Shown here: piece after piece, positions 1 to 64,000 of the stretch
How the letters are laid out: each line of letters opens with the position of its first letter
Position numbering within the stretch: position 1 is the first letter of the stretch
NCBI GenBank assembly: GCA_049521435.1
Contig: JBEKOU010000003.1
Location: 12,688 to 76,687, forward strand
Length of the DNA: 64,000 nucleotides
Source: Candidatus Dormibacteria bacterium
Lineage (GTDB): Bacteria > Chloroflexota > Dormibacteria > Aeolococcales > Aeolococcaceae
Direction of reading: 5' to 3'
Translations under genes and position numbers: made by a program
The notes under the pieces: model-generated
What the model was told of the DNA's origin: nothing
Database searches by the model: none
Seen by the model: the letters and a program-made list of their open reading frames with translations, nothing else

Positions 1-221
1 CAGGTGGGCCGGAGCACGTGGGTGCGCACGATCGCCCCCGCATCGAAGAGCCGGTGGACGTCGGCGACGGTGGCGTTGCCCGTGCGCTGGCCGAGTGCCC
101 AGGCCGCCGCCGGGTAGTCCTGCGCCTGCACCGCGCACAGCCAGCCCACCACCTCGTCGGCTGAGCCCAGTGGATTGCCGGCCAGCCGCTGATTGCCGAG
201 GCGCCGGGCGGCGATGTCCAT
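1..221 (-). CDS. 5' part of an AlkZ/YcaQ-like winged-helix DNA glycosylase family gene (runs off the left edge)
   Basis: Own translation from the minus-strand ATG at 221: MDIAARRLGNQRLAGNPLGSADEVVGWLCAVQAQDYPAAAWALGQRTGNATVADVHRLFDAGAIVRTHVLRPT. The VQAQD...W and RTHxLRPT pattern is what I recall for the YcaQ/DUF1006 family. It is absent from the ORF track because it is truncated. Confidence 0.5.
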   Translation of the reverse strand, partial: MDIAARRLGNQRLAGNPLGSADEVVGWLCAVQAQDYPAAAWALGQRTGNATVADVHRLFDAGAIVRTHVLRPT

Positions 222-3153
222 CACCCGAACTCTATGCAGAGGGCACGCAGAGCCGGTGAGGCGGCATGCTTGGCAGGTGGCCGACCAGCCTGATCCCCCA
301 CCTCCGGATGTCGAGGCCGAAGCGCAGCGGCGTCTCCGGCGCAATGTGCGCCTGGTCGGCACCCTGCTGGGCGAGACCCTCGCCGGGCAGGAGGGTGAGC
401 CGCTGCTCCAGCTCGAGGAGGAGGTCCGGGCCAAGACCAAGCAGCTCCGCGACCGCCACGACGAGGCGGTCAGCCAGGCGCTCGACCGCCAGCTCAGCGA
501 GATCGACGTCAGCACGGCCACCCGGCTGATCCGAGCCTTCTCCCTCTACTTCCAGCTGGTCAACGTGGCCGAGCTGGAGCACCGGGTGCAGGTGATCCGC
601 GGCATTCAGGCGGTCCCGGCCGGAGGGGTCGCCTCCCCGGGAACGTTCCACGACCTCTTCACCCGCGCCGCCCACGCCGAGGGCGGGCGGGAGCGGTTGC
701 TCACCGCGCTCGTGGAGCTGGACGTCGTGCCGGTGGTCACCGCCCACCCCACCGAGGCGGTGCGCCGCTCCGTCCTCGATCACGTCAACGGTGTTGCCAT
801 GGCCCTGGACGCGCTCGACGGTCCCGCGCCCGGCTCCCCTCGCCACACGGCACTCATCGACTCCATGCGGCGTCACATGGAGCTGCTCTGGCAGACCGAG
901 GAGCTCCGCACCGTGCGCCCCACCGTCCTCGACGAGGCCCGGGACATCCGCTTCCACCTCGACCTGCTGATGGACGTCATTCCCGCGGTCCACGCCGAGC
1001 TGGATCGGCGCTGGACCGAGGTCTTCGGCGGGCCACCTCCGCCCTTCCACCCCTTCCTCCGGCTCGGCTCCTGGGTCGGCGGCGACCAGGACGGCAACCC
1101 CCATGCCCGAGCCCGGACGCTCCGGGACGCCCTGCGCGCCCAGAAGCAGATGGTTCTCACCCGCTACCGCGACTCGGTGCATGCGATCTCCGTCCAGTAC
1201 AGCCAGTCCACCCGCTGGACCGGAGCCGACGCGGAGCTGGCGGCTTCCATCGCCGACGACGAGGCGCGGATGCCGGAGGCGGTGCACGACCTGGGGGACC
1301 GCAATCTCGGTGAGCCCTACCGGCGCAAGCTGACCCTGGTCCATCACCGCCTGGAGGCCTCCCTCGCCTACCTGCAAGGGGTCCGTGCGGCCGAGCGCCC
1401 CTACTCCACGGCGCAGGAGCTGCTCGACGACCTCGACCTGGTCGACGCCGCCCTGCGCCGTCAGCGCGGCGCCCTCTTCGCCGACGGCGGCCTGCTGGAG
1501 CTGCGACGCCAGGTGGGTGCCTTCGACTTCTACGGGTACGCGATCGACGTCCGGCTGCACGCCTCCCGTCTGCGCGAGGTCGCCTCGACGATCCTGCGCC
1601 AGTGCGGCCAGCTGGACCGCAGCCTCGACGACCTCGACGAGGACGCCGCGGTCGAGCTGCTCGCACGCGCCATGCAGCAGCGCGGGCCGCACATCGGCAC
1701 CTTGGCCCTCAGCGCCGACGACCGCGACCTCCTCGACACCCTGGTGGAGATGGGCCGCGCCCAGCGCTCGATCTCCCCCCACTCGACCGAGAGCGTGGTG
1801 ATCTCGATGACCCACTCGCCGGTCGAGGTGATGGCAGGGATGTGGCTCGCCTCCCTGGTCGGGCTGGTCTCCTGGTCCTTCGGCAGCGTGCACACCAGCC
1901 GATTTGACCTCGTGCCCCTGATGGAGACGATCGCCGGTCTGCGCTCCGCCCCGCGGGTGCTGCGCCGCCTGCTCGCCCAGCCCGAGTACGCCGAGCAGGT
2001 GCGGGCCCGCGGCAACATCCAGGAGGTGATGCTCGGATACAGCGACAGCAGCAAGGACGGCGGCTACCTCGCCGCCCAGTGGTCGCTGTACGTCGCCCAC
2101 CGCCAGCTCGCGCGGGTCTGCGACGAGGCGGGCGTGCACCTCCGCCTCTTCCACGGCCGGGGCGGCACGGTGTCGCGCGGGGGAGGGCCCACCCACGAGG
2201 CGCTCCTCTCCCAACCGCCGGGGGCGGTGCGCGGCCGGGTCCGGCTGACCGAGCAGGGCGAGATCCTTCACTACCGCTACTCGCGCGAGGAGGTGGCCCA
2301 GAACCACCTGGAGCTGGTTGCCGCGGCGGTCTGGGAGGCGAGCTCGCTGCAGACCCCGCTCCCCTTGGAGCAGGAGGCGGTCTGGGAGACGGCGATGGCG
2401 CGCATCGCGGCCGACAGCTACCGGCGCTACCGGGCCTTCGTGTACACGGATGAATTCGAGCGTTTCTTCACCGAGGTGACGCCGATCGGCGAGCTGGGGC
2501 AGCTCAACATCGGCTCCCGGCCGGTGAGCCGCGGGGAGTCCACGCGGATCGCCGAGTTGCGGGCGATCCCGTGGGTGTTCGCGTGGAACCAGACCCGGCT
2601 GATGCTGCCCACCTGGTACGGGGTGGGTGGGTCGCTGGTGGCCTTCGCCGAGGACCTGCCCGTTGATGCCGAAGATGACCGCAACGCGCCACCGCCCAGT
2701 GATGTCGAGGGACCGCTGCCGGCGGCGGGGACGGCGCGCTGGAAGCTGCTCCACCAGATGTACCGGCGCTGGCCGTTCTTTCGCGCCCTGATCGGCAACC
2801 TGGAGATGACCCTGGCCAAGACCGACATGGGGGTGGCGAGCCGCTACTTCGAGCTGGTCCGGGACCCCGGGCTGCGCGAGCGGATGTGGGTGGATGTGAC
2901 CGCCGAGCACGCGCGGACGCTCCAGGCGGTGCTCCACATCACCGGCAAGCGCACCCTGCTGGCCGACCAGCCGCTCCTCCAGGAGACGCTCCGGCTCCGC
3001 GACCCCTACATCGACCCCCTCTCCGTCCTCCAGGCCCAGATGCTGGCCCGTTACCGGGCCCTGGACGAGGCCGACCCGCAGCGCGCAGCTCTGCTGGAGG
3101 CGATCCTGCGGAGCGTCAACGGGATCGCCGCGGGCTTGCAGAACACCGGCTGA
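193..3153 (+). CDS. ppc: phosphoenolpyruvate carboxylase
   Basis: 986-aa ORF with VTAHPTEAVRRSV, GYSDSSKDGGYLAAQW, FHGRGGTVSRGGGP and the C-terminal NTG. The true start is probably the in-frame GTG at 256 or 277, because 193-221 overlaps the divergent gene and RLRRNVRLVGTLLGETL aligns near the N-terminus of known Ppc. Confidence 0.95.
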   Translation: MPRRRAAMSITRTLCRGHAEPVRRHAWQVADQPDPPPPDVEAEAQRRLRRNVRLVGTLLGETLAGQEGEPLLQLEEEVRAKTKQLRDRHDEAVSQALDRQLSEIDVSTATRLIRAFSLYFQLVNVAELEHRVQVIRGIQAVPAGGVASPGTFHDLFTRAAHAEGGRERLLTALVELDVVPVVTAHPTEAVRRSVLDHVNGVAMALDALDGPAPGSPRHTALIDSMRRHMELLWQTEELRTVRPTVLDEARDIRFHLDLLMDVIPAVHAELDRRWTEVFGGPPPPFHPFLRLGSWVGGDQDGNPHARARTLRDALRAQKQMVLTRYRDSVHAISVQYSQSTRWTGADAELAASIADDEARMPEAVHDLGDRNLGEPYRRKLTLVHHRLEASLAYLQGVRAAERPYSTAQELLDDLDLVDAALRRQRGALFADGGLLELRRQVGAFDFYGYAIDVRLHASRLREVASTILRQCGQLDRSLDDLDEDAAVELLARAMQQRGPHIGTLALSADDRDLLDTLVEMGRAQRSISPHSTESVVISMTHSPVEVMAGMWLASLVGLVSWSFGSVHTSRFDLVPLMETIAGLRSAPRVLRRLLAQPEYAEQVRARGNIQEVMLGYSDSSKDGGYLAAQWSLYVAHRQLARVCDEAGVHLRLFHGRGGTVSRGGGPTHEALLSQPPGAVRGRVRLTEQGEILHYRYSREEVAQNHLELVAAAVWEASSLQTPLPLEQEAVWETAMARIAADSYRRYRAFVYTDEFERFFTEVTPIGELGQLNIGSRPVSRGESTRIAELRAIPWVFAWNQTRLMLPTWYGVGGSLVAFAEDLPVDAEDDRNAPPPSDVEGPLPAAGTARWKLLHQMYRRWPFFRALIGNLEMTLAKTDMGVASRYFELVRDPGLRERMWVDVTAEHARTLQAVLHITGKRTLLADQPLLQETLRLRDPYIDPLSVLQAQMLARYRALDEADPQRAALLEAILRSVNGIAAGLQNTG

Positions 3154-3166
3154 CGAGTACGCTGTC

Positions 3167-3889
3167 GTGACGATGGAGCGAAGGGAAGAGAGCATCTGGG
3201 GCCACGATGGGCACCGGTTCTCCGCCTCGCTCTCGCTTCCGGAGGGCGGGATGGGGCCGGGACTGGTGGTGGTCCAGGAGATATTCGGCCTCACCCCGTA
3301 TGTCAAGGGCGTGTGCGACCGCCTTGCCGGCCTCGGCTACGTCGCGCTGGCACCCGACCTCTACTCGCGGTTGGAGCCCGACCTGGTGCTCGACGAGCAC
3401 CTCCCCGAGAGCCTGCCGCGCGCCTTCCAGGCGATGCAGCGGCTGGACGTGCCTCAGGCGGCCGACGACGCGGCGGCCACCCTGGAGCATCTGCGGAGCA
3501 TTCCCGAGACCCGCGACCACCGGGTTGGGATCATCGGATTCTGCCTGGGTGGCGGCATCGCCTACATGGTGGCGGCAGCGTCCGACCCCGCGGTCGCCGT
3601 CTGCTACTACGGGTCGGCCATCCCCGGCGCCCTCGAGCTGGCTCCCAAGATCACCTGCCCGATCCTCTTCCACTTCGGCGAGGACGACACCTACATCAAC
3701 ACCGCTCAGCGCCGGGCGGTGGCCCACGAGTTCGCCGGCCGCCGCCACGTGGAGCTGCACCTCCACCCCCACGCCGGCCACGCCTTTGACAACCACGACT
3801 CGGCGATGTTCTCCCGACCCCAGGCCGCAGCCCGGGCCTGGGAGCAGACCGCGGCCTTCCTGGAGTACCACCTGCCTCCCCGGGGGTGA
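3167..3889 (+). CDS. dienelactone hydrolase family protein
   Basis: GLVVVQEIFGLTPYVKGVCDRLAGLGYVALAPDLY, nucleophile-elbow-like GFCLGGGIAY, HPHAGHAF near the C-terminus. Alternative ATG at 3173. Confidence 0.8.
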   Translation: MTMERREESIWGHDGHRFSASLSLPEGGMGPGLVVVQEIFGLTPYVKGVCDRLAGLGYVALAPDLYSRLEPDLVLDEHLPESLPRAFQAMQRLDVPQAADDAAATLEHLRSIPETRDHRVGIIGFCLGGGIAYMVAAASDPAVAVCYYGSAIPGALELAPKITCPILFHFGEDDTYINTAQRRAVAHEFAGRRHVELHLHPHAGHAFDNHDSAMFSRPQAAARAWEQTAAFLEYHLPPRG

Positions 3890-3911
3890 CTTTGTCCGTC
3901 CGATGTCCGGC

Positions 3912-3939
3912 GATCGCCCCGACCATGACCGGGGCGATC
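3912..3939 (+). terminator. hairpin after the hydrolase gene (GATCGCCCC-10 nt-GGGGCGATC, then TTC)
   Basis: 9-bp inverted repeat read directly, 23 nt after the stop. No clear U-tract. Confidence 0.3.
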
Positions 3940-3961
3940 TTCAGGGGACGGAGGACATGCG

Positions 3962-4294
3962 GTGGCACCAGCGGCGGGACAGGGCGCATCGGGCAGCAGC
4001 GCCACCCTGTACGTCGGCAGCATCACCTCCTTCAACGACCTCTCGGACGCGTTCCAGCGGGCGCGCGGCCAGCTCGTCAACGCCGCTGCCGACCTCGGGG
4101 CGCACGGCTCGGCCGCCGGCGACCCCTTTGGCCACGCCTCGTCTGACACCGCCTACGGGGAGGTGCTCCGGGAGACGCTGACCGCCCTGGACAACCTCGG
4201 CGACGGCCTGCAGACGCTGGGACGGCGGGTCGAGGAAGCCGGAGCCGTGCTCGTGGCCGCCGAGCAGAGCATCGCGCGGTCGATGACGCCCTGA
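3962..4294 (+). CDS. small helical protein, possible WXG100-like partner or chaperone of the downstream toxin
   Basis: GTG start with GGAGGA 8 nt upstream and high GC3. 110 aa predicted as two helices around a central Gly/Pro turn (AAGDPFGHASS). Sits 19 nt upstream of the toxin ORF. Confidence 0.5.
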   Translation: MAPAAGQGASGSSATLYVGSITSFNDLSDAFQRARGQLVNAAADLGAHGSAAGDPFGHASSDTAYGEVLRETLTALDNLGDGLQTLGRRVEEAGAVLVAAEQSIARSMTP

Positions 4295-4313
4295 GAGGGA
4301 GGGGAATCCACTC

Positions 4314-5375
4314 ATGGGCCTTCCCGGCTGGATGCCCGGCCGGCCGGGCGGCGACCCGCAGCGGCTCACCCGGATGGCAGCTGCCTGGGAGGCCGTCGAC
4401 ACGGCCCTGCAGGCTGCCGAGCGGCAGCTCGCCCCACAGGCCGAGGACATCTCGCCCTGGTGGCGGGGGCAGGCGGCCGGCGCCTACACGGCGGCCTGGT
4501 ACGAGTACTCGGCCGGCCTGGCCCCGCTCCACCAGCAGCTCCAGGCGGTGGCGGGGGCCCTGCACGTGGCCTCCTTCGCGATCTGCAGCGCCCAGATGCA
4601 GTACGACCAGGCCGTCGAGGAGGTGATGGCCGGGGCCGCGGTCCTGACCGGCGCGGCCCTCTTCACCTTTGGCCTGTCGGAGGCCGGTGAGGCGGGGATC
4701 CTGGCGTCGGCCAGCGCCACCATCACGGAGCTTCTCGCAAGCCTGGCCGAGGCATTGGCGGAGATCGCCGCCTCCATCGGCGAGGCGCTCGCCGCCATGG
4801 CCCGGATCGCGGCCCAGCTGCTGCTGCCGCTTGGTGGAGGTGCGGGAACAGGTGGCGGGATGGCATTGGCCCTTGCCGGCGGCGGCACCCTGACCGTCAC
4901 CACCACCACGGCCGGCACCGGGCTGGCGGTCAGCGGGACGGTCGTTGCCGCCGGCGCCGTCGCGATCGACGCCCTGCTGGCCAAGGCGCTCGGCGGTGGC
5001 GGTGGGCATCTCAGCGCCGGGGGTGGGGGGAGCGGTAGCGAGGTCAACCCGCGAGATCAGGTCCCGCGCAGGTATGAGGCCGACACGAAATCCCTCAACC
5101 ACTTCGCGTCGAGGCACGGCAACGCCTTCGGCCTCCCGCAGACGACGCCGACCGTCGCCGGGCGTGCGGCCATCAGCGACTACATCCGGGACTGGATCAT
5201 GGACCCGGCCCACGAGCAGATCGTGGGCACCTTCCAGCGACAGCCCGCCATCATCTACCTTGACCCGGGCACGGGCCAAGTGATGTTCACGTATCCTGAC
5301 GGTCAGTTCTGGAGCGGGTTTCAGCTGGGCAAAACTCAGCTCAGCAGCCTGCTCACCACGGGAGGGTTCGCGTGA
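4314..5375 (+). CDS. polymorphic toxin: WXG100/T7SS-substrate-like N-domain, Gly/Ala-rich hydrophobic middle, colicin-D-like C-terminal domain (tentative)
   Basis: SD GGGAGGGG. N-terminus LTRMAAAWEAVDTALQAAERQL...SPWWRGQAAGAYTAAWYEY carries a W-x-G turn. A GGGGSGSE linker precedes NHFASRHGNAFGL...QFWSGFQLGKTQLSSLLTTGGFA. Confidence 0.7.
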   Translation: MGLPGWMPGRPGGDPQRLTRMAAAWEAVDTALQAAERQLAPQAEDISPWWRGQAAGAYTAAWYEYSAGLAPLHQQLQAVAGALHVASFAICSAQMQYDQAVEEVMAGAAVLTGAALFTFGLSEAGEAGILASASATITELLASLAEALAEIAASIGEALAAMARIAAQLLLPLGGGAGTGGGMALALAGGGTLTVTTTTAGTGLAVSGTVVAAGAVAIDALLAKALGGGGGHLSAGGGGSGSEVNPRDQVPRRYEADTKSLNHFASRHGNAFGLPQTTPTVAGRAAISDYIRDWIMDPAHEQIVGTFQRQPAIIYLDPGTGQVMFTYPDGQFWSGFQLGKTQLSSLLTTGGFA

Positions 5376-5782
5376 CTCCGGGGATCGGCGAGTTTCGTCA
5401 AACCATGCTCGACTTCGTCGATGGCCGTATCGCCGTCGGTGAATTCGACAGTGTCTACGTGAAGATGTGGGAGGAGCGGCGAGACCACGACTGGGCTGTC
5501 CTTGACGCGGAACATCCCCGGGCGCACCACCTCATACGTGAGAATCGCGCGGAATGGGACCGCATCAACGCCGAGCTGACCCACAAGGGCGAGTTGCTCC
5601 CCGACGACATCCAGACGGCGCTGGACCACATTTACACCGACCTCGATGTCCTCGATCAACGACCGTACGGGATCACGGTGGATCAGCTGCGCGAGGATTG
5701 CCGGCAGGCAATCACCCAGCTCGACGAACTGGGGCACGCGGCGCCCTCATCGGATGAGCGCACCGGAGATGGGGGTGCCTAG
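5372..5782 (+). CDS. cognate immunity protein (colicin D immunity / Colicin_immun-like, tentative)
   Basis: GTGA overlap with the toxin stop. LDFVDGRIAVGEFDSVYVKMWEERR resembles ImmD [23 protein letters not shown] as I recall it. Acidic, 136 aa. Confidence 0.6.
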   Translation: MTPGIGEFRQTMLDFVDGRIAVGEFDSVYVKMWEERRDHDWAVLDAEHPRAHHLIRENRAEWDRINAELTHKGELLPDDIQTALDHIYTDLDVLDQRPYGITVDQLREDCRQAITQLDELGHAAPSSDERTGDGGA

Positions 5783-5804
5783 CTACGCGTGGCACCCCGG
5801 CGCC

Positions 5805-5833
5805 TTGGGCCGATGCAAGCAATGTGCTAGCAT
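5805..5833 (+). promoter_or_regulatory. candidate sigma70-type promoter giving a leaderless vapBC mRNA, overlapped by TGCWAGCA boxes
   Basis: TTGGGC, 17-nt spacer, TAGCAT, 6 nt, then ATG at 5840. TGCAAGCA-ATG-TGCTAGCA (5813-5831) is an imperfect palindrome over the -10. Confidence 0.45.
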
Positions 5834-5839
5834 GGCCGA

Positions 5840-6061
5840 ATGAAGACCCTCTACCTGCGCAACGTCCCCGACGAGGTGGCGAGCCGGCTTCAGGGGATGG
5901 CGAACCGAGCCGGGCTGTCACTCACGGCGTTCGCCGTCCGTCAGCTGGCCGCCGTGGCGCGGCAGTCGGACAACGCCGCGCTGCTCGCTGAGTTGCCCGA
6001 CCTCGGCTTCTCGGCCGACCTCGTACTCAACGATCTCGATGCGGGCCGGGACGCACGGTGA
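5840..6061 (+). CDS. vapB: VapB/FitA-like ribbon-helix-helix antitoxin
   Basis: MKTLYLRNVPDEVASRLQGMANRAGLSLTAF is the classic RHH antitoxin N-terminus. 4-nt overlap with the PIN gene. Confidence 0.85.
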   Translation: MKTLYLRNVPDEVASRLQGMANRAGLSLTAFAVRQLAAVARQSDNAALLAELPDLGFSADLVLNDLDAGRDAR

Positions 6062-6441
6062 TCGTGGTGGATGCGTCAGCCGCAGTTCTGGCCCTGGTCA
6101 ACGCCGGCGACGCTCGCCGCCGTCTCCAGGTCGAGGAGCTCCATGCGCCGGGGCTGGTCGACTCCGAAGTGGTTCACGTCATCCGCCGTCAGGAGAGGGC
6201 CGGCATGCTCGGCTCGACGGAGGCCGCACGTGTGATCGACACGTGGCGCCGCCTCGGGATCCGCCGTCACTCGGTCCAAGGACAGATCGAACGGATATGG
6301 GAGCTGCGCCACAACCTCACGGGTTATGACGCGACGTACGTAGCCCTCGCGGAAGGTTTGGGATGCGAGCTCGTCACTGCAGACCGAAGGCTGACGGGCA
6401 CGCCGAAGCTCAGCTGTCCGGTGACCCTGGTCACGTCGTAG
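6058..6441 (+). CDS. vapC: PIN-domain ribonuclease toxin VapC
   Basis: MIVVDASAAV (first acidic residue), DSEV, TGYDATYVALAEGLGCELVTADRRL (PIN C-terminal acidic motif). Confidence 0.9.
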   Translation: MIVVDASAAVLALVNAGDARRRLQVEELHAPGLVDSEVVHVIRRQERAGMLGSTEAARVIDTWRRLGIRRHSVQGQIERIWELRHNLTGYDATYVALAEGLGCELVTADRRLTGTPKLSCPVTLVTS

Positions 6442-6516
6442 GCGCGGACACACCGCAAGGGCACTTCGACTGTCCGTTCGCTGTCTGTCTGCACTCCGTA
6501 GGCTCGGGCCGTCCGT

Positions 6517-6543
6517 GATGACCCAGCAGGACCCTGGGTCATC
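6517..6543 (+). terminator. hairpin GATGACCCAG-7 nt-CTGGGTCATC downstream of vapC
   Basis: 10-bp inverted repeat read directly, 75 nt after the vapC stop. No U-tract. Confidence 0.3.
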
Positions 6544-6590
6544 TCAGTACACTGCCGATCGCATCACCTGCATCTTGGGAAGGAAGGACT

Positions 6591-7499
6591 GTGGGCACCT
6601 CTCTCCCCTGCCCGTCTGGATCTTCGAGCCGGCCCTGTCTGGCTCGCTTGCGCCGATGGCTCGCGACCCTCACGCTGCTGGCCAGCCTGGCAGCCGGGTG
6701 TGGCACTGGGGCCCACGCAACCGCCGGCACGTCGACCGCCTCGCCGATCACCTCCAGCACCACGCGCGCGACCGGGGCGAACCCCAGCGCGACGGCGAGT
6801 GCGGGCGTGATTGCCACTTCCTACTGCGACGAACAGGACACCACGATCCCGGGAGCCGCGGCGTTTCTCTCTGATCAGGGGCCACGGCCGACCAACCTCA
6901 CGGCCGTCCAGGAGGCCTGGTTCGATATGGAGGCCACGATGGTTCCGGCGTGCTCTGAGATCGTGCCCGAACCACCGGCGGTCACCATGCAGAACCTGAC
7001 CAACGGTCAGCTGAGCAGCGCCGAGTTCCAGACCTGGGTGACCGAGGATGAGATGTGGTGGACCCTCGCCGAGTGGGCTGGCCAGCACGACCAACCCGAC
7101 TTTGTCACCGACTTCTTGTACGGGGGGAGTGGCAACACGTTTACCAGCTTCCTTCGCGCTGGAGGCAAGGTGGTGGACAGCCAGACCTGCGAGTACGCGT
7201 TGAAGTACGACGCGGTGGCGGTGACGGCTGAGCAGATGTCGGATCTCACCGTGAACCGTTTGACGAACGCCGGCGTCGTCTTCGTCGGAGCCGCTATCGG
7301 GCCCTGCACAAGTACATGGACGGCGTCGGACGGCACCGTCACGAACAAGGGCCTAGCTGCCGGGCAAGAGGGACGGGAGCTTGACGTTACGACGACACAC
7401 ACCAACGCCGCGCTCGGCCAGTATCTAGTTGTCAATGACAGTTGGGATCAAGGCGACGACGCGACTGCGGATTCGATCTTCAGTCTAGTTGGGATCTGA
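6591..7499 (+). CDS. hypothetical lipoprotein
   Basis: GTG start behind GGAAGGAAGGA. The N-terminus ends in LLASLAAGCG (lipobox-like), followed by a Ser/Thr/Ala-rich linker. No family recognised. Confidence 0.6.
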   Translation: MGTSLPCPSGSSSRPCLARLRRWLATLTLLASLAAGCGTGAHATAGTSTASPITSSTTRATGANPSATASAGVIATSYCDEQDTTIPGAAAFLSDQGPRPTNLTAVQEAWFDMEATMVPACSEIVPEPPAVTMQNLTNGQLSSAEFQTWVTEDEMWWTLAEWAGQHDQPDFVTDFLYGGSGNTFTSFLRAGGKVVDSQTCEYALKYDAVAVTAEQMSDLTVNRLTNAGVVFVGAAIGPCTSTWTASDGTVTNKGLAAGQEGRELDVTTTHTNAALGQYLVVNDSWDQGDDATADSIFSLVGI

Positions 7500-8847
7500 A
7501 GGATTGGGCCGCCGCAGGTTACTCGCGGTACTCTGTGCGCTGAGCGCGATTGTCGTGAGCACCGGGGCCACGGCGGTGCTCGCCTACTCCGGGAATGGGG
7601 TGACCGCCAACTGTCAGCCTGCCGCGGGACTGAGCCTGGCGATCGGAAAACCTCCACAGCCGGGGCCTGCTGGTAGCGTCGCCGCCGATGGCAGCCTCAC
7701 CCTCTACTGCCGGACCACGGGTACCAACTCGCGAGACGGGATCTATACCCCCGGGACCAACCCGCCGCCTCCCAAAGCCGGCACGCCCTGCAGCGTGAAC
7801 ATCGGCTACGAAGGCGCTCAGGTGCTTGGCCAATCGTTTCTGGAGTCCGAGTACCTGCCCGGCGCGGTGACGGTCTTCCCGTTCGCTCTTTGGACCGGGA
7901 CCATCAATGCCGACATCGTGCCTTCATCGGGCTCCTTCGGCGACCTCTGGGGGAGTGTGGCCGACACGGCACCGGCGGCACTCGGGGTCAATTGGGCAGC
8001 CGCCTCCCAGTACGGACCCGCCCCACCCAGCGCTCTACCCGACTCAGGGCTCGCCACGGGGGGGTTCATCATGTCTGGACTGGAGAACCAGACGCTCGTC
8101 GCCTCAGTGACGACCGAGCCCGGCGGCGATGGGGAATGGGAGAAGAGTTCCGGCGGCGAGTGGCTGTGCGACGGGCCGCGGCTCAGTCTCACCGTCCAGC
8201 CGGAGCCCGACGTGGCCACCCCGCCCTCCGAGACGCCACCAGTCGAAACCACCTGGGCAGTGCCGACCGTGCAGCAGGCAATGGCCGTGGCCGGTGTGAC
8301 GGCTGGACAGGTGCAGACCAGCGCTCCGGACAACTACGTCGTCTTCGCGCCCACGACGTTCTGGATCACCCCGCAGCCCCAGGGGCCTGACGTCCCCCCC
8401 GTGGTCACGAACGTCATCGGTCCCCCCGACGCCAACGGCGAATCCATCGTCTACAGCTACTACCTGGCCGTGGAGCCGTCCGACACGATCAACTGGACCT
8501 TCGGGGACGGCACGACCGGCACGTCCCAGGCGGAGAGCTCGGGACCGGGGGAAGCTGGGATCACCCACTACTACAAGCAGATCAGCGGTGAGGGGGCACT
8601 GCCAGCCGCCGGTTCGACCGTCTCGGCGGCCCAGGACGTGACCGTGACCGCCTTCGTGGGCTGGATTGACGGCACCAACACCGCCTATTACGAATGCGTC
8701 ACTCCCGACGGCGGGGTTGACGGCATCAACCACAACACCCAGGCCCAGGCGATAACCGCCTGCAGCATCACCTACCCCGACGCGCTCGTCGACGCCGCCC
8801 TCCCGGCCAAGCCCGTCTACCAGGTCCGGACCGTCCCGGTGGCGTGA
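7489..8847 (+). CDS. secreted protein with a C-terminal PKD-like module
   Basis: Signal-like RRRLLAVLCALSAIVVSTGATAVLAYS. INWTFGDGTTG...ITHYYK matches the PKD WxFGDG...HxY signature. Overlaps the upstream lipoprotein gene by 11 nt. Confidence 0.6.
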   Translation: MGSEGLGRRRLLAVLCALSAIVVSTGATAVLAYSGNGVTANCQPAAGLSLAIGKPPQPGPAGSVAADGSLTLYCRTTGTNSRDGIYTPGTNPPPPKAGTPCSVNIGYEGAQVLGQSFLESEYLPGAVTVFPFALWTGTINADIVPSSGSFGDLWGSVADTAPAALGVNWAAASQYGPAPPSALPDSGLATGGFIMSGLENQTLVASVTTEPGGDGEWEKSSGGEWLCDGPRLSLTVQPEPDVATPPSETPPVETTWAVPTVQQAMAVAGVTAGQVQTSAPDNYVVFAPTTFWITPQPQGPDVPPVVTNVIGPPDANGESIVYSYYLAVEPSDTINWTFGDGTTGTSQAESSGPGEAGITHYYKQISGEGALPAAGSTVSAAQDVTVTAFVGWIDGTNTAYYECVTPDGGVDGINHNTQAQAITACSITYPDALVDAALPAKPVYQVRTVPVA

Positions 8848-8848
8848 C

Positions 8849-9412
8849 GTGCTGGGGGGGCGACCGCGACAACCCCACCGCGGTGGGCAGGCCACTGTGG
8901 AGTTTGCTCTCGTCTTTGGCGTGTTTCTCCTGGCACTGATGGCGATCCTCGACACCTGGATCTGGACCATCGAGACCGATGCCGCGGATGCATCCGTCGA
9001 ACAGGGCATCGGGGTTGCGATGTCGGCCCAGGGCTCCGCAACCAGCCTCACTCCCGCGCTCACCGATGTGTACGCGAACGTCCTTCCGCTCCTGCAGCAA
9101 CCGATGCTCGGGACGACCGTGGAGAACTGGTACGCGTCCAACCTCGCCGCGCTGCGCGGCGAGATCGGACCGAACGCATGCCCGACCGCCGACCAGGTGG
9201 CCGACTACTTCAACGATCTCCACTCGGGCTATGACGGAGTCGGGCACGTCGTCGTCTGCGCCGCCGACGACGGCGATGGCCACGTCACGGTGGCGATCAC
9301 CGGCTATGCCCTCTCCATGGTGCCGCCCGGCTTCGGGCCCTTCAACTGGCGCGGTTGGGGCCTCCCGATCTCAGAGACGGCCTCCGTCAACGTGGGCACG
9401 TATTCGCCATGA
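8849..9412 (+). CDS. TadE-like pseudopilin
   Basis: GGQATVEFALVFGVFLLALMAIL is the TadE/TadG N-terminal motif. Starts 1 nt after the upstream stop. Confidence 0.7.
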   Translation: MLGGRPRQPHRGGQATVEFALVFGVFLLALMAILDTWIWTIETDAADASVEQGIGVAMSAQGSATSLTPALTDVYANVLPLLQQPMLGTTVENWYASNLAALRGEIGPNACPTADQVADYFNDLHSGYDGVGHVVVCAADDGDGHVTVAITGYALSMVPPGFGPFNWRGWGLPISETASVNVGTYSP

Positions 9413-9918
9413 GAACCCGGCCCAGTTGGCGCCGCGGCCAGCGAGCACAGGCCGCCCTCGAGATGGCCCTGGTGCTCCCCGTCATGATCGTCATCGTCTG
9501 TGGATTCGTGGGGATGATGCTCGAGCTCAGGGCGGAGAACGAATTCCAGACGGCGGTCGATCTCTCGGCTCAGGCAGCGCTGGTGCCTCCACTCGGAGAT
9601 CAGACCGCCAGCCAGGCCGATTCCGCCTATGCCTTCTTGCACACTCTCAACCCGAGCGGCAGTGAGAGCGGCTACCTGACCGTGACCACACCGATCACCT
9701 GCACAGGCCCCTACCTCGAGGGGGAGATCGACCTCAGCGCCAGGGGCATCCCGGCCCCCGTCACCTGCACCGCCCAGGCCACGCTCAACTTCTCCGCAAC
9801 CCCGATCAGCGTCTTCTGGTTCTGGTCGATCCAGCTCAGTGCCACAGCGGACGCGTATCCGCCCCAGTACCGGCAGTGCCAGACCACGTCGGGCTCGACC
9901 AGTCCCTTCCAATGCTGA
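9409..9918 (+). CDS. TadE-like pseudopilin (second copy)
   Basis: ATGA overlap with the previous gene. RGQRAQAALEMALVLPVMIVIVCGF. Confidence 0.7.
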   Translation: MRTRPSWRRGQRAQAALEMALVLPVMIVIVCGFVGMMLELRAENEFQTAVDLSAQAALVPPLGDQTASQADSAYAFLHTLNPSGSESGYLTVTTPITCTGPYLEGEIDLSARGIPAPVTCTAQATLNFSATPISVFWFWSIQLSATADAYPPQYRQCQTTSGSTSPFQC

Positions 9919-10355
9919 GTCGCCGCCAGAGCCGGATCCGAGAGCACGGCCAGATCCTGGTGATGTTCGCCTTCTCGATGCTCTTCCTCATCGTGGGCAT
10001 GATCGCCGTGGCCGTGGATCTCTCCCAGCTGTACGAGGCGCACGTGCGCGCACAGGACGCCGCGGAGCAGGCGGCGGCGGCCGGAGCGAGCCAGGTCGAC
10101 TACGTCGCCGCCGAGAGCAGCGTTGCCTCTCTCCTGCCGTCCTTTGCCTCGGTCTGCAGCGGTGCCGGCGACGCCTTCAGCGGCGTCGTGGGCTCGACGA
10201 CGTGCACGAGCCCAGAGGGAACCGATGACGTGGTCGCGTCCGTCACGGTCCGAGCCTCGGTGGCTTTGCCACTCCCGTTCTTGGGCGGCACGTTCACCAT
10301 CGCAACGACGTCCACCGCCGCGCCCGTGGTGGGCGGACTGGCGCCGGTGGGATAG
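9912..10355 (+). CDS. TadG-like / pilus-assembly N-terminal domain protein
   Basis: ATG at 9912 overlaps the previous stop. EHGQILVMFAFSMLFLIVGMIAVAVDLSQLY resembles the Tad N-terminal domain of TadG-type proteins. Confidence 0.6.
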   Translation: MLSRRQSRIREHGQILVMFAFSMLFLIVGMIAVAVDLSQLYEAHVRAQDAAEQAAAAGASQVDYVAAESSVASLLPSFASVCSGAGDAFSGVVGSTTCTSPEGTDDVVASVTVRASVALPLPFLGGTFTIATTSTAAPVVGGLAPVG

Positions 10356-10473
10356 ACCTGGAGTCATCAGATCGCGGTGAGCGGCGTTCTCCCGGGGGCT
10401 CAAAACAGCGCCGACGCAGCGGCGAGGCACCTCTCCCATTGGGTCCGTCCCTGGCCGGGATAAGGTCCCGTAC

Positions 10474-10911
10474 TCAGTTGGGCGGGCTGGGTGGAGTCGC
10501 ACGTGCGATCACGGCCCGGTGCGAGGCCGGCACCAGCAATCCCAGAAGGCACGCCGCGGGCACCAGAGTGATGAAGACAGACCCCGGTAGCGTCGCGGAA
10601 AGAGCGCTCGAGAGCGACGACCATCCATGGGTCGGTACTAAGGCCAGCGCTCCGCTCGGGCCCCATATCGCCTCGGCGAGGCTGACACACCCCAGCAGCA
10701 GCAGCGCTGCCTGCAGCGCCACCACCACCCAGTACGCGGAAGGGCGGCGGGACGCAGCGACGGCTAGGCCGATCCAGAGCGCCATCGCCACAATCGCGAC
10801 GACGACGAGCAGGATGAGCTGGGTCCAACTCAGGGTCGAACCGCCCCAAACACTGTTCCAGAAGAGCACGACCGCCACAGTGGGCGGCCCCAAGAGGCCC
10901 TCCAGCACCAT
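10474..10911 (-). CDS. small integral membrane protein (about 4 TM), unknown function
   Basis: 145-aa ORF with good codon bias and hydrophobic segments (VAVVLFW, LILLVVVAIVAMALWIGLAVAA, YWVVVALQAALLLLGCV, FITLVPAACLLGLLV). Confidence 0.5.
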   Translation of the reverse strand: MVLEGLLGPPTVAVVLFWNSVWGGSTLSWTQLILLVVVAIVAMALWIGLAVAASRRPSAYWVVVALQAALLLLGCVSLAEAIWGPSGALALVPTHGWSSLSSALSATLPGSVFITLVPAACLLGLLVPASHRAVIARATPPSPPN

Positions 10912-11026
10912 GACGGAGCACGCGACCGTGAGGGGCCATGGCCGATCGGTCGCCAGTAGCCGGCCCGCACCGGGCAGCGGCCTCGGGCAGCCGGCACCTC
11001 ACCCTCGTCCATGGGCGGTCTCTCGG

Positions 11027-11242
11027 TCACGGGCGCCTTTCCTGCTGGAGCTGGGCAGCTTCAGGCGGAGACCAGGAGCTGACAGGACGCGGCGTCAGGA
11101 GGGCGTGCGCGCTGCGGCGCCAGCGATCGAGGTCGCACAGGTTCGGGTAGCGCCGAGCCAAGGGTGCGGTGGAGCATGCAGCGGGCGCCACAAGACCCAC
11201 CGCCACTCCTGTCTTGAGCCAGCTGTGGGCGTCGCTCGGCAT
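11027..11242 (-). CDS. possible 71-aa ORF coupled (TGATG) to the upstream membrane-protein gene
   Basis: The ATG shares its A with the TGA of the 127-aa ORF. GC3 is high. Sequence MPSDAHSWLKTGVAVGLVAPAAC.... No homology recognised, so this is weak. Confidence 0.25.
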   Translation of the reverse strand: MPSDAHSWLKTGVAVGLVAPAACSTAPLARRYPNLCDLDRWRRSAHALLTPRPVSSWSPPEAAQLQQERRP

Positions 11243-11625
11243 CACCCGTTCAAGAGTCCACAAGAAACGCCATTCCACAACAGGACGTCAACAGCTGCGA
11301 GGATCGACGCAGCCCCGAATATCGCAATCGAGAGCAGAGCGGACGTCGTCAATCCAGTCCTGCGCAGAAGCTGGGTACCTTCCAGCCCTCGCTCCGTGCT
11401 TCTCGCCCACGCCACCACCCAGTACATACCCACCGCGGCGGCCACGATCACACCGATCGAGCACCAGACGGAACCGGGAGAAGGGGTGGAGCAGTCATAG
11501 CTCCTCTTCTCCCAGGGTAGGGCAAAGGTTATCGCCGACCCCAGAACGAGCACGGCCACGTCCACGGCGAGCGCGTGCGGACCATAGCGAAGCCAACGTA
11601 CCCAGCCGCGCAGGACCTGCCGCAT
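11242..11625 (-). CDS. small integral membrane protein, unknown function
   Basis: ATG at 11625, 15 nt after the decarboxylase stop. 127 aa with ALAVDVAVLVLGSAITFAL, WCSIGVIVAAAVGMYWVVAWA and SALLSIAIFGAASILAAVDVLLW. It is the tail of track ORF 11242..12531. Confidence 0.5.
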   Translation of the reverse strand: MRQVLRGWVRWLRYGPHALAVDVAVLVLGSAITFALPWEKRSYDCSTPSPGSVWCSIGVIVAAAVGMYWVVAWARSTERGLEGTQLLRRTGLTTSALLSIAIFGAASILAAVDVLLWNGVSCGLLNG

Positions 11626-11639
11626 CCTGGTACCGACCC

Positions 11640-12998
11640 TCAGCCCATCAAGTGGACCAGCCGGTCGTGGAGCACCTCGACGAAGTCCTCGTGCTCGGGC
11701 TTCATGAGCACGCTGCGCAGGATGCGCACGTCCCTGCCCCCGGTCTCGATGTCCGGATGGCGGCGGTGGAGGCTCGCGGCGGTGACCCGCGCCACACTGA
11801 CGTAGACGGGAGCCTCGTCCGCCATCGCGCGCTCGAAGAGGCTCTGGCTGGCGGCGTCGACGTCCGCCCCCGTCATCCCCTCCCTCCAGGGGAAGTAGCT
11901 GACGATGTCCAGCTCGGGCCCCTGGTAGAGGCGGAGGTGCTCCGACCCCCCGATCAGGCGCGCGAAGCTCACCGCGGCCCGGCGGCAGGCTCCGAGGATC
12001 GCCCCCAGCCCGTCCGGGGTGAGCGGGAAGAGCTGGAGGGTCGTCCAGAGCGCCGCGGCGGCGGCTCCGGCCCGGGAGCACTCCAGCGAGATCTCGCCGA
12101 GGTGCAGCTCCGAGGAGGTGAAGTAGGTGTAGGGGGAGTCGTGGACGTAGAAGCGGCCCACCGACGGATCGCGGAAGAGCACGCAGCCGCAGCCGTAGGG
12201 CTGGAGGCCGTGCTTGTGCGGATCGACCACGACCGAATCGCACTCCGCGATGGCCCGGAAGGGTGCGGCGGGGATGCCGCCCGACCCGTCCCAGCCGAGG
12301 ATCGTGTAGAAGCCGCCGTAGGCGGCGTCGACATGAAGCCGAACCCCGTACCGCTCGCGCATCGAGAGCGCCTCGTCGATGGCATCGACCGCCCCCAACG
12401 CGGTGGTCCCGGCGGTGAGCACCACGGTGCCGATGGTGTCGGTCTTCAGCAGGTGCTCCAGGGCGCCGAGATCCATCCGCCCGCCCGCATCGGCGGGCAC
12501 CTTGACCCCGCGGACGCCGAGCAACCGGCACATCCGCTCGTGGGTGTAGTGGGCCTCCTCACTGAAGGCGACGGCGGTCCCCGGCCTCAGCTCGCGGGCG
12601 ACGAAGAGGGCCTCCAGGTTGGCGATGGTCCCGCTCGAGGTGAGGTGGCCGAGGAAGCCGGCTGGGTAGTGGAACATCGCGGCGATGGCCGCCACCGCCT
12701 CCCGCTCCAGCGCGGCGGTCGCCGGCCCCCCGTCGAGGGCATGATTGTTGGGATTGATGAGCATCGCCATCAGGTAGGCGGCAGCCGCCGCCGGATGGGG
12801 CGGCTTGAGCATCTGGCCGGCGTAGCTCGGGTGGAAGAAGGGGTAGTTGTCCCCCAGCCGCCGGCCCAGCTCCTCGAGAACCATGTGCGCGCGCTCCGAG
12901 CTGACGGACACGGAGGAGTGGGGGGTGACAGCGAGCCAGCCGGCCTCCCAGCGCCGCACCGCCTCGACGGCCTGCAGGCTGGCGGCGTCGAGGTCCAT
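11640..12998 (-). CDS. PLP-dependent (group II-like) amino-acid decarboxylase
   Basis: HLTSSGTIANLEALFVAR, LHVDAAYGGF and VVDPHKHGLQPYGCG (PLP-lysine motif) in a 452-aa ORF. Confidence 0.85.
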   Translation of the reverse strand: MDLDAASLQAVEAVRRWEAGWLAVTPHSSVSVSSERAHMVLEELGRRLGDNYPFFHPSYAGQMLKPPHPAAAAAYLMAMLINPNNHALDGGPATAALEREAVAAIAAMFHYPAGFLGHLTSSGTIANLEALFVARELRPGTAVAFSEEAHYTHERMCRLLGVRGVKVPADAGGRMDLGALEHLLKTDTIGTVVLTAGTTALGAVDAIDEALSMRERYGVRLHVDAAYGGFYTILGWDGSGGIPAAPFRAIAECDSVVVDPHKHGLQPYGCGCVLFRDPSVGRFYVHDSPYTYFTSSELHLGEISLECSRAGAAAAALWTTLQLFPLTPDGLGAILGACRRAAVSFARLIGGSEHLRLYQGPELDIVSYFPWREGMTGADVDAASQSLFERAMADEAPVYVSVARVTAASLHRRHPDIETGGRDVRILRSVLMKPEHEDFVEVLHDRLVHLMG

Positions 12999-13068
12999 GG
13001 GAAGGGAAGTCTACCGGGGCCGGCCGGGATCACCCGCCGAGGGCGGCCTTCCGCGCTCGCGTCAGGGT

Positions 13069-13097
13069 GGCCGGTCGGCGCCAGGCGCCGACCGGCC
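13069..13097 (-). terminator. very strong GC hairpin between the leader ORF and the decarboxylase (attenuator/terminator candidate)
   Basis: GGCCGGTCGGCGCC-A-GGCGCCGACCGGCC, with 14-nt complementary arms. It lies 45 nt after the leader ORF stop and 70 nt before the decarboxylase ATG. No U-tract. Confidence 0.4.
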
Positions 13098-13141
13098 GTC
13101 TCACTCCCCCCACCACCATTAGGAGGAGCGAGGAGGTGTGG

Positions 13142-13279
13142 CTACCGAACGCGGGTGACCAGCTCGGGGTCGTCCGCGGAGGGTTCCATGCACGGATGGC
13201 CGGCGCTCGGCCGACCGGGGAAGTGGACGGTGCCGGAGACGTCTGAGTCGGCACCGTGGAGGACAGGAGCGTCGTGCAT
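13142..13279 (-). CDS. 45-aa leader/short peptide ORF with a near-perfect Shine-Dalgarno
   Basis: AAAGGAGGAtgtATG, the strongest SD I saw in the window. MHDAPVLHGADSDVSGTVHFPGRPSAGHPCMEPSADDPELVTRVR, GC3 about 80%. The upstream extension to 13420 (track ORF) has poor GC3. Confidence 0.35.
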   Translation of the reverse strand: MHDAPVLHGADSDVSGTVHFPGRPSAGHPCMEPSADDPELVTRVR

Positions 13280-13584
13280 ACATCCTCCTTTTCCCGCCGA
13301 TGCGGTTGGCAGATGGATCGCTGTCCCGCTTCGCTTTTCGCGGCCGGGGGGCACCTTGGCCGCACGCATCTTGGGGACAGCGGCATCGTCGATTACGCGC
13401 GAATCCCAGCCACGTGTCAATCACCCCCACGGGTGATTTCGAAACCAGCTCGCACGCGCGATGTCCCACGCGAGGTGCCACATGGTCATGTCTGGCGCTC
13501 TTCGCGATGCCGGGATGAGGCGGACCTCAGACGGCGCCGAGCCGCCACGGGCCAGACGGCGGGCGGAGCCGGGAGACGGACCGC

Positions 13585-13612
13585 TTGACCAGATTCGGCA
13601 ACATGCTATAGT
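13585..13612 (+). promoter_or_regulatory. candidate promoter of the padR-ABC operon
   Basis: TTGACC, 16 nt, TATAGT, ending 12 nt before the ATG at 13625, in a locally AT-richer patch. ATGC-6 nt-GCAT dyad over the -10. Confidence 0.4.
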
Positions 13613-13624
13613 GCATTACGCAAT

Positions 13625-14296
13625 ATGTCGACACGCATCAACAGGCCGCCCCAGGGGACCATCGCCCTGACCGCGCTCGCCCTGCTCACCGAGCAACCCC
13701 TCCACCCGTACGAGATGCAGCGGCTGATGCACGACCGGCGCAAGGACTACGCCGAGGGCAAGATGCGGGCCCTCTACCGGGCCATCGAGGAGCTCGAGGC
13801 GGCCGGCTGGATCGAGCCGGCGGAGACGACCCGCGAGGGACGTCGCCCCGAGCGGACCGTGTACAGGATCACCCCGGAGGGGCACGAGGCGCTCGAGGAT
13901 TGGCTCCAGGACGTCCTGGAGCGGCCGGCCCGCGAACACCTGGTGTTCACCGCCGGTGTCGGCCTCCTGGCCTACCTCCCCCTGGACCGCGCCCTGGATG
14001 CTCTCCAGCACCGGGCTGTGGAGCTCCGCGCCGAGCTGGCCGCCCGCGCCGAGGCGTCCGCCGCCCTCACCCAGGAGATGCACCTCCCGCGGGTCGTCCT
14101 GCTCGAGGACGAGCACGAGCGGGCTCTGCGGGAAGCCGAGCTGCGCTGGGTGCTGTCGCTGGTGGAGGACATGCGCGCGGGCCGCCTCACCTGGGACGAG
14201 GAGAGCCTGCGCGCCCAGTTTGAGCTCATGCACGATCATGAGATGGCGCGACGACGACACCATCGCGGGCCGGTCCCCGAGCCCGAGCAGTCATAG
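13625..14296 (+). CDS. PadR family transcriptional regulator (with C-terminal extension)
   Basis: LLTEQPLHPYEMQRLM...MRALYRAIEELEAAGWIE...RTVYRITPEGHEAL is the PadR winged-helix signature. Confidence 0.9.
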   Translation: MSTRINRPPQGTIALTALALLTEQPLHPYEMQRLMHDRRKDYAEGKMRALYRAIEELEAAGWIEPAETTREGRRPERTVYRITPEGHEALEDWLQDVLERPAREHLVFTAGVGLLAYLPLDRALDALQHRAVELRAELAARAEASAALTQEMHLPRVVLLEDEHERALREAELRWVLSLVEDMRAGRLTWDEESLRAQFELMHDHEMARRRHHRGPVPEPEQS

Positions 14297-14319
14297 ACGT
14301 CCAGAGGGAGAGCCCACCG

Positions 14320-15267
<948 letters not shown>

Positions 15268-15301
15268 CCGAGACGTTTGCACACCAGATGGAGTACAGAT
15301 C

Positions 15302-16063
15302 GTGAAGCTGCTGCGCGACACCTGGCTGATGTTTGTCCGCTACTTCCTCATCTTCATCGGCAACCCGGCGTGGGTGATCATCGGCGTCATCCAGCCCGTC
15401 CTCTACCTCCTCCTCTTCGCCCCCCTGCTCAAGTCGCTGGTACACATCCCGGGATTCCCGCCGGGCGGCGCCTACAACGTCTTCGTGCCCGGCCTGCTGA
15501 TCCAGCTCGGCCTCTTCGGTGCGAGCGGCGTCGGCTTCGGCCTGATCGACGAGCTGCGCTCGGGCGTCATCGAGCGTTTCCGGGTTACCCCGGTCAGCCG
15601 CCTCGCCCTGCTGCTCGGCCGCGCCGGCCGCGACCTGCTCACCCTCCTCATCCAGTCGCTCATCCTGCTGCTGCTGGCCATCCCCTTTGGGCTCAAGCCG
15701 ACCCTCATCGGCGTGGTGGTGATGCTCGGCCTGGTGGCCCTCATCGGGCTCGGGATGTCCTCGCTCGCCTATGCGGCTGCCCTCGCCCTCAAGGACGAGA
15801 ACTCGTACGCGCCGCTCGTTTTCACGCTCTCACTCCCCCTGCTGCTCCTCAGCGGCGTCCTGCTCCCCCTGCAGCTGGCGCCCCAGTGGCTGCAGGACAT
15901 CGGCAAGATCAACCCGCTCTCCTACGCCGTCACCGCCGCCCGTGACGTCTTCAACGGCAACGGCGGCTCCATCGACGTGTGGAAGGGACTGGCGATCATG
16001 GCGGCGCTGGCCATCGTCGGGGTCGCGATCGGCGCACGGAGGTTCTCCCGGGCTATCGCGTGA
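15302..16063 (+). CDS. ABC-2 type transporter permease
   Basis: In-frame GTG at 15302 after the ATPase stop. Six hydrophobic segments, with the typical VKLLRDTWLMFVRYF start and INPLSYAV near the end. Confidence 0.85.
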   Translation: MKLLRDTWLMFVRYFLIFIGNPAWVIIGVIQPVLYLLLFAPLLKSLVHIPGFPPGGAYNVFVPGLLIQLGLFGASGVGFGLIDELRSGVIERFRVTPVSRLALLLGRAGRDLLTLLIQSLILLLLAIPFGLKPTLIGVVVMLGLVALIGLGMSSLAYAAALALKDENSYAPLVFTLSLPLLLLSGVLLPLQLAPQWLQDIGKINPLSYAVTAARDVFNGNGGSIDVWKGLAIMAALAIVGVAIGARRFSRAIA

Positions 16064-16130
16064 CACGCCGAATTGGCGTTCGAGAAGAGCCGTCGGGCTG
16101 GTCCCAAGTCTTTCCTTGGCCTCCCAGGTA

Positions 16131-16223
16131 GTAAAGGATATCGGATATCCTTTACTTATTAGCCGGAAGAAAGCAAGGATAGGCGCCCTGTTCCAAGGAA
16201 AGGATGAGCGTTATCCTTTCCTT
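16131..16223. promoter_or_regulatory. AT-rich operator-like region upstream of fic with two palindromes sharing AAAGGAT half-sites
   Basis: GTAAAGGATATC-G-GATATCCTTTAC (16131-16155) and AAGGAAAGGAT-7 nt-ATCCTTTCCTT (16195-16223). Further AAGGAT copies at 16175 and 16241. Confidence 0.45.
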
Positions 16224-16246
16224 AAGGCCAATCCTAGGGAAAGGAT

Positions 16247-17440
16247 GTGCGAGGCAGATACGAGCACCGGGTGTGGCAGTGGAACCCATCGATCTACGCC
16301 CCCTCCAAACACCGGAGGGGTTGCGAGTACGAAGCCTTTGTGCCTGAGCGGATCGCCGAGCTCGAGCCAGACCTGCCCGGTGCGGTGGCAGGAGTGGTCT
16401 CCGACGCGGAGGCGGCGATTGCCGAACTCAACCGCGGGGACAGGCTGGAGCTGCAGCCGCTGGCCCGTCTCCTCCTGAGGACCGAGTCCATAGCCTCCTC
16501 GAAGGTCGAGGGCATGCAGGTCGAGACACGGACGCTGGCTCGCGCCGAGGCCAAGCAGGAGGTCGGAAGGTCGATCGGGGCCGAGGCTGCCGGAATCCTG
16601 GCCAACATCGATGCCATGCAGCTGGCCATCGAGCGGGCGGTGGCAGCTGATGCCATCACGCAGGACGACCTCCTCGACATCCACCGCCGACTCCTGGCAC
16701 GAGCTCCCAATGCCAGCGCCATGGCGGGCAGGTTCCGGCAGGGCCAGAACTGGATTGGGGGAAACGACTACAACCCATGCGGAGCAGACTTCGTCCCGCC
16801 ACCGCCCGAGGAGATGCCCCCGCTCCTGGATGATCTCTGCCGTTTCGCCAACGACGATAGCCTGCCTCCACTGGTCCAGGCTGCAATCGCCCACGCGCAG
16901 TTCGAGACCATTCACCCGTTCGAGGACGGGAACGGGCGCACGGGCCGCGCACTCGTCCAGGTCATCCTGCGCCGGCGTGGACTGGCACCAACCTTCGTCC
17001 CACCGATCAGCGTCGCGCTGGCGAGAGACAAGGGGACGTACATCCGAGGCCTGACCGACTTCCGGGAAGGACTTCTCTCCCGCTGGATCGAGATGTTCGC
17101 GGCGGCCGCCGCTCGGGCGGCGACACTGGCCACGAGCTACGTGGCTTCGGTTGAGCTGCTGCAGGCGGGCTGGCGTGAACAAGTCCGATCGCGCTCGAAT
17201 CCGCGGTCGGACGCTGCGGCGTGGGACCTGATCAGGGTCCTGCCGGCGCATCCCATCATCACGGTGGCGGTTGGGGTGGCGGCCACAGGCAGGAGCAAGC
17301 CGGCAATCTCCAATGGGATCAGCGAACTCCAGAGCGCCGGTGTTCTCACATCGCTGACCAGCTCGCCCCGGAACCGCGCCTGGGAAGCCGCCGGACTCCT
17401 GGATCTCGTCGAGGAGGTGGAATCCGGCGACTGGGAATGA
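16247..17440 (+). CDS. fic: Fic family protein (class II, N-terminal inhibitory motif; AMPylase-type active site)
   Basis: HPFEDGNGRTGRAL matches HxFx(D/E)GNGRxxR. SSKVEG matches the (S/T)xxxE(G/N) inhibitory helix. The C-terminal part looks like a winged helix. Confidence 0.9.
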   Translation: MRGRYEHRVWQWNPSIYAPSKHRRGCEYEAFVPERIAELEPDLPGAVAGVVSDAEAAIAELNRGDRLELQPLARLLLRTESIASSKVEGMQVETRTLARAEAKQEVGRSIGAEAAGILANIDAMQLAIERAVAADAITQDDLLDIHRRLLARAPNASAMAGRFRQGQNWIGGNDYNPCGADFVPPPPEEMPPLLDDLCRFANDDSLPPLVQAAIAHAQFETIHPFEDGNGRTGRALVQVILRRRGLAPTFVPPISVALARDKGTYIRGLTDFREGLLSRWIEMFAAAAARAATLATSYVASVELLQAGWREQVRSRSNPRSDAAAWDLIRVLPAHPIITVAVGVAATGRSKPAISNGISELQSAGVLTSLTSSPRNRAWEAAGLLDLVEEVESGDWE

Positions 17441-17445
17441 CCGAC

Positions 17446-18294
17446 TCAGCTCACCTCAATGGGAGTCGTCGCCGTGCCCAGCACAGCGCCCGATGCCGAC
17501 GTAACGGTGAAGACCACGGAGTAACTCCCGAGCGGAGCGGTCACACAGGAGCTGGGCAGAGGCGTCGGCGTTGGCTGTGCCGGCGGTAGGGTGCCAGGTG
17601 CCAAGGTCGCGACAGGGATCTGGGTCGGGGTGGTGTATGGGAAGGGACACATCCACACCGCGAAGGCGTACCAGGGAATCTCGGCCATCCCACCCGACGG
17701 CACCTGAACGGCTGCATACGCGTGGGACGCTCCCGACCACCACGACACCGGCTGTCCCGAGGGATCCAGGATCGTGAACTCTCCGGTCAGAGCGGGCACC
17801 GCGCACCCGCCCGCAAGGTCCAGATAGCCGGTGAACCCCATGTTATTGCCGGGCTGTGCGTCCGGCAAACTCGGATCGCTGTCGTAATTGGGGTCATCCA
17901 CGTGCATGGCCTGCTCGTAGATGTGCGTCACGGGGGACGCGCAGTAGGTCGACCCCGGCTGCGGCGCGACCTGCGGGGGGGCGGAGATACCCGCGCCGTT
18001 GGCGGTGGGGGTGGAGGGCGCGGGGAGCGAGGAAGGCGGGCTGGACGGGGCGGGAGACGAGGAAGGCGGGGTGGAGGTGATCGGCGCGAGGGTCGACGTC
18101 GGTTCGGGCGAGCTCAACGTCGTGGTCGCTGCCTCCGCCTGGCTCGCCCGGGGAGCTGACGATCGGTGTTGTACCACGCTGATCGTGAGCACGCCCGCGA
18201 GGACGACAGCCAGGCAGAGAGATGCAAGCGCCTCTTTCCACCAACCCCTTCCCATGGGGGCGGATTGTCGCACGCGCCGCTGTCGGGTATCCAC
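17446..18294 (-). CDS. membrane-anchored or secreted Pro/Ser/Thr-rich protein, unknown function
   Basis: N-terminal anchor WWKEALASLCLAVVLAGVLTISVV, a PS-rich linker (TPPSSSPAPSSPPSSLPAPSTP), then a Cys-containing globular part. Confidence 0.5.
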   Translation of the reverse strand: MDTRQRRVRQSAPMGRGWWKEALASLCLAVVLAGVLTISVVQHRSSAPRASQAEAATTTLSSPEPTSTLAPITSTPPSSSPAPSSPPSSLPAPSTPTANGAGISAPPQVAPQPGSTYCASPVTHIYEQAMHVDDPNYDSDPSLPDAQPGNNMGFTGYLDLAGGCAVPALTGEFTILDPSGQPVSWWSGASHAYAAVQVPSGGMAEIPWYAFAVWMCPFPYTTPTQIPVATLAPGTLPPAQPTPTPLPSSCVTAPLGSYSVVFTVTSASGAVLGTATTPIEVS

Positions 18295-18339
18295 GTGTCC
18301 GCATGCGTCTGTCCCCCGCGGTTCCCCGAGGGGGTGCCG

Positions 18340-19362
18340 TCAGCGGCGGCGCAGGCTGCTGTCGGTGAGCTCCGGCGGGGCCCAGCCGGCGTCAGCGGGG
18401 TTGAGGTTGGTCCCCGGCGGCACGATCTCGTCGATGCGGTCGAGGGTGGCCTCGTCGAGGGTCACCTCGGCAGCGCCGAGCTGGCTCTCCAGGTGCTCCA
18501 TGGTGCGGGGTCCGATGATCGCCGCGGTCACCGCCGGGTGGCGGATGACGAAGGCGAGGGCGAGGTGGATGAGGCTGATGCCCGCCTCGCCGGCGAGCTT
18601 GGTGAGTCCTTCGACGGCGTCGAGCTTGCGCTGGTTGACCGGAAGGGTCAGGTCGTAGCGCTGGGGCAGCCGGGTGGCTCGCATGCTCGTCGGCGCCGCT
18701 CCTCGGTGGTAGGCGCCGGAGAGGAACCCACCGGCGAGCGGGCTCCAGGGGATGACCCCCATCCCGTACTTCTTGCAGACGGGCAGCACCTCGGCCTCGA
18801 CCCCGCGGACCAGCAGCGAGTACGGCGGCTGCTCACAGACGAAGCGCTCCCGACCGCGGCGCTCGGCGACCCACTGCGCCTCGACGATCTGCGACGCGGG
18901 AAAGGTGGAGCTGCCGAAGGCGCGGATCTTGCCGGCACGCTCCAGGTCGGTGAGCGCACCAAGGGTCTCGTCGATATCGCAGCTCGGGTCCGGCCGATGG
19001 ATCTGGTAGAGGTCGATCCAGTCGGTCTGGAGGCGGCGCAGGCTCGCCTCGCACTCGCGGATGATCCAGCGCCGTGAGTTGCCCTGGGCGTTGGGGTCGT
19101 CGCCCATCTGGGCGTGCACCTTGGTGGCCAGCACCACCTGGTCCCGCCGTCCCTCGGCGAGAGCCTTGCCGACGATCTGCTCGGACTCCCCCTGCGAGTA
19201 GACGTCGGCGGTGTCGATGAAGTTGATCCCCGCATCGAGGGCGCGATGGATGATGCGGATCGAGTCGTCGTGGTCCGGGTTACCCCAGGCGCCGAACATC
19301 ATGGCGCCGAGGCAGAGCGGGCTGACCTGAATCCCAGTGCGGCCGAGAGTGCGTTGCTGCAT
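18340..19362 (-). CDS. aldo/keto reductase
   Basis: [42 protein letters not shown], 340 aa. Confidence 0.95.
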
Positions 19363-19477
19363 GCCAAAGACGATACGCGCCCGGTACTCTGCGCCGACCA
19401 GGCCCGGTCACCGTGAGAGGCTGCCAGCGGGGCAGGTCGTCGAGTGGGGCTTGCGCAGGCGCGAGATGCAATCGCGC

Positions 19478-19629
19478 CGAGCACGAGCAGCCGACGCCAA
19501 AGGCGTCGGACTGCGGTCCCCCGAGACGATGTGCCCCACCGGCAGCCCGCTCTTGCGAAAAGCTCGAGCACGAGGCGCGGACAGCAGAGCTGTCCGACGC
19601 CGGTCCCCCCGAGATGATGGGCCCCGCCG
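19478..19629. repeat. two tandem about 65-nt units (87-nt period), each a hairpin plus a conserved C-rich tail
   Basis: Unit A 19478-19542: CGAGCACGAG-cag-CCGACGCC-aaa-GGCGTCGG-actgc-GGTCCCCCGAGACGATGTGCCCCACCGG. Unit B 19565-19629: CGAGCACGAG-gcg-CGGACAGC-aga-GCTGTCCG-acgcc-GGTCCCCCCGAGATGATGGGCCCCGCCG. Confidence 0.6.
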
Positions 19630-19656
19630 ACACCCCGCCCTCGCGGTGACCCCCGA

Positions 19657-20862
19657 CTACCCGAAAGCGTCCTCGCCGGTGATGGCCTTCCCCAGGATCA
19701 GGGTGTGGACCTCCTCGGTCCCCTCGTAGGTGAGCACCGCCTCAAGGTTTGCCATGTGGCGGGCGACCGGGTAGTCGAGGGTGAGCCCGTTGGCACCCAG
19801 GATGGTTCGCGCCGCGCGGGCGATCTCGATGGCGGTCCGGGTGTTTGCCCGCTTGGCGAGCGACACCTGGACGGTGTGGACGCGGCCGGCGTCCTTCAGG
19901 GTGCCGAGCCGGTGGGCCACCAGCCGTCCCTGAACCAGCCGGGTCGCCATCTCGGCGAGCTTGGCCTGGGTGAGCTGAAAGTGCGCGATCGGATGGCCGA
20001 AGGCCTCGCGGCTGCGGGCGTACTCGACGGCGGCCGTGAAACAGGCGCGAGCGGCGCCGAGCACACCCCAGGCGATGCCGAAGCGCGCCTCGTCGAGGCA
20101 GGCGAGCGCACCGCTCAGCCCGCGGGCCTCGGGCAGCATGGAGGCCTCCGGCACCCTCACCTCGTCGAGGATCAGCTCCGAGGTCACCGAGGCACGGAGG
20201 GAGAGCTTGCCCTCGATGTCGCGGGCCGAGAAGCCGGGCGTCCCCCGCTCCACCAGGAAGCCGCGGATGCCATCGTCGGTCTGCGCCCAGACCACGGCGA
20301 TGTCGGCGAGCGAGCCGTTGGTGATCCACATCTTGGTCCCGGAGAGAACCCAGTCCCCGCCCTCGCGGCGTGCGTGGGTGCGCATCGCCCCGGGATCGCT
20401 GCCCGCGTCGGGTTCGGTCAGCCCGAAGCAGCCGATCGCCCTCCCCGCCGCCATCTCCGGGAGCCACCGCTCGCGCTGCTCGGAGCTACCGAAGCGGTGG
20501 ATGGGGAACATCGCCAGCGATCCCTGCACCGAGACGAAGGAGCGCAGACCGCTGTCCCCGGCCTCCAGCTCCTCACAGGCCACCCCGTAGGCGACCGCCG
20601 AGGCGCCGGCGCAGCCGTACCCCTCGAGGTGCATGCCCAGCAGGCCCAGCTCGCCCAGCTCGGGGATCAGCTCGCGAGGGAAGCTCCCGGCCGCGAAGTG
20701 CTCACCGGCGTGGGGCAGGAAGCGCTCGCGCACAAAACCCCGCACCGTCAGCTGGACGAGCCGCTCCTCATCGCTCAAGAGCTGGTCGACGGCGTAGAGG
20801 TCGGCCGGGTCGAGGCGCGGCCGCGCCCCATCTCTAGCGCTGTCCGTCCCCATGCGCCCCAT
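19657..20862 (-). CDS. acyl-CoA dehydrogenase (glutaryl-CoA dehydrogenase-like)
   Basis: GCFGLTEPDAGSDPGAM, GTKMWITNG and YEGTEEVHTLILG. The ATG at 20862 or 20853 is preferred over the track start at 20979, whose N-terminus is Cys/Trp-rich junk. Confidence 0.9.
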   Translation of the reverse strand: MGRMGTDSARDGARPRLDPADLYAVDQLLSDEERLVQLTVRGFVRERFLPHAGEHFAAGSFPRELIPELGELGLLGMHLEGYGCAGASAVAYGVACEELEAGDSGLRSFVSVQGSLAMFPIHRFGSSEQRERWLPEMAAGRAIGCFGLTEPDAGSDPGAMRTHARREGGDWVLSGTKMWITNGSLADIAVVWAQTDDGIRGFLVERGTPGFSARDIEGKLSLRASVTSELILDEVRVPEASMLPEARGLSGALACLDEARFGIAWGVLGAARACFTAAVEYARSREAFGHPIAHFQLTQAKLAEMATRLVQGRLVAHRLGTLKDAGRVHTVQVSLAKRANTRTAIEIARAARTILGANGLTLDYPVARHMANLEAVLTYEGTEEVHTLILGKAITGEDAFG

Positions 20863-20911
20863 TGTCACATCAAGCGCCGGACTGCGAATGGGACGAGCGG
20901 GCCCGCGCCCG

Positions 20912-22546
20912 TCAGTGGCCCAGGCCCAGCTCGACCGCCTTGACCAGCAGCAGCAGCACGGCCACGAGGATGTAGGCACCCATCGCCGTCATCCCGATCC
21001 TGCGACCGCGCGACGGCACCGGCCGGGTGAGCAGGGCGATGGGCGGCATCCGCCAGGTGAACCGATCCTCCTTGGCCTTGGCCGTCACCGCCGGCGCCAG
21101 GCTGCCCCGGGTGGAGATGCCGATCCCGGCCAGCCCGACCACGAGGATGCCGCCGAAGAGGATCAGCAGGAAGGTGACACTGACGCCAGAGAAGATGGTG
21201 GAGAAGACGAGGATCAGGGAGAGCATCACCAGGATGGCGAGGATCACGGTCGCCAGCACGTTGAGCCACGGCTTGTTGACCCAGGGGCCGAGCACCGCGG
21301 AGTCGTTGCAGAGCAGGAGCAGGAAGAGGCTCGCACTGGGCAGCAGCGTGCCCGCCAGGGCCTGCACCGCGGTGGTGATCAGACCGAGCGGGGCGTGGGG
21401 GATGAGCACGATGCCCGCCGCCACCACGACGACGGCGGTGAACACGGCGTAGAAGGGTTTGGCCTCCCGCCAGGAGCGGTGCAGCGAGTGGCGGATCCCG
21501 AAGACGTCGCCGAACGCGTAGGAGGTCGCCAGGGTGACGGCGCTCGCGCCGATCACCGAGGCGTCGATGAGCAGCACCGAGAAGATGGCGCCGAGCGCGG
21601 AGCTGACGTGCTTGGCCAGCCCCTCGGCCACCGTCTGCGCATCGGCGAAATGGCCGGCGAGGAGCGTTCCATGAAACGCCGTTGCGGTCGTGATCATGAT
21701 GGCCGCGGCGCCGATGACGACGACGAAGGCGCCCACCACGGTGTCGGTTCGCTCATACGCGATCCAGCGCGGGGTGATGCGCTTGTCGACGACGTTCGAC
21801 TGCTGGAAGAAGAGCTGCCACGGGGCCACCGTCGTGCCCACGATGGCGACGATGAGCAGTGCGCCATTGGAGCTCAGCCCGCCCTGGATGCCCGGGATCA
21901 GGAAGCCGTGCAGGACCGGACCGAGGGTGGGATGGGCGAGCACCACCAGGGGGATCACCAGCGCGTTGCCCCCCAGGATGACGAACATCAGGCGTTCCCA
22001 GGTCGAGAACTTGCCGGTCACGGTGATGCCGATCAGGAAGATGGCGCCGATGGGGACGGCGATGTACGGGCTCACCCCGAAGTAGGCGGCGCCGAGACCG
22101 ATGCCGATGAACTCGGTGGTGATGGTGAGGAAGTTGAGGAGGAAGAGGTCGCCGACCGAGAACCATCCCCAGAACTTCCCGAAGCGCTCAAAGATCAGCC
22201 GCCCGTGCCCGACCCCGGTGACCGCCCCGAGGCGGACCACCATCTCCTGGTTGACGATCAGCACCGGGATGAGCAGGACCAGCACCCAGAGCAGGCTGGT
22301 GCCGTAGTTCTGTCCCGCCTGGGCGTAGGTCGCGACGCCGCCGGCGTCGTTGTCGCCGACCATGACGATGAGCCCCGGTCCCATGATCACGGCCAGCGCG
22401 AGGAGCCGCCGCCGCCAGGTCCGCCGGCTGCCGTGCTCCTGCTCGTGGATGGTGCCGAAGGCCCCCTTGATGTCGCCGAGGTGAGCGTCGTCGAGGACCG
22501 CGCTCTTCCGCGCCTCTCCTGCGCTCCGGTGCCTCTCGTCGACCAA
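20912..22546 (-). CDS. NRAMP-family transporter with an NRMT-like (Mg2+-type) substituted metal site
   Basis: TM1 GPGLIVMVGDNDAGGVATY (canonical DPGN becomes DAGG). TM6 VGTTVAPWQLFFQQS (canonical MPHN becomes APWQ). 11-12 TM overall. TTG start. Confidence 0.85.
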   Translation of the reverse strand: MVDERHRSAGEARKSAVLDDAHLGDIKGAFGTIHEQEHGSRRTWRRRLLALAVIMGPGLIVMVGDNDAGGVATYAQAGQNYGTSLLWVLVLLIPVLIVNQEMVVRLGAVTGVGHGRLIFERFGKFWGWFSVGDLFLLNFLTITTEFIGIGLGAAYFGVSPYIAVPIGAIFLIGITVTGKFSTWERLMFVILGGNALVIPLVVLAHPTLGPVLHGFLIPGIQGGLSSNGALLIVAIVGTTVAPWQLFFQQSNVVDKRITPRWIAYERTDTVVGAFVVVIGAAAIMITTATAFHGTLLAGHFADAQTVAEGLAKHVSSALGAIFSVLLIDASVIGASAVTLATSYAFGDVFGIRHSLHRSWREAKPFYAVFTAVVVVAAGIVLIPHAPLGLITTAVQALAGTLLPSASLFLLLLCNDSAVLGPWVNKPWLNVLATVILAILVMLSLILVFSTIFSGVSVTFLLILFGGILVVGLAGIGISTRGSLAPAVTAKAKEDRFTWRMPPIALLTRPVPSRGRRIGMTAMGAYILVAVLLLLVKAVELGLGH

Positions 22547-22580
22547 GCCGGACCTCCCGCTGCCGGATGGGGCAGCACAA

Positions 22581-22601
22581 CTGAGCGGGCCCGCCGCTCA
22601 G
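22581..22601 (-). terminator. hairpin CTGAGCGG-CGGGC-CCGCTCAG in the 266-nt leader of the NRAMP-like gene
   Basis: 8-bp stem read directly. On the minus strand it is followed by TTGTGCTGCC, 35 nt before the TTG start. Confidence 0.3.
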
Positions 22602-22812
22602 GAGGTCACGACGCTGTCAGACCCCTGGGCTAACGTGCCTCTTTGCGCCGGCGCACCACCACGTCGCTGCTGACGTCGATGGAGCCCCGGACCGCCTACT
22701 ATCGCCGTCTTCCATGGGCACCTCTGGCTGTTGACTGCCGGCGCCAGTCTACCAGGGGGCGGTGAGGCTCCCGACCCAGGTCCGGCAGGATCAGCGACCC
22801 TTATTCTCCGTC

Positions 22813-24099
22813 TCAGCCGTGATCGGCCTCGGAGCGGCGGCGCCAGGAGTCGGGGAGCATCGCCTCCAGCACGTCGTCCACCGAGATGACCCCGATGATG
22901 CGGCGGCCCTCGTCCACAACCGGGACGACGCTCAGGTTGAAGTCGGTCATCAGCCGGGCAACCTCGGGGAGGTCGTCCCCCGCCTCCAGCGCGGTGTCGC
23001 CCCGCTGCACCAGCTTGGCGACCCCGCCGTTGCCCCGGGCCTGGATCAGGCTCACCAGGGGGACGGCGCCGACCAGGCGGCCCGAGGCGTCCGTGACGAA
23101 GACGTCGGCGAGCACCTGGGGCGATAGCCCCGCAACTTTCACAGCGGCGAGCGCCTCGGTCACGGTTGCCGCCTCGGCCACCGCGACGAAATCGGGGCTC
23201 ATCAACCCGCCCGCGCTCTCCGGGCTGTAGCTGAGCAGGGCCCGCACCTTGGCCTGCTTGGCGGGAGGGAGGAGGGCGAGGATGGCGGCACGCCGCGCCT
23301 GGTCGAGCTCGGTGATGAGGTCGGCGGCGTCGTCGGCGCCCATGCCGGCGAGCACCATGGCCGCCTCAGCGTCGGATCGCGCGTGGAGAAACTCGACCTG
23401 GTGCTCGGTGTTGAGCTCCTCGAAGACATCAGCCTCCAGCTCGGGATCGGCGTGGACGGCGGTGATGATCTCCTCCCCCTCCTCATGGGAGGCGCTCTCC
23501 ACGATGTCGGCGATCTCGGCGGGGTGGAGGCGGCGCAGCCGGCGGATCGGCATGAGCAGCCGGGAGGTGGGGACGTGGCCGACAAAGGGCTCCACCTGAG
23601 CCCAGTCGACGAAGTAGCGGGCGTGGTGGCGGGGAGCGTTGAAGGGAGGAGGCAGCATCCGCCGCAGCGCTCCCCGGCGGCTGGAGTCGACGCCGGCCAC
23701 CTTCCACCCGCCGCGCCCGGCGGTCAGCTGGATGTCGCCGGCGGTGATCAATCGTCCCGTCTCCACGCTGATCACCCGCCGTCCGAGCACGTCAGCGCGG
23801 AGCAGCACCTCACCCTGACGGCGTTCGAAGCGGAGCAGGCTGAGCGTCTCGCCGGTGAGCTGCACGCGCCCACCCGCCACCTCGCCGAGGCGATCGCGGG
23901 GGACGAAGAGCCGCCGGCCGGCAAGTCGCGCGATCAGCCCGGTCACGGGCGGATAGCCGCCCGCACCGAGACGGACGATCACGTCCTCGACTCGCCCGAG
24001 CGTCTCCCCAGCACGGTCGACGATCCGGCTGTGGGTGATCTCGGTGAGCCAGAGGCGCGCGACCCCCGACGGCGACGGCTCGGTGTCTGATGTGGTCAT
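22813..24099 (-). CDS. soluble PRC-barrel + MgtE N-terminal domain + CBS-pair protein (no transmembrane domain)
   Basis: RLHPAEIADIVESASHEEGEEIITAV...EFLHARSDAEAAMVLAGMGADDAADLITELD (MgtE_N-like), then two CBS-like repeats ending VVPVVDEGRRIIGVISVDDVLEAM. The protein ends without TM helices. ATG at 24099 is preferred over TTG at 24135. Confidence 0.8.
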   Translation of the reverse strand: MTTSDTEPSPSGVARLWLTEITHSRIVDRAGETLGRVEDVIVRLGAGGYPPVTGLIARLAGRRLFVPRDRLGEVAGGRVQLTGETLSLLRFERRQGEVLLRADVLGRRVISVETGRLITAGDIQLTAGRGGWKVAGVDSSRRGALRRMLPPPFNAPRHHARYFVDWAQVEPFVGHVPTSRLLMPIRRLRRLHPAEIADIVESASHEEGEEIITAVHADPELEADVFEELNTEHQVEFLHARSDAEAAMVLAGMGADDAADLITELDQARRAAILALLPPAKQAKVRALLSYSPESAGGLMSPDFVAVAEAATVTEALAAVKVAGLSPQVLADVFVTDASGRLVGAVPLVSLIQARGNGGVAKLVQRGDTALEAGDDLPEVARLMTDFNLSVVPVVDEGRRIIGVISVDDVLEAMLPDSWRRRSEADHG

Positions 24100-24176
24100 C
24101 TGACGGCCTACAGTCTGCCACGTCCCCCGACCCAAGGCGCCGAGACTGGCGCAGCGCTCCCCAGTCCCGCGCGCGG

Positions 24177-25601
24177 TCAGGTTTCGGGGATGACGCCGGC
24201 TTCGCGACCGCTGCTCAGGGAGCGCGGCCAGCTCACCCCCATGCTCGCCCCACCGCTCGGCGAGTCCCCGATCTGCCAGCGGCCCCCGGTGGCGGAGACG
24301 ACGGAGTTGGCGATGGCCAGGCCGAGCCCCGCGCCGCCAGGCTGGTCGGTGGCACGCCGGAAGCGGTCGAAGATGTGCGCCCGCTCATCGACGGGGATGC
24401 CGGGACCGGAGTCGTCGACCGAGGTGCGTATCCGGTTGCCGTCGGGCCACACCGCGACGTCGATGCTCCCGCCCTCCGGCACGTACTTGGAGGCGTTGTC
24501 CAAGAGGACGCCCAGGAGGCGGTCGAGCCAGTCCGGCGGGGCGTGGACCACGAGCGGCTCGGGTGCCGTCCGAACCGTCAGCCGGACGCCCTTGGCCTCG
24601 GCGACGGCGGTGAACCGATCGGCCGCCATGTGGGCGAGGACGGCGAGGTCCACGTGCTCCGCCTGCGCGCGTTCACGGGTCGTGTCGAAGCGGGCCAGCC
24701 AGAGCAGGTCCTCGACCAGCCGGCGCATGCGGCCGCTCTCCCCCTGCACCCGCTGGAAGGCGGCGTGGTACCAGCCCACGTCGCGCGGTTGGGCGAGGGC
24801 GAGGGAGGTCTGGGCCTCGATCACCGAGAGCGGGGTGCGCAGCTCGTGAGAGGCGTCGGCGGTGAACTCCATCTGGCGAACACGAGCCTGCTCGATGGGG
24901 GCGGCCACCCGGCGGCCGATGGTGAGCGCACCGAGGAAGACGGCGAGCAGGAGGACCGGACCCACGATGGTCTCGGCCAGGATCAGGTTGCCCTCGGCGG
25001 AGCCGACCCCGCTCAGCGACTGACCGATGACCATCCGCACCAGCGTCACCGGCTCGTAGATGGGCAGATCGGTCACGGGATCGACGGCGACCTGGGCGTC
25101 GTAGTGGACCGCCGGGCTGATGTCCGTGCCGATCACCCGGAAGTCGTCGCCGCCGACGGAGACGGTCTGCGGCGTGGCTCCGACGCCCAGGGCGAACGCC
25201 GGGAGCTCGTTGCCGGTGGAGGTCGGGACCGTGCACGCCTGCAGCTGAGCCTGGGGGTCACAGACTATCTCGGTGCCGTCGGCCGCGACGAACCAGTACC
25301 AGAGCGGAGAGCTCGACGTCCCGGTGGATTGCGGGGTACCGCCGGCGGTGGAGGTGGCCAGGGCCTGGCTCAATTGGGCGTCGACCTCCGAGGCCTCCCG
25401 CGCGCTGACGATCAGGACCACCACCACCGCGATCACCAGGTAGACGGCGGCGACGATGGCGGTGCTGACCAGGGCGACCCGGGTGGCCGCCACCCGCACC
25501 CGGCGCAGCGCGTCCCGTCCGGCGTCGCCGGTGCCGGTGGCGGTCCCGCCGGAGAGCCGATCGAGGGCGCGACCGATCCCTGCGAGGGGCCCGAAGCTCA
25601 C
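24177..25601 (-). CDS. sensor histidine kinase
   Basis: Two TM segments, FTADASHELRTPLSVIE (H-box), HATPase motifs (DNASKY, DSGPGI, GGAGLGLAI). GTGA overlap with the regulator gene. Confidence 0.9.
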   Translation of the reverse strand: MSFGPLAGIGRALDRLSGGTATGTGDAGRDALRRVRVAATRVALVSTAIVAAVYLVIAVVVVLIVSAREASEVDAQLSQALATSTAGGTPQSTGTSSSPLWYWFVAADGTEIVCDPQAQLQACTVPTSTGNELPAFALGVGATPQTVSVGGDDFRVIGTDISPAVHYDAQVAVDPVTDLPIYEPVTLVRMVIGQSLSGVGSAEGNLILAETIVGPVLLLAVFLGALTIGRRVAAPIEQARVRQMEFTADASHELRTPLSVIEAQTSLALAQPRDVGWYHAAFQRVQGESGRMRRLVEDLLWLARFDTTRERAQAEHVDLAVLAHMAADRFTAVAEAKGVRLTVRTAPEPLVVHAPPDWLDRLLGVLLDNASKYVPEGGSIDVAVWPDGNRIRTSVDDSGPGIPVDERAHIFDRFRRATDQPGGAGLGLAIANSVVSATGGRWQIGDSPSGGASMGVSWPRSLSSGREAGVIPET

Positions 25602-26269
25602 CCCGCCTCCTCGAGCCGGTATCCCGCGCCCCGCACCGTGACGATCCGGACGCCGGCGCTCGGGAGCTTGGCCCGGAGCCGGCTGAGCTGGACGTCGATG
25701 GCGTTGGAGCCGAGGGCGTCGGTCTCGTCCCGCCAGCCGTGCTCGGCGATCGCCTTGCGGTCGACGACCGCGGGAGACCGCCGCATCAGCAGCTCGAGGA
25801 TGTTGTACTCGGTGGTGGTGAGGTTGACCGGGCGACCGAGGGCGGTCACCTCGCGGCGGAGCGGGTCGAGTGCCAGGCCGCCCCGGGTGATCACCGGTGC
25901 GTCCACCCCGCGGGGGCGGCGCTGGAGAGCCCGGATCCGGGCCAGCAGCTCGCTGAAGTCGAAGGGCTTGACCAGGTAGTCGTCGGCCCCGGCGTCGAGG
26001 CCCTCCACACGGTCGGGCGGGGTGTCCCGGGCGGTCAGCATCAGGATCGCGGTGGGCCGCTCGTGGCGGCGTGCCCAGCGGACCACGTCGATGCCGGCGC
26101 CGCCGGGCATCCGCCAGTCGATCACGGCGACGTCGTACTCGTAGAACTTGAGCTGGTCGATGGCGTCGTCGCCACGGCCGACGGCATCGACCTGGTAGCC
26201 GCCGTCCTCGAGGCCCTGGATCAGAACGGAACGGAGACCGGGATCGTCCTCGGCGACCAGGATTCGCAT
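25598..26269 (-). CDS. OmpR-family response regulator
   Basis: MRILVAEDDPGL...VAVIDWRMPGG...LTARD...DDYLVKPF, plus a winged-helix C-terminus (LTTTEYNILELL...VRGAGYRL). Confidence 0.95.
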   Translation of the reverse strand: MRILVAEDDPGLRSVLIQGLEDGGYQVDAVGRGDDAIDQLKFYEYDVAVIDWRMPGGAGIDVVRWARRHERPTAILMLTARDTPPDRVEGLDAGADDYLVKPFDFSELLARIRALQRRPRGVDAPVITRGGLALDPLRREVTALGRPVNLTTTEYNILELLMRRSPAVVDRKAIAEHGWRDETDALGSNAIDVQLSRLRAKLPSAGVRIVTVRGAGYRLEEAG

Positions 26270-26321
26270 GGCATCAGTCTCGCGCAGCCGGGCCCCGAGC
26301 GCAGCCTCTCACCACCGGAGA

Positions 26322-27170
26322 CTAGGAGCTGGTGGTCGTCGTGGTGGTGGTCCCGCCCCCACCACCTCCGAAGCCGCCGAATCCGCCGCCGCCGAAGCCA
26401 CCGAACCCGCTCCCGCCCGTGAAGCAGCCGGACGGACCGGCGGGCTCGATGAGCAGGGAGCTGGCGGTCACCACACCCGAGGAGCTCTTGGGGCCGATGG
26501 CGGCGACGCAGGTGCCGGACGTCAGGTCGGAGACCGAACCCGCGGTCGTCGTGGAGACCGAGGCGGTGCTCGGTACCGTGATGCCCTGGCTGGAGCCACC
26601 GGTGGGCTGGACGGTCACCACGCCGCCGCTCACGGCGGTGACCACCCCCCGGACGCTCGCGAAGTCGAAGTTGAAACCACCGGAGGGTCGCGGAGCGAAG
26701 CTGAAGTCGGGTCGGCCGCCCGGGAAGCCGCCCGGATTGCCGCCCGCAAACGAGGTCGCCGGGCAGGAGCCGTTGACCTCCGGCGAGACCGTCACCCGGT
26801 TCGCAACGATGGTACCCGCGGCGTCGCTGCCGGTCGCGGTGATGCAGCTCCCGACCGCGATGTCGGAGACGCTGCCGGTCCCGGTCTGGCTGATGGGTGT
26901 CGAGCTGCTGAAGTCGACGGTCACGTCGCCGCTCGAGGTGTTGAGCACGAGGGTCGACCCGCTGAGGCTGACCACGCTCCCGTCGGTGAGGTTGCCATCC
27001 CGGAATCCGCCGTATCGGCCCGGCAAGGAGCTGCCCGTCGTGCCGCAGGCCGCGATCACGAGCGCCACGCCGGCGAGCGTCGCGACGGTGGCCACGCGCG
27101 CGCGCCAACGGCCAGCGGCCGGCCCGCGTTCCGCCGTGCCCCTCCGCGTCGCCAGCAACCTCTTCACCAC
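26322..27170 (-). CDS. lipoprotein with two DUF5666-like beta domains and a Gly-rich/poly-Thr tail
   Basis: Lipobox LAGVALVIAACG. Repeats: GSVVSLSGSTLVLNTSSGDVTVDFSSSTPISQ...VSDIAVGSCITATG and VRGVVTAVSGGVVTVQP...ITVPSTASVS...VSDLTSGTCVAAIG. Tail GGFGGGGFGGFGGGGGGTTTTTTTSS. GTG at 27170 is assumed; an ATG at 27314 is also in frame. Confidence 0.6.
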   Translation of the reverse strand: MVKRLLATRRGTAERGPAAGRWRARVATVATLAGVALVIAACGTTGSSLPGRYGGFRDGNLTDGSVVSLSGSTLVLNTSSGDVTVDFSSSTPISQTGTGSVSDIAVGSCITATGSDAAGTIVANRVTVSPEVNGSCPATSFAGGNPGGFPGGRPDFSFAPRPSGGFNFDFASVRGVVTAVSGGVVTVQPTGGSSQGITVPSTASVSTTTAGSVSDLTSGTCVAAIGPKSSSGVVTASSLLIEPAGPSGCFTGGSGFGGFGGGGFGGFGGGGGGTTTTTTTSS

Positions 27171-27336
27171 TCCTCGGACCTCGACCGGTTCCCCGGAGCT
27201 TGGGGGTGGCGCCGGTCGCGATGCGCGGCCGGCACCACCCGGGGGGGAGGTCGTAGATCGGTAGCGAGCCCATTCCACCCCAGGCCACCTTTCGAATCCG
27301 TGATGCCGATCCATGTGAATCCGCGATGGCGCTTCA

Positions 27337-28467
27337 ATGACGCCCGATAGCATGCGCATCGCCCTCATCGCCCCGCTCATCGCCCCGCTGCACGAGCCCC
27401 AGATGGGCGGCGTGCAGACCTTCCTGGTCGACCTGGCTCGGGGTCTCGCCGGGCGCGGACACGATGTCACCGTCTTTGCCGCCCGCGGCTCCCGGGTGGA
27501 GGGGGTGCGGGTCGTCGACACCGGGGTGGACTCCGCGCTGCTCGGCACCACCCTCTTCCGTCCGGAGGCCTCGGAAGCGATCCTGGATGCGCGGGGTGCC
27601 GCCGCCAGAGCCGCCGGGAAGACCGCCGCCGAGGCCGCCTTCGCCGCCACGGCAGCGCTCATCGGAGAGGACGAGCTCGAATTCGACCTCGTCCACAATC
27701 ACGCCTTCGACGTCCCGGCGATCCGCCACGCCGCGAACCTCACCGCCCCGGTGCTCCACACCCTCCACATGCCCCCCGACCCCGGTATCGGCGCTGCCCT
27801 CACCGCCGCCCGCCGAAGCCCCCGCCCGCCGCTCGTCGCCGCGGTCTCGGAGGCCCAGGCGGCGTCCTGGCGCGACCTGGTGGAGATCGACGCCGTGCTC
27901 CGTCCCGGGATCCCGACGACGGTGATCCCGTGGTCCCCGATCCCGACCTCCGGCCGCCTCCTCTTCGCCGGCCGCCTCTCACCGGAGAAGGGGGCCCGGG
28001 AGGCGATCGTCATCGCCCGGGCGGCGGGGCGGCGCCTGCTCCTCTGCGGCCCCGCGTACGACCCAGAGTACGGCGCCCAGCTGCAGGCGCTCGACGACGG
28101 CCTCACCCTCGAGGTCCGCCCCGCCCTGGTGAGGTCCGCGCTCTGGGCGGAGATGGCCTCTGCCGCCGCCGTGCTCTGCCCGGCAGGATGGGACGAGCCC
28201 TTCGGCCTGGTGGCGGCAGAGGCCAACGCCTGCGGGACCCCGGTGGTGGGCTTCCGCAGGGGCGGCCTCTCCGAGGTGGTCGCCGATGGGGTCACGGGGA
28301 TCCTGGTCGCGGCGGGCGACGTCGCCGGGGCGGCCGCGGGAGTGGGACGGGCGGATCAATTGAGCCGCCAATCCTGCCGCAGCCACGCCGAGCGTCACCT
28401 CGACCTGGAGGCGACCCTCGACGCCCACGAGCGAACCTACCGCCGGGCCGTCGGGAACCGAGGCTGA
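27337..28467 (+). CDS. GT4-family (GT-B) glycosyltransferase
   Basis: MRIALIAPLIAPLHEPQMGGVQTFLVDLARGLAGRGHDVTVF and EPFGLVAAEANACGTPVVGFRRGGLSEVV. The start may be the ATG at 27352. Confidence 0.9.
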   Translation: MTPDSMRIALIAPLIAPLHEPQMGGVQTFLVDLARGLAGRGHDVTVFAARGSRVEGVRVVDTGVDSALLGTTLFRPEASEAILDARGAAARAAGKTAAEAAFAATAALIGEDELEFDLVHNHAFDVPAIRHAANLTAPVLHTLHMPPDPGIGAALTAARRSPRPPLVAAVSEAQAASWRDLVEIDAVLRPGIPTTVIPWSPIPTSGRLLFAGRLSPEKGAREAIVIARAAGRRLLLCGPAYDPEYGAQLQALDDGLTLEVRPALVRSALWAEMASAAAVLCPAGWDEPFGLVAAEANACGTPVVGFRRGGLSEVVADGVTGILVAAGDVAGAAAGVGRADQLSRQSCRSHAERHLDLEATLDAHERTYRRAVGNRG

Positions 28468-28485
28468 GGGGGTTCCGCCCGGATC

Positions 28486-29385
28486 TCAGGCCGCCGCGAC
28501 CCGGTTGCGGCCCTCGGCCTTGGCGACGTAGAGGGCGTCGTCAGCCCGGTGGACGAGGACCTCGGCGTCCTCGGTCCCATTGGTGTGGCCGACGCTGACC
28601 GTGACCCGGATCTGGCTGCCGTCGTCGAGGGTGAAGGGCGCGGCCGCGATCACCTGCCGCAGCCGTTCGGCCATGACCCGGACCCCGTCGGGCGGAGTGT
28701 CGGTGAGCACCGCCAGGAACTCCTCGCCTCCCCAGCGCCCCAGGGCGTCCTCGGTGCGCATCGCCTGCTGGAGGCGCGCCGCGACCTCGCGGAGCACGGC
28801 GTCACCGGCGAGGTGACCGTGCTCGTCGTTGACGTCTTTGAAATGGTCGATGTCGACGATCAGGACGCCCACGCTGCGGTCGTGGCGCCGCGCGGCGCTG
28901 ATCACCGAGCGCAGGTGCTCGTCGAGGTGGCGGCGGTTGTAGATGTTGGTCAGCATGTCGATGCGCGAGACCCGGTCCAGCTCGGCGTTGCGGGTGCGCA
29001 GCTCGTCCTGCAGCCACTTGGTCCGGAGTGCGGCACTCACCCGCGCCATCAGCTCATTGGCCTCGAAGGGCTTGCGCAGGTAGTCGTGGGCACCGAGCCG
29101 GAGCCCGTTCACAACGTCGGCGGTGTCGACTCGCCCGGTCAGGAAGACGACGGGGATGTCCTTGAGCTGGGGATCCGCCTTGAGCCGCTCCAGGGTGGCG
29201 TGGCCGTCGAGCACCGGCATCTCGACGTCGAGGAGGATGACGTCCGGGTGGTACTCGCGGCAGGCGTCGATCGCCTCCGCTCCGTTGACCGCCTCGACGA
29301 CGGTGTGTCCATCGGTTTCGAGCTGGCGCCGGAGCACGGCCCGCACCACCATCGAGTCGTCGGCGACCAGGATCGTGCCGTTCAC
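28486..29385 (-). CDS. response regulator-diguanylate cyclase (REC-GGDEF, WspR/PleD-like)
   Basis: ILVADDS...ILLDVEMPVLDG...YLRKPF receiver. GGEEF active site with an RTED (RxxD) I-site five residues upstream. Confidence 0.95.
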   Translation of the reverse strand: MNGTILVADDSMVVRAVLRRQLETDGHTVVEAVNGAEAIDACREYHPDVILLDVEMPVLDGHATLERLKADPQLKDIPVVFLTGRVDTADVVNGLRLGAHDYLRKPFEANELMARVSAALRTKWLQDELRTRNAELDRVSRIDMLTNIYNRRHLDEHLRSVISAARRHDRSVGVLIVDIDHFKDVNDEHGHLAGDAVLREVAARLQQAMRTEDALGRWGGEEFLAVLTDTPPDGVRVMAERLRQVIAAAPFTLDDGSQIRVTVSVGHTNGTEDAEVLVHRADDALYVAKAEGRNRVAAA

Positions 29386-29771
29386 TGGAGCTCCTTGGCG
29401 AGCTGGTCGGCGTCGAGCACCAGGATCATCCGCTGCTCATCGGCCCGGATCACCCCGGAGACCACCGGGTTCTCCTGGCCGGAGGGCGGGGTGGTGATCG
29501 CGCTCTCCTCCACCCGGAGGATGCCGATGGCGCTCTCGACCACCAGGCCAAAGCGCTCGCCGCCGCCGTCCAGGACGAGGACATGCCCGGCGCCGTGGCC
29601 GAGCACGGAGAGCACGGTGAGGATCTCGTCCCCACGCCGGAGCACGCCGGCGATCCCGTCCTTGGGCACGGGCAGGGGGGTGATCCCGTAGGGCAGCCGC
29701 ACCTCCTGGACCCGCTCGATGGGGACGGCCCACTCGCCGTCCATCGTCTCGAAGTGGACCAGTGTTCTCAT
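29382..29771 (-). CDS. cheW: CheW-like coupling protein (second copy)
   Basis: 129 aa from the ATG at 29771 (C-terminal part of track ORF 29382..30659). WAVPIERVQEV...GIAGVLRRGDEILTVLSV...FGLVVESAIGILRV. 4-nt overlaps on both sides. Confidence 0.8.
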   Translation of the reverse strand: MRTLVHFETMDGEWAVPIERVQEVRLPYGITPLPVPKDGIAGVLRRGDEILTVLSVLGHGAGHVLVLDGGGERFGLVVESAIGILRVEESAITTPPSGQENPVVSGVIRADEQRMILVLDADQLAKELQ

Positions 29772-31156
29772 GGCTCGGGTGTCCTCGTCAGCCGGTGGTC
29801 GATCATGCGGACCAGCTCCTCGATCTGGTAGCCCTCGAGGGCTACCTCGGCGGCCGCGGAGCTGCGGCCGAGAGCGGCCCTGGCGACGCTGAAGGCCCGG
29901 CGGGCCTGGCGCGATTCGCCCTGGAGCTCGAAGGCGAGGCCCAGCTGGAACTGGGCGATGGCATGGTCGGGGTCGAGGTACACGACCTTCCGGAGCGCGG
30001 CCACCGCGGCGGCCGCGTCGCCCGCCTGCAGACCGGCTTCGCCCGCAGCGAGGAGGGCCGCGATCGAGGGGTCGCCGCCGCACTCGTTCGTCACGGCCAC
30101 CGGGAGTGGCGGCTGGGACGGCGCGGAGGCCACGTGCGGCGTGGAGACCGCGGAGGGAGCGTGGAGAGAGCCCAGCTTGGCCCCCGCGGGCACGGAGGGC
30201 CGGGAGCCTCCCCGGGCCTCGGCGTAGGTCGCGGCGGCCCGGACGCCGTTGCCGCGCCCGGCGTCCGGAGCCGGCACGGCTGAGACGTGAGACTTGGTCC
30301 GCTTGGAGGGGCCGCGCGAATGGCTCGGATAGTCGGGGGCGGGGAGGATCTGGGCGGCCGGGTCCGCCGGCACCGAGTCGGGCTGCCGGTACGCGAAGGC
30401 GGTGCCGACCCGCACCAGGTGAAAGCGCTCGGTGACCTGCCAGAGCGACTCCGAGTAGCCGAGGAAGACCCATCCGCGCGGGTCCATGGTGGTGCGGATC
30501 CGCTCCAAGGCGGCCAGCACGTCGGGGCGGTCGAAGTAGATGAGCACGTTGCGGCAGAAGACGACCTCCGCGCCCCGCGCCGGCGCCGGGGCCGGGTCGC
30601 GGATCAGGTTGTGCCGGAAGACGGTCACCTTCGACCGTAGCTCGGGGACGATCTCCCACTGGTCGCCGGCCCGGCGGAGGTACCGGCTGCGCTCCTTCTC
30701 GTCAAGCCCGGTGAGCTGCCGCTCCTCGTAACGCCCGCTGGCGGCCTGGCGGAGGGCACGGGAGGAGATGTCAGAGGCGACCACCTGCCACCTCGCGATG
30801 CCGCTGTCGGCCAGAATCATGGCGATGGTGTAGGGCTCCTGTCCCCAGGCACAGCCGGCGCTCCAGACGGTGAGCGGGGAGTGGAGGGTGGGCACGACGT
30901 CGCGCCGGAACGCGGCGACCTGGGCGGGGTCGCGGAAGAAGGAGGTCTCCTGGACGGTGAGCTCGTCGAGGCAGGCCTGGAGCGCCGGCCCCTCGGCGGC
31001 GATCTCCTCGACGATCGTGGAGTCCGGCACACCCCGCTGCTCCGCGGTGTGGTGGAGCCAGTAGTCGAGGCGATACCGCTGGGCGGGGTCCAGGCGCAGG
31101 CCGACGCTCCGTTCCACGAACTCACTGGCGGTATCGAGCAGGATCTCGCTGGTCAT
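29768..31156 (-). CDS. cheR: CheR-type methyltransferase with a C-terminal TPR region (WspC-like)
   Basis: ETSFFRDP, VWSAGCAWGQEPYTIAMIL and VVFCRNVLIYFD. The C-terminus AVAALRKVVYLDPDHAIAQFQLGLAFELQG is TPR-like. Confidence 0.9.
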   Translation of the reverse strand: MTSEILLDTASEFVERSVGLRLDPAQRYRLDYWLHHTAEQRGVPDSTIVEEIAAEGPALQACLDELTVQETSFFRDPAQVAAFRRDVVPTLHSPLTVWSAGCAWGQEPYTIAMILADSGIARWQVVASDISSRALRQAASGRYEERQLTGLDEKERSRYLRRAGDQWEIVPELRSKVTVFRHNLIRDPAPAPARGAEVVFCRNVLIYFDRPDVLAALERIRTTMDPRGWVFLGYSESLWQVTERFHLVRVGTAFAYRQPDSVPADPAAQILPAPDYPSHSRGPSKRTKSHVSAVPAPDAGRGNGVRAAATYAEARGGSRPSVPAGAKLGSLHAPSAVSTPHVASAPSQPPLPVAVTNECGGDPSIAALLAAGEAGLQAGDAAAAVAALRKVVYLDPDHAIAQFQLGLAFELQGESRQARRAFSVARAALGRSSAAAEVALEGYQIEELVRMIDHRLTRTPEP

Positions 31157-32208
31157 GCGGGCACCGCTACGCCGGCAGCGCGGAGCACCGCGGCGGCGAT
31201 CTCGGAGAGGGGCAGCACCCAGGTGACACCGCCATTGTCATGGGCCGCCTTGGGCATCCCGTAGACGGCCGAGGACTCCTGATCCTGGGCGATGGTCGTC
31301 CCGCCGATCCGCCGGAGGGCAAGCAGCCCCGAGGCCCCGTCGTCCCCCATTCCGGTGAGGATCACGCCGATCCCGCGCTCGTCGCCGCAGTCGGCCATGC
31401 TGTGGAAGAGGACGTCGGCGGATGGGCGGTGGAGGGTCACTGGCTCGTCGAGAAGCGACAGCCGGTGGCCGCGCCGCACGATGGCGTGCAGCCCCGGCGG
31501 TGCCACGAGCACCATCCCGGGCCGGAGCGGGGCGCCGTCGACGGCGAGCTCGACCGGGAGCGCGGACTCGCGCCGCATCCAGCCGAGGAAGCCGTCCACG
31601 AAGCCGGACTGCAGGTGCTGGACGACGATGACGGGGCGCTGGAGCCCGCCCAGGCCGGCAAGAACCCGTGCCAGAGCGGGGGGGCCACCGGTGGAGGCCG
31701 CCAGTCCGACCACGCCATCGGAGCTGCGCCTCCCACCGGCGGCGGCGGGGCGGAGCTCCCGGACCGGCGGGCGCCGCAGCCGCTCGCGGCGGCGCTGCGA
31801 GAGGTGTCCCAGGGCACGAAGGCGCTTGCGCAGCTCGGCTCCGACGGCGACGTCCCACCTGGCCGGGTACGTCATGACCTCCACCGCGCCGGCGACGACC
31901 GCCGCCATCGAGGCGTCTCGCCGGTGGTCGGAGGGGACCATGAGCAGGATGGGCACGGGGGCGAGGGCGAGGATCTCCCGGACGAGGCCGGCGGCCTGGT
32001 CACTGTTGGAAAGCCCGGACATGTCGAGGCCCACGAGGTCGGGGTGATCCCGGTCGATGGAGGCGACGGCCTGGGCGGGGAGGACCTGAGCCACCACGCT
32101 GGCGTCACGGTCGGCCTCGACGGCCCGTGCGAGCTGTGTGGCCCAGGGACCCGTCTGCCCGCTGACGATCAGCACCCGCAGGATGTCCTTCGCCGGCACG
32201 GCGCTCAC
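31153..32208 (-). CDS. cheB: CheB-type methylesterase with a degenerate receiver domain
   Basis: GLAASTGGPPAL, QHLQSGF, HRPSADVLF and LTGMGDDG catalytic-domain motifs. The GTG at 32208 overlaps the upstream small ORF by GTGA. The receiver lacks the acidic pair and the conserved Lys. Confidence 0.85.
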   Translation of the reverse strand: MSAVPAKDILRVLIVSGQTGPWATQLARAVEADRDASVVAQVLPAQAVASIDRDHPDLVGLDMSGLSNSDQAAGLVREILALAPVPILLMVPSDHRRDASMAAVVAGAVEVMTYPARWDVAVGAELRKRLRALGHLSQRRRERLRRPPVRELRPAAAGGRRSSDGVVGLAASTGGPPALARVLAGLGGLQRPVIVVQHLQSGFVDGFLGWMRRESALPVELAVDGAPLRPGMVLVAPPGLHAIVRRGHRLSLLDEPVTLHRPSADVLFHSMADCGDERGIGVILTGMGDDGASGLLALRRIGGTTIAQDQESSAVYGMPKAAHDNGGVTWVLPLSEIAAAVLRAAGVAVPA

Positions 32209-32381
32209 CTCACCGGCCCTTCGACGGCCGAAAGACCGGTCGCTACGGTGCCGCGCCCAGAGGCCCGCTTCAGCGCCCGCCGCATGGCGGCCTGCTCCAG
32301 CTCGCGCTCCCTGGCGGCCCGGCGCACGGCGCGGCTGATCGCGGCCCGCCTCAGGGCGCGGTCCTCGGATGGCTGGGTCAC
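32205..32381 (-). CDS. unannotated 58-aa Arg/Ala-rich ORF coupled to both cheA and cheB
   Basis: GTGA overlap with the cheA stop and GTGA overlap with the cheB start. VTQPSEDRALRRAAISRAVRRAARERELEQAAMRRALKRASGRGTVATGLSAVEGPVR. GC3 is about 90%. It falls below the 60-aa cut-off of the track. Confidence 0.4.
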   Translation of the reverse strand: MTQPSEDRALRRAAISRAVRRAARERELEQAAMRRALKRASGRGTVATGLSAVEGPVR

Positions 32382-34672
32382 CGCTCCGCCCCCAGCAGCC
32401 GCTCCACCGCGGACAGCAGCGCCGACTGGTCAAAGCCGCTCTTCACGATGTAGCCGTCGGCGCCGCACTCCAGGCCGCGCCGGCGGTCCTCATCGCTTCC
32501 CCGGGAGGTGAGGATGATCACCGGCAGCGAGGCGAGACCGGGCTGCTTGCGGATTGCCTCGGTCAGCTCGAAGCCGTCCATCCTCGGCATCTGGACGTCG
32601 GTGAGGACCAGGTCGGGGCGCTCGTGGGAGATCTCCACGAGCGCCTCCTCGCCATTGACGGCCACCCGCACGCGATAGCCGGCGTTCTCGAAGATGGAGC
32701 GCTGCAGCTCGCGGACGGTCAGGGCGTCGTCGACCACCAGGATCGAGGCCGCACGCTGCGTGACGGCCTCCCCCTGTGCGACTCCGCTGGCGGCCTCCTG
32801 GGACCGGTCGCCGCTCTCCATGCGGCGGGCCCGCTCGATCAGACCCGCGGCCTCGAGCACCAGGAGGATGCTGCCATCGGGCTGGACGCCGGCCCCGGCC
32901 ACCGCGGGCAACCGGGGGATCAGCTCGCCGAGGCCCTTGACGACGACGTCGCGCTGATCGACGAGGTCGTCGACCTTGAAGGCATGGCTCCGGGTGAGTC
33001 CGGCCAGGACGACGGCCGGACCTTCGGTGCCGTTGCCCGTGCCGAGCACGGAGGCGAGGCTGCTGATCGGCACCGGACGGCCGTCCAGCATGGTCATTGC
33101 CCGCCCGCCCACCGTCGCAGAGGGCTGAGGCGGCAGCACCGCACGGACCGAATGGAGCGGGATGGCGTAGGCCTGCCCGCCCGCATTGATGACCAGGCAG
33201 CGGAGCGTCGCCATCGTGATGGGCACGGCGATCCGGAACTCCGTGCCCATACCGGGGTCAGATCGGACCTCGATGCGCCCGCGCACCGCATTGAGACTGG
33301 CCCGGACAGCATCCAGCCCCACCCCGCGGCCGGACACGCCGGTGAGCTTGGTGGCGGTGGTGAGGCCCGATCGGAAGATGAGATAGAGGGCGGCCTCGTC
33401 GTCCATCTCCATGGCGGTGCGGTCGGTGCGACCCGCCGCCTCCCGAACCCGGGCGACGTCGATGCCCCGGCCGTCGTCGCTCACCGCGATGACCACCTCG
33501 GAGCCGAGCTGCATGGCGTGGAGCCGGATCGTCCCCTCGACCGGTTTGCCGTGAAGGCGTCGCTCGTCAGGGGACTCGACGCCATGGTCGACGGCATTTC
33601 GGACCAGATGGAGGAGGGGATCGGCGAGACGCTCCAGGACGCCGCGATCGATCTCGGCGTCCTCGCCCCGGGTCTCGAAGCGCACCTCCTTGCCGGTCTC
33701 CCGGGCCAGGTCGCGCACCGCCCGGCGGAGCCGGGGAGCGAGTGACATGACCGGGATCATCCGGGCGTGAAGGGCCAGCTCCTGCAGCTCGTTGAGGGAG
33801 CGGACCAGGTCGCGGTACTCGGTGAGACCGGAGGGATCGCGTTCCAGCCGCTCGAGGAGGGCACTCCCGAGGCGGAGGGTCGCGGCCGATGCCTCGCCGA
33901 TCAGGCGGACCAGGTCGTCGATCCGGTGGACCGGGATCTGGAGCATCTCGGTCGCCGTGGCCCGGGCCGGCTCGGCGTGACCCGCGGCGCCGTCGGAGGC
34001 CCCGCTAATCTCCGCTGCCGCCCCGTACCCGGCAGGGTGCTCGCCCGCCGGTGCCGGCGGTGGAACCGGCTCAGAATCCGAGGGAGGCGCCGGAGGTGGC
34101 GCGGGCGGCCCTGAGGAGGCGGGCGCCGTCCGATCGGGCGCCGGGCCGCCGCCTGGCGCAGAGGGCGAGGGGGTGACCGGCGCGCTCGGGGCCGGGGCCA
34201 TCCCTGCAGGTGGGGCTGCCGGCTCGGCGAGCCGGGAGGTGGTGCCCGCGACGGCCTTGTCCTCCACGACCGGAGGCCCCCCGACGGCGATGCGCAGCCG
34301 CTGCTCGGCCTCGAAGGCGACCTCCTCGTGCTCCTGGCCGGCGACCGCGAGAGGGATCAGGGTTCGGATCGCATCGACACCGGCGAGAACCGCGTCGATC
34401 AGGGCGGTGTCGACCCCGCGCCGCTCGCGGCGCACCTCTTCCAGAAGGTCCTCCAGCGCGTGCGCCACGCGGGCGACGTGAGGCATCCCGACCACCGCGG
34501 CGCCGCCCTTGATGGTGTGAGCCTCCCGGAAGAGGGACGCGACCACCTCGGGGTTGGCACCGCCCTTCTCCAGCTCGAGAAGCTCGTCGACCAGGGTGTC
34601 GAGGCGACCCTCCGCCTCGGTCGCGAAGAGGCGCTGGAAGTCGCCCTCCGAGAGCGACTCCTGAGGGCTCAC
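32378..34672 (-). CDS. cheA: hybrid CheA histidine kinase with a C-terminal receiver (WspE/FrzE-like)
   Basis: Hpt FREAHTIKGGAAVVG, Pro/Ala linker, HLVRNAVDHGVE...DDGRGID...SGRGVGLD, a CheW-like domain, then ILVVDDA...LVLTDVQMPRMDG...GYIVKS. Confidence 0.95.
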   Translation of the reverse strand: MSPQESLSEGDFQRLFATEAEGRLDTLVDELLELEKGGANPEVVASLFREAHTIKGGAAVVGMPHVARVAHALEDLLEEVRRERRGVDTALIDAVLAGVDAIRTLIPLAVAGQEHEEVAFEAEQRLRIAVGGPPVVEDKAVAGTTSRLAEPAAPPAGMAPAPSAPVTPSPSAPGGGPAPDRTAPASSGPPAPPPAPPSDSEPVPPPAPAGEHPAGYGAAAEISGASDGAAGHAEPARATATEMLQIPVHRIDDLVRLIGEASAATLRLGSALLERLERDPSGLTEYRDLVRSLNELQELALHARMIPVMSLAPRLRRAVRDLARETGKEVRFETRGEDAEIDRGVLERLADPLLHLVRNAVDHGVESPDERRLHGKPVEGTIRLHAMQLGSEVVIAVSDDGRGIDVARVREAAGRTDRTAMEMDDEAALYLIFRSGLTTATKLTGVSGRGVGLDAVRASLNAVRGRIEVRSDPGMGTEFRIAVPITMATLRCLVINAGGQAYAIPLHSVRAVLPPQPSATVGGRAMTMLDGRPVPISSLASVLGTGNGTEGPAVVLAGLTRSHAFKVDDLVDQRDVVVKGLGELIPRLPAVAGAGVQPDGSILLVLEAAGLIERARRMESGDRSQEAASGVAQGEAVTQRAASILVVDDALTVRELQRSIFENAGYRVRVAVNGEEALVEISHERPDLVLTDVQMPRMDGFELTEAIRKQPGLASLPVIILTSRGSDEDRRRGLECGADGYIVKSGFDQSALLSAVERLLGAER

Positions 34673-35106
34673 TGCGAGATCCGAGCAGGGCTGAGGAGCA
34701 CCGGGACGTCGAGGGCGACGGCCAACCGGGCGTCAGCGACCAGGTAGGTCTCGGTGGTCCCCTCCATGTCGGAATGGCCCACCGATTCGTTCAGTCGGAC
34801 TGTCTGCGGCATGTCGGTGGCCACCAGGCCGGCCGTCCCGTGGGCGGTCTCGACCAGCACCGCGTAGGGCTCCTCCATGCATGCACGGAGGCCGAGCAGA
34901 AGGCCGGTGTCGAGGAGCGGGATGATGTCCCCGCGCACATTGAACACGCCACGCACCACCGGAGGCGAGGTGGGCAGCTGGGTCACCCGCGGCTCGACCA
35001 CCACCTCGCGGACGGTCTCCAGCGCGATGGCGTACGTGTCGCTCCCCACCGGGATCAGCAGAGCGAGCTGTCCCGAAGCTATGCCGGGCGTGGTCGTGCC
35101 GGCCAC
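34669..35106 (-). CDS. cheW: CheW-like coupling protein (first copy)
   Basis: YAIALETVREVV...VRGVFNVRGDIIPLLD...YAVLVETAHGTAGLV. The GTG at 35106 follows GGGGAGAGGGG. The ATG at 35220 is also in frame but lacks an SD. Confidence 0.8.
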   Translation of the reverse strand: MAGTTTPGIASGQLALLIPVGSDTYAIALETVREVVVEPRVTQLPTSPPVVRGVFNVRGDIIPLLDTGLLLGLRACMEEPYAVLVETAHGTAGLVATDMPQTVRLNESVGHSDMEGTTETYLVADARLAVALDVPVLLSPARISQ

Positions 35107-35601
35107 CTCAGGCCCCTCTCCCCCCGGGTGGCGTGAGCCGCGGATTGGGCGGGTTGTGCACTGGACTGTTTCCCCGGGCGGCGCATCCCAGTCACCGAGT
35201 CCGATGCTGGGCCGGGCCATTCGAACGGCCGGATCATTTCACGGGCGCTGTGAAAAGATGGACACGGCCTGACGAGAGTCGGTGACAGGGGTGGACGGCG
35301 GGACGGGGCGGCGGACGGAGAATGGCTGACCTGGGGTGCGCTGGCGGCCCCCACGGGCACTGTCGACCTGGCAGTCAGCGCTCAGTCATCTGACCCAATC
35401 AGGGGGACCCGTTCCGACCCCTTCGGCGGATTTGACCGCCTCACCGGGGCTGATCGACAACAGTCACCGAAAGCCTGTCCGAACTGCAGTTGTGGTCGGG
35501 CGAGCGGGGCTGGAGGGGGAGCCGCCGCAGGCGCCGGCGGTGACCCGATGGCGCACACTGTCCAGGACCGGATCTGATCTCACGTTGATGGGGAGTCGAG
35601 G

Positions 35602-36807
35602 ATGGCTGAGATCACCCTTTACGGAGCGCCGTGGTGCCCCGACTGCAAGCGGTCCAAGAAGTTCCTCGCCGAGCACCGGGTCCCCTTCGTCTGGGTCGAC
35701 ATCGACGATGACCCGGAGGGCCTCCGGTTTGTCGAGGAGCTGCAGAAGGGCGGCCGGACGATCCCCACCATCGTCTTCCCCGAGGGGGACCACCTGCTGG
35801 AGCCGTCGGACGGGGACCTGGCCCGGCGCCTCGGGCTCAAGCTGGAGGCGGATCGTGCCGCCTACGACCTCGCCATCGTGGGAGGGGGGCCGGCCGGACT
35901 CGCCGCCGCCATCTACGCGGCCCGCGAGGGGATCAGCGCCCTGGTCGTCGATCGCAGCGCGCTCGGCGGGCAGGCGGGCGTCACCGAGCGGGTGGACAAC
36001 TACCCGGGCTTCCCGGAGGGGATCGGGGGCGCCGAGCTGGCCGAGAGGTTCGTGGCCCAGGCTCGGCGCTACGGGGTGGAGATGCTGGCGGCGGTCGCGG
36101 TCGAGGGGCTCGAGCCGGATGGGACGGACACTGTCCTGCGCCTGTCCGGAGGCCAGCGGGTCTGCGCCCAGGCGGTGCTGGTCGCGGCCGGCTCCTCCTA
36201 CCGGCGGCTCGGCGTGCCCGGGGAGGCGGAGCTGATCGGCGCCGGCGTCCACTTCTGCGCCACCTGCGACGGCCCCTTCTACAGGGGCGCGGACGAGCTG
36301 CTGGTGGTGGGGGGCGGCAACTCCGGCCTCGAGGAGGGGATGTTCCTCAGCCAGTTCGCCGAGCGCATCCGGGTCGTGGAGTTCAACCCCGAGCTCAAGG
36401 CCTCCCAGCTCCTCCAGGACAAGGTCCGCTCAGACCCCAGGTTCACCGTCCACACCAACACCGAGGTCACGGAGCTGCGCGGCAGCCCGAGGCTGGAGGA
36501 GGTGGTCGCCCGCGACCGCCAGAGCGGTGAGGAGCTGCGCTGGCATCCGCGCGGAGCCTTCGTCTTCATCGGGTTGGACCCCAACACCGCCTTCCTCCAG
36601 GGGACGGTGGAGCTGGACCGGTGGGGGTTCGTCGTCACCGACGGCTACGCAACCTCCCAGCCGGGGGTGTTCTGCGCCGGCGACGTCCGGGCGGGGTCGA
36701 CCAAGCAGCTCGGGTCCGCCGTCGGCGAGGGGATCGCCGCCCTGCTGGAGATCAGGCGGTACCTGGAGAAGAGCCGGCAGATCGCGCCCCACGCGGTGAA
36801 CGCGTAG
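35602..36807 (+). CDS. glutaredoxin-like domain fused to thioredoxin-disulfide reductase
   Basis: N-terminus ITLYGAPWCPDCKRSKKFL...GGRTIPTIVF (Grx/NrdH fold, CPDC). Then DLAIVGGGPAGLAAAIYAAREG, HFCATCDGPFY (CxxC) and VVGGGNSGLEEG. Confidence 0.9.
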   Translation: MAEITLYGAPWCPDCKRSKKFLAEHRVPFVWVDIDDDPEGLRFVEELQKGGRTIPTIVFPEGDHLLEPSDGDLARRLGLKLEADRAAYDLAIVGGGPAGLAAAIYAAREGISALVVDRSALGGQAGVTERVDNYPGFPEGIGGAELAERFVAQARRYGVEMLAAVAVEGLEPDGTDTVLRLSGGQRVCAQAVLVAAGSSYRRLGVPGEAELIGAGVHFCATCDGPFYRGADELLVVGGGNSGLEEGMFLSQFAERIRVVEFNPELKASQLLQDKVRSDPRFTVHTNTEVTELRGSPRLEEVVARDRQSGEELRWHPRGAFVFIGLDPNTAFLQGTVELDRWGFVVTDGYATSQPGVFCAGDVRAGSTKQLGSAVGEGIAALLEIRRYLEKSRQIAPHAVNA

Positions 36808-36893
36808 CGCGATCCTCCTCCGCCACCACCCACCGCAGCCGTTCCGGGTACCGTTCGCGACGTGCACGACCCCCGCTGCCGGACCCCGCGCTG

Positions 36894-38114
36894 ATGCTGG
36901 GCCTGGTCTTTGATCCGCGGCCGGCGCGCCTCGCCGTCGCCGGGGCGCTCAGCCGCATCGATCCGCTCTGGGCTCTGCGCGGCTCCGGACCGCTCGGTCT
37001 GCGCAGGCTGCCCGACCCCCTGTCTCCCGGGCCTGGGTGGGTCGCCCTCGAGCCGATCTTCACCGGCGTGTGCGGCAGCGACGTCACTCAGGCCACCCTC
37101 CAGGCGGACTGGGACAACCCGCTCTCCGGCCTGGTCTCCTTCCCCCACGTCATGGGCCACGAGATCGTGGCCCGGGTCGCCGACCCCGCCGGGACCGACC
37201 TCTCGGGCGGGGAGACGGTGGTGGTCAACCCCTGGCTCGGATGCGCGGCGCGCGGGCTGCCGCCGTGCCCCGCCTGCACGGAGGGGATGCTCCCCCTCTG
37301 CGCCCACCAGGGAGAGCCCCTACCGGGCGTCTCGGGGAGCGGTATCCACACGGGAAACATTCGCGGGCTGCCGGGGGGGATGGGCACCCGGATGCACGCC
37401 CACCGCTCCCAGTTGCGCCGGCTGCCGGACGGGCTGGAGCCTCAGGCGGGGGTGCTCGCAGACCCGCTGGCGGTGGGCGCGCATGCGGCGGAGCAGGTCC
37501 TCGGCGGGGGGCGGGTCGAGCCGCCCGGCCTGGTCGTCGTGCTCGGCGCCGGCACCATCGGCCTGGGGGTCGCCGCCTCCCTGCGGCGGCTCGGCGCGGA
37601 ACGGGTGGTGGTCAGCGCCGCCTGGCCGTACCAGCGGGCGCTGGTGGAAGCCCTCGGGGCGGGGACCGTCTCCCACCGCCCGGAGGTGGTGGTGCACCGC
37701 ATCGCCGAGGCTGCCGGAGGCAGGCTGAGCAGACCGTGGCGTGGCCTCCCCTGGCTCATCACCGGCGGCGCCGCGGCCGTGGTCGACGCGGTGGGCAGCA
37801 CCGCCACCGCCGAGCTGTCCCTGGCGATCGTCCGTCCCGGAGGGAGGGTGGTGCGTGTCGGGGTGGGCCGCGCCCGGCGCACCCAGGCGACCCTCACCTA
37901 CTTCAAGGAGGTCACCGTCGTGGGGTCCAACGGATACCGCCGCGATGACATCGACACGGCGCTGGCCATGCTCGCTCACGGCGACGTCCCCTGGCGTGAC
38001 TGGCTCACCCATCGCTTCCCCCTCGCAGCCTGGCGCGAGGCGTTCCGCACCGCCGCGCGACCCCAGGACCACGCGGCGGTCAAGGTCACCCTCGCCATCG
38101 GGGAGCCGGAGTGA
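36894..38114 (+). CDS. zinc-binding medium-chain alcohol/polyol dehydrogenase family protein
   Basis: ATG at 36894 within track ORF 36621..38114. GVCGSDV, HVMGHEIVARV and VLGAGTIGLGV (Rossmann). Confidence 0.8.
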   Translation: MLGLVFDPRPARLAVAGALSRIDPLWALRGSGPLGLRRLPDPLSPGPGWVALEPIFTGVCGSDVTQATLQADWDNPLSGLVSFPHVMGHEIVARVADPAGTDLSGGETVVVNPWLGCAARGLPPCPACTEGMLPLCAHQGEPLPGVSGSGIHTGNIRGLPGGMGTRMHAHRSQLRRLPDGLEPQAGVLADPLAVGAHAAEQVLGGGRVEPPGLVVVLGAGTIGLGVAASLRRLGAERVVVSAAWPYQRALVEALGAGTVSHRPEVVVHRIAEAAGGRLSRPWRGLPWLITGGAAAVVDAVGSTATAELSLAIVRPGGRVVRVGVGRARRTQATLTYFKEVTVVGSNGYRRDDIDTALAMLAHGDVPWRDWLTHRFPLAAWREAFRTAARPQDHAAVKVTLAIGEPE

Positions 38115-38183
38115 GGGCGTAGGCTCAGGCGAAGTTGCGAGCACAGGCTCACGGCAGCCGATCCGAAACCTGGGAGACGTTCG

Positions 38184-39050
38184 ATGCAGGAATGGAGTGG
38201 GGTCGCCGGCAAGCGGGTGATCATCACCGGCGCGACGGGCGGGATCGGGCTGGCAGCGGCACGGGAGCTGGCCCGCCGCGGCGCGCGGCTCTCGATCGTG
38301 GCCCGTAGCGAGTCGAGGGCGGCCGACGCGGTTGCCCAGATCACGGCCGCGGGTGGCCCCGCGACGGAGGTCGAGGTCCTCTATGCGGATCTCAGCTCGC
38401 AGGCGTCGATCCGCAAACTTGCCGCTGAGATCCTGGCCAAGCACCCCACGATCGACGTGCTGGCCAACAACGCCGGCGGCGTCAACAGCTCGCGGCGCCT
38501 CACCGAGGACGGCCTCGAGCTGACCTGGGCGGTGAACCACCTCGCCCCCTTCCTGCTCACCAACCTTCTCCTCGAGCGCATCAGGGCGAGCGCACCGGCT
38601 CGGATCATCACCACCAGCTCAGGGGCCCATCACGGCGCGCACATCCCCTTCGACGACGTCAACGCGGAGAGGGGATACCGGACGGGCGGCTTCTCCCGCT
38701 ACGGGCAGTCCAAGCTGGCCAACATCCTCTTCACCACCGAGCTGGCGCGACGGCTGGAGGGAAGCGGCGTCACCGCCAACTGCTTCCACCCGGGATTCGT
38801 GGCGAGCGGTTTCAACCGCAACAACGGCGCGCTGATGGCCTTCGGCATGACGCTTGCGCGGCCCTTTGCGCGCAGCACCACGAAGGGCGCGGACACCCTG
38901 GTGTGGCTCGCCGACTCGCCCGACGTCTCCTCCGAGACGGGCGGGTACTTCACCAACCGCAAGCGCAAGCTGCCGAGCGCGGCGGGGCAGGACGCGGCGG
39001 CGGCGCGCCGGCTCTGGGAGCTCAGCGCGGAAGAGACCCACGTCGGGTGA
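38184..39050 (+). CDS. SDR family oxidoreductase
   Basis: VIITGATGGIGLAAAREL, LANNAGG and YGQSKLANILF (YxxxK). Confidence 0.9.
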   Translation: MQEWSGVAGKRVIITGATGGIGLAAARELARRGARLSIVARSESRAADAVAQITAAGGPATEVEVLYADLSSQASIRKLAAEILAKHPTIDVLANNAGGVNSSRRLTEDGLELTWAVNHLAPFLLTNLLLERIRASAPARIITTSSGAHHGAHIPFDDVNAERGYRTGGFSRYGQSKLANILFTTELARRLEGSGVTANCFHPGFVASGFNRNNGALMAFGMTLARPFARSTTKGADTLVWLADSPDVSSETGGYFTNRKRKLPSAAGQDAAAARRLWELSAEETHVG

Positions 39051-39072
39051 CCGCCGGCGCGTGACACCGACG

Positions 39073-40041
39073 ATGCCCGCCTGGACGCGCGACCTGGCCA
39101 CGATGGCGGGCACCCTGCGCCTCCGGGCCGCGGCGTTGCGCCCGGTCCCCGCCGCAGCGCCCGATCCCGGTGGTGTCTCGGTCAAGGTGCGCAATCCCGC
39201 TCCGATGAATCTCACCGGGCGCCTGCCCCTCAACAAGCTCTGCGAGCTGGAGGACTGGCACGATCCGCGTCGTGTCGCGGCGATCCGGCGCTGCCTCCCC
39301 TACCTCGTGGCCATGCGGCCGGACTTCCCCCTCCAGATGGAGCACCGCAAGCACTGGGAGTTCGCCCAGCTGCTCTGCGGCCTGGAGGAGCTCTCGGCCG
39401 TCGATCCCGGCAGCCTCGTGCTCTCCGTCGGTGCGGGCCACGAGGAGCCCGTCTATGAGCTGACCAACCACGTCCGCTGGGTCTTCGCCACCGACGTCTA
39501 CGGCGGCACGCAGTTCGGGTCCCTGGAGGGCGACGGCCGGATGCTCGTCTCCCCCGACCGCTTTGCCCGCGCCCCGTACCAGCGCAACCGCCTCGTCTGC
39601 CAGTGGATGGACGGCCTGGATCTCCGCTACGAGGACGGCACCTTCGATGTCGCCTTCTCGCTCAGCTCCATCGAGCATTTCGGGGGCTTCCATGCCGCCC
39701 AGAAGGCGCTGCAGCAGATGGCGCGGGTGGTCAGGCCGGGTGGTGTCGTCGCCATCGCGACCGAATGCATCCTGAACGGCACCGCCGGGCATCGAGGCCG
39801 CGGTCTGGCCCTCTTCACCCCATCGGAGATCGCGGCACTGGCGCACTCGTGCTCGGAGCTGGAGCTGGTGGAGCCCATCGACTTCGGCATCAGCCCGGCG
39901 ACCATGAGCAAGGTTCAGCCGCTCTCGGAAGCACTGATCGAGGCGCGGCGCCACCTCACCGACTACCCCGCCATCGTCTTCGAGCACCGGCGGCGGCAGT
40001 ACACCTCGGTGTTCCTCTTCCTCCGCAAGCTGGGCGGGTGA
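39073..40041 (+). CDS. class I SAM-dependent methyltransferase
   Basis: VLSVGAGHEEP, FDVAFSLSSIEHF and RVVRPGGVVAIATE. The start is uncertain (GTG 39061 or ATG 39073). Confidence 0.7.
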   Translation: MPAWTRDLATMAGTLRLRAAALRPVPAAAPDPGGVSVKVRNPAPMNLTGRLPLNKLCELEDWHDPRRVAAIRRCLPYLVAMRPDFPLQMEHRKHWEFAQLLCGLEELSAVDPGSLVLSVGAGHEEPVYELTNHVRWVFATDVYGGTQFGSLEGDGRMLVSPDRFARAPYQRNRLVCQWMDGLDLRYEDGTFDVAFSLSSIEHFGGFHAAQKALQQMARVVRPGGVVAIATECILNGTAGHRGRGLALFTPSEIAALAHSCSELELVEPIDFGISPATMSKVQPLSEALIEARRHLTDYPAIVFEHRRRQYTSVFLFLRKLGG

Positions 40042-40050
40042 GGTGGGCTG

Positions 40051-41151
40051 GTGAGCGGCACGATCCGGGAGCCGGCTCGGCGAGGAATCGTCCTGGCGGC
40101 GCTCGTCCTTCTGATCGGCTGCGGCGGCTCGCCCGGCTCGAACCCGGGGGGCGCGTCTGGAACGTCAGCCTCGGCGGACGAGACGCCGGGAGCATGGCGG
40201 GTGGTCGGCGTCCCGAGCGGCGGCACAGCCCTGAACGACATCGCCTGCGTCTCCGCGGCTGACTGCTGGGCGGTCGGAGGAGCGGTGGAGGGGACGGCGG
40301 GCGTCGAAATCGAACACGACGTGAATGGCACCTGGACGCTGGCCGGAGGCGGTGAGACCGGCCAGCTGAACGGCATCGCCTGCCTCGCCAACGGTGTCTG
40401 CTGGGCGGTCGGGGAGGGCCCGTACGGCCCGCTCATCGAGACCTTGGCGGGCGGTGCGTGGCGGACGGTGGCGGCCCCGGACGCCGGCACCCCCTACTGG
40501 CTGGATGACATCGCGTGTCCCGCGCCCGGTGATTGCTGGGCGGTCGGTGGCGGACCGGAGGCACTCGTCGAGCACTACTCGGGAGGTGTGTGGGCGGTGG
40601 TCCACAGCCCCTCGTTGGTCTCGGGTACCGCCGAGGTCGTCGCCCTGGGTGGGATCGCCTGCCCCGGCCAGGACGACTGCTGGGCGGTGGGTGGCACGGC
40701 GATCGAGCACTACACGGGCACCGCCTGGGCGCTCGTCACCACCCCCACCGGCGATTCGGGCGGCAGCCTCGAGAGCGTCGCCTGCGCCAGCATCTCGGAC
40801 TGCTGGGCGGTGGGCTCGACCTCCGCGCCCTTCCAGCCCCTGTTCAACCGGTACGCGGGCGGCGCCTGGACGCTCGCGAGCGGCCCCGCTGTCAGGGGAA
40901 ACAGCTTCCTGCAGGGGGTGACGTGCCTCACGACTGGGGACTGTTGGGCCGTCGGTAGCCGGTCCGGCAATTCTCAGCCCCTGATCGAGACCAACGGGGA
41001 CGGCGCGTGGACGGTGGTCGACAGCCCGACCCTGTCCGGCCAGCGCTCGGCGGGCCAGCTGCAGAACGTCGTCTGTGTCGCCTCCGCGGACTGCTGGGCG
41101 CTCGGGGACTCGAACGACGGGGTGCTCGTCGAGACTGACGCGGCCAGCTGA
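40051..41151 (+). CDS. lipoprotein built from seven about 45-aa propeller-like repeats ending in C-x6-CWAVG
   Basis: Lipobox LVLLIGCGG. Seven repeats: DIACVSAADCWAVGG, GIACLANGVCWAVGE, DIACPAPGDCWAVGG, GIACPGQDDCWAVGG, SVACASISDCWAVGS, GVTCLTTGDCWAVGS, NVVCVASADCWALGD. Each is preceded by a G-x-(A/V/T)-W-x-(V/L/T)-(V/A) element. Confidence 0.7.
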   Translation: MSGTIREPARRGIVLAALVLLIGCGGSPGSNPGGASGTSASADETPGAWRVVGVPSGGTALNDIACVSAADCWAVGGAVEGTAGVEIEHDVNGTWTLAGGGETGQLNGIACLANGVCWAVGEGPYGPLIETLAGGAWRTVAAPDAGTPYWLDDIACPAPGDCWAVGGGPEALVEHYSGGVWAVVHSPSLVSGTAEVVALGGIACPGQDDCWAVGGTAIEHYTGTAWALVTTPTGDSGGSLESVACASISDCWAVGSTSAPFQPLFNRYAGGAWTLASGPAVRGNSFLQGVTCLTTGDCWAVGSRSGNSQPLIETNGDGAWTVVDSPTLSGQRSAGQLQNVVCVASADCWALGDSNDGVLVETDAAS

Positions 41152-41171
41152 CGGCCGACCGGCGAGGAGCC

Positions 41172-41630
41172 TCAGCGCGGAGGCGGCAGCCCGGCCAGCT
41201 CGTCGAGGTGGGACGTCCAGTGGAAGGTCCGGTCGAGCATCGCCCGGCGGCCGGTGGTCAGCGCAGCCTCCACCGCCGCAGGGCTGAGGGCGGCGATCCG
41301 CTCGACGACCTCACCGGCGGCCTCGATCGCCTGCGCCACCGCGGCCGCCGGAGGGAGCGCCAGCCAGAGGGGCAGCCCGGCCGCGTTGACCAGGTCCATG
41401 TGCGAGTCGGGGAGGCTCTCGATGACGCCGTCCCGCACGTACAGGTCCCAGCGGGCGAGCACCAGGCGATCCCAGAAGGCGAGATGGGCAAAGACGGCGG
41501 ACGGGGTCCACCCACCAGTCAGCTCGGAGGGCAGCTCGCCGGCGAGCAGCCGGGAGCCGAGGCCGCGCAGTCGCGCCAGCTCCCCCGCGTTGCGCGCGAG
41601 ATGCGCACGCTCAGCCTCAGACATCGCCAC
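41172..41630 (-). CDS. DinB-like four-helix-bundle family protein (tentative)
   Basis: 152 aa with WTPSAVFAHLAFWD and a C-terminal FHWTSHLDEL, His-containing helices reminiscent of DinB_2. Weak call. Confidence 0.45.
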   Translation of the reverse strand: MAMSEAERAHLARNAGELARLRGLGSRLLAGELPSELTGGWTPSAVFAHLAFWDRLVLARWDLYVRDGVIESLPDSHMDLVNAAGLPLWLALPPAAAVAQAIEAAGEVVERIAALSPAAVEAALTTGRRAMLDRTFHWTSHLDELAGLPPPR

Positions 41631-41710
41631 GGATGGTGCCAGATGGAGCGGCTCGGCGGAGCAGGGTCGCGACCATCGGGGTAGGGGTGAATGTGTCGAT
41701 TCTCAAAACA

Positions 41711-41736
41711 TTTCGTCACGAATCTTTCGTCACGAA
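41711..41736. promoter_or_regulatory. two tandem copies of TTTCGTCACGAA (each containing the dyad TTCGT-C-ACGAA) upstream of the glucosidase gene
   Basis: Exact 12-mers at 41711-41722 and 41725-41736 in an AT-richer patch of the 178-nt divergent intergenic region. Confidence 0.45.
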
Positions 41737-41808
41737 AAGAATTTCGGAGAGACCGTCCCCCGGTGCGGGCCGTCGGACCGTCCCACCCGGACTGAGACAA
41801 TCGAGGCG

Positions 41809-44415
41809 ATGAGCCCTCATCCGGCCGCCGGCACCGCCGAATGGCAGCGGCTTCAGGAGGTCCCGCGCGGGCGCGCTCCCTGGCGACACTGGGGCCCGTA
41901 CGTGAGCGAACGCGCCTGGGGCACCGTGCGCGAGGACTACAGCGCCGACGCCGACGCGTGGAAGTTCTTCCCCTTTGCCCATGCCCGCTCGCGCGCCTAC
42001 CGCTGGAACGAGGACGGCCTGGGCGGGATCTGCGACGACCGCCAGACCCTCTGCCTCGCCTTCGCCTTCTGGAACGGCGTGGACCCGTTCCTCAAGGAGC
42101 GCATCTTCGGGCTCGACGGCCACCAGGGCAACCACGGCGAGGACGCCAAGGAGTACTGGTGGTACCTGGACTCGACGCCCACCCACTCCTGGATGAGCTG
42201 GCGGTACATGTATCCCCAGCGCCGGTTCCCCTACGAGCAGCTCGTCCAGGAGAACGGGCGGCGGGGCCGTCACGACCCCGAGTACGAGCTGGCCGACACG
42301 GGCATCTTCGACGGCGGCAGGTACTTCGAGATCACCGCCGACTACGCGAAGGCCGGCCCGGAGGACATCCTGGTCGAGCTGTCGGTGCGTAACCACGGTC
42401 CCGACCAGGCCGACCTCCACCTCCTCCCCACCCTCTGGTTCCGCAACACCTGGTCGTGGGAGGGCGACCACCATCGCCCCGAGATCAGCGCTGAGGGGGG
42501 CAGCCTGCGTTCGTCGCACCCCCTCCTCGGCCGCCGGCGCCTGGATGCCTCTCCGGGAGCGACGCCGCTCGCCTGCGACAACGAGACCAACAGCCGCCGG
42601 CTCTGGGGCGGTGGCGGGCCCGCGTACCCCAAGGACGGCATCGGCGACCACGTCGTCAACGGGACACCCACCGTGCACCCGGGCCGGCGCGGCACCAAGG
42701 CGGCGCTCTGGTACCGGCTGACCGTCCCGGGCGGCGGGACCGCATCGGTGCGGCTCCGACTTCACGACGCCGTTGCGCCCGCCGACCTCGGCGACGCGTT
42801 CACCGCCGTCATGGAGCTGCGCCGCCGGGAGGCGGACGAGTTCTACGCGGCGCTGACCCCGGCACACCGCAGCGCCGACGAGAAGACGGTGATGCGCCAG
42901 GCGTTCTCCGGGATGCTCTGGGGCAAGCAGTACTACCACTACGACGTCGACCGCTGGCTGGACGGCGACCCCGCCTTCCCTCCTCCACCGCCGGCCCACC
43001 GGGAGGGCCGCAACCGCGACTGGCGGCATCTCGACAACCGCGACGTCATCTCCATGCCCGACAAGTGGGAGTACCCCTGGTATGCGGCGTGGGACCTGGG
43101 CTTCCACTGCGTGGCCCTCGCTCACGTGGATCCAGAGCTGGCTAAGAGCCAATTGATCCTGATCTGCCGGGAGTGGTACATGCACCCCAACGGCCAGCTC
43201 CCGGCCTACGAATGGGACCTCTCGGACGTGAATCCTCCGGTCCACGCCTGGGCGGCGCTGCAGGTCTTCGAGATCGCAGGCGACCGCGACTACGACTTCC
43301 TGGAGCGCGTCTTCCACAAGCTGGTGATCAACTTCACCTGGTGGGTGAACCGCAAGGACGCCGAGGGGCGCAACCTCTTCTCGGGCGGGTTTCTCGGGCT
43401 GGACAACATCGGCCCCTTTGACCGCTCCTCGCCGCCGCCCGTCGCGGGACGGCTGGAGCAGTCCGACGGCACCGCCTGGATGGCGATGTACTGCCTGGGT
43501 CTCCTCGAGATCGCGCTGACCCTGGCGGATCACGACGACACCTACGAGGACATCGCCACCAAGTTCTTTGAGCATTTCACCCTGATCGCGGTGGCGATGA
43601 ACCGGCAGGGGCTGTGGGACGAGACCGACGGGTTCTACTACGACACCATCCACGAGGACGACGGCAGCCACACCCCCCTCCGAGTGCGCTCGATGGTGGG
43701 GCTGGTACCGCTGATGGCGGTCACCGTGCTCGAGCCCAAGGTGCTCGCCAAGCTCGGGGACTTCCGAGCGCGGATGGAGTGGTACACGCACAACAAGCCC
43801 GAGGTGCAGAGCGTGGTGGAGCACTGCCACGTCCCCGGTCATCGCGACCGCCAGCTCCTCTCCATCGTCCAGCCCGACAAGCTGCGCCGGATCCTCGGTT
43901 ACGTCCTGGACGAGGCCGAGTTCCTTGGTCCGTATGGGCTGCGTTCGGTCTCCCGCTTCCATGAGCAGCATCCCTTCGTGCTCTCCTACGCGGGCGGCCA
44001 GGAGGCTCGGGTCGACTACGAGCCGGGGGAATCCCGCACCGCCCTCTTCGGGGGCAACTCCAACTGGCGGGGACCGGTATGGTTCCCGCTCAACCACCTG
44101 GTCGTCCAGGGACTCCGACGGTTTCACTCGTACGTGGGCGACGAGTTCCAGGTGGAGTTCCCGACCGGCTCGGGGCGCCGGCTGACCCTCGGCGCGGTCG
44201 CGGACGAGATCTGCTCGCGGCTCGTCTCCATCTTCCGAGATGCCGGCGGCCGGCGCCCGGTGTTCGGGGAGACGCTGCTCTTCCAGGCCGACCCGGCGTG
44301 GCACGACCTGCTCCCCTTCCACGAGTACTTCCACGGCGACAGCGGCGCGGGCCTCGGGGCATCGCACCAGACGGGGTGGACGGGCCTGGTGGCCGACATC
44401 CTGGCCGAGCGGTAG
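41809..44415 (+). CDS. GH63-like (MGH1-like) glucosidase
   Basis: ATG at 41809 within track ORF 41254..44415. WRHWGPYVSERAWGTVREDYS, AYRWNEDGLGGICD, YPWYAAWDLGFH, GGFLGLDNIGPFDR and NWRGPVWFPLN are typical of the about 870-aa bacterial glucosidase family as I recall it. Confidence 0.8.
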   Translation: MSPHPAAGTAEWQRLQEVPRGRAPWRHWGPYVSERAWGTVREDYSADADAWKFFPFAHARSRAYRWNEDGLGGICDDRQTLCLAFAFWNGVDPFLKERIFGLDGHQGNHGEDAKEYWWYLDSTPTHSWMSWRYMYPQRRFPYEQLVQENGRRGRHDPEYELADTGIFDGGRYFEITADYAKAGPEDILVELSVRNHGPDQADLHLLPTLWFRNTWSWEGDHHRPEISAEGGSLRSSHPLLGRRRLDASPGATPLACDNETNSRRLWGGGGPAYPKDGIGDHVVNGTPTVHPGRRGTKAALWYRLTVPGGGTASVRLRLHDAVAPADLGDAFTAVMELRRREADEFYAALTPAHRSADEKTVMRQAFSGMLWGKQYYHYDVDRWLDGDPAFPPPPPAHREGRNRDWRHLDNRDVISMPDKWEYPWYAAWDLGFHCVALAHVDPELAKSQLILICREWYMHPNGQLPAYEWDLSDVNPPVHAWAALQVFEIAGDRDYDFLERVFHKLVINFTWWVNRKDAEGRNLFSGGFLGLDNIGPFDRSSPPPVAGRLEQSDGTAWMAMYCLGLLEIALTLADHDDTYEDIATKFFEHFTLIAVAMNRQGLWDETDGFYYDTIHEDDGSHTPLRVRSMVGLVPLMAVTVLEPKVLAKLGDFRARMEWYTHNKPEVQSVVEHCHVPGHRDRQLLSIVQPDKLRRILGYVLDEAEFLGPYGLRSVSRFHEQHPFVLSYAGGQEARVDYEPGESRTALFGGNSNWRGPVWFPLNHLVVQGLRRFHSYVGDEFQVEFPTGSGRRLTLGAVADEICSRLVSIFRDAGGRRPVFGETLLFQADPAWHDLLPFHEYFHGDSGAGLGASHQTGWTGLVADILAER

Positions 44416-44434
44416 GATTGCCCGCTCGAAGGGA

Positions 44435-44474
44435 CCGTCGTGTGCTCCAGGGGGACCCGCCGTGTGCTCCAGGG
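44435..44474. repeat. 18-nt direct repeat CCGYCGTGTGCTCCAGGG x2 (22-nt period)
   Basis: 44435-44452 and 44457-44474 differ at one position. They lie just after the glucosidase stop. Confidence 0.4.
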
Positions 44475-44477
44475 TGG

Positions 44478-44499
44478 TTAAGGACACTTGCGTCCTTAA
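44478..44499. promoter_or_regulatory. AT-rich palindrome TTAAGGAC-6 nt-GTCCTTAA upstream of the EamA gene
   Basis: 8-bp arms read directly. Could be an operator or the glucosidase terminator. Confidence 0.3.
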
Positions 44500-44562
44500 G
44501 GCCACTGTGAGATGCACCCGACGCTCTGAGCACCGAGTGACGGGAACGGTGCTTTCGGCTCG

Positions 44563-45549
44563 ATGCCCACTCCCTCCCCCGGCGTTCAGGGGGATGTGGC
44601 GGTGAGCCGGAAGGCGCTGATCCTCTTCGCCGTCATGTGCGTGGTCTGGGGAATCCCATACCTGCTCATCAAGGTCGCGGTCTCCGGGATCTCGCCAGCC
44701 AGCCTCGTCTTCATCCGCACCGGGATCGGGGCGCTCCTGCTCGTCCCGGTGGCGATCGCCCGCAAGGAAGTGCGGCCGATCCTCCCGGCCTGGAGGTGGC
44801 TCATCGCCTACACCGTGGCCGAGCTGATGATCCCGTGGTTTCTCCTCTCCAGTGCCGAGACCAAGCTCTCCAGCTCTCTCTCCGGCCTGCTGGTGGCCGC
44901 CGTCCCCCTCTTCGGGGCGCTGCTCGCCTGGGTCACCCGCAGCGAGCACCAGCTCGATGGTCGCCGCCTGGCCGGTCTCGGGGTCGGCTTCGCCGGGGTG
45001 GCCGTCCTGCTCGGCTTCGACATCTCGAGCCATGACCTCCTGGCGGTCGCCGAGATCGGGGTGTGCACCGTGGGCTACGCCGTCGGCCCGATGATCATCT
45101 CCCGCAGGCTGTCGCACCTCCCCTCCGTCGGCGTGGTGGCGGGGTCGCTCGCCTTCGCGGCGGTGGTCTACGCGCCGGTCGGGATCATCCAGCTGGGGGA
45201 CAGCCATCCCACGACCCGCGTCATCGCCTCGGCGGTGACCCTGGGGGTCGTCTGCACCGCGGTCGCCTTCGTCCTCTTCTTTGCCCTCATCGCCGAGATC
45301 GGACCGGTGAGAGCGACCGTGATCACCTACTTCAACCCGGCGGTGGCGCTGGTGCTCGGGGTCACGATCCTCGGCGAGCCGCTCCGGATCGGGGCCGTGC
45401 TCGGGTTCGCATTGATCCTGATCGGGTCGTTCCTTGCCACCCGGCGCAGGCCCGGGGGCGCGAGGGGATCGGCGGGCATGAGGGAGGTGGCTGCGGCGGA
45501 TGCGCGGCCCGCCGCCTCCGGGGAGCTCGGATCCGCCGACCTGCGCTGA
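44563..45549 (+). CDS. DMT superfamily (EamA-like) transporter
   Basis: Ten hydrophobic segments in two EamA-like halves (LFAVMCVVWGIPYLLIKVAV..., TYFNPAVALVLGVTILGEPL). Confidence 0.85.
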   Translation: MPTPSPGVQGDVAVSRKALILFAVMCVVWGIPYLLIKVAVSGISPASLVFIRTGIGALLLVPVAIARKEVRPILPAWRWLIAYTVAELMIPWFLLSSAETKLSSSLSGLLVAAVPLFGALLAWVTRSEHQLDGRRLAGLGVGFAGVAVLLGFDISSHDLLAVAEIGVCTVGYAVGPMIISRRLSHLPSVGVVAGSLAFAAVVYAPVGIIQLGDSHPTTRVIASAVTLGVVCTAVAFVLFFALIAEIGPVRATVITYFNPAVALVLGVTILGEPLRIGAVLGFALILIGSFLATRRRPGGARGSAGMREVAAADARPAASGELGSADLR

Positions 45550-45572
45550 GCGCGGCCGCCGGGGAAGTTTGG

Positions 45573-46184
45573 TCAGAAGGGAAGAGGGCGGTCCCTGAGA
45601 AGGGGGCCGTCCGCGTCGAGCGCTGCCGCGAGCGCCTCGACCTCCAGATGGGAGAGGGCCAGGGGCGCCCTCGGCGCCATCGGGTCCGGGTCGCCGTCCC
45701 GGAGCGGCCGCTGCCACCAGCCGACGTCGTGCCAGGCCCCGAGCTTCCAGCCCGCGGCTCGGAACAGGGCCACTTGAATGTACCCGCTCGCCTCGTGGAG
45801 CCGGACGCTCGCGGGATTGGGGAGCGCGATCCCGGCCATCGCCTGGCGGTAACCCTGGGCACCCAGGAGGCGCAGCAGCGACCGGTAGAGGGCCCGCCCG
45901 ACACCACGACCGCGCGCCGCCTCGGCCACGTACACGCTCGTCTCCACCGACCAGGCGTAGGCGGCCCGGGCCGCGAACGGCCCGGCGTAGGCGTAGCCCA
46001 GGATCCCGCGCTCGGAGTCGGCGACAAGCCAGGGGTGCGTCTCCTGGTGGGCAGCGATGCGCCGCGCCACCTCGGCTGACGAGGGCGGCGCGGTCTCGAA
46101 GGAGATGGCCGTGGACTCGACGACCGGCGCGTAGATGGCGTGGACGGCTGGGCCGTCCGCCTCGAGGGCCAGCCGGATCCGCAT
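45573..46184 (-). CDS. GNAT N-acetyltransferase (phosphinothricin/methionine-sulfoximine acetyltransferase-like)
   Basis: RIRLALEADGPAVHAIYAPVVESTAISFE, SVYVAEAARGRGVGRALYRSLL and NPASVRLHEASGY. Confidence 0.85.
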   Translation of the reverse strand: MRIRLALEADGPAVHAIYAPVVESTAISFETAPPSSAEVARRIAAHQETHPWLVADSERGILGYAYAGPFAARAAYAWSVETSVYVAEAARGRGVGRALYRSLLRLLGAQGYRQAMAGIALPNPASVRLHEASGYIQVALFRAAGWKLGAWHDVGWWQRPLRDGDPDPMAPRAPLALSHLEVEALAAALDADGPLLRDRPLPF

Positions 46185-46229
46185 CGGAAGATGCTAGGCC
46201 GTCAGCGGTCTGTCGGGCCGCGGTGATAC

Positions 46230-46312
46230 GCTCGTCTTCGTCCCGGGGTGCCCGATTGGCTGAGATCACACCCGAGAACCTGATCTGGGTAATGCCAGCG
46301 TAGGGAGGGCTC
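46230..46312 (+). promoter_or_regulatory. TPP (THI-box) riboswitch
   Basis: CGGGGUGCCC..GGCUGAGAUCACACCCGAGAACCUGAUCUGGGUAAUGCCAGCGUAGGGAGG matches the conserved THI element cores (GGGGUGC, CUGAGA, ACCUGAUCUGGnUAAUnCCAGCG, AGGGA). The 3' end covers the SD of thiD. Confidence 0.9.
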
Positions 46313-46314
46313 CG

Positions 46315-47094
46315 ATGTCGGTGGCGCGATGTCTCACCATCGCCACGTCCGATTCCGGCGGGGGTGCCGGGATACAGGCGGATCTCAAGGCGTTCGCGGC
46401 CGCCGGTTGCCACGGGATGTCGGCGATCGTCGCCCTCACCGCCCAGAGCACGGTGGGGGTGCGGGCCATCCACGAGCTGCCCGCCGACTTCATCACCGCG
46501 CAGCTCGACGCGGTGAACGATGACATCGGCGTGGACGCGGCCAAGACCGGGATGCTCTTCACGACGCCGATCATCGAGGCGGTCGCGGAGTGGCTGGCGA
46601 GGACCGACTTCCCCCTCGTGGTGGACCCGGTGATGGTGGCGTCGTCGGGGGCGGTGCTGCTGCGCGAGGATGCCGTCTCCACCCTCGTGCGCCGCCTCTT
46701 CCCGCGGGCCACCGTGATCACCCCCAACCTGCCCGAGGCCGAGGCCCTGACCGGCCACAAGGGCAGCCGGCGGGAGCTGGCCGAGCGGCTCCACCAGATG
46801 GGCGCGCCGGCGGTGCTGGTCACCGGCGGCCACGGTGAATCGGCGGTCGACCACCTCTTCGACGGGCGCGCTCACCACGAGATCCCCGTGGCGCGACATC
46901 ACGTCCCGGCCACCCACGGTGCCGGATGCACCCACTCGGCCACCCTCTGCGCCCGGCTCGCCCTCGGCGACGACCTGCTCACCGCCGCCCGGACCGCCGC
47001 GCGGGTGGCGGCGGACGCGGTGGCCGACGGCCTGGTCGAGATCGGTCATGGCGACGGGCCGGTCAACGTCCTCCATGCCACCCATCAGGAGTGA
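46315..47094 (+). CDS. thiD: hydroxymethylpyrimidine/phosphomethylpyrimidine kinase
   Basis: LTIATSDSGGGAGIQADLKAF, GVDAAKTGML and PVMVASSG. Sits directly behind the TPP riboswitch. Confidence 0.9.
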   Translation: MSVARCLTIATSDSGGGAGIQADLKAFAAAGCHGMSAIVALTAQSTVGVRAIHELPADFITAQLDAVNDDIGVDAAKTGMLFTTPIIEAVAEWLARTDFPLVVDPVMVASSGAVLLREDAVSTLVRRLFPRATVITPNLPEAEALTGHKGSRRELAERLHQMGAPAVLVTGGHGESAVDHLFDGRAHHEIPVARHHVPATHGAGCTHSATLCARLALGDDLLTAARTAARVAADAVADGLVEIGHGDGPVNVLHATHQE

Positions 47095-47099
47095 TCACG

Positions 47100-47930
47100 A
47101 TGCCGACGCCCGTCACCTCCCGCTTCTCGCCCGCTGCATCGCTCACCGCGATCCGCGCCGCCCACCCGCTGGTCCATCAGATCACCAACTACGTGGTGAT
47201 GAACGAGACCGCCAACATCACCCTCGCCGTCGGCGCCTCACCGGTGATGGCTCATGCCCTCGCGGAGGTCGAGGAGATGGCCGGATACGCTGGGGCGCTG
47301 GTGCTCAACATCGGCACCCTCTCGCCGGAGTGGGTCGAGGCCATGGTGCTGGCGGGTCGTGCCGCCAACCGGCACGGTGTACCGGTGGTGTTCGACCCGG
47401 TCGGTGCCGGAGCCACCAGGATGCGCACCGAGGCGTCGCGGCGGATCCTGACGGAGGTGTCGGTGGCCATCGTCCGCGGCAACGCGGCCGAGGTCTCCTC
47501 ACTGATCGGAGAGGCGGCGGAGATCCGCGGCGTCGACTCGGTCTCGGCCGGCGACCCGGGGACGCTGGCGGCGGCGGCGGCGCGAACCCTCGGTTGCACG
47601 GTGGCGGTCACCGGAGCCGTGGACCACATCGCCGGGGCGGGCGGGAGTGCGGCGGTGAGCAACGGCGTGGCCATGCTCGGTCAGGTCACCGGCACCGGCT
47701 GCATGTCGACCGCGCTCTGCGGCTGCTTCGCGGCCGTCAACCGCGACGACCCCCTGCGCGCCGCGACCGAGGCGCTGGCCGCCTTCGGGGTGGCCGCCGA
47801 GCACGCGGCGGTGGGCGCGCGTGGCCCAGGCAGCTTCCACGTCAACCTCTACGACTGCGTCGCCGCGCTCGACCCGACAACGCTCGACTCCGAGGTCCGC
47901 ATCGAAGCGACCGGCGCGACCCCGGCGTGA
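47100..47930 (+). CDS. thiM: hydroxyethylthiazole kinase
   Basis: ATG at 47100 in track ORF 46926..47930. PLVHQITNYVVMNETANITLAVGASPVMA, VFDPVGAGAT and TGTGCM. Confidence 0.9.
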   Translation: MPTPVTSRFSPAASLTAIRAAHPLVHQITNYVVMNETANITLAVGASPVMAHALAEVEEMAGYAGALVLNIGTLSPEWVEAMVLAGRAANRHGVPVVFDPVGAGATRMRTEASRRILTEVSVAIVRGNAAEVSSLIGEAAEIRGVDSVSAGDPGTLAAAAARTLGCTVAVTGAVDHIAGAGGSAAVSNGVAMLGQVTGTGCMSTALCGCFAAVNRDDPLRAATEALAAFGVAAEHAAVGARGPGSFHVNLYDCVAALDPTTLDSEVRIEATGATPA

Positions 47931-48499
47931 TCCTCCACGCCATCGTCTCCGACGCCGCCACCGCCGGCTGGGCGGCGCGCAACGGGGCGTCGGTGGTCCA
48001 GCTCCGGCTCAAGGAGGTCTCCACCGCGGAACGGGTCCGGGTGGGCCGAGAGGTGATCTCCGCCGTGGGCGATCTGGCCATGATCGTCATGAACGACGAC
48101 GTCGCGGCCGCGGAGGCGCTGGGCGTCATCGTCCATCTGGGTCAGGGCGATGCTGGCGTGCAGCGCGCGCTGCGGGCGGGGATCGGCTTTGGCCGGTCCG
48201 CGGGCGACCCCGACGAGGCCCGACGCGCCGAGGTCGAGGGAGCCCTCTACATCGGCGGGGGCGCGGTCTGGGCGACGCCGAGCAAGATGGACGCCGACCC
48301 CGCCATCGGGCTGGATGGTCTCGGTGGCATCTGCCGGGCGGTGAGCATCCCGGTGGTCGCGATCGGCGGTGTGGATCTCACCAACGCCGCGTCCTGCATC
48401 GCGGCCGGAGCGCGGGGGGTGGCGGTGATCCGCGCCGTCAGCGAGCTGCCCCGCCTCCGCGCGCGCCTGGAGGGCGCGGTCTCTGGCGGTCACGGGTAG
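47927..48499 (+). CDS. thiE: thiamine-phosphate synthase
   Basis: The GTG at 47927 overlaps the thiM stop (GTGA). VQLRLKE, HLGQGD, ATPSK and IPVVAIGGV. Confidence 0.8.
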   Translation: MILHAIVSDAATAGWAARNGASVVQLRLKEVSTAERVRVGREVISAVGDLAMIVMNDDVAAAEALGVIVHLGQGDAGVQRALRAGIGFGRSAGDPDEARRAEVEGALYIGGGAVWATPSKMDADPAIGLDGLGGICRAVSIPVVAIGGVDLTNAASCIAAGARGVAVIRAVSELPRLRARLEGAVSGGHG

Positions 48500-48506
48500 G
48501 GGTTCG

Positions 48507-50015
48507 ATGGCGGAGGCACTCGACGAGGCTCCGGCACGGCCGGCCGGGCGCGCGACCGTGGAGCTGGAGGGGGGCGCGGTCCCGGCGCGCGAGGGCGTCT
48601 ACGGCGAGCGGGTCGCCGCGGTGGAGCCGGGTGGGGTCGAGTACATCGCGGATGCCGAGCGGCATGGCCGGCCGCTGGGCCTCTTCTGGATGTGGGCGTC
48701 GCCAAACCTGGAGTTCGCCACCGTCTACGTCGGTGTCCTCCCGGTGGTCCTCTTCGGCGGCGGCTTCTGGCCGACCGCGATCGCCCTGGTGCTGGGGACC
48801 GCGCTCGGATCCGTCTTCCAGGGGCTGCTCTCGGTGATGGGACCGCGTCTCGGGGTGGCCCAGCTGGTGGAGAGCCGGGCGGCCTTCGGCTTCCTCGGCA
48901 ACCTGCTTCCCGCCGGCCTCCAGGTGCTCACCGCGGGAGCGGGCTGGGTGGCGGTCAACAGCGTGAGCGGAGCCTTTGCGCTCCAGACCTTCTGCGCGGC
49001 GGTGCGACTGCCGGTGCCGGGGTTCGCCCCGGCGCTCGGGATCGTCGTCCTCGTCGAGATCCTGGTGGCCTTCGCCGGCTACAACTTCATCCACGCCATC
49101 GAGCGCTGGGTCTTCCCCTTCCTGGCTGCTGTCTTCCTGGCCTGCACCGCGATCATCTTCCTGCACGCCCGTCCCGGCACCGGGTTCGACGCGGCGGCGA
49201 CCGCGGCCGGGGGCGGGCCGGTGGGGGCGTTCATGATCGCGGTCTTCTTCGCCTTCGCCTACGCCGCCAGCTGGAACCCGTACGCCTCCGACTACAGCCG
49301 CTACCTGGCCCGGGAGACCAGCCGGCTGCGGATCGTCCTCTCCGCCGGATTGGGGCTGCTGGCCACCTGCGGGGTGCTGGAGGTCGCAGGAGCGGCACTG
49401 GCGACCGTCGCCGGGACGCGGTGGGGGCTGACCGACGTCCCCACCGACCAGTTCGTGAAGCCGCTCCCCGAGGTCCTGGCGGTCGTCGCCCCCCTCGCCA
49501 TCTGCGTCGGTGCCGTCTCCGCCAATGCCATCAACCTCTACAGCAGCGCGATGTCCTTCCTCAGCATGGGCATCCGGATGACGGCGCGGCGGCGGCGGGC
49601 GCTCGCCGCCGCCGGCTTCGGGATCGTCGGCTTCCTGGTGGGATACCTGGTGGTGAAGACCGGCCAGGTGGGCCCGGGCGGGACGGGTGGGGCGTACGAG
49701 GACTTCCTCTTCTTCAGCACCTACTGGATCGTCGCCTTCCTCGGGGTGGTGCTCACCGACTGGGCCATGCGCGGCGGGCGGCTGCGCACCGCCCTGCTGT
49801 TCGACCGGCACCATTCGAACTGGCGCGGGGTGGCCGCCTTCGTGCTCGGCATCGCCGCCTGCGTGCCGTTCATGAACCAGTCGCTCTATGCCGGCTGGGT
49901 GGCCAGCATCTATCCTCAGACCGGCGACCTCAGCTTCGCCGTCGGCTTCGTGGTCAGCGCGACCGCCTACTGGCTGCTGGGCCGGACACGGGCGGCCGGC
50001 GACGCCGCCGGTTGA
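48507..50015 (+). CDS. NCS1 (purine-cytosine permease family) transporter, probably for a thiamine precursor
   Basis: 12-TM ORF with FWMWASPNLEFATVYVG. Last gene of the riboswitch-controlled thi operon, so the substrate is inferred from context only. Confidence 0.8.
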   Translation: MAEALDEAPARPAGRATVELEGGAVPAREGVYGERVAAVEPGGVEYIADAERHGRPLGLFWMWASPNLEFATVYVGVLPVVLFGGGFWPTAIALVLGTALGSVFQGLLSVMGPRLGVAQLVESRAAFGFLGNLLPAGLQVLTAGAGWVAVNSVSGAFALQTFCAAVRLPVPGFAPALGIVVLVEILVAFAGYNFIHAIERWVFPFLAAVFLACTAIIFLHARPGTGFDAAATAAGGGPVGAFMIAVFFAFAYAASWNPYASDYSRYLARETSRLRIVLSAGLGLLATCGVLEVAGAALATVAGTRWGLTDVPTDQFVKPLPEVLAVVAPLAICVGAVSANAINLYSSAMSFLSMGIRMTARRRRALAAAGFGIVGFLVGYLVVKTGQVGPGGTGGAYEDFLFFSTYWIVAFLGVVLTDWAMRGGRLRTALLFDRHHSNWRGVAAFVLGIAACVPFMNQSLYAGWVASIYPQTGDLSFAVGFVVSATAYWLLGRTRAAGDAAG

Positions 50016-50098
50016 GCCGGCGCGCTTGCCGTCTCCGGCCTGACAATGTGACTGGTTCGATGCTTTCAGCGTGATCTTCCCGCGGTCTCGGGCCCTCC

Positions 50099-50147
50099 CC
50101 TCTCACGGCTCACCCCATCGGGTGATACCGACCGGCGGTGAGAGAGG
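50099..50147 (+). other. nested stem-loops in the 235-nt leader of the peptide ABC operon
   Basis: CTCTCAC (50100-50106) pairs with GTGAGAG (50138-50144) and encloses TCACCC-CATC-GGGTGA (50110-50125). No known riboswitch recognised. Confidence 0.3.
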
Positions 50148-50250
50148 TACATTGGGCGACTTAAGACTTGGCACCGGTGGACGATGCCCACGGACGGCAC
50201 CATCGCCGCTGTCGCGAGTTCCGAACCACGTCGGACGCAAGGAGGGTGAG

Positions 50251-52131
50251 ATGACGTCGGGAAGACCACATCTTGGAGGCGCGGCGGCTGGCCGGCACCG
50301 GGCCTCGCCGGCGATGCTGCTGCTCAGCCTGGTGGCCGTGATCGGCGCTGCCTGCGGCGGCACCAGCAGCGGCTCGTCGTCCTCGTCAGGCGGCCTGGCC
50401 AGCAGCCAGGTGCTGAAGTTCCCGGCCTTTCAGAACCCCGGAACGTGGGACCCGGGTGAGGCGGACGCCGAGGTCGACACCGAGTTCATGCAGAACGTCT
50501 TCGACAACCTCTGGCGCTTTGACAGCACCCTCGCCATCGTGCCCGACATCGCGACCGCGGTCCCCACAGCGTCCAACGGGGGGATCTCCAGCGACGGGCT
50601 GACCTACACCGTGCACCTCAACCCGAACGCCACCTTCGACAACGGCGACAAGGTGACCGCTGAGGACGTCCTCTACTCCTGGGACCGGGCCGTCGCCCTC
50701 CAGGGCCCCTACTCCTCCAACCTCTCCGCGATCGCCGGCTTCTCCGCCGTGCAGTCGGCCGCCGGCTCGCCCCCCGCGAGCACCACGGGCAGCCCGCTGA
50801 ACTTCCAGCAGAGCATCGAGAACGGTCTCTGGGGCTGCTTCCGGGGCAAGGGCACGTCGGGTGCCACCTGCAACTCGAGCCTGGAGATGAGCGGTCTCAC
50901 GGCTCCTGACGGGCTCACCGGCTACACCGTCCAGATCACCCTCGCCTCTCCCTGCGGCTGGTGCATGGCGGCCTGGACCCTGGAGGGGACCACCGGGGCC
51001 ATCGTCGATGAGAACGTGATCCACAACGACCCCGTCAACTGGTGGACCAAGCCCAGCAGCAAGACCGACGGCATGGTGGGCACGGGGGCCTTCTACCTCG
51101 CCTCCTTCATCCCCAAGCAGTCGATGGTCTTCAAGGCCGTCAAGGACTGGTGGGGCTCGCCGAAGCCGACCCTCACCGAGGTCGACGTCGACATCAAGGA
51201 CCCCTCTGCCCTGGCCACCACTGTGGCGGCGTGGAAGCAGGGGAGCTACGGCATCATCGGGTACGGGGGGGACAGCGGCAACCTGGACTACCCGACCATC
51301 GAGAGCATCAAGAGCTCGCCCTACTCCAAGGACCTGCTGACCCAGCCCAAGGGCCGGACCACGTGGCTGAGCTTCAACATCGGGTACCCGAAGACGGGAG
51401 GCCCGTTCGTCGGGGAGTCGGCGGCGGCGGTGGGGCTGCGCAAGGCCTTCGACCTGGCGGTCGACAAGACCGGCCTGGCCAGCACCGTGTGCCATGACCT
51501 GCTCTGCACCGCGGCGACCGGGGGCCTGATCACCAAGGGGCTGATCGGCAACCTGGGCGACGGTCAGGACCCGCTGGCCCAGTACAACCCCACCGAGGCC
51601 AAGCAGCTGCTCAAGCAGTACGACCCGACGGGGACACTGACCTCCAACCTCACCTACTCGTACAACACCGGCGGGCTTAACGATCCGGTGGCCGAGTACC
51701 TCCAGAACGAGTGGCAGACCAACCTCGGCATCCATGTCAACCTCAACCCGGTCGGGGATGCCTCTCAGTTCATCTCCAACCGCCTGGGCGGCCAGTACGT
51801 CATGTCGCGTGACGGCTGGCAGTTCGACTACAACAACCCCCAGGACTGGTACGCGAACCTCTGGGGCACCTTCGCCACCGCCGCGGGGGCGAACACCAGC
51901 GGCTTCGACGACCCGACCTACGACAGCATCCTCAACCAGGCTGACGCGGAGCCGATCTCTCAGGCGCTCCCGCTCTACGACCAGCTGGCCACGATCCTGC
52001 AGCAGGACGTGGCCTACATCCCCCTCTACTACTCGGTCGGCAACTTCCTGATCCAACCCTGGGTCAAGGGAGCCGGCTCGAACACCGGGTTCGACTACTA
52101 CTGGGACCAGATCTCGATCCTCTCCCACTGA
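50251..52131 (+). CDS. ABC transporter substrate-binding lipoprotein, family 5 (peptide/nickel type)
   Basis: ATG at 50251 behind AAGGAGGG. Lipobox LVAVIGAACGG. About 600-aa mature protein typical of Opp/Dpp-type SBPs. Confidence 0.9.
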   Translation: MTSGRPHLGGAAAGRHRASPAMLLLSLVAVIGAACGGTSSGSSSSSGGLASSQVLKFPAFQNPGTWDPGEADAEVDTEFMQNVFDNLWRFDSTLAIVPDIATAVPTASNGGISSDGLTYTVHLNPNATFDNGDKVTAEDVLYSWDRAVALQGPYSSNLSAIAGFSAVQSAAGSPPASTTGSPLNFQQSIENGLWGCFRGKGTSGATCNSSLEMSGLTAPDGLTGYTVQITLASPCGWCMAAWTLEGTTGAIVDENVIHNDPVNWWTKPSSKTDGMVGTGAFYLASFIPKQSMVFKAVKDWWGSPKPTLTEVDVDIKDPSALATTVAAWKQGSYGIIGYGGDSGNLDYPTIESIKSSPYSKDLLTQPKGRTTWLSFNIGYPKTGGPFVGESAAAVGLRKAFDLAVDKTGLASTVCHDLLCTAATGGLITKGLIGNLGDGQDPLAQYNPTEAKQLLKQYDPTGTLTSNLTYSYNTGGLNDPVAEYLQNEWQTNLGIHVNLNPVGDASQFISNRLGGQYVMSRDGWQFDYNNPQDWYANLWGTFATAAGANTSGFDDPTYDSILNQADAEPISQALPLYDQLATILQQDVAYIPLYYSVGNFLIQPWVKGAGSNTGFDYYWDQISILSH

Positions 52132-52156
52132 GAGGGCAGACCAGAAGCTGAGTTTG

Positions 52157-52184
52157 GGACGCCCGGCGCGTGAGCCGGGCGTCC
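52157..52184 (+). terminator. intercistronic hairpin GGACGCCCGGC-6 nt-GCCGGGCGTCC after the SBP gene
   Basis: 11-bp stem, 25 nt after the stop and 32 nt before the permease start. Typical stoichiometry-setting partial terminator or stabiliser. Confidence 0.5.
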
Positions 52185-52215
52185 GCCTTCATCGGCGGGG
52201 AGGCCTCAACCGAAA

Positions 52216-53169
52216 GTGACCCGGGGAACGCTCGTCTACATCATCCAGCGGCTGGCGATCATCGCCCTCACCCTGCTGGTCGTCTCCTTCGGCGTCTTCG
52301 TGGTCGTCCATTCGCTCCCCGGCAACGCCTTCATCAGCCAGCGGGTGCACGGCAAGTCCCTGCAGCTCCTGCTTCATGAGTACGGCCTGGACCAACCCAT
52401 CCTGATCCAGTACTGGAACTTCCTGAAGGGCGCGGTCCAGGGCAACCTCGGGGTCTCGCTGTACATCCGGGGCGAGCCGGTCACACCCCTGGTGCTCCGC
52501 GAGCTCAGCGTGAGCTGCGAGCTGGGTGGGGCGGCACTGATCGTCACCATCGGTCTGGGCATCACCTTCGGTGTCCTCGCCGCCATCCGTCAGAACACCT
52601 GGGTCGACTACCTGCTGACCAGCTTCGCGGTCATCGGATACACGGTGCCGAGCTTCGTCATCGCAGCCCTGGGCGTGATGGTCTTCGCCAACTTCCTGGG
52701 CACTCTGACGAATGGCAACTTCGCCTACGCGGCGGTGTGGACGGGGACGTACGGCACCATCGGCGAGCTGTGGCTCCCCGCCCTGGCGATCGGCCTCTAC
52801 ACCTCGGGCCAGATCACCCGGATCACGCGGGCCAGCATGCTCGAGGTCATCCAGCAGGACTACATCCGGACCGCCCGGGCCAAGGGCCTGCGCGAGTGGG
52901 TGATCACCCTCCGCCACGGGTTGCGCAACGCCCTGGTGCCGGTGGTCAGCATCCTGGGCACCACCGTGGTCGGCATCCTGGTCGGCGTGCTGGTCATCGA
53001 GAACATCTTCGGCATCCCAGGCCTGGGCAAGGAGTTCGTGGAGAGCATCACCGAGCACGACTACAACGTCACGGTCGGGGTCTTCACCATCTTCGCGCTG
53101 CTCATCGGCGTCTCCAACCTGATCGTCGACCTGCTGTACACCGTGCTGGACCCGAGGATCAGGTACTGA
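52216..53169 (+). CDS. ABC transporter permease (DppB/OppB-like)
   Basis: YIIQRLAIIALTLLVVSFGVF N-terminus and the EAA-like region YIRTARAKGL. Confidence 0.9.
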   Translation: MTRGTLVYIIQRLAIIALTLLVVSFGVFVVVHSLPGNAFISQRVHGKSLQLLLHEYGLDQPILIQYWNFLKGAVQGNLGVSLYIRGEPVTPLVLRELSVSCELGGAALIVTIGLGITFGVLAAIRQNTWVDYLLTSFAVIGYTVPSFVIAALGVMVFANFLGTLTNGNFAYAAVWTGTYGTIGELWLPALAIGLYTSGQITRITRASMLEVIQQDYIRTARAKGLREWVITLRHGLRNALVPVVSILGTTVVGILVGVLVIENIFGIPGLGKEFVESITEHDYNVTVGVFTIFALLIGVSNLIVDLLYTVLDPRIRY

Positions 53170-54074
53170 TGGCCGCCACCCTCACCCCCTGGGAGGAGTA
53201 CGCGGGCGGCACCCTGGCCCGGGAGCAGGTCGGCCTCTGGCGGGACGGGCTACGCCGGCTCCGCCGCAACCGGCTGGCCCTGGCCGCTGCCGTCTACCTG
53301 ATCCTGCTGGTCGTCATGTGCGTGGTGTCGATCTTCTGGACCCCGTACAACCCCAACCTGGTGGGCACGTGCCCCGACTACACCCTGCCCAGCCTGGCCC
53401 ACCCACTGGGCTGCGACGACCTCGGTCGCGACACGCTGAGCCGGCTCATGGTGGGCTCCCAGGTCTCCCTGGCCGTGGGCCTGATCTGCGCCACCATCGT
53501 CATGGTGGTGGGGGTCAGCGTCGGTCTCCTGATCGGCTACCTGAGGGGAGTCCTCGATGCCATCTTCGCGCTGATCATCAACGTCTTCTACGGGGTGCCG
53601 CCACTGATGGTGGCGATCGTCCTCTACGTGCTGCTGGGACCCGGGCTGATCAACATCATCATCGCGATCGCGGCCGTCACCTGGATGGACATGGCCCGGC
53701 TGGTCCGGGGCCAGACGCTCAGCATCCGGGAGCGAGAGTTCATCGAGGCCGCCCGGGCCGGTGGAGCGCGCACCGGCCGGATCCTCTTCGTCCACATCTT
53801 CCCCAACGCCCTGGGGCCGATCATCGTCCAGACCACCTACGTGGTCCCCGCCGCCATCCTCACCTCGGCGTTCTTCAGCTTCCTCGGCTTCGGGGTGCCC
53901 GCCCCCCAGGCGGATTGGGGCGGCATGGCGAGCGAGGGCCTCTCTCCCCTGCTCTCCGGATTCGACCCCTACATGCTGCTCTTCCCGGCGCTCGCCCTCT
54001 CGCTCACCCTGCTCGCCTTCAACTTCTTCGGCGACGGCCTGCGCGACGCCTTCGATCCGAGGCAGCGACGCTGA
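53169..54074 (+). CDS. ABC transporter permease (DppC/OppC-like)
   Basis: The ATG overlaps the upstream TGA. HPLGCDDLGRDTLSRL and FIEAARAGGA. Confidence 0.9.
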   Translation: MAATLTPWEEYAGGTLAREQVGLWRDGLRRLRRNRLALAAAVYLILLVVMCVVSIFWTPYNPNLVGTCPDYTLPSLAHPLGCDDLGRDTLSRLMVGSQVSLAVGLICATIVMVVGVSVGLLIGYLRGVLDAIFALIINVFYGVPPLMVAIVLYVLLGPGLINIIIAIAAVTWMDMARLVRGQTLSIREREFIEAARAGGARTGRILFVHIFPNALGPIIVQTTYVVPAAILTSAFFSFLGFGVPAPQADWGGMASEGLSPLLSGFDPYMLLFPALALSLTLLAFNFFGDGLRDAFDPRQRR

Positions 54075-55183
54075 TGGAGCGACGGACGGGCGACCCCGTG
54101 CTCGACGTGAGAGGGCTCTCCACGTCGTTCTTCACCGACGACGGTGAGGTCAAGGCGGTCCGTGATGTCAGCTTCGACCTGGCCGCCGGGGAGACCCTCG
54201 GCATCGTCGGGGAGTCGGGGTGCGGCAAGAGCGTCAGCGCCCTCTCCATCCTCGGGCTCCTGCCGCGGCCGGGCAGGGTGGTCGCCGGCGAGATCCTCTT
54301 CAAGGGTCGGGACCTGCTGACCATCGGCCGGGAGGAGCTTCGCCAGGTCCGGGGCCGCGACATCGCCATGATCTTCCAGGACCCGCTCAGCTCGCTCAGC
54401 CCGGTCCACCGCATCGGGTTCCAGGTCGAGGAGGCGATGCGGGCCCATGACAAGGTCCCATCCCGGGAGGTGAGGCCGCGCGGCCTAGAGCTTCTCAACC
54501 GGGTCCGCGTGCCCGACGCCGCTCGGCGCGAACGCAACTACCCGCACCAGTTCTCCGGCGGCATGCGCCAACGGGTCATGATCGCCATGGGCCTCTCCAA
54601 CCGTCCCGAGATCCTGATCGCCGACGAGCCAACCACCGCGCTGGACGTGACCGTGCAGGCCCAGATCATTCAGCTCCTGCGCGATCTCAACCGCGACCTC
54701 GGAACATCGATCATCCTCATCACCCACAACCTGGGGGTGGTCGCCGGGCTGTGCACCCGGGTCGTCGTCATGTATGCCGGCGAGATCGTGGAGCAGGGAC
54801 CGACGGAGCAGATCTTCGACAGTCCCCAGCACCCCTACACCTGGGCTCTGCTCCGCTCCTTGCCCCGGGTGGACTCGGCCCGGCTCCAGCGCCTGCCCTC
54901 CATCGAGGGCCTGCCGCCCGACCTGATCGCTCCACCGCCGGGCTGCAAGTTCAATCCGCGCTGCCCCTTCCGCCTCGAGCGCTGCTTCCGCGATTCTCCC
55001 GAGCTGAAGCCGGTGGGCGATGGCCAGACGGCGGCCTGCTGGGTGACGATGAAGCGGGCCTACGCGGAGATGGGGGCGGCGTCGCTGGTCGACACCCGGC
55101 CGGGAGTGGCAAGCGGGGTCGGTCCACCCGCCACGGCGACGGAAGCGGCCTCTGACCCCGAACCGGAGGCACCGGGGTCGTGA
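54074..55183 (+). CDS. ABC transporter ATP-binding protein (DppD/OppD-like)
   Basis: [34 protein letters not shown] and the C-terminal oligopeptide-type extension ([12 protein letters not shown]). Confidence 0.9.
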
Positions 55184-56217
55184 CCGGCGCGAGCTCCACC
55201 GAGCCGCCGCCCGTTGGCAGTCCACCCGCGCCGTCCGGCCAACCGCTGCTGTGCGCCGTCGATGTGGTCAAGCACTTTCATGTCGGGCGGGGGGCGATCT
55301 GCAAAGCCGTCGACGGGGTCAGCTTCGACATTCGCGCCGGGGAGACGGTGGGGCTGGTCGGCGAGTCGGGGTGCGGGAAATCGACGCTGGCCCGAGTGCT
55401 CACCCAGCTCCTCCCGGCCACCTCGGGTCAGGTGCTCTTCGAGGGTTTGGACCTGACGCGGATGCACGGTGAGAGCCTGCGCCAGCAGCGCAAGCACCTC
55501 CAGGTGATCTTCCAGGACCCCTTCGCCTCCCTCGACCCGCGCATGACGGTGGGCGACATCATCGCCGAGCCGCTCACCAACTTCGGGGTGATGCGAGGCA
55601 AGGAGAAGGACGACCGGGTGCAGGAGCTGCTCCGGGTCGTCGGTCTCAACCCTTACTTCAACAACCGCTACCCCCACGAGTTCAGCGGGGGCCAACGGCA
55701 GCGCATCGGCATCGCCCGCGCCCTCGCCCTCAACCCCAAGCTGATCGTCTGTGACGAGCCGGTCTCCGCCCTCGACGTCTCCATCCAGGCCCAGATCATC
55801 AACCTGCTCGAGGACCTGCAGGCCGAGTTCCACCTCACCTATCTCTTCATCGCCCACGACCTCTCGGTGGTGCGGCACATCAGCCAGCGGATCCTGGTCA
55901 TGTACCTGGGCAAGATCGTGGAGATCGCACCCAGCGACGACCTCTACTCGACCCAGTTCCACCCCTACACGAAGGCCCTCCTCTCCGCGGTCCCGGTGCC
56001 CGATCCGCGGGTGGAGTCGCAGAGGCGGCTGGTGGAGCTGTCCGGCGAGATTCCGTCACCCCTGCACCCGCCCTCGGGCTGCCGCTTCCACACACGCTGT
56101 CCGATCGCGCACGTCCCAGGCATCTGCAGCGACGAGGAGCCTCCGCTCGAGGAGAAGGGCGCCGGGCATCTCGCAGCCTGCCACTTCTCGTCACAGGTCG
56201 GAGCCGCGCTGGGCTGA
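55180..56217 (+). CDS. ABC transporter ATP-binding protein (DppF/OppF-like)
   Basis: [35 protein letters not shown] and PSGCRFHTRCP. Confidence 0.9.
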   Translation: MTGASSTEPPPVGSPPAPSGQPLLCAVDVVKHFHVGRGAICKAVDGVSFDIRAGETVGLVGESGCGKSTLARVLTQLLPATSGQVLFEGLDLTRMHGESLRQQRKHLQVIFQDPFASLDPRMTVGDIIAEPLTNFGVMRGKEKDDRVQELLRVVGLNPYFNNRYPHEFSGGQRQRIGIARALALNPKLIVCDEPVSALDVSIQAQIINLLEDLQAEFHLTYLFIAHDLSVVRHISQRILVMYLGKIVEIAPSDDLYSTQFHPYTKALLSAVPVPDPRVESQRRLVELSGEIPSPLHPPSGCRFHTRCPIAHVPGICSDEEPPLEEKGAGHLAACHFSSQVGAALG

Positions 56218-56267
56218 CCCGGGCCCGAGCCCCCCAGAGCCGGCCCTGGGCCGTACAGTAATCGGCG

Positions 56268-56678
56268 ATGGACCATGAGGCGGCGCTGGCGTTCGTCCGC
56301 AACAACCGTCGTGGCGTGCTCGCCACCCGCCGCCGCGACGGCGGGGTCCAGATGTCTCCCGTGGTGGCCGCGGTCGACGCGGAGAACCGGGTGGTGATCT
56401 CCACCCGGGAGGGCGCGATGAAGACGCTCAACCTCCGGCGCGACCCCCACGCCACCCTCTGCTTCTTCACCGATCGCTTCTTTGGACCGTGGTGCAGCGT
56501 CGAGGGGCCGGTCGAGATCCTCAGCCTTCCCGGGGCGCTCGAACCGCTCGTCGACTACTACCGGCTGACCTCGGGAGAGCACCCCGACTGGGAGGACTAC
56601 CGGCTCGCGATGCACCGCGAGCGCCGGGTGCTGGTCCGGATGACGGTGGAACGCAGCGGCCCCACCCGGACGGGCTGA
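56268..56678 (+). CDS. PPOX-class (F420-dependent-type) pyridoxamine 5'-phosphate oxidase family protein
   Basis: FVRNNRRGVLATRRRDGGVQMSPVV...TLNLRRDPHATLCF in a 136-aa split-barrel-size ORF. Confidence 0.75.
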   Translation: MDHEAALAFVRNNRRGVLATRRRDGGVQMSPVVAAVDAENRVVISTREGAMKTLNLRRDPHATLCFFTDRFFGPWCSVEGPVEILSLPGALEPLVDYYRLTSGEHPDWEDYRLAMHRERRVLVRMTVERSGPTRTG

Positions 56679-56745
56679 CCCGGGCAGCTCCGCGTCGGGG
56701 GAGCCGCGCTCCAGGGGGCACCCCGTCCCGACAGGCGACCCGACG

Positions 56746-58194
56746 CTACCCGGCGGGCCCGATGCGGTGGACCAGCTCCTGCCGCGCGGCGCGCAGACGT
56801 TCCAGGCTCTTCTCGGGACCGATGAACGCCATCGCGTCGAAGACGGGGACCCCGGCGGGAGCCCCGAGGATGGCGATGTAGAGGACCCGGAACCCGTCGC
56901 GCGCCTTGACCTCGCGGGCGTCCAGCAGAGCGGTGAGCCGTTCCCGCATCGCCTCGAGGCCGTCCAGGCCGCCCGCCTCCACCTCGGCGATGGCCGCCTC
57001 GAGGAGGGTCTGTGCCGTGGCAGCATCCACCTTGCGGGGTGGGAAGACGACATCCGGATCCCAGGAGATGGGGCCGATCAAAGGCGCTGCCAGGGGGCCG
57101 GCGTCGTGGAGGGTGACCATCCGCTCCCGGAGCAGGGGCACCAGCTGGCGGCGGGCGTCAAGGCTCGTGCCCGGAAGGTGGAACTCGAGCGCCGCGACCA
57201 GCGCCTCGGGGTCCATCCGGCGGATGTGCAGCCCGTTGAGGGAGTCGAGGCGGCGTGCGTCGAAGACAGCGGGCGAGGACTGGATCCGCTCCAGGGTGAA
57301 GGCGGCGACCAGCTCGTCCCGGCTGAAGACCTCCTGCTCGGTCCCGCTCGACCACCCCAGCAGCGCCATGGCGTTGACCATCGCCCCGGGCAGGTATCCC
57401 TCCTCCGCGTACTCCAGGACGGTGCGGGCGCCGCGCCGCTTGGACAGCTTCTGGCGCGCCTCGTCCAGCACCGTGGGGACGTGACAGAAGACGGGCGGCT
57501 GCCAGCCGAGCGCCGAGTAGATGGCAAGGTGCTTGGGGGTCGAGGGGATCCACTCGTCGGAGCGGATGACGTGGGTGATCTCCATCAGGTGGTCGTCCAC
57601 CACAACGGCCAGGTGGTAGGTGGGGAAGCCGTCCGACTTGAGCAGCACCTGATCGTCGATGTCGGCGTTCTCGTATCTGATCGCGCCGTGGACGGCGTCG
57701 TCCCACTCGGTCGTGCCCTCGGGCATGCGCAGCCGGAGGACCGCGGGCATCCCGGCGGCGCGCTCGGCCGCCACCTCAGCCTGGCGGGAGAGGCACCGAC
57801 GGTCGTAGCGCGGTGGCTCGTGGAGTCGCTGCTGCTCGAGGCGCATCTCGGTGAGGCGTGCGGGGGCGCAGGTGCACCAGTAGGCGGCTCCGGAATCGAC
57901 CAGCCTGCGCGCGTGCTCGGTGTAGAGCTCGAGGCGCAGCGATTGAATGTAGGGGCCATGCGGGCCGCCCACCTCCGGCCCCTCGTCCCAGGTCAGCTCC
58001 AGCCAGTTGAGCGTCTCCAGGATGGCGGCCTCGCTCTCCGGGACGTACCGCCCCTGATCGGTGTCCTCGATGCGGAGCACGAAGCTGCCCCCCGTGGAGC
58101 GCGCGGCCAGCCATGCGAAGAGGGCGGTGCGGACGTTGCCGAGGTGGAGGAATCCGGTGGGCGAGGGAGCGAACCGCGTTCGGATGGGCGCCAC
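56746..58194 (-). CDS. gltX: glutamate--tRNA ligase
   Basis: RFAPSPTGFLHLGNVRTALF (HIGH), RIEDTD and KLSKRRG (KMSKS). GTG start. Confidence 0.95.
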   Translation of the reverse strand: MAPIRTRFAPSPTGFLHLGNVRTALFAWLAARSTGGSFVLRIEDTDQGRYVPESEAAILETLNWLELTWDEGPEVGGPHGPYIQSLRLELYTEHARRLVDSGAAYWCTCAPARLTEMRLEQQRLHEPPRYDRRCLSRQAEVAAERAAGMPAVLRLRMPEGTTEWDDAVHGAIRYENADIDDQVLLKSDGFPTYHLAVVVDDHLMEITHVIRSDEWIPSTPKHLAIYSALGWQPPVFCHVPTVLDEARQKLSKRRGARTVLEYAEEGYLPGAMVNAMALLGWSSGTEQEVFSRDELVAAFTLERIQSSPAVFDARRLDSLNGLHIRRMDPEALVAALEFHLPGTSLDARRQLVPLLRERMVTLHDAGPLAAPLIGPISWDPDVVFPPRKVDAATAQTLLEAAIAEVEAGGLDGLEAMRERLTALLDAREVKARDGFRVLYIAILGAPAGVPVFDAMAFIGPEKSLERLRAARQELVHRIGPAG

Positions 58195-58203
58195 CGGACG
58201 GGC

Positions 58204-58377
58204 TCAGCGCTGCGCGAAGAAGAAGACGAAGACCCCGGTCCAGATCAGGAGGACGGCCATCACGATGGCGGCGTCGAGGCCGGAGACGGAGAAGGCGACC
58301 GGACGGGGCGACCCGCGCCCGCGCCCGCCGCCATCGACGGGAACGACCCCGCTGCCGGGGTTCGCAGGATCATCCAT
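58204..58377 (-). CDS. possible 57-aa single-pass membrane peptide upstream of gltX
   Basis: MDDPANPGSGVVPVDGGGRGRGSPRPVAFSVSGLDAAIVMAVLLIWTGVFVFFFAQR. The ATG follows GTGGGGG. Below the track cut-off. Its stop is 9 nt before the gltX start. Confidence 0.3.
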   Translation of the reverse strand: MDDPANPGSGVVPVDGGGRGRGSPRPVAFSVSGLDAAIVMAVLLIWTGVFVFFFAQR

Positions 58378-58440
58378 CCCCCACGCTGGCAGCGCGGCAG
58401 TGGGACCGTTGCCGGGAGTGATCTGGTGGGCCTCCGTGGA

Positions 58441-59730
58441 CTAGGTGGCGGCCTGCTCTGGGCGGGCACCGCCGCGAACTGGACCGAGTATACCGGCGAC
58501 GGCGGACCCGCCCGGCGGCCCAGCCAGAGCCGCGGTGAGTGTGGCCACCACCACGCTCGCGAAGGCAACGTCGACCTGGATGGATCCAAAGACCAAGATC
58601 CCCGCGAAGCTCGCAGAGAGGAGGAGGGCCACGGCGCCGGCAAGGCGGGGCCGGGTGCGACCGGCGAGAGCCACCGCCGGGGCGACGAGCAGGAAGTCCT
58701 GGCCCAGCACGTGGGGCGAGAGCAGCAGCGATAGACAGACGAAGGTGGCGACCGTCAGACGAGGATCGGCGCGTAGCCGCCGCCGCCACGCCACCGCCCC
58801 CACCGCCAGGAGGGGTACGGCGAGGGCGAGCGCGGCGTAGCCAGCCCCCGGGCCAAGGACCATCCCCACCAGACCGGGCACGCTCGGGGAGTTGGAGAGC
58901 TGGGCAGTGCCCGCCGTGAGCGAGAGCCCGACCCAGTCCGCGACCCCTCCGGGGCCGACGAGGAACAAGCTCAGGGCAGCGACGACCAGGGCGCCAAGCG
59001 CGAGGCCGGCGAGCGCTCGCCACCTGCGCATCACCACCAATGCCAGTGGGACCAGCCAGATGTACTGGGGTTTGATCAGAAGGCAGGCGAGGGCGAGACC
59101 AGCCACGAGGGGATGCCGGTCGAGGAGCCACAGGGCCACCACCAGGCAGAGGGTGAGAACTCCCGCCCACTGGCCCAACGCGAAACTGAATACGCCGGGG
59201 ACGCAGAGGAGAGCCACGAGTGTCGGCCAGGGGGGGCAACCGATCCGCCGCGTGAGCACGCGGTAGCTGGCGACAATTGCGGCTACTGAGAGTCCGGAGA
59301 ACAGGGCGAAGCCGATCGCCAGTGGGAGCACAGCGAGAGGGACCAGCACCAGCGCTGCCGGAGGAGGGTTCAGAAAGGGCAGGTAGCTACCGCCCGGGCT
59401 GGACATGGTGCCCAGCAACCCGACCGGGACGGGGCCCCCGAGCAACGAGGACTCGGCGGAGGCGAGCGGCCCCGCGCAGTACAGGCACTGGGAGCCGCGG
59501 GCCACCATCCGCGCCGCGGCCACGAGGGGGATCCAGTCGCTGACACCTCCGGCGCTCGCGACGTTCCAGACACCCCTGACCACCTCGGCGACCAGGTTGC
59601 CGGCGAGCAGGCCTACGACGGCCGTGGCCGGCAGGTGACCGCCCCGTGGCGTCGCCGGAGAGCGTGAACGACCCGCTGAGGGCGACGCTCCAGGCGCCGT
59701 CTTGGTGCTCAGATCAGCTGTGGCGGCCAC
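58441..59730 (-). CDS. GT-C membrane glycosyltransferase, DUF2029/GT87-like
   Basis: Polytopic 429-aa ORF. First loop SDWIPLVAAARMVARGSQCLYCAGPL. Paralog of the partial gene at 62927. Confidence 0.65.
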   Translation of the reverse strand: MAATADLSTKTAPGASPSAGRSRSPATPRGGHLPATAVVGLLAGNLVAEVVRGVWNVASAGGVSDWIPLVAAARMVARGSQCLYCAGPLASAESSLLGGPVPVGLLGTMSSPGGSYLPFLNPPPAALVLVPLAVLPLAIGFALFSGLSVAAIVASYRVLTRRIGCPPWPTLVALLCVPGVFSFALGQWAGVLTLCLVVALWLLDRHPLVAGLALACLLIKPQYIWLVPLALVVMRRWRALAGLALGALVVAALSLFLVGPGGVADWVGLSLTAGTAQLSNSPSVPGLVGMVLGPGAGYAALALAVPLLAVGAVAWRRRLRADPRLTVATFVCLSLLLSPHVLGQDFLLVAPAVALAGRTRPRLAGAVALLLSASFAGILVFGSIQVDVAFASVVVATLTAALAGPPGGSAVAGILGPVRGGARPEQAAT

Positions 59731-59985
59731 CCGACCAGTCTCGCCTTCCCAAGCGACCGGGCAGACTCGATCGCATCACGCGTCGGCCACGAGATGCCCT
59801 TCGGGGCGACGGGAGACCTGCGGCGGGCCCCCGGAGGCCAAGATGAGGGAACGGTTCGGTAGCCCGGGTTTCGAGCTGATCGAGATCCGCCACGGCGAGC
59901 AGCGCCCCCCGGGGGCGAGGAGACCACCCGGCTGGCACCGGCCGCTCCGCCGGTAGGCCCAAGGCGACCGATACACTCGCCGGCG

Positions 59986-61155
59986 ATGACGTCCACGCTC
60001 GCCGGCGCCTGGAAGAGCGCCGCTCGCGAGGCCCGCGTGCTGCGCATCGTCCTGCCCCCCTTCGCCGCCAGCAAGCTGATCGGGCTGTTGGTGCCGATGC
60101 TGACCGTGTGGGTTCGCGGCACCGGGGCGGGCCTGCCATCCGGGTCAGCGCTCCTCCAGCCCTTCGCCCTCTGGGACGGGGGCGCCTTCACCGAGATCGC
60201 CCAGCGCGGCTATCCGAGCGGGCCCGTGAATCTGGCGGTCGGCGCGGGCGGCCACCTCTGGGCGTACTTCCCGGGTTACCCGTTGCTCGTCCACGTGGCC
60301 GCTTTCGTCGTGCCCAACACCATCCTCGCCGGCATCGTGGTGAGCGCGATCGGCGAGCTGATCGGCCTGGTGTTCCTCGCCAAACTGATCCTGCTGGAGC
60401 GGGGCGACGAGGCGTCGGCGCGCTTCGCCTGCTGGGCGCTCGCGGTCTTCCCGTACGCGGTCTTCCTGACCGCGGTCTTCTCGGAGAGCACCTTCCTGGC
60501 GGCCACCACCGTGTCGCTCTATTACATGCGCCGGGGCAAGGACGGGCGCGCCTCGATCGCCGCGGCCGTCGCCATGCTGGTGCGGATCACCGGGGTCGCC
60601 CTGATCCCGGCGCTCGTCGTCGACCATCTGATCCGCCGGCATGGTCGGCCCGGACGCGGCCTGATCGCCATCCTCGCCACTCCCCTCTCCCCCCTCCTCT
60701 TCGTGGCCTACGGGTGGCTCGCCACCGGGAACCCGCTCGTCTACCTGCAGGTGGAGCGCTCGGCCTCCTTCAACCGCGTCTTCGCCTGGCCGTGGGATGG
60801 CGCCCGCGCCACCTTCCAGTCGTTCGTGCAGGGCATCAACGGCGACAGCTTCGTCTTCGGCATGGAGCTGCTCTTCGGCGTCGCGGGACTCATCGCCGTC
60901 CTCTGGCTGGCCTGGCACTGGCGGACGGTTGCCCCCTCGCTCACCGTCTTCGCCGCGGTCGCGTGGCTGATGTCCACCGCCCTGATCTATTGGTTGAGCG
61001 TGCCCCGGTACGAGATGACGGTGGTGCCGATCTACCTCGCCCTCGCGGACGTGACCCAGCGCCACCCCCAGTCGCGCACGGTGCTGATCGCGGCCTCGGC
61101 GGGCTGGATGGGCTTCCTGGCCACCCTGATGGCGACCGGGCAGTTCGTGGCCTGA
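59986..61155 (+). CDS. GT-C membrane mannosyltransferase-like protein (PIG-V/GT76-like)
   Basis: ALWDGGAFTEIAQRGY (WD...Y..IA..GY loop as I recall for PIG-V-type enzymes), then about 9 TM segments. Confidence 0.6.
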   Translation: MTSTLAGAWKSAAREARVLRIVLPPFAASKLIGLLVPMLTVWVRGTGAGLPSGSALLQPFALWDGGAFTEIAQRGYPSGPVNLAVGAGGHLWAYFPGYPLLVHVAAFVVPNTILAGIVVSAIGELIGLVFLAKLILLERGDEASARFACWALAVFPYAVFLTAVFSESTFLAATTVSLYYMRRGKDGRASIAAAVAMLVRITGVALIPALVVDHLIRRHGRPGRGLIAILATPLSPLLFVAYGWLATGNPLVYLQVERSASFNRVFAWPWDGARATFQSFVQGINGDSFVFGMELLFGVAGLIAVLWLAWHWRTVAPSLTVFAAVAWLMSTALIYWLSVPRYEMTVVPIYLALADVTQRHPQSRTVLIAASAGWMGFLATLMATGQFVA

Positions 61156-61258
61156 CGACCGGGCTCACGCCGCCTGCGGCGAGCCATGGCGGGGTGAGGC
61201 GAGCGCGGCTGAGCCGCGCCGCCGAGGGGCGGCGAGCCCCTGTGAGAAGAGAAGGGGC

Positions 61259-61282
61259 CCCCACGCGGCCTCCCGCGTGGGG
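61259..61282. terminator. bidirectional hairpin CCCCACGCGG-CCTC-CCGCGTGGGG between the GT gene and tRNA-Glu
   Basis: 10-bp stem. On the minus strand it starts 8 nt after the tRNA 3' end and is followed by a pyrimidine-rich TTCTCTTCTC. Confidence 0.5.
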
Positions 61283-61289
61283 AGCGCAC

Positions 61290-61361
61290 TACCCGCACGG
61301 GGAGTCGAACCCCGGTTGCCACCTTGAAAGGGTGAGGTCCTAACCGCTAGACGATGCGGGC
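61290..61361 (-). tRNA. tRNA-Glu (anticodon UUC)
   Basis: Folded by hand: GCCCGCA-UC-GUCU-AGCGGUUA-GGAC-C-UCACC-CUUUCAA-GGUGG-CAAC-CGGGG-UUCGACU-CCCCG-UGCGGGU-A. 72 nt, CCA not encoded. Confidence 0.95.
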
Positions 61362-61448
61362 GCTGCGGAGATGGTACCCGGGGCGGTCCGGAGAGCTCGG
61401 CGCCCCGCCCACGGCGGCGGCATCTGACGAGGCCCGCCGCTCAGCCGG

Positions 61449-62114
61449 TCAGCTCCCCCACTCGACGTCACCGGAGAATCCCCGCGGCTTGGGATGGCGC
61501 CGGTACGCCTCGCGACCCGACGCGGCCTCGGCGATGGTGGTGCTTCGCCCGTGGCCGGGCAGGACGAGGGTGGCGGCGGGGAGAGGCAGGAGCCGGGCGT
61601 CGATCGAGGCCAGGATCGTCTCCAGGTCGCCGGCGGCGAAGGTCTTGCCCGGGCCGCCGTTGAAGAGGGTGTCCCCGGTGATCACCGCCGCGCCCACGCG
61701 CAGTGAGATGCTGCCCGGGGTGTGGCCGGGGGTGTGGAGGACATCGATCCGGATGCCTCCGACCCGGAGCTCCTGGCCGTCGGCAAGCCGGCCATTGATC
61801 CGTTCCTCGGGGACGTTGATCTCGGCGTCGCCCACCAGGACGGGGGCGCCGGTCGCGGCCCGGACCGCGTCGTAGGTCGCCCAATGGTCCAGATGCCAGT
61901 GGCTGGCGACCACCGTCTGGACGCCCCCCTCGGCGGCGATGGCGCCCAGCAGCGGGCCCTCCTCCAGCGGCATGTCGACCAGCAGGCCGGCGTGCGCGGA
62001 GGTGTCGCGGACGATGTAGGCGTTGTTGGCGTAGGGGCCCATGGGACCGACCCTGACGATCCGGACGTCGCCGTCCTCGAAGACCTCGACGGCCGCGGGC
62101 AGGGCCGAGGTCAC
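61449..62114 (-). CDS. MBL-fold metallo-hydrolase
   Basis: ASHWHLDHW (HxHxDH), HTPGHTPGS and LPGHG. The GTG at 62114 overlaps the upstream stop (GTGA). The track ORF extends further with junk-like sequence. Confidence 0.85.
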   Translation of the reverse strand: MTSALPAAVEVFEDGDVRIVRVGPMGPYANNAYIVRDTSAHAGLLVDMPLEEGPLLGAIAAEGGVQTVVASHWHLDHWATYDAVRAATGAPVLVGDAEINVPEERINGRLADGQELRVGGIRIDVLHTPGHTPGSISLRVGAAVITGDTLFNGGPGKTFAAGDLETILASIDARLLPLPAATLVLPGHGRSTTIAEAASGREAYRRHPKPRGFSGDVEWGS

Positions 62115-62794
62115 GGCTTCGATGCCGGGGAGCGCCGGGCTCGCGCCCTCCCGGGCGAGCTGGCCGACGATCCGGGCGGGGCGGGAACCGCGCGTGAGGG
62201 AGCGCGGCGTGGGGGGTGCTGGGAGCCCTCGGCCCGCGCCGCCGCCTTGTGCTCCCGCTTGGCGGCCTGGTAGGCGCGACGCTCCTCCGCGGTGCTGACG
62301 TCGGCGAGGGTGGGGAAGTCCGGAGCCACCTCCTCCCAGCCGGGCGGCCTCACCCCGAAGTGGCGAGCGAGCACGCCGGTGACGATCCGCGCCTTGAGCG
62401 GGCCGAAGCCGGGAAGCGCCGCGAGGCGGCGGTGGAGCTCCGCCGCCGTGCCGGCCTCCCGCCATAGCCGGGACGCGTCACCGCCGTAGGTCTCCGCGAC
62501 GATGCGGCAGATACCCTGGGCGCGCTCGGCCATGCTGCGCGGGAAGCGGTGGATCGCGGGCGGGGTGCGGAAGGCGGTCGCGAAGACCTCGGGGTCGAGG
62601 GCGGCCAGGCGCTCGGGGTCGAGCGTCCCGAGCCGCTCACGCATGCGCAGCGGCCCTAGGAACGCCTGCTCGATCGGGAACTGCTGGTCGAGGCAGAAGC
62701 CGATGAGCAGCGCGAGGGGGTTCCCGGCAACCAGGCGGTTGGCCGCAGGGTCCTCCGTCCATTCGAGGCTGGGCGCAGAGTGAGGTGTGGGCAC
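62111..62794 (-). CDS. HhH-GPD-type base-excision-repair family protein
   Basis: NPLALLIGFCLDQQFPIEQAFLGPLRMRERLG, PAIHRFPRSMAERAQ and LPGFGPLKARIV (helix-hairpin-helix). Confidence 0.75.
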   Translation of the reverse strand: MPTPHSAPSLEWTEDPAANRLVAGNPLALLIGFCLDQQFPIEQAFLGPLRMRERLGTLDPERLAALDPEVFATAFRTPPAIHRFPRSMAERAQGICRIVAETYGGDASRLWREAGTAAELHRRLAALPGFGPLKARIVTGVLARHFGVRPPGWEEVAPDFPTLADVSTAEERRAYQAAKREHKAAARAEGSQHPPRRAPSRAVPAPPGSSASSPGRARARRSPASKP

Positions 62795-62926
62795 GCCCTC
62801 TAGCCTACCTGAGGAGGCGCCGGATGTCCCTGCGACTCACGAGAACCCAGCGACCTCGAGCGCCACGTATCTCGATCCGGTCACGACAACTCGGGATGGG
62901 GCTCGCCGGGTGGTAAGAACGGGCGC

Positions 62927-64000
62927 GTGCTCGGAGTGCATGCCCACGCGGACGGCCAAAGCGGAGGGCTCCGTCTCGGGATCAGCCGCCACGCGGCGAT
63001 GGTCACCGGCGCGGTCCTCGCGGCCTACGCCGTCACCCAGGGCATCCGCGGCGTCATCACGGTCAGATCGGGCTCGCCGAACGACTTCGCGGCCTTCGCC
63101 TCCGCTTCGCGAATGATCGTCGACGGATCACAGTGCCTCTACTGCGCGGGGCCGCTGCGCGCGGCGGAGAGCGCCTATCTGGGAGCGGCGCAGCCGGGGA
63201 CGGACCCCTTTCAGAACCCGCCGATCGCGGCTCTCGTTCTCACCCCGCTGGCCGAGCTGCCCCGCACCGTGGGGCTCTGCCTGTTCATCGCCATCTCGAT
63301 GCTCGCCATCGGGCTCGGAGGGTGGCTCCTCGTCAAGCGATTGGGCTGCCCACTGTGGGTCACGCTCCTCGCCGTCCTCTCGCTGCCGACAGCCTGGGTC
63401 ATCGCCGAGGGTCAGTGGGACGCCCTCCTCCTGGTGGCCCTGGTGGCCGCCGTCCTGCTGCTGGAGCGCCACCCGGTTCTCGCCGGCCTCCTCCTCTCCG
63501 TGCTCGCGATCAAGATCCAGACGGTGTGGCTGGCGCCCGTGGTCTTGATTGCTCTCGGGCGCTGGCGCGCTCTCCTCGGGATGGGCATCGGCGCCGCTGT
63601 AATAGCGGTGAGCACGGTCGCGATCCTGGGCGCCCACTGGGTGGACTGGCCCCGCACCCTGATCCTGAGGGGCAGCCAGCAGGAGGCCGGTACCATCGGC
63701 CTGCCGGGGATCGCCGCTTCGCTGTGGGGAAGCGCCGCCGGGTTCCTCGTCTTCGCGGTCGCAGCCGTCCTCGCGGTGGTGGCCAGCTGGGGACTGCGGC
63801 GGAGCCTGCGCCACGATCCCCAGCTCGCGATCGCAGCGGCGGTGGCCGTCTCGCTTCTGCTGGCCCCGCACGTCTTCTCCACCGACCTCCTGCTGCTGGC
63901 GCCCGCCCTGGGGCTCGCCGGCCGGCGGCTCCCCATCTCCAGCGCGGTCGCCGCCCTCCTGCTGTCAGTGGCATACGTGATCGGTACCCTCCCCCTGATC
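62927..64000 (+). CDS. GT-C membrane glycosyltransferase, DUF2029/GT87-like, paralog of 58441..59730 (3' end beyond the window)
   Basis: Own translation: ...NDFAAFASASRMIVDGSQCLYCAGPLRAAES...QNPPIAALVLTPLAELP...GQWDALLLVALVAAVLLLERHPVLAGLLLSVLAIKIQTVWLAPVVLIALGRWRALLG. It is colinear with the other paralog. The first in-frame start after the stop at 62810 is the GTG at 62927. Confidence 0.65.
   Translation, partial: MLGVHAHADGQSGGLRLGISRHAAMVTGAVLAAYAVTQGIRGVITVRSGSPNDFAAFASASRMIVDGSQCLYCAGPLRAAESAYLGAAQPGTDPFQNPPIAALVLTPLAELPRTVGLCLFIAISMLAIGLGGWLLVKRLGCPLWVTLLAVLSLPTAWVIAEGQWDALLLVALVAAVLLLERHPVLAGLLLSVLAIKIQTVWLAPVVLIALGRWRALLGMGIGAAVIAVSTVAILGAHWVDWPRTLILRGSQQEAGTIGLPGIAASLWGSAAGFLVFAVAAVLAVVASWGLRRSLRHDPQLAIAAAVAVSLLLAPHVFSTDLLLLAPALGLAGRRLPISSAVAALLLSVAYVIGTLPLI

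Follow-up and report, generated by a model that had tools for sequence, protein, structure and literature searches.

A probable WXG100-type polymorphic toxin-immunity operon with a predicted colicin D-like tip in an uncultured soil bacterium of Candidatus Dormibacterota

In Mycobacterium tuberculosis, EsxF-EsxE-CpnT-IFT form an orphan operon away from the ESX loci, with Esx-like proteins encoded upstream and an immunity factor encoded downstream. CpnT consists of an N-terminal secretion/membrane domain followed by a C-terminal toxic domain, a design similar to that of the toxin described here. The difference lies in the tip and its partners, as the CpnT tip is an NAD+ glycohydrolase directed against host cells and is served by two Esx partners, while the present tip is of the RNase type, presumably antibacterial, and has a single partner.

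The order of helper(s), toxin and immunity gene is also shared with the LXG toxins of T7SSb (TelA-D, EsaD, YxiD), which are accompanied by Lap/WXG100-like factors (PMC10765036, PMC5555719). LXG toxins likewise begin with a helical targeting domain, continue with a variable middle and end in a polymorphic tip. Furthermore, the helper LapD1 resembles the one found here in having no WxG and in carrying a C-terminal arm with a hydrophobic-xxx-acidic pattern, FxxxD in LapD1. In contrast to the LXG systems, the N-terminal domain described here matches WXG100 and WXG100_2 instead of LXG, a single helper replaces the two or three of those systems, the middle consists of hydrophobic, Gly/Ala-rich sequence, and the host is neither a Bacillota nor an Actinomycetota, with no EssC found locally.

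The second point of comparison is colicin D with its immunity protein ImmD, from E. coli pColD (PDB 1V74, 1TFO, 1TFK and 5ZNM; Tox-ColD/ImmD in Zhang et al. 2012). The present locus has a homologous C-terminal domain with a predicted BECR fold, in which the catalytic His and Ser are kept, and an ImmD-like gene directly downstream. However, the carrier is a WXG100 hairpin with a hydrophobic middle, whereas the colicin has receptor-binding and translocation domains, and the export routes that Zhang et al. give for Tox-ColD do not include T7SS. In addition, Ala, Phe, Gln and Phe stand where colicin D has D614, K608, K680 and W679, ImmD is 87 aa long while the present immunity protein has 136 aa and an insertion of ~40 residues, and the host is a soil bacterium of the Dormibacterota. 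Pyocins SD1-SD3 similarly bear a colicin D-type cytotoxic domain on another carrier, are each paired with an ImmD-like immunity protein and remain active although two of the six residues critical in colicin D are missing (PMC4964976). They share 51-55% identity with colicin D, rely on TonB-dependent import and belong to Pseudomonas, whereas the tip studied here has diverged much further and has a WXG carrier.

The window, i.e., the whole 64-kb stretch of DNA that was analysed, comes from an uncultured soil bacterium of Candidatus Dormibacterota and not from an actinobacterium. A first-pass annotation had proposed three linked plus-strand ORFs between housekeeping genes and a vapBC pair; the coordinates were confirmed and the peptide strings that it quoted were found. 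ORF1 (3962..4294, plus strand, 110 aa, GTG start) encodes the helper and ORF2 (4314..5375, plus strand, 353 aa), for which 13 homologues were retrieved, the polymorphic toxin. ORF3 (5372..5782, plus strand, 136 aa) is the immunity gene, and its GTG start overlaps the toxin stop as GTGA, an overlap already described and seen in the sequence. Shine-Dalgarno-like motifs (GGAGG, GAGGGAGGGG and GGGAGGG) are found ahead of all three starts, including that of the 110-aa ORF, for which one had been claimed. The GC3 of ORF1 and ORF2 (0.89-0.94) is of the coding type for the host genome, and that of ORF3 is 0.765. The identical three-gene set was present in independent metagenome gene calls on at least six contigs and, because conserved homologues exist for all three, ORF1-3 are not chance ORFs.

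The upstream flank encodes a PEP carboxylase and a dienelactone hydrolase, and the downstream flank an RHH antitoxin and a PIN toxin (vapBC), which is the setting originally described. Genes for a lipoprotein-like protein, a 450-aa protein and TadE/Tad-like proteins trail the operon, even at the distant locus L012. Scanning for sigma-70 promoters and terminators yielded nothing useful on the plus strand, and the sole terminator-like hairpin lies on the minus strand, within the toxin gene, at chance level. The cassette of a helper, a toxin with a colicin D-like tip and an antidote is well supported as a fairly ordinary case of a known type of toxin system.

The 13 toxin homologues have in common a conserved N-terminal part of ~230 aa, followed by two unrelated types of C-terminus. 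The strongest evidence comes from comparison with sister genomes. There, loci at the equivalent chromosomal position keep the helper and the toxin up to residue ~228, whereas the tip and the downstream gene are swapped together for another, unrelated pair. In blastn comparisons with three loci bearing the alternative tip (L007, L009 and L010), homology stops at 4996-4999 and restarts at 5813 or ~6525. These breakpoints delimit a swappable tip-plus-immunity cassette (4997..5812, plus strand) of distinct composition, with a GC content of 0.63-0.65 vs 0.75 for the 5′ portion of ORF2. ORF3 is retained with 64-80% identity wherever the tip is of the ColD type and is replaced where the tip differs, the downstream ORFs of the syntenic loci with the alternative tip being different from ORF3. 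The alternative tip itself, which is followed by an ORF of ~100 aa, gave no family match among Pfam, NCBIfam and PDB sequences. The three-gene design of the window locus recurs in an unrelated organism (L013), with a WXG-ColD toxin and a strong Colicin_immun gene. As judged from these alignments, the tip and the immunity gene are exchanged together between strains as a cassette, with a junction in poly-glycine. A constant N-terminus with tips that are swapped along with their cognate immunity is what defines a polymorphic toxin sensu Zhang/Aravind, and the operon has both. The neighbouring vapBC pair is missing at L009 and L010 and has moved elsewhere in L008, which indicates that it is independent of the cassette.

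The tip contains a predicted RNase domain of the Colicin_D (BECR-fold) family at aa 265-343 (5106..5342, plus strand), recognised by Pfam PF11429, by profile comparison and in an AF2 model. The Pfam match reached 28.8 bits for a gathering score of 25 and covers profile positions 6-81 of 84. Searching the PDB with the single tip sequence gave a marginal result (E = 0.12), and the match was settled by the profile of the tip clade, which retrieved colicin D chains with E = 3e-5. The AF2 model, of medium confidence (pLDDT 70.8) and built from a 4-sequence alignment, has the order H-H-E-E-E-E-H. With this model, the best five Foldseek matches were colicin D tRNase chains (E = 1e-4 to 1e-3), with TM-scores by target of 0.65-0.68 for three isolated colicin D tRNase-domain chains, and the CdiA-CT BECR toxins ranked after them. 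The structural alignment with colicin D has ~22% identity. On the strength of these profile and model matches, the tip is homologous to the colicin D tRNase and is predicted to adopt the same alpha+beta BECR fold, in agreement with the colicin D-like tail that had been recognised from the sequence.

Because the tip on its own gave no matches in a word-indexed search for homologues, an exhaustive phmmer search was required. It retrieved 167 relatives, in proteins of 51-1,804 aa, and in almost all of the relatives among the matches listed the Colicin_D tip is located at the extreme C-terminus. Their N-termini include RHS/PT-HINT, PAAR-like, WXG100_2, T7SS_signal and PPE domains, and of 88 proteins scanned, comprising the window toxin and 87 phmmer relatives, 86 contain Pfam Colicin_D. 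In this respect the tip is typical of the ends of polymorphic toxins.

The roles of colicin D residues were taken from two secondary sources, Zhang et al. and PMC4964976. According to Zhang et al., K607, K608, H611, D614 and S677 are essential. The corresponding residues of the window tip are H263-F264, H268-G-N-A271 and S334-G-F-Q337. The putative catalytic His268 (5115-5117, plus strand) maps onto H611 and the putative catalytic Ser334 (5313-5315, plus strand) onto S677; these positions hold His in 136 and S/T in 110 of 141 cluster representatives, respectively. The tip departs from the remainder of the signature of Zhang et al. ([KH]K, Hxx[ED], [TS]xxK; K607/K608, D614, K680). The D614 equivalent is Ala271 (Ala in 21/141 representatives), that of K608 is Phe264 (Phe in 12/141) and that of K680 is Gln337 (Gln in 19/141), while W679 is also replaced by Phe (21/141).

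These replacements leave some room for a tip that has kept the Colicin_D fold with altered or lost chemistry, acting on another RNA target, as a weakened enzyme or as a non-catalytic RNA-binding toxin. This reading, which we regard as possible but doubtful, draws on the fact that K608 and D614 are among the essential residues and that, within the four-member tip clade, the equivalents of D614 and S677 are not uniformly conserved. However, His268 and Ser334 are kept, the Ala, Gln and Phe variants recur among the 141 representatives and hence appear to be tolerated natural variants, and pyocins SD1-SD3 kill with four of the six critical residues (PMC4964976). In addition, a dedicated, co-varying immunity gene implies a toxic tip. 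Since the variants occur within the bona fide family, they make an identical substrate or efficiency less certain, while the homology stands. With three signature residues being minority variants, RNase activity of the tip is likely, while none of the analyses supports specificity for tRNA-Arg.

ORF3 had been likened to ImmD on the basis of its N-terminus. The relationship probably holds, with the difference that the protein is not a plain ImmD. Pfam PF09204 (Colicin_immun) matches ORF3 with 23.0 bits for a threshold of 22, only over residues 11-46 (profile positions 8-43 of 88), and its homologues match at the same place with 24.0, 19.7 and 18.5 bits. Alignment by hhalign with a Colicin_immun protein scoring 54 bits gave E = 4e-5 and a probability of 70% over 82 columns, which correspond to residues 5-43 and 84-122 of ORF3, parted by an insertion of ~40 residues (aa ~44-83). 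A single-sequence PDB search with ORF3 was empty, and the profile of its clade retrieved no ImmD by sequence in the PDB. The AF2 model comprises six helices (pLDDT 84.9), and its best two fold matches are ImmD (1tfk_B and 1v74_B; prob 0.97-0.98, TM-score by target 0.64-0.67), at a non-significant E = 0.4 with an rmsd of 6.7 A and with generic helical bundles close behind. Together with the linkage to the ColD-type tip described above, these matches make ORF3 a probable divergent ImmD-family protein with an insertion of ~40 residues.

At the other end of the toxin, a predicted WXG100-type helical-hairpin domain occupies aa 14-122 (4353..4679, plus strand). The window protein alone stays below the curated cut-offs for Pfam WXG100 (24.1 bits vs 27.3), Pfam WXG100_2 (21.4 vs 27) and TIGR03930 (23.1 vs 44.85). 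At the family level, WXG100 models are matched by 12 of 14 toxin-family members (best E = 1.7e-6 and 3e-8), and the family profile of the domain retrieves EsxB/ESAT-6-like structures in the PDB with E = 6e-4 and the WxG aligned. The WxG corresponds to a WRG motif at aa 50-52 (4461-4469, plus strand) that is invariant across the toxin-family alignment. The WXG100-like hairpin claimed by the first-pass annotation is accordingly upheld for the family and sub-threshold for the window protein, and from profile evidence the toxin N-terminus is probably an ESAT-6/CFP-10-like hairpin. LXG, also put forward as a family to check, has to be dropped, as Pfam LXG gave no match to the toxin at E <= 1, while WXG100 models match the domain instead. 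Sec or Tat export was considered and rejected, the toxin N-terminus (MGLPGWMPGRPGGDPQRL) having neither a hydrophobic signal core nor a twin-arginine motif.

Between the hairpin and the tip, the anticipated Gly/Ala-rich hydrophobic middle and GGGGSGSE linker are both present, the middle spanning aa ~104-232 (4623..5009, plus strand) according to hydropathy and composition. It contains two marginal TM-like segments (~104-122 and ~200-228; KD peaks of 1.7-2.0) around an Ala/Glu amphipathic helix, and its 3′ end is the poly-Gly recombination junction. The invariant alignment columns, including the motifs GLSExGE and DALLAK, concentrate here, making the middle the most conserved part of the toxin. 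It is kept in the distant homologue P0018 and absent from unrelated WXG-ColD toxins, and is hence lineage-specific.

The signals for the helper are weaker. The first-pass annotation had suggested a small helical partner, and ORF1 does match WXG100_2 (17.7 bits, E = 0.0037), below the Pfam cut-off, while the helper family profile retrieves ESAT-6 (3fav_B/1wa8_B) with E = 0.015. The best PDB matches of this profile, designed armadillo repeats, were discarded as a repeat-summing artefact (~5-9 bits per stretch). The helper has no WxG, carries a conserved DPFGH loop and ends in LVAAEQSIARSM, an HxxxD/ExxhxxxH-type motif that resembles an LxxxE export arm. Shuffling the single helper sequence produces this motif by chance in 22% of cases, so that one occurrence is not significant alone. 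It is found at the same position in 6/6 Dormibacterota orthologues, including one at 31% identity. C-terminal targeting motifs (YxxxD/E or HxxxD/ExxhxxxH) are present on the helper and not on the toxin. The helper motif fits the published export-arm concept (PMC3935865, PMC10765036). At close loci, the helper is 61-81% identical beside either tip type, and 31-81% identical over five orthologues. These sequence signals weakly suggest that ORF1 is a WXG100-like (Lap/Esx-like) helper.

Taken as a whole, the locus is probably a WXG100 (type VII secretion-style) polymorphic toxin-immunity operon. The helper would pair with the WXG hairpin of the toxin into a four-helix pre-secretion complex, displaying a bipartite signal made of the WxG on the toxin and the LxxxE export arm at the C-terminus of the helper, and this signal would be read by an EccC/EssC-type ATPase whose gene would lie in another part of the genome. 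The hydrophobic Gly/Ala-rich middle may then aid the tip in reaching or crossing a membrane. In the cytoplasm of a competitor, the tip would cut RNA via His268 and Ser334, with a tRNA anticodon loop as the most likely target, while in the producer cell the immunity protein would plug the active site of the tip.

The export step is the one for which the local DNA offers no machinery. No EccC/EssC or other T7SS gene was found in the 64-kb window or in the ~10 kb on either side (~85 kb in total). Within the window, there is no ORF with coding-type GC3 longer than 1,100 aa and T7SS components are absent from the 10 largest genes, in line with the absence of T7SS machinery noted at the outset. Because the EccC/EssC ATPase is absent from this region, the export route is one that we infer. 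T7SS substrates are commonly encoded far from their machinery, so the local absence means little. In the literature that was searched, descriptions of T7SS concern Actinomycetota and Bacillota, few WXG100 proteins are reported in Chloroflexota and nothing came up for Dormibacterota.

Both this silence and the lack of T7SS genes over ~85 kb could also be explained if export or delivery of the same toxin-immunity pair did not depend on a canonical T7SS, which we consider unlikely. Either the Gly/Ala-rich middle would insert in the membrane to anchor the tip or carry it across, as its conservation and lineage specificity might suggest, or a divergent, undescribed Dormibacterota machine would read the WXG hairpin, possibly tied to the adjacent TadE/Tad-like cluster that, with the lipoprotein-like and 450-aa genes, follows the operon even in L012. 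However, the combination of a WxG with an export arm on the helper fits T7SS targeting specifically, and the hydrophobic segments of the middle are marginal. Furthermore, the whole region is syntenic (PEPcase, Nramp, acyl-CoA dehydrogenase), so that the adjacency of the Tad-like genes need not be functional. A more specific proposal, that in Dormibacterota WXG toxins the middle is a self-contained membrane-insertion/translocation module working with a divergent or different export machine and not with a canonical EccC/EssC, seems quite unlikely; if true, it would constitute a new delivery route for polymorphic toxins.

Finally, a toxin-antitoxin or phage-defence module that stays inside the cell, in a small defence/addiction islet, is highly improbable, as the adjoining, variably present vapBC, the lower GC of the cassette and the lack of secretion machinery nearby are outweighed by a conserved ~230-aa WXG delivery part and a helper that are foreign to TA systems, by the swap of the tip only with its immunity gene, a hallmark of secreted polymorphic toxins, and by tip relatives that ride on RHS, PT-HINT, PAAR-like and PPE carriers.

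As a WXG100-type toxin operon, the locus leaves the present understanding of polymorphic toxins unchanged. It provides a clean natural case of a tip-plus-immunity cassette swap at a poly-glycine junction, and its Colicin_D variant with unusual active-site neighbours, together with an ImmD variant with a large insertion, could inform specificity rules. With it, WXG100-type polymorphic toxins and the pairing of colicin D with ImmD reach into Candidatus Dormibacterota, a phylum that is uncultured yet abundant in peat and soil. This implies that Dormibacterota are participants in interbacterial antagonism and raises the testable question of whether they possess a T7SS-like exporter.

Three plus-strand ORFs occupy window positions 3962-4294 (the helper, 110 aa), 4314-5375 (the toxin, 353 aa) and 5372-5782 (the immunity gene, 136 aa), exactly as delimited in the first-pass annotation, and the GTG start of the immunity gene overlaps the toxin TGA as GTGA, as was also described there. 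The helper and toxin ORFs have a GC3 of 0.89-0.94, and their GC by codon position resembles that of genuine genes in this genome of ~70% GC, while the immunity gene has a lower GC3 (0.765). Inspection of the sequence reveals a purine-rich ribosome-binding motif 5′ of all three starts, and independent gene calling recovered the same three genes from at least six metagenome contigs. Where the toxin starts is ambiguous (window 4314-4373): three relatives (P0002, P0003 and the distant P0018) begin at a Met equivalent to residue 21, but nine relatives conserve the 20-residue N-terminal extension, MGLPGWMPGRPGGDPQRL, which is preceded by a strong ribosome-binding motif.

Upstream, the locus is bordered by genes for a PEP carboxylase and a dienelactone hydrolase and, downstream, by a vapBC pair (window 5840-6061 and 6058-6441) of overlapping genes encoding a FitA-like ribbon-helix-helix antitoxin and a PIN toxin. 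This pair is an independent indel, present in the window and in the syntenic locus L007, absent from the syntenic L009 and L010 and from the distant L012, and located upstream of the helper in L008. The identical toxin protein is present on many peatland metagenome contigs, whereas in the species-representative genome set its relatives are found only in three MAGs (bog, fen and palsa) of Candidatus Dormibacterota, the candidate phylum AD3. The identical 136-aa immunity protein is annotated in one source as a Candidatus Dormibacteria hypothetical protein. The window is therefore assigned to Dormibacterota and not to an actinobacterium.

The C-terminal toxin domain, hereafter the tip, had been likened to colicin D, and a Pfam search of the kind then proposed places Colicin_D on residues 265-343 above the cut-off (28.8 bits versus 25). 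In agreement, a profile of the clade's four ColD-type tips retrieves the colicin D chains 1TFK, 1TFO and 1V74 from the PDB (E = 3e-5). In the AlphaFold2 model of the tip, built from only four sequences (pLDDT 70.8), a pair of helices precedes a four-stranded sheet, which is followed by a last helix. Colicin D tRNase chains take the first five places among the model's PDB matches (E = 1e-4 to 1e-3), with a TM-score by target of 0.65-0.68 for the three isolated tRNase-domain chains, followed in the ranking by BECR-fold CdiA-CT toxins. An exhaustive phmmer search yielded 167 tip relatives in proteins of 51-1,804 aa, with the domain at the extreme C-terminus in almost all matches listed. Among 88 longer proteins scanned for architecture (the window toxin and 87 relatives), 86 carry Pfam Colicin_D, behind N-termini that include RHS, PT-HINT, PAAR-like, WXG100_2 (7), T7SS_signal (2) and PPE (1). 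The profile matches, the model fold and the C-terminal placement in relatives therefore identify the tip as a genuine Colicin_D-family polymorphic-toxin end.

Active-site residues were mapped through the colicin D alignment and their frequencies counted among 141 cluster representatives. Colicin D H611 corresponds to His268 (His in 136/141) and S677 to Ser334 (Ser or Thr in 110/141). At the other positions the window carries Arg267 for K610 (Arg in 12/141), Ala271 for D614 (Ala in 21/141), Phe264 for K608 (Phe in 12/141), Gln337 for K680 (Gln in 19/141) and Phe336 for W679 (Phe in 21/141). Zhang et al. list K607, K608, H611, D614 and S677 as essential, and the pyocin SD study (PMC4964976) counts six critical residues and reports that pyocins with only four of the six still kill. 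The tip is likely to be an active RNase; nothing testable here supports tRNA-Arg as its substrate.

The strongest evidence in the case comes from polymorphism. The 13 toxin homologues share their first ~230 residues and then divide into two groups, one with ColD-type tips (n = 4, window included) and one with an unrelated tip (n = 9). In the syntenic alternative-tip loci L007, L009 and L010, the helper is ~80% identical and a different ORF of ~100 aa, overlapping the toxin end, replaces the 136-aa gene, which is kept (64% identity) in L008, where the tip is ColD-type. DNA homology with the alternative-tip loci, at 83-87%, ends at window 4996-4999 (codon ~228, in the poly-Gly linker) and restarts at 5813 or ~6525; the swapped segment has a GC of 0.63-0.65 versus 0.75 in the 5′ part of the toxin gene. 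Tip and immunity gene have thus been exchanged as a cassette, a textbook case.

The alternative tip, formed by the last ~90 codons of L007 565-1566, L009 10001-11002 and L010 10001-11005 (GAPREIDGYTQHGL..GRDGG.GV..VVTAWA), has no match in Pfam, NCBIfam or PDB sequences. With its own conserved downstream ORF (~98-105 aa), which overlaps the end of the toxin gene, it makes up an unclassified toxin-immunity pair, and the tip's layout, with beta-strands after a conserved His, hints at a further small fold of RNase-like type. L007 also has an extra 162-aa ORF (2038-2526), matching no family, in the interval from the alternative immunity candidate to vapB; it may be an orphan immunity gene or a further cassette remnant.

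For the 136-aa protein, the lines of evidence for an ImmD-type identity are individually weak, yet convergent. For the resemblance to ImmD initially proposed, Pfam Colicin_immun scores 23.0 bits versus a cut-off of 22, but on residues 11-46 only, with a match at the same place in the three homologues, and a search of PDB sequences with the clade profile did not find ImmD. The AlphaFold2 model (six helices, pLDDT 84.9) has ImmD chains as its two best PDB matches, with a probability of 0.97-0.98 and a TM-score by target of 0.64-0.67, but E = 0.4. In addition, hhalign aligns the protein (E = 4e-5, 82 columns) with that encoded downstream of the WXG-ColD toxin of L013, from an unrelated organism, which has a full-length Colicin_immun domain (54 bits). 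Residues 5-43 and 84-122 of the window protein are aligned, and the ~40-residue insertion between them explains both its partial Pfam match and its larger size. The L013 immunity protein itself (10671-11945, 424 aa) fuses this domain to an NHL/SGL beta-propeller, an unusual immunity architecture.

At the other end of the toxin, where a WXG100-like N-terminus had been suggested, 12 of the 14 family members match WXG100 and WXG100_2, although the window protein falls just under the curated cut-offs. The best PDB matches of the N-domain profile are ESAT-6-like, EsxB or CFP-10, whose WxG aligns with the toxin's invariant WRG. The helper, previously described as a likely two-helix partner with a strong ribosome-binding site, gives only weak WXG100-like signals (Pfam, E = 0.0037; ESAT-6 with the clade profile, E = 0.015). 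It lacks a WxG and has an invariant DPFGH loop. Its extreme C-terminus, LVAAEQSIARSM, fits the published HxxxD/ExxhxxxH pattern (PMC3935865), and all six Dormibacterota orthologues, one of them at only 31% identity, have the match in the same place. This motif mirrors the C-terminal FxxxD export arm of the Lap helpers of LXG toxins, which forms a bipartite T7SS signal beside the toxin LxG (PMC10765036).

Between N-domain and tip, residues ~104-232 are rich in Gly, Ala, Ser and Thr with few charges, in line with the hydrophobic middle first noted. An Ala/Glu amphipathic helix lies here between two marginally hydrophobic segments. This best-conserved part of the toxin family (motifs GLSExGE and DALLAK) is retained in the distant P0018 and missing from unrelated WXG-ColD toxins, and may serve in membrane association or translocation.

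The first-pass annotation saw no T7SS machinery locally, and indeed the window contains no EccC/EssC-sized ORF with coding-type composition, none of its ten largest genes is secretion-related, and ~10 kb past each side holds nothing relevant to secretion. Because genes for T7SS substrates are often distant from the machinery, this local lack is not evidence of absence. Descriptions of T7SS concern Actinomycetota and Bacillota, Chloroflexota being credited with only a few WXG100 proteins (PMC3935865, PMC10765036), and no literature on T7SS in Dormibacterota was found. T7SS export of the toxin is therefore a putative route, proposed from substrate features alone.

Several other features of the region were recorded. 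A 1,789-aa ORF (window 41716-47085, minus strand) was rejected as a high-GC antisense artefact overlapping plus-strand genes with proper codon GC, among them a GH63/MGH1-like glycoside hydrolase (41254-44415). A chemotaxis-type set (29768-34672, minus strand) encodes a CheR methyltransferase with TPR repeats and a CheA-like Hpt-HATPase-CheW-receiver hybrid kinase. The block at 6591-10355, encoding a lipoprotein-like 302-aa protein, a secreted-looking 452-aa protein with a weak PKD match and three small TadE/Tad-like pseudopilin-type proteins, lies downstream of the toxin operon in every relative, the distant L012 included, and is either functionally linked or merely syntenic. Two GT87-family genes, resembling mycobacterial-type membrane mannosyltransferases (window 58441-59730, minus strand, and 13014-14126 of L014, the region beyond the window's right end), and several GT2 genes just past that end may bear on the phylum's cell-envelope type and hence on the range of plausible secretion systems.

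The catalogue of polymorphic toxins by Zhang et al. already contains WXG N-termini, Tox-ColD tips and ImmD immunity, and lists the export routes of Tox-ColD without T7SS. The architecture scan reveals that WXG100_2, T7SS_signal and PPE carriers of the tip exist in public data, and L013 has the same three-gene design. What is new here is modest, namely the host phylum, the lineage-specific hydrophobic middle, the ImmD insertion and the minority active-site variants.

Follow-up and report, generated by a model that had tools for sequence, protein, structure and literature searches.

The five genes at positions 6591-10355 of the analysed stretch of 64 kb (the window) of the genome of an uncultured soil bacterium (Candidatus Dormibacteria) are best read as an operon in which two evolutionary units have been joined, a triad of pilin genes (p3, p4, and p5), whose small products would be tip proteins of an adhesive Tad pilus, and a pair encoding surface proteins (p1 and p2). 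The operon appears to be a variant of the spare pilus-tip cassettes that were recently described, and not an unknown machine; what sets it apart is that the triad is joined to a lipoprotein and a secreted protein specific to the lineage. It is about an even chance that the surface pair was captured by a satellite Tad set with a tip/priming role.

All five open reading frames are found on the plus strand (Table 1). The earlier note described a tight five-gene operon, and when the junctions were checked base by base, overlaps or one-nucleotide spacing were read at all of them. The p1 and p2 genes overlap by 11 nt, a single base separates the p2 stop from p3, p3 and p4 overlap in ATGA, and p4 and p5 in ATGCTGA. 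The ATGA overlap makes p4 169 amino acids long, compared to 187 for the longest open reading frame. The cluster is not a chance arrangement, since it recurs in more than 14 related genomes and on several metagenome contigs. Because the pair lies directly upstream of the pilin genes and is translationally coupled to them in its own lineage, all five proteins are probably made together.

Table 1. Features of the operon and of its neighbourhood
Feature	Position	Strand	Basis or remark
Shine-Dalgarno-like, purine-rich AAGGAAGGA	6580..6588	+	Precedes p1 GTG start; direct sequence reading
p1, 302-aa lipoprotein	6591..7499	+	ORF; GTG start
p1 lipobox L33-A-A-G-C37	6687..6701	+	Translation
p2, 452-aa Sec-secreted protein	7489..8847	+	ORF; TTG start
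p2 PKD-like motif W336-T-F-G-D-G341	8494..8511	+	Conservation; sub-threshold Pfam PKD
p2 extreme C-terminal peptide K441-PVYQVRTVPVA452	8809..8844	+	Candidate docking β-strand
p3, TadE-like minor pilin, 187 aa	8849..9412	+	PF07811, alignment, hydropathy
p3 class III (prepilin peptidase) motif G13/Q14-A-T-V-E18-F	8885..8905	+	Gly -1, Glu +5; translation
p4, second TadE-like minor pilin, 169 aa	9409..9918	+	PF07811 near cut-off; alignment
p4 class III-like motif A13/Q14-A-A-L-E18-M	9445..9465	+	Ala -1, Glu +5; translation
p5, short TadG-like protein, 147 aa	9912..10355	+	PF13400; alignment
p5 leader junction G13/Q14-I-L-V-M18-F	9948..9968	+	Gly -1, no Glu +5; translation
WXG100-type genes beside the pair	Window 3962-5782; L014/L015/L029; L023; L038; L028; L063		

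The minor pilins and the Tad machines of the genome

Profile searches agree with the earlier assignment of p3 and p4 as TadE-like and of p5 as TadG-like. p3 scores 30.6 bits against TadE (PF07811; cut-off 22.9), p4 ends up just below the same cut-off at 21.6-21.9 bits, and p5 obtains about 44 bits (44.4) against Tad (PF13400; cut-off 22.3). The NCBIfam Rv3654c/Rv3655c models are not matched, the E-values of 0.09-0.3 being far below their cut-offs. Each of the three proteins has a 13-residue leader followed by a glutamine at +1, and a single N-terminal helix that is hydrophobic according to its hydropathy. Alignments reveal two conserved cysteines in p3, four in the globular part of p4, and two in p5, which is composed of the Tad N-terminal domain and a globular part of approximately 100 amino acids. 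The leader junctions are also kept in relatives, as GQ(A/S)T(V/L)EF in p3, AQA(A/V)(I/L)E(M/T)A in p4, and GQ(I/V)L(V/I)(M/A)F in p5. The genome encodes one A24 prepilin peptidase, which most likely would trim p3 and perhaps p4; as processing sites, the one in p4 has alanine instead of glycine at -1, and the one in p5 lacks Glu at +5. Taken together, p3-p5 are very probably a satellite Tad minor-pilin set with two TadE-like proteins and one short TadG-like protein.

No gene for a T2SSE ATPase, a T2SSF platform protein, an A24 peptidase, or Flp is found in the window, and the nearest ATPase gene lies 62 kb past its end. The operon was earlier called an orphan with no pilus machinery nearby, which holds for the window but not for the genome. 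Profile searches of the latter located T2SSE ATPases in six places, T2SSF proteins at three loci, and two Flp pilins, one of them a PF04964 match at 37.5 bits; TadB/C, CpaB/RcpC, several CpaF-type ATPases, and a divergent Tad-like machine on contig C27 are encoded elsewhere in it as well. No secretin was found in the genome, and the envelope is therefore probably monoderm. A stand-alone secretion module, as had also been suggested, is unlikely because the operon has neither ATPase, platform, nor peptidase. Three more TadE-TadE-long TadG sets are found on C7, C15, and C1, none of them beside an ATPase or a platform gene, and satellite sets thus are the rule in this genome, all four minor-pilin sets being far from the pilus motors.

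The C27 machine is the best candidate for building the filament of the triad. Both the triad and a C27-type ATPase occur in 14 genera, one genus each has only one of them, and six have neither (Fisher p 0.0006 at genus level, without correction for phylogeny). Of 22 genera, 20 have the canonical CpaF, among them every genus that lacks the triad. The three pilins would then make up a trimeric complex that primes and tips an Flp filament, the filament itself being assembled by a Tad-type machine whose genes are elsewhere.

Among the closest known systems are the Tip complexes KilL/KilM/KilN of the Kil (Tad) system of Myxococcus xanthus (Herrou et al. 2025, PMC12075869). These are also three-gene TadE/TadF/TadG-like sets that exist in several paralogous copies per genome, mostly away from the motor genes, and the Dormibacteria genome similarly combines four sets of this kind with several motors. 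The Kil Tip proteins are rich in cysteine and have been proposed to be interchangeable heterotrimeric pilus tips; both satellite tip cassettes and disulfide-rich tips have been described already (PMC12075869). The comparison of sequences covered the N-terminal pilin helix. While the variable distal domain in Myxococcus is found within the large KilN/TadG, the TadG-like p5 is short (147 aa), and the Dormibacteria operon has additional genes for a separate secreted protein and for a lipoprotein. Furthermore, the envelope in the present case is probably of the monoderm type, with no secretin, and the operon has no link to predation or to a type III system.

The triad shares the Pfam TadE and Tad N-terminal domains with TadE/TadF/TadG of Aggregatibacter actinomycetemcomitans and with the actinobacterial Rv3654c/Rv3655c-type proteins, as it does the Gly -1/Glu +5 site in p3 and a TadG-type protein without Glu +5. 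Its proteins are small, like the monoderm (actinobacterial) versions. However, the genes for those proteins are located inside the tad locus beside flp, tadA, and tadBC, while the Dormibacteria triad is remote.

The lipoprotein and the secreted protein

The LAAGC lipobox of p1, whose Cys37 is conserved in 90% or more of 39 homologues, supports that it is a lipoprotein as first proposed. Fifty homologues were found, none with any Pfam domain annotation. In the homologue alignment Cys79 and Cys121 are invariant, and Cys200 and Cys239 nearly so. An AF2 model (pTM 0.70) has pLDDT above 90 over residues 77-302, which are modelled as an α+β fold weakly resembling NTF2/Tim44; a Foldseek search of the model against PDB gave no match at E<=0.001. 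p1 is homologous to the lipoproteins of a distant family of such pairs (hhalign 96%, E 2e-9). The protein, with its compact α+β domain, would be tethered to the membrane and hold p2 there at the surface.

p2 has a Sec-type signal peptide, and its mature part contains six cysteines and two β-rich halves joined by a Pro-rich linker. It has 31 homologues, and a search of 1.84 billion representatives gave just 38 matches at E<=1e-3. In an alignment of 26 homologues C74, C101, C227, C403, and C425 are invariant, and so are W336 and F338-G339-D340-G341 of the PKD-like motif, while Y361 and Y362 are nearly invariant. The signal peptide and the invariant WxFGDG residues uphold the earlier description of a secreted protein with a PKD-like motif, with Pfam PKD itself remaining sub-threshold (15.7 bits; cut-off 23.5). 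The PKD-repeat proteins P0101 and P0106 match the PKD-like segment of the p2 profile repeat by repeat, 8-9 times each. The AF2 model of p2 is poor (pLDDT 46), only a β-sandwich at about 95-240 reaching 60-80, and p2 has no relative in PDB. The two larger proteins had been assigned to no known family, and indeed neither has relatives in Pfam, NCBIfam, PHROG, PADLOC, or PDB. Both p1 and p2 represent new families, restricted to the class Dormibacteria.

At the extreme C-terminus of p2, P442, Y444, Q445, R447, and P450 are invariant, and K441, V443, and V451 nearly so, among the 26 homologues. The distant family, otherwise about 23% identical, keeps the related ending ..VGQVEG(I/V)P(V/I)G in an end-to-end alignment. 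In the AF2 monomer model this segment is unstructured and of low confidence. The large non-pilin, Sec-exported protein PilC/PilY1 of type IVa systems is similarly encoded in an operon with minor pilins, those of the PilI/J/K type, and its C-terminal residues add a β-strand in trans to a minor pilin (PMC13533445). The last ten or so residues of p2 are likewise conserved, and by analogy the operon may work in the same manner: p2, disulfide-rich and with a PKD-like C-terminal half, would dock on the minor-pilin complex via its C-terminal peptide, as PilC/PilY1 does on PilK, and so serve as the outermost, binding portion of the tip. The role as tip or adhesin cargo considered in the earlier note may hold. 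p2 differs from PilC/PilY1 in preceding the pilin genes instead of following them, in belonging to a Tad-type system, and in having neither a β-propeller nor detectable PilY1 homology. The p2 family also occurs without adjacent pilin genes, and docking, predicted by analogy, is rather doubtful. The partner of the peptide could simply be p1; the motif is equally conserved in genomes where the pair is unlinked from the triad. In two relatives with an intact triad, p2 seems to be broken.

C-terminal strand addition has precedent in type IV filaments, including the Tad protein CpaL (PMC13533445). The Tad filament of Caulobacter crescentus is primed by CpaJ/CpaK together with the TadG-like tip protein CpaL; the gene for this third subunit can lie at another locus, and the extreme C-terminal strand of CpaL is needed for assembly (PMC13533445; PMC11870444). 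The triad resembles this set in having two small minor pilins and a third, TadG-like subunit. However, CpaL is about 600 aa long and supplies the strand in cis to its own N-terminal pilin-like domain, while p5 lacks the large middle domain. The sole large protein with a conserved extreme C-terminus is p2, which is made as its own polypeptide and carries a cleavable Sec signal instead of a pilin helix.

Linkage of pair and triad, and other readings of the operon

Whether the pair is functionally coupled to the minor pilins could go either way. Of 21 family genomes, 14, from three genera, have the pair next to the triad, and no genome with this p2 family lacks the close triad orthologue. For the co-occurrence with the pilin genes that the earlier note asked for, the outcome is mixed: besides these 14, the other seven keep both units but unlinked (five of them in the same genus as the window, with separations of up to about 330 kb on shared contigs), and the distant branch of the pair is never beside pilin genes. 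This branch was found at 34 metagenome loci; the lipoprotein gene comes first wherever upstream sequence is present, and no TadE/TadG genes were found downstream in the about 20 loci with readable downstream sequence.

The unlinked genomes and the distant branch speak for the reading that p1 and p2 form a lipoprotein-anchored heterodimer at the surface of the cytoplasmic membrane, with a role in binding, sensing, or cell-surface maintenance that is unrelated to pili, and are merely co-transcribed with an ordinary satellite Tad set. The C-terminal peptide of p2 would then complete a sheet of p1, and the position before the triad would be a lineage-specific insertion at a permissive site. This is a serious possibility, though short of probable, and nearly as likely as the capture of the pair by the tip set. 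Wherever a locus includes upstream sequence, the p1-like gene overlaps the p2-like one. The pair is also found without the triad in genomes from families f4 and f5, and the linked and unlinked states are interspersed on the p2 tree, requiring three changes. The pair is the older, self-contained two-gene module. The triad occupies a fixed site in its own genus and in g179 (PEP carboxylase, dienelactone hydrolase, triad, PLP decarboxylase, PadR) with or without the pair, which is absent between hydrolase and triad at L030, L031, and L032. The hydrolase-triad junction is clean in the unlinked genomes, and the insertion site also accepts toxin cassettes. What argues for capture of the pair is that three genera keep the adjacency in at least two chromosomal contexts, the five genes in genus g6 being in a different one, and that p2 and p3 are separated by one base or overlap both in g6 and in the window's own genus. 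Furthermore, the genome G004 has a C-terminal p2-like fragment (hhalign E 0.007, end-to-end register) directly before a p3-p5-like triad, which is followed by a CpaB-like, ParA-like, ATPase, and TadB/C-like cluster collinear with C27. The ATPase of this cluster shares 44% identity with the C27 ATPase, to which it is paralogous and not orthologous.

The triad might also act without a pilus, p3-p5 staying bitopic and forming no filament but tethering p2 to the surface together with p1, as in the stand-alone anchoring module proposed earlier. Many monoderm bacteria have short TadE/TadG-like proteins whose role is largely untested, as for the actinobacterial Rv3654c/Rv3655c-type genes, and this speaks for such a complex, as do the missing Glu +5 in p5, the alanine at -1 in p4, and the lack of a motor nearby. 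It is nevertheless improbable: the canonical site of p3 is conserved in relatives, the genome encodes a peptidase and several Tad-type motors, the distribution of the triad among genera follows one motor type, and a motor cluster directly adjoins the triad in G004.

More improbable still is that p1 and p2 are surface accessories of neighbouring polymorphic WXG100 (type VII-like) toxin cassettes and the pilin genes bystanders, for although WXG100-type genes adjoin the pair in six separate contexts (Table 1), they are missing from half of the loci, p1 and p2 resemble no known type VII component, a crude scan recognised no EssC/EccC-like multi-P-loop ATPase, returning one unassigned ORF together with ClpB and ClpC, and the cassettes differ in content and lie upstream in some loci and downstream in others, as a hot spot for insertions would produce.

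The pilin operon and its minor pilins

Five genes are packed on the plus strand of the window (Table). ORF calling and direct reading of the junctions reproduced the earlier description of a gene for a lipoprotein (p1), one for a 452-aa secreted protein (p2), two TadE-like genes (p3 and p4) and a short TadG-like gene (p5). Here p1 and p2 are referred to as the pair, and p3-p5 as the triad. The window corresponds to C3:12688-76687 in an assembly that comprises 2.65 Mb in 62 contigs and is 89% complete, with a GC content of about 70%, and the nearest public records are MAGs of Candidatus Dormibacterota/Dormibacteria. The five-gene stretch has a slightly lower GC content than its surroundings (0.66-0.67 versus 0.70-0.72), and the third-position GC of p1-p5 is 0.79-0.87, compared with about 0.9 in most neighbours. 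The gene converging on the end of p5 encodes a 145-aa multi-pass membrane protein, and appears to be a member of the downstream PLP-decarboxylase operon rather than of the pilin operon.

The TadE and TadG assignments, originally made from the sequence alone, were borne out by profile searches. p3 obtains 30.6 bits against TadE/TadF (PF07811, cut-off 22.9) and p5 44.2-44.4 bits against Tad (PF13400, cut-off 22.3), while p4, with 21.6-21.9 bits against PF07811, falls narrowly below the cut-off and is taken as a divergent TadE member because of its position, size and N-terminal architecture. When p5 was compared to NCBIfam, PADLOC and PHROGs, only sub-threshold TadE-like matches were found, and for p3 and p4 these collections yielded no match.

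With the starts defined by the overlaps, all three proteins display a 13-residue basic leader followed by Gln (G13/QATVEF in p3, A13/QAALEM in p4, and G13/QILVMF in p5), a single hydrophobic N-terminal segment, and a globular part of 100-140 residues containing conserved cysteines. The leader of p3 (G13/QATVE18F, followed by the hydrophobic segment and kept in relatives) thus constitutes a canonical prepilin-peptidase site with Gly at -1 and Glu at +5. p4 has Glu at +5 and Ala at -1, and so matches the class III signal only partly. p5 lacks Glu at +5, and the TadG of Aggregatibacter is not known to have it either. p5 further differs from proteins of the TadG/CpaL/KilN type, which have a large distal C-terminal domain (often vWA) and a total length of 500-800 aa; this domain is absent from the 147 aa of p5.

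Table. Positions of the operon, of Tad-related genes in the same genome, and of related loci (C, contig of the genome studied; G, related genome; L, related locus)
Feature	Position	Strand	Remark
p1	window 6591-7499	+	GTG start preceded by AAGGAAGGA
p2	window 7489-8847	+	11-nt overlap with p1
p3	window 8849-9412	+	1 base past the p2 stop
p4	window 9409-9918	+	ATGA overlap with p3
p5	window 9912-10355	+	ATGCTGA overlap with p4
Membrane protein gene	window 10474-10911	-	convergent with p5
T2SSE ATPases	C1:162k, C1:366k, C1:370k, C3:138k, C27:5k
T2SSF platform genes	C1:352-354k, C58
Canonical Tad locus	C1:349212-371853		Flp, TadC, TadB, CpaB/RcpC, two CpaF-type ATPases
Second Flp gene	C4
A24 prepilin peptidase gene	C7:54222-55082		the only one in the genome
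Divergent Tad-like machine	C27:3002-9643		CpaB-like, ParA-like, ATPase, TadB/C-like genes
Machine of the C27 type	L033 1683-8000		related locus
Other remote TadE-TadE-TadG sets	C7:38360-42170, C15:6807-10400, C1:506171-509291
Tandem p1 genes	L020 1722-2576 and 3025-3831		upstream of type-B p2
Interrupted p2	G334:C2:148189-149441 (L086), G339:C4:514466-515717 (L088)
WXG100 toxin cassettes	window 3962-6441; L014/L015/L029; L023; L038 12086-13600; L028 13161-15600; L063 1532-3201		beside the pair

Tad machinery and remote minor-pilin sets in the genome

The operon had been described as an orphan. This is correct for the window, which has no motor genes (flp, tadA/cpaF, tadB and tadC were found neither there nor within 60 kb of its ends). 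For the genome as a whole it is wrong, since Tad machinery is encoded elsewhere. The Flp pilin of the canonical locus on contig C1 matches PF04964 with 37.5 bits. Between cpaB and cpaF this locus also contains a gene for a SipW-like signal peptidase, along with genes for four paralogues of about 200 aa that resemble TasA/camelysin. Elsewhere on C1, the ATPase at 162k is accompanied by PilC, and a PilT-like gene is found at 157k. The ATPase of the divergent machine on C27 is a weak T2SSE match, and the machine also encodes a 132-aa membrane protein and a 519-aa ParA-like protein. No secretin was found in the genome, consistent with a monoderm-type envelope.

The TadG-like proteins of the three other remote sets are Cys-rich and 596-751 aa long, with no recognised domain past the N-terminal Tad helix. 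None of the four TadE/F/G-like sets (on C3, C7, C15, and C1) lies beside a T2SSE or T2SSF gene, and remote minor-pilin sets are thus the norm in this genome. Only the C3 set, p3-p5, combines a short TadG-like protein with two additional genes. The remote arrangement as such has already been described (PMC12075869). The Kil/Tad pilus of Myxococcus uses four interchangeable trimers of TadE/F/G-like "Tip" proteins, three of which have their genes at a distance from those of the motor (Herrou et al., 2025, PMC12075869), and the variable distal domain is borne by the large TadG-like subunit (PMC12075869). The genome studied here shares with the KilLMN-like Tip cassettes a three-gene set, found remote from the motors and in several paralogous copies. 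The triad is very probably a satellite Tad minor-pilin set, and by analogy with the known systems it would be a satellite tip/priming set with a minimal TadG. The earlier observation is confirmed and its interpretation partly supported, the TadE and TadG calls being kept and the orphan status at the genome level being lost. That several remote minor-pilin sets and several Tad-type motors are kept in Dormibacteria bears on the surface attachment of oligotrophic soil bacteria.

As for which motor serves the triad, the machine of the C27 type is conserved in 15 of the 22 genera of the family. Triad and C27-type ATPase are found together in 14 genera, each alone in one, and neither in six (Fisher p 0.0006 when genera are treated as independent, kinship being ignored). 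The canonical CpaF is found in 20 of the 22 genera, including all those without the triad. G004, a genome from a different genus, encodes a triad 41-44% identical to p3-p5, preceded by a contig-cut gene whose last 75 residues align with p2 end to end (hhalign E 0.007). This triad is directly followed by a cluster collinear with that on C27, and only in G004 was the triad found beside a Tad-like motor cluster. An ATPase search rejected the G004 cluster as the C27 orthologue; its ATPase is a 44%-identical paralogue, one of three paralogous C27-type ATPases in G004, and the evidence from this cluster was therefore downgraded. Overall the C27-type machine is favoured as the motor of the triad, only moderately so.

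The lipoprotein and the secreted protein in relatives

The suggestion that the two larger proteins belong to no recognised family has held: neither p1 nor p2 matched a family above threshold in Pfam, NCBIfam, PADLOC or PHROG, and their family profiles found no match among PDB sequences. The signal peptide of p1 ends in the lipobox LAAGC, and of 39 aligned homologues at least 90% retain its Cys37. Two further cysteines, Cys79 and Cys121, do not vary in the alignment, and Cys200 and Cys239 hardly do. A total of 50 homologues were found, all of Dormibacteria type. An AF2 model of p1 is confident for residues 77-302 (pLDDT >90, pTM 0.70); Foldseek gave no match to the PDB at E<=0.001, and the fold weakly resembles NTF2/Tim44/ARC6-like alpha+beta folds. 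At L020 the p1 gene is found as a tandem duplicate.

p2 has a Sec signal peptide, six cysteines in the mature part of which five are invariant, a Pro-rich linker, an invariant W-x-F-G-D-G motif, and an almost invariant ending, P-x-K-P-V-Y-Q-V-R-x-I-P-V-A. A word-indexed search retrieved 31 homologues, and an exhaustive profile search of 1.84 billion representatives only 38 matches at E<=1e-3. The PKD-type module assigned to p2 in the earlier note stands as a similarity at the motif level and not as membership of the Pfam family; the match to PF00801 covers residues 333-364 only and reaches 15.7 bits, below the cut-off of 23.5. Every repeat of true PKD-repeat proteins matches positions 313-345 of the p2 profile, and one p2 homologue has precomputed PKD matches. 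The AF2 model of p2, built from 26 sequences, is poor (pLDDT 46), and Foldseek with this low-confidence model gave only generic Ig-like sandwiches, none of them significant, and is uninformative. The idea that p2 is part of a "split TadG", homologous to the long TadG genes, was ruled out because tblastn against the genome yielded no paralogue of either p1 or p2. In two relatives p2 seems to be interrupted, in one by an in-frame TAG and in the other because it is spread over two frames. Either genuine decay or a fault in the assembly could account for this; the triad is intact in both.

The pair had been proposed to belong with the pilin genes, and its co-occurrence with the triad in relatives agrees with this in part. 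The p2 family is present in 21 of 117 genomes, from genus g1, to which the genome studied belongs (15/16), and from genera g6 (2/2) and g179 (4/4). All 21 have a close p3 orthologue, which is adjacent to p2 in 14 and unlinked in seven (G232, G334, G337, G338, G340, G357, and G358). Three of the seven have p2 and p3 on one contig, about 310-330 kb apart, and the others have them on different contigs. In the unlinked genomes examined (G232, G337, and G357) the triad has not moved from its usual site, and the junction there is clean. In g1 and g179 this site is between PEP carboxylase/dienelactone hydrolase genes and PLP decarboxylase-PadR-ABC genes, with or without the pair, while in g6 (L028) the five genes are found in a different chromosomal context. 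A protein with a conserved end in front of the triad in all genera was also considered and rejected, as the upstream gene in genera g11, g5, and g177 is unrelated and encodes a TM/TPR protein with a carboxypeptidase-regulatory-like end.

Two types of p2 exist within g1. They share 42-45% identity (window 7489-8847 compared with L014, L029, and L083-L084), against 79-86% for the flanking housekeeping genes and 60-75% for the triad. A given g1 genome carries just one of the two forms, the chromosomal site differing between them, and in the type-B loci examined the pair adjoins a convergent histidine kinase-response regulator pair. Linked and unlinked forms are interspersed in a p2 tree rooted with distant relatives. 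Judged from these comparisons, the two forms suggest old alternative alleles, inter-lineage exchange or very fast evolution.

A metagenome scan with three distant sequences gave a distant branch of 34 loci. The p2-like proteins of this branch are 360-430 aa long, end in ..VGQVEG(I/V)P(V/I)G, and are homologous to p2 over the C-terminal half to the last residues (hhalign 99.7%, E 1e-26). Where upstream sequence is available, an overlapping lipoprotein gene homologous to p1 lies in front (hhalign 96%, E 2e-9). TadE/TadG genes follow the pair in none of the approximately 20 loci with readable downstream sequence. Among 301 genomes sampled from the phylum, the two branches occur only in one and the same class. 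Taken together, these comparisons make the pair an older, self-contained module limited to the class Dormibacteria, and in some lineages it sits directly in front of the triad.

Possible relation of the pair to the pilus

PilK receives a strand in trans from the final 10 or so residues of PilC/PilY1 (Ellison et al., 2026, PMC13533445). In Tad pili the equivalent strand is supplied in cis by CpaL/TadG, and some assembly still takes place with a CpaL that lacks the middle domain (PMC13533445). The last 12 residues of p2 are conserved and may act in the manner of the extreme C-terminal peptide of PilC/PilY1, as a functional analogy only. PilC/PilY1 also has a beta-propeller domain, to which p2 displays no detectable homology in Pfam, NCBIfam and PDB sequences or with Foldseek on the low-confidence model. 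Large, secreted, separate from the pilins and invariant at its extreme C-terminus, p2, which is predicted to be on the same transcript, would be a candidate in-trans partner of the triad.

The best explanation, for and against which the chances are evenly balanced, is that a lineage-specific surface pair was captured by a satellite Tad minor-pilin set, p2 perhaps being displayed on the tip. Functional coupling of pair and triad could likewise go either way. If pair and triad are indeed coupled, modular pilus tips of the Myxococcus kind would also occur in a monoderm, uncultured soil phylum, the distal tip function could reside in a separate secreted protein partnered by a lipoprotein of its own, and the PilY1-type (in trans) and CpaL-type (in cis) licensing of type IV filament assembly would be bridged. 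Docking of p2 through its C-terminal strand, proposed by analogy, is rather less likely than not. Somewhat more doubtful is the full scheme, where p2 would give a tip-licensing C-terminal beta-strand in trans in a PilY1/PilK-like manner, p1 would be the membrane-side holder, and the pair would act as a portable adaptor for different minor-pilin sets. If this holds, the strand would for the first time in a Tad (type IVc) system come from a separate Sec-exported non-pilin protein.

The main alternative, less probable than coupling but still a real possibility, is that p1 and p2 form an autonomous surface complex which is merely co-transcribed with the triad. The C-terminal motif of p2 is equally conserved where the pilin genes are not adjacent, and p1 may thus be its sole partner. 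The operon would then be no more than an ordinary satellite set of minor pilins, next to which two hypothetical surface proteins are encoded. Either way, two protein families found only in Dormibacteria and without known relatives have been defined, one of them with a confident fold prediction.

A pilus-independent membrane complex is improbable, and a link of the pair to WXG100 toxin cassettes is very unlikely even though such cassettes recur beside it. Polymorphic toxin cassettes of the WXG100 type are found next to different clades of the pair in six separate contexts, and either a hot spot for insertion or a functional link may account for this. In the window, a WXG100-colicin D toxin is accompanied by a 110-aa helper and an immunity gene, with vapBC after the cassette. 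A crude scan for an EssC-like ATPase returned one ORF together with ClpB and ClpC.

Follow-up and report, generated by a model that had tools for sequence, protein, structure and literature searches.

MIRUs, which Supply and colleagues are said to have described in 1997, reportedly sit between the genes of operons, in a fixed orientation to the operon; these direct repeats of 46 to 101 bp are also said to occur as tandem partial copies and to carry small open reading frames (ORFs) that overlap the flanking stop and start codons, implying translational coupling. Rickettsia palindromic elements (RPEs; Ogata et al. 2000), ∼100 to 150 bp long and devoid of a transposase of their own, occur in intergenic DNA as well as within unrelated housekeeping genes, into which they are inserted in frame so that an extra peptide is translated (PMC10969869, PMC3733652). 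Intragenic REPs often reside in genes of replication and repair (Di Nocera et al.; PMC10969869, PMC3733652). REP and BIME sequences are GC-rich extragenic palindromes that follow stop codons and do not occur in promoters; they are arranged in mosaic clusters and in inverted dimers with long hairpin folds (PMC3733652). REPIN-RAYT systems are defined by a Y1 (IS200/IS605-like) RAYT gene and by a 20- to 40-bp hairpin tagged with GTAG or CGTC (PMC3733652). ERIC (IRU) sequences of the Enterobacteriaceae are ∼127-bp imperfect palindromes with conserved terminal inverted repeats; they lie in transcribed extragenic regions, vary in copy number among relatives, and occasionally occur inside genes, and their RNA fold can alter mRNA stability (PMC10969869). 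Miniature elements (MITEs) such as the Correia element are noncoding repeats of similar size that end in inverted repeats and show presence/absence polymorphism (PMC10969869). MITEs are also characterized by terminal inverted repeats that match a parent insertion sequence and by a target-site duplication around each copy.

Here, we compare with these systems a locus in a 64,000-nucleotide (nt) stretch of DNA, referred to below as the window, from a Candidatus Dormibacteria bacterium (GCA_049521435.1, JBEKOU010000003.1:12688-76687). The Dormibacterota are an uncultured phylum, globally common in soil and peat and known only from metagenome-assembled genomes (MAGs). A first-pass annotation of the window had singled out tandem hairpin-forming units between two metabolic genes. 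We consider it quite likely that the locus contains one full copy and one 5′-truncated copy of a lineage-specific, noncoding, imperfectly palindromic repeat of ∼135 nt.

RESULTS

Layout of the focal spacer

The spacer reported between an acyl-CoA dehydrogenase (ACAD) gene and an aldo/keto reductase (AKR) gene is indeed 294 nt long, and Pfam domains were found on both neighbors. Both genes lie on the minus strand: AKR (positions 18340 to 19362; PF00248, E 6e-85) is downstream of the spacer, and ACAD (19657 to 20862; PF02771, PF02770, and PF00441) is upstream. The ACAD stop codon, TAG (19657 to 19659), is 5 nt away from the outermost stem described below.

The first-pass annotation had drawn two tandem units of ∼65 nt, A and B, with a third hairpin ahead of unit A. 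All of these parts are present. The box CGAGCACGAG is present at both 19478 and 19565; both units contain perfect 8-bp hairpins, CCGACGCC/GGCGTCGG (19491 to 19498 and 19502 to 19509) in unit A and CGGACAGC/GCTGTCCG (19578 to 19585 and 19589 to 19596) in unit B; the C-run tails recur with a period of 87/88 nt; and the third hairpin, GCGCGA-7-TCGCGC, was found at 19459 to 19477. The direct repeats of this period are 45 nt (76% identity) and 40 nt (83% identity) long. The unit itself had to be redrawn because a 30-nt inverted repeat located with a repeat finder (19419 to 19448 with 19518 to 19547) makes the third hairpin part of the same ∼130-nt element as unit A. In place of two equivalent units, there are one full palindromic element and one truncated copy.

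The full copy, of type I, spans 19419 to 19547 on the plus strand, defined as the orientation in which hairpin P2a is ahead of hairpin P3. It is delimited by the inverted repeat, by the fold, and by a match to covariance model R1 (119 bits) at C3:32105-32235, equivalent to window positions 19418 to 19548. The 5′ arm of its outer stem, GGCTGCCAGCGGGGCAGGTCGTCGAGTGGGG (19419 to 19449), carries a CGA(A)G internal-loop motif and pairs with the 3′ arm, GGTCCCCCGAGACGATGTGCCCCACCGGCAGCC (19515 to 19547), as seen in the inverted repeat, the RNAalifold consensus, and the fold. Between the arms lie the junction and the first hairpin (19450 to 19487), which RNAalifold resolves into CTTGCGCAGG, P2a, and the box GAGCACGAG, followed by the second hairpin, P3 (19487 to 19514). 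In P2a, GGCGCGA (19458 to 19464) pairs with TCGCGCC (19472 to 19478) around the loop GATGCAA, and a short junction helix is formed by TGC (19452 to 19454) and GCA (19481 to 19483). P3 is present as allele A, GCAG-CCGACGCC-AAA-GGCGTCGG-A(bulge)-CTGC, and corresponds to the hairpin of the former unit A.

On the same strand, a linker, CGCTCTTGCGAAAAGCT (19548 to 19564), which keeps a CTTGCG remnant and has no P2a hairpin, leads into the second copy (19565 to 19636). This copy is truncated at the 5′ end; the 5′ arm and P2a are missing, and what remains is the box CGAGCACGAG, P3 allele B (19574 to 19601; GGCG-CGGACAGC-AGA-GCTGTCCG-A-CGCC), and a 3′ arm (19602 to 19636). R1 matches it in part (C3:32239-32291, model positions 34 to 101), and unit B has blastn matches at eight other loci with 91 to 98% identity. 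Both copies are enclosed by an outermost stem, evident as an inverted repeat and in folds of the whole spacer, in which GGTCACCGTGAG (19406 to 19417) pairs with CTCGCGGTGACC (19640 to 19651), closing the entire spacer. The single orthologous element of one congener, G008, has the same outermost stem; among copies in general, it is the outermost positions of the element's own outer stem that vary, and its tips show no sequence conservation.

The segment from 19416 to 19550 has a folding energy of −92 kcal/mol on the plus strand and −94 kcal/mol on the minus strand, versus approximately −60 ± 4 kcal/mol for dinucleotide shuffles (z of about −8). The features of the focal locus are far beyond chance.

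Distribution of the family

In a BLAST search of the region against its own assembly (2.65 Mb in 62 contigs), a dozen strong matches were found on seven contigs. When BLAST was combined with R1, a covariance model derived from an alignment of ten full copies (A1), ∼24 element copies were recovered, scattered across many contigs; R1 finds 10 near-identical type I copies and ∼14 more diverged type II copies in this genome. The BLASTN search that the first-pass annotation had proposed as a check for a dispersed family is thus positive, with many copies in the genome and in its relatives. The copies are imperfect palindromes of ∼130 to 135 nt with a common order of parts: a 5′ arm, CTTGCGCAGG, P2a (loop GNTGCAA), CCGAGCACGAG, P3 with a bulged A, GGT, and a 3′ arm complementary to the 5′ arm. 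Type II copies have the same core and architecture and differ in the outer stem, in which a symmetric loop, AGCGAAG, is found on both strands.

R1 matches 14 of 15 congeners, with 5 to 21 matches each, and gives weak matches in four other genera of the same family; no matches were found in 16 genomes of the sister family. The model also finds the element in three named Candidatus Dormibacterota MAGs, and the ACAD protein has its closest named relatives in MAGs of this phylum. When 185,579 species genomes were scanned with a degenerate core pattern, the matches were mainly peatland Dormibacterota MAGs (SPRUCE; Stordalen fen, bog, and palsa; and “Candidatus Changshengia sp. bog_854”), and the others were scattered singletons, as chance predicts. 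The lineage is therefore Candidatus Dormibacterota, and the actinobacterial frame in which the C-runs had originally been placed is wrong. The accompanying comparison to 6C small RNAs (sRNAs) finds no counterpart in Rfam: a cmscan search of positions 19000 to 20000 at E ≤ 10 returned only spurious matches (VA RNA, E 0.37) and no family, 6C included.

Fold and covariation

The predicted fold consists of an ∼30-bp outer stem that closes a three-way junction with two hairpins. Within the outer stem is an internal loop that is symmetric and rich in purines; it reads CGAAG/CGAAG in type I and AGCGAAG/AGCGAAG in type II. The P2a loop reads GNUGCAA, and P3 carries the bulged A. From plain MAFFT alignments, fitted to no structure, RNAalifold recovers the same three-way junction for type I and type II. 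Double changes are present in 17 of 51 pairs in type I and in 37 of 46 pairs in type II, for which shuffled alignments give 19.5 ± 2 and none of 500 shuffles reaches the observed value. In 31 type II copies, whose relatedness makes the pairing cells nonindependent, standard pairs fill 95.2% of cells, more than in any of 500 column shuffles (79.5%), versus 37 to 55% in a slid control, in which the 3′ partners were moved by 1 to 3 columns; the covariation score of the same copies is 0.425, versus ≤0.09 in the slid controls. Even the junction helix covaries, appearing as TTGC..CAC in 21 copies and as TTTC..AAC in 9.

These alignments put the hairpin differences at the focal locus into context. 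The first-pass annotation had interpreted three compensatory changes between units A and B as evidence for selection on structure. Pairing is kept despite the differences, as stated; the changes are not a local event, since the two P3 alleles recur family-wide. Among 39 type I copies, ∼24 have the CGGACAGC-type P3 and ∼9 the CCGACGCC-type, and further variants include a compensated CGGACGGC and, in another genus, a CGAACTCC allele. Because two discrete P3 alleles exist across the family, the difference between units A and B reflects a juxtaposition or recombination of family members and not local coevolution. The broader inference of selection on structure holds in part: the family as a whole points to selection or homogenization on structure, but arm-to-arm repair in palindromic DNA could also keep the arms complementary, without selection on an RNA.

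As the stems change completely, the loop sequences GNUGCAA and AGUCAG, the junction GCAG..CGAG, and the bulged A are kept, and they persist across genera, even in distant Dormibacterota copies. On the strand that has P2a before P3, G-U pairs outnumber A-C mismatches, ∼30:3 in type I (alignment A1) and 33:16 in type II (alignment A3), although these counts are nonindependent because the copies are related. The GA-rich or purine-rich symmetric internal loops are found on the same strand as the G-U excess. Taken together, the conserved core, the G-U excess, and the purine-rich loops hint at selection on a single-stranded fold, which would go beyond a purely selfish-DNA reading.

A scan for sigma-70 promoters and intrinsic terminators found none. 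Separately, a canonical terminator was ruled out because there are no U-tracts beside the stems.

Genomic placement and relay reading frames

To place the copies relative to genes, we used a crude codon-score gene caller trained on this genome, which agrees with Pfam where checked. For most intergenic copies, the distance to a stop codon is 2 to 60 nt. Of the 21 intergenic copies in this genome, none is in a spacer between divergent genes, compared to an expected 20 to 29%; such spacers make up 20% of spacers by number (P 0.008) and 29% by length (P 0.0008). Across all genomes, ∼80 copies, whose orientation counts are phylogenetically nonindependent, include 36 with both flanking genes antisense to the element, 15 with both sense, 12 between convergent genes, and 1 between divergent genes. 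In the tandem contexts of this genome, the antisense orientation prevails, 13 versus 3 (P 0.02). The element thus behaves like BIMEs in being extragenic after stop codons, in having no copies between divergent genes in this genome, and in forming mosaics.

Some copies between same-strand genes are bridged by a small ORF, which we call a relay ORF: its start overlaps the upstream TGA (as ATGA, GTGA, or TTGA), and its own TGA overlaps the downstream start. Under this strict definition, relay ORFs occur in 4 of 13 element-bearing same-strand spacers versus 6 of 359 element-free spacers of 120 to 420 nt (Fisher P 1.7e-4), and in a fifth element-bearing spacer the downstream gene has an in-frame N-terminal extension. 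In the relatives, 12 of 31 spacers have a relay ORF, with the element sense in eight and antisense in four, bringing the total to 16 of 44 element-bearing tandem spacers. A relay ORF would keep translational coupling between tightly coupled genes. At one such locus, C1:605356, the empty site in congener G014 is a single ATGA overlap, and this genome has ATGA-[214 nt]-ATGA; duplication of a 4-bp target and selection that restored coupling would each account for this arrangement. More generally, copies at operon junctions are flanked by NTGA...NTGA, a pattern that selection for coupling could equally give, and copies between convergent genes have no flanking direct repeats. The focal spacer has no relay ORF: all frames are closed ahead of the AKR start, and ACAD ends in TAG. 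The likeliest local role is therefore none, or at most that of an mRNA hairpin.

Copies inside ORFs

Thirteen type II matches are inside ORFs and represent three orthologous sites. Site A lies in a DnaE-type polymerase with PHP and DNA_pol3_alpha domains. In seven species, its reading frame continues beyond residue ∼129 into the element and an extra 3′ arm; length differences between the species preserve the reading frame, and the ORF is intact. At site B, a single ORF runs from CarA (CPSase_sm_chain and GATase) to CarB, with the element as the linker. At site C, found in four species, the element forms the C-terminal tail of a DUF2520 protein encoded upstream of panB. We found no conservation of the element-encoded peptide, and sites B and C are read in a frame different from that of site A. 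In a six-frame test, type I elements contain 0.87 stop triplets per element compared to 2.23 in dinucleotide shuffles, and 86% of their frames are open compared to 68%; the same test revealed no paucity of stop codons in type II.

Turnover among congeners

The ACAD-AKR spacer itself differs widely among congeners. It is empty in G004, where ∼85 nt separate the matches of the two genes; G005 retains a fused 5′-tip/3′-arm remnant; G009 has one element; G008 has one element interrupted by a 38-nt G-run/C-run insert; and G003 and G013 contain mosaics with P3 allele B. Six congeners have ∼2.1 kb of extra DNA between ACAD and AKR, where this genome instead has the two repeat copies. This DNA was annotated in G007 alone, where it encodes a 676-amino-acid membrane protein and no transposase.

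To follow the other copies, we searched six congeners with a composite query made of the flanks of all 24 copies and aligned the sites pairwise, anchored on the flanks. Many copies of this genome are missing from close relatives: the copy at C10:12542 is present in this genome only, and that at C1:255073 is shared with G012 and missing in G007, G005, and G002. Some “empty” sites retain solo 3′ arms, at dnaE in G005 and G002 and at carAB in G007, G002, and G005. Conversely, extra 5′ halves are found at C1:229812 and C32:614 and extra 3′ arms at C1:605356; since extra half-copies occur at several loci, the family forms mosaics, and mosaic arrays are found at these three loci and at the focal locus. 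This pattern of gain, loss, and recombination is the behavior of a repeat and not that of a conserved RNA gene. Insertion into preexisting terminator palindromes, considered as a source of the variable outer stems, was rejected because the empty sites lack outer-stem sequences.

Search for mobilizing enzymes

A search that correctly detected Y1/RAYT transposases (PF01797) in control genomes found none in this genome and none in 14 of the 15 congeners. The IS110 DEDD transposase and TnpB, present in some congeners, were rejected as candidates: they do not track the element, as this genome has ∼24 copies and neither enzyme gene, and G014 has no copies and three IS110 genes. BLAST of the arms against the assembly found small elements only, with no parent insertion sequence (IS) or longer element with matching ends, although MAG assemblies may underrepresent IS copies. 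GC skew, a potential guide to replication-strand bias, is weak and noisy in these contigs.

DISCUSSION

Each of the known systems shares some features with the element described here, and each differs in others. Like RPEs, it is a palindrome without a transposase that can reside in frame within genes, one of them encoding a DnaE-type polymerase; unlike RPEs, with which it shares no sequence similarity and which belong to another phylum, it forms a GC-rich three-way junction instead of a simple hairpin, encodes no conserved peptide, is read in frames that vary by site, and is mostly intergenic. It resembles MIRUs in its operon-internal sites, in ORFs that overlap stop and start codons, and in tandem partial copies, but it is a palindromic three-way junction, its relay ORFs run through it in both orientations, and none is present at the focal locus. 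With ERIC, it has in common its size, imperfect palindromy, variation in copy number, and intragenic copies; there is, however, no sequence similarity and no conservation of terminal repeats, and ERIC is not known to form a branched junction whose internal hairpins covary. GC-rich palindromes after stop codons and mosaics recall REP/BIME sequences, whereas the missing RAYT, the lack of a 20- to 40-bp hairpin unit tagged with GTAG or CGTC, the much greater length, and the conserved internal core set the element apart from REP-RAYT systems. An assignment to CGTC-tagged REPs was considered and rejected: the arms (e.g., GGGGCACGTCGTCGAAGGGGGG) contain CGTC but are not self-complementary and are not 8- to 9-bp hairpin units. 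MITEs are similar in size, in their inverted-repeat ends, in being noncoding, and in presence/absence polymorphism, but here there is no parent IS, the terminal sequences are variable, and no consistent target-site duplication was found, only NTGA. As for 6C sRNAs (RF01066), the C-rich runs and the GC-rich, Gram-positive-like genome are alike; the cmscan search gave no match, and architecture, copy number, and lineage differ. Within the known class of small dispersed palindromic repeats, then, this looks like an undescribed element, and its branched, strongly covarying fold is notable.

Most likely, the element is a REP/ERIC/RPE/MIRU-like repeat, probably mobile, and either selfish or semidomesticated. 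Comparison of the congeners shows that, within the genus, copies are multiplied and lost and that recombination turns them into mosaics and solo arms. The element survives only where it is harmless: after stop codons, between cotranscribed genes, and in tolerant parts of proteins, where in-frame residence is possible because the element carries few stop codons. It would be transcribed passively within the flanking mRNAs, where its very stable fold may affect the stability or processing of 3′ ends. Some observations sit uneasily with a mobile repeat: none of the mobilizing enzymes looked for (Y1/RAYT, IS110, and TnpB) could be linked to it, there is no convincing target-site duplication outside the NTGA junctions, and the outer stem ends in tips without sequence conservation, unlike the terminal inverted repeats of typical MITEs. 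Taken alone, the focal locus is unremarkable, with two repeat copies in one spacer.

A more ambitious version of the mobile-repeat reading, which we regard as rather unlikely, is that the three-way junction, with its constant loops, junction sequence, bulged A, and GA-rich symmetric loops, serves as a recognition fold, in one single strand (RNA or single-stranded DNA [ssDNA]), for a propagation or processing machinery independent of RAYT, IS110, and TnpB, and that the element is also translation-transparent. If this were true, few stop codons and relay ORFs in either orientation would allow it to colonize operon junctions, and even essential genes, free of cost.

The same structural evidence could instead reflect a family of multicopy functional RNAs made from the plus strand, either trans-acting sRNAs or protein-bound cis modules of mRNAs, for which dispersal would be secondary and the three-way junction and its constant loops would carry the function. 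Each of the five helices, the short junction helix included, shows very strong covariation; the constancy of the loops, junction, and bulged A against changing stems, reaching into distant Dormibacterota, and the strand on which G-U pairs exceed A-C mismatches and GA-rich symmetric loops occur would be expected of such RNAs. However, Rfam contains no match at E ≤ 10, no promoter- or terminator-like site was found, and intergenic copies, with no sign of a promoter of their own, are mostly antisense to the flanking genes (36 versus 15). Gain and loss, truncation, tandem half-duplication, and in-frame reading are atypical of RNA genes; arm-to-arm repair can maintain complementarity, and the G-U and A-C counts do not represent independent events. 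We consider a functional RNA family improbable.

That the element is a DNA site bound by a host protein as a cruciform or as folded ssDNA, be it a nucleoid, gyrase, or integration host factor (IHF) site as in BIMEs or an attC-like recombination site, strikes us as very unlikely. Stems that conserve structure and not sequence, together with one-strand asymmetry, are reminiscent of attC; AGCGAAG or CGAAG is present on both arms as a direct, not an inverted, repeat; and the extragenic position after stop codons is BIME-like. Against this, the copies are scattered over many contigs and form no array beside an integrase, with no cassettes; GC skew provides no usable replication-strand signal; no partner protein was identified; and binding sites would not be expected to reside in frame within genes or to be spanned by relay ORFs. 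A recent local tandem duplication with chance complementarity, the alternative that an absence of other copies or homologs would have left standing, has a negligible probability: the 87/88-nt direct repeat is real and reflects a partial duplication or juxtaposition at the locus, but homologous copies number in the dozens across the genome and its relatives, as BLAST and the covariance model show, and both hairpin alleles preexist elsewhere.

Reading the element as a dispersed palindromic repeat has consequences for annotation and assembly. It explains unusually long structured spacers, apparent gene fusions (carA-carB), long inserts of low complexity in the DnaE-type polymerase, and C-terminal extensions; if not recognized, such copies would be misannotated as novel RNAs or domains. 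It also explains some of the contig breaks in MAGs. A single element here unites the in-frame residence of RPEs, the relay ORFs of MIRUs, and the stable hairpins of ERIC and REP sequences with no recognizable transposase, which makes it valuable for comparative studies of the spread of such repeats and of genomic tolerance to them.

Element copies and possibly related sequence in spacers

In six congeners, the genes for aldo/keto reductase and acyl-CoA dehydrogenase are separated by ∼2.1 kb of DNA additional to what lies between them at window positions 19363 to 19656. In G007, the only one of the six that is annotated, this additional DNA is a gene for a 676-aa polytopic membrane protein (G007:C73:7571-9601; loci L079/L064). 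This gene is absent from the window's own genome, where repeat copies fill the spacer instead. In another congener, G008, the junction box of the orthologous element (G008:C33, locus L062) is split by a 38-nt insert, GCCGGGGTTCCCCGCGTGGCCTGCCACGGGGGGTGGGAT, made up of a C-run between two G-runs. To judge from its appearance, the insert belongs to another, smaller repeat family nested within that of the element, possibly the BoxC-like repeats.

Several copies, as well as orthologues, carry the motif CACCGTGAGAGG (variants GGTACGAGGG and CCGTGAAGG) immediately 5' of the 5' arm. Motifs of this type are found at window positions 19406 to 19420 and, elsewhere in the same genome, at C3:2700-2715 and C6:60100-60115. 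At the focal locus, the motif pairs with CCCTCGCGGTGACC to form the outermost stem.

Outside the window but in its own genome, the 151-nt purS-purQ spacer (C3:227465-227617) is very stable (-98 kcal/mol) and is a strict relay ORF, ATGA...ATGA, running from the upstream stop to the downstream start. The spacer contains two occurrences of GGCGCCGAG, which is reminiscent of the P2a/junction motif. Because the covariance model R1, built from ten full element copies, found no match in this spacer, it may be a distant relative of the element or may belong to a different repeat family. R1 also returned zero matches across the whole genome of G014, a member of the same genus; at least two orthologous G014 spacers, carA-carB and the orthologue of the C32:614 locus, contain unrelated, different palindromic sequence.

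Element copies within open reading frames

In the window's own genome but outside the window, at C8:78691-79815 (locus L193), a DUF2520 (Rossmann-like) protein encoded upstream of panB carries a C-terminal extension of ∼90 aa that is a read-through of the element. The same tail, in the identical reading frame, is present in G012, G009, and G015; the site in G002 and G005 is without the element. A DnaE-type polymerase ORF with PHP and DNA_pol3_alpha domains (C1:67477-71223 of the window's own genome, outside the window; locus L196) has an in-frame insert comprising the element (L196 1501-1638) and an additional 3' arm, located in a proline-rich segment within the PHP domain. The element-bearing ORF is unbroken in seven congeners, and the site in G005 and G002 holds only a solo 3' arm.

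Finally, carA and carB form one unbroken ORF (C6:104859-109466 of the window's own genome, outside the window; locus L190), and the linker joining them is the element; in G007 and G002, the linker is a solo 3' arm alone. Thus, the CarA-CarB fusion appears to be general across the genus.
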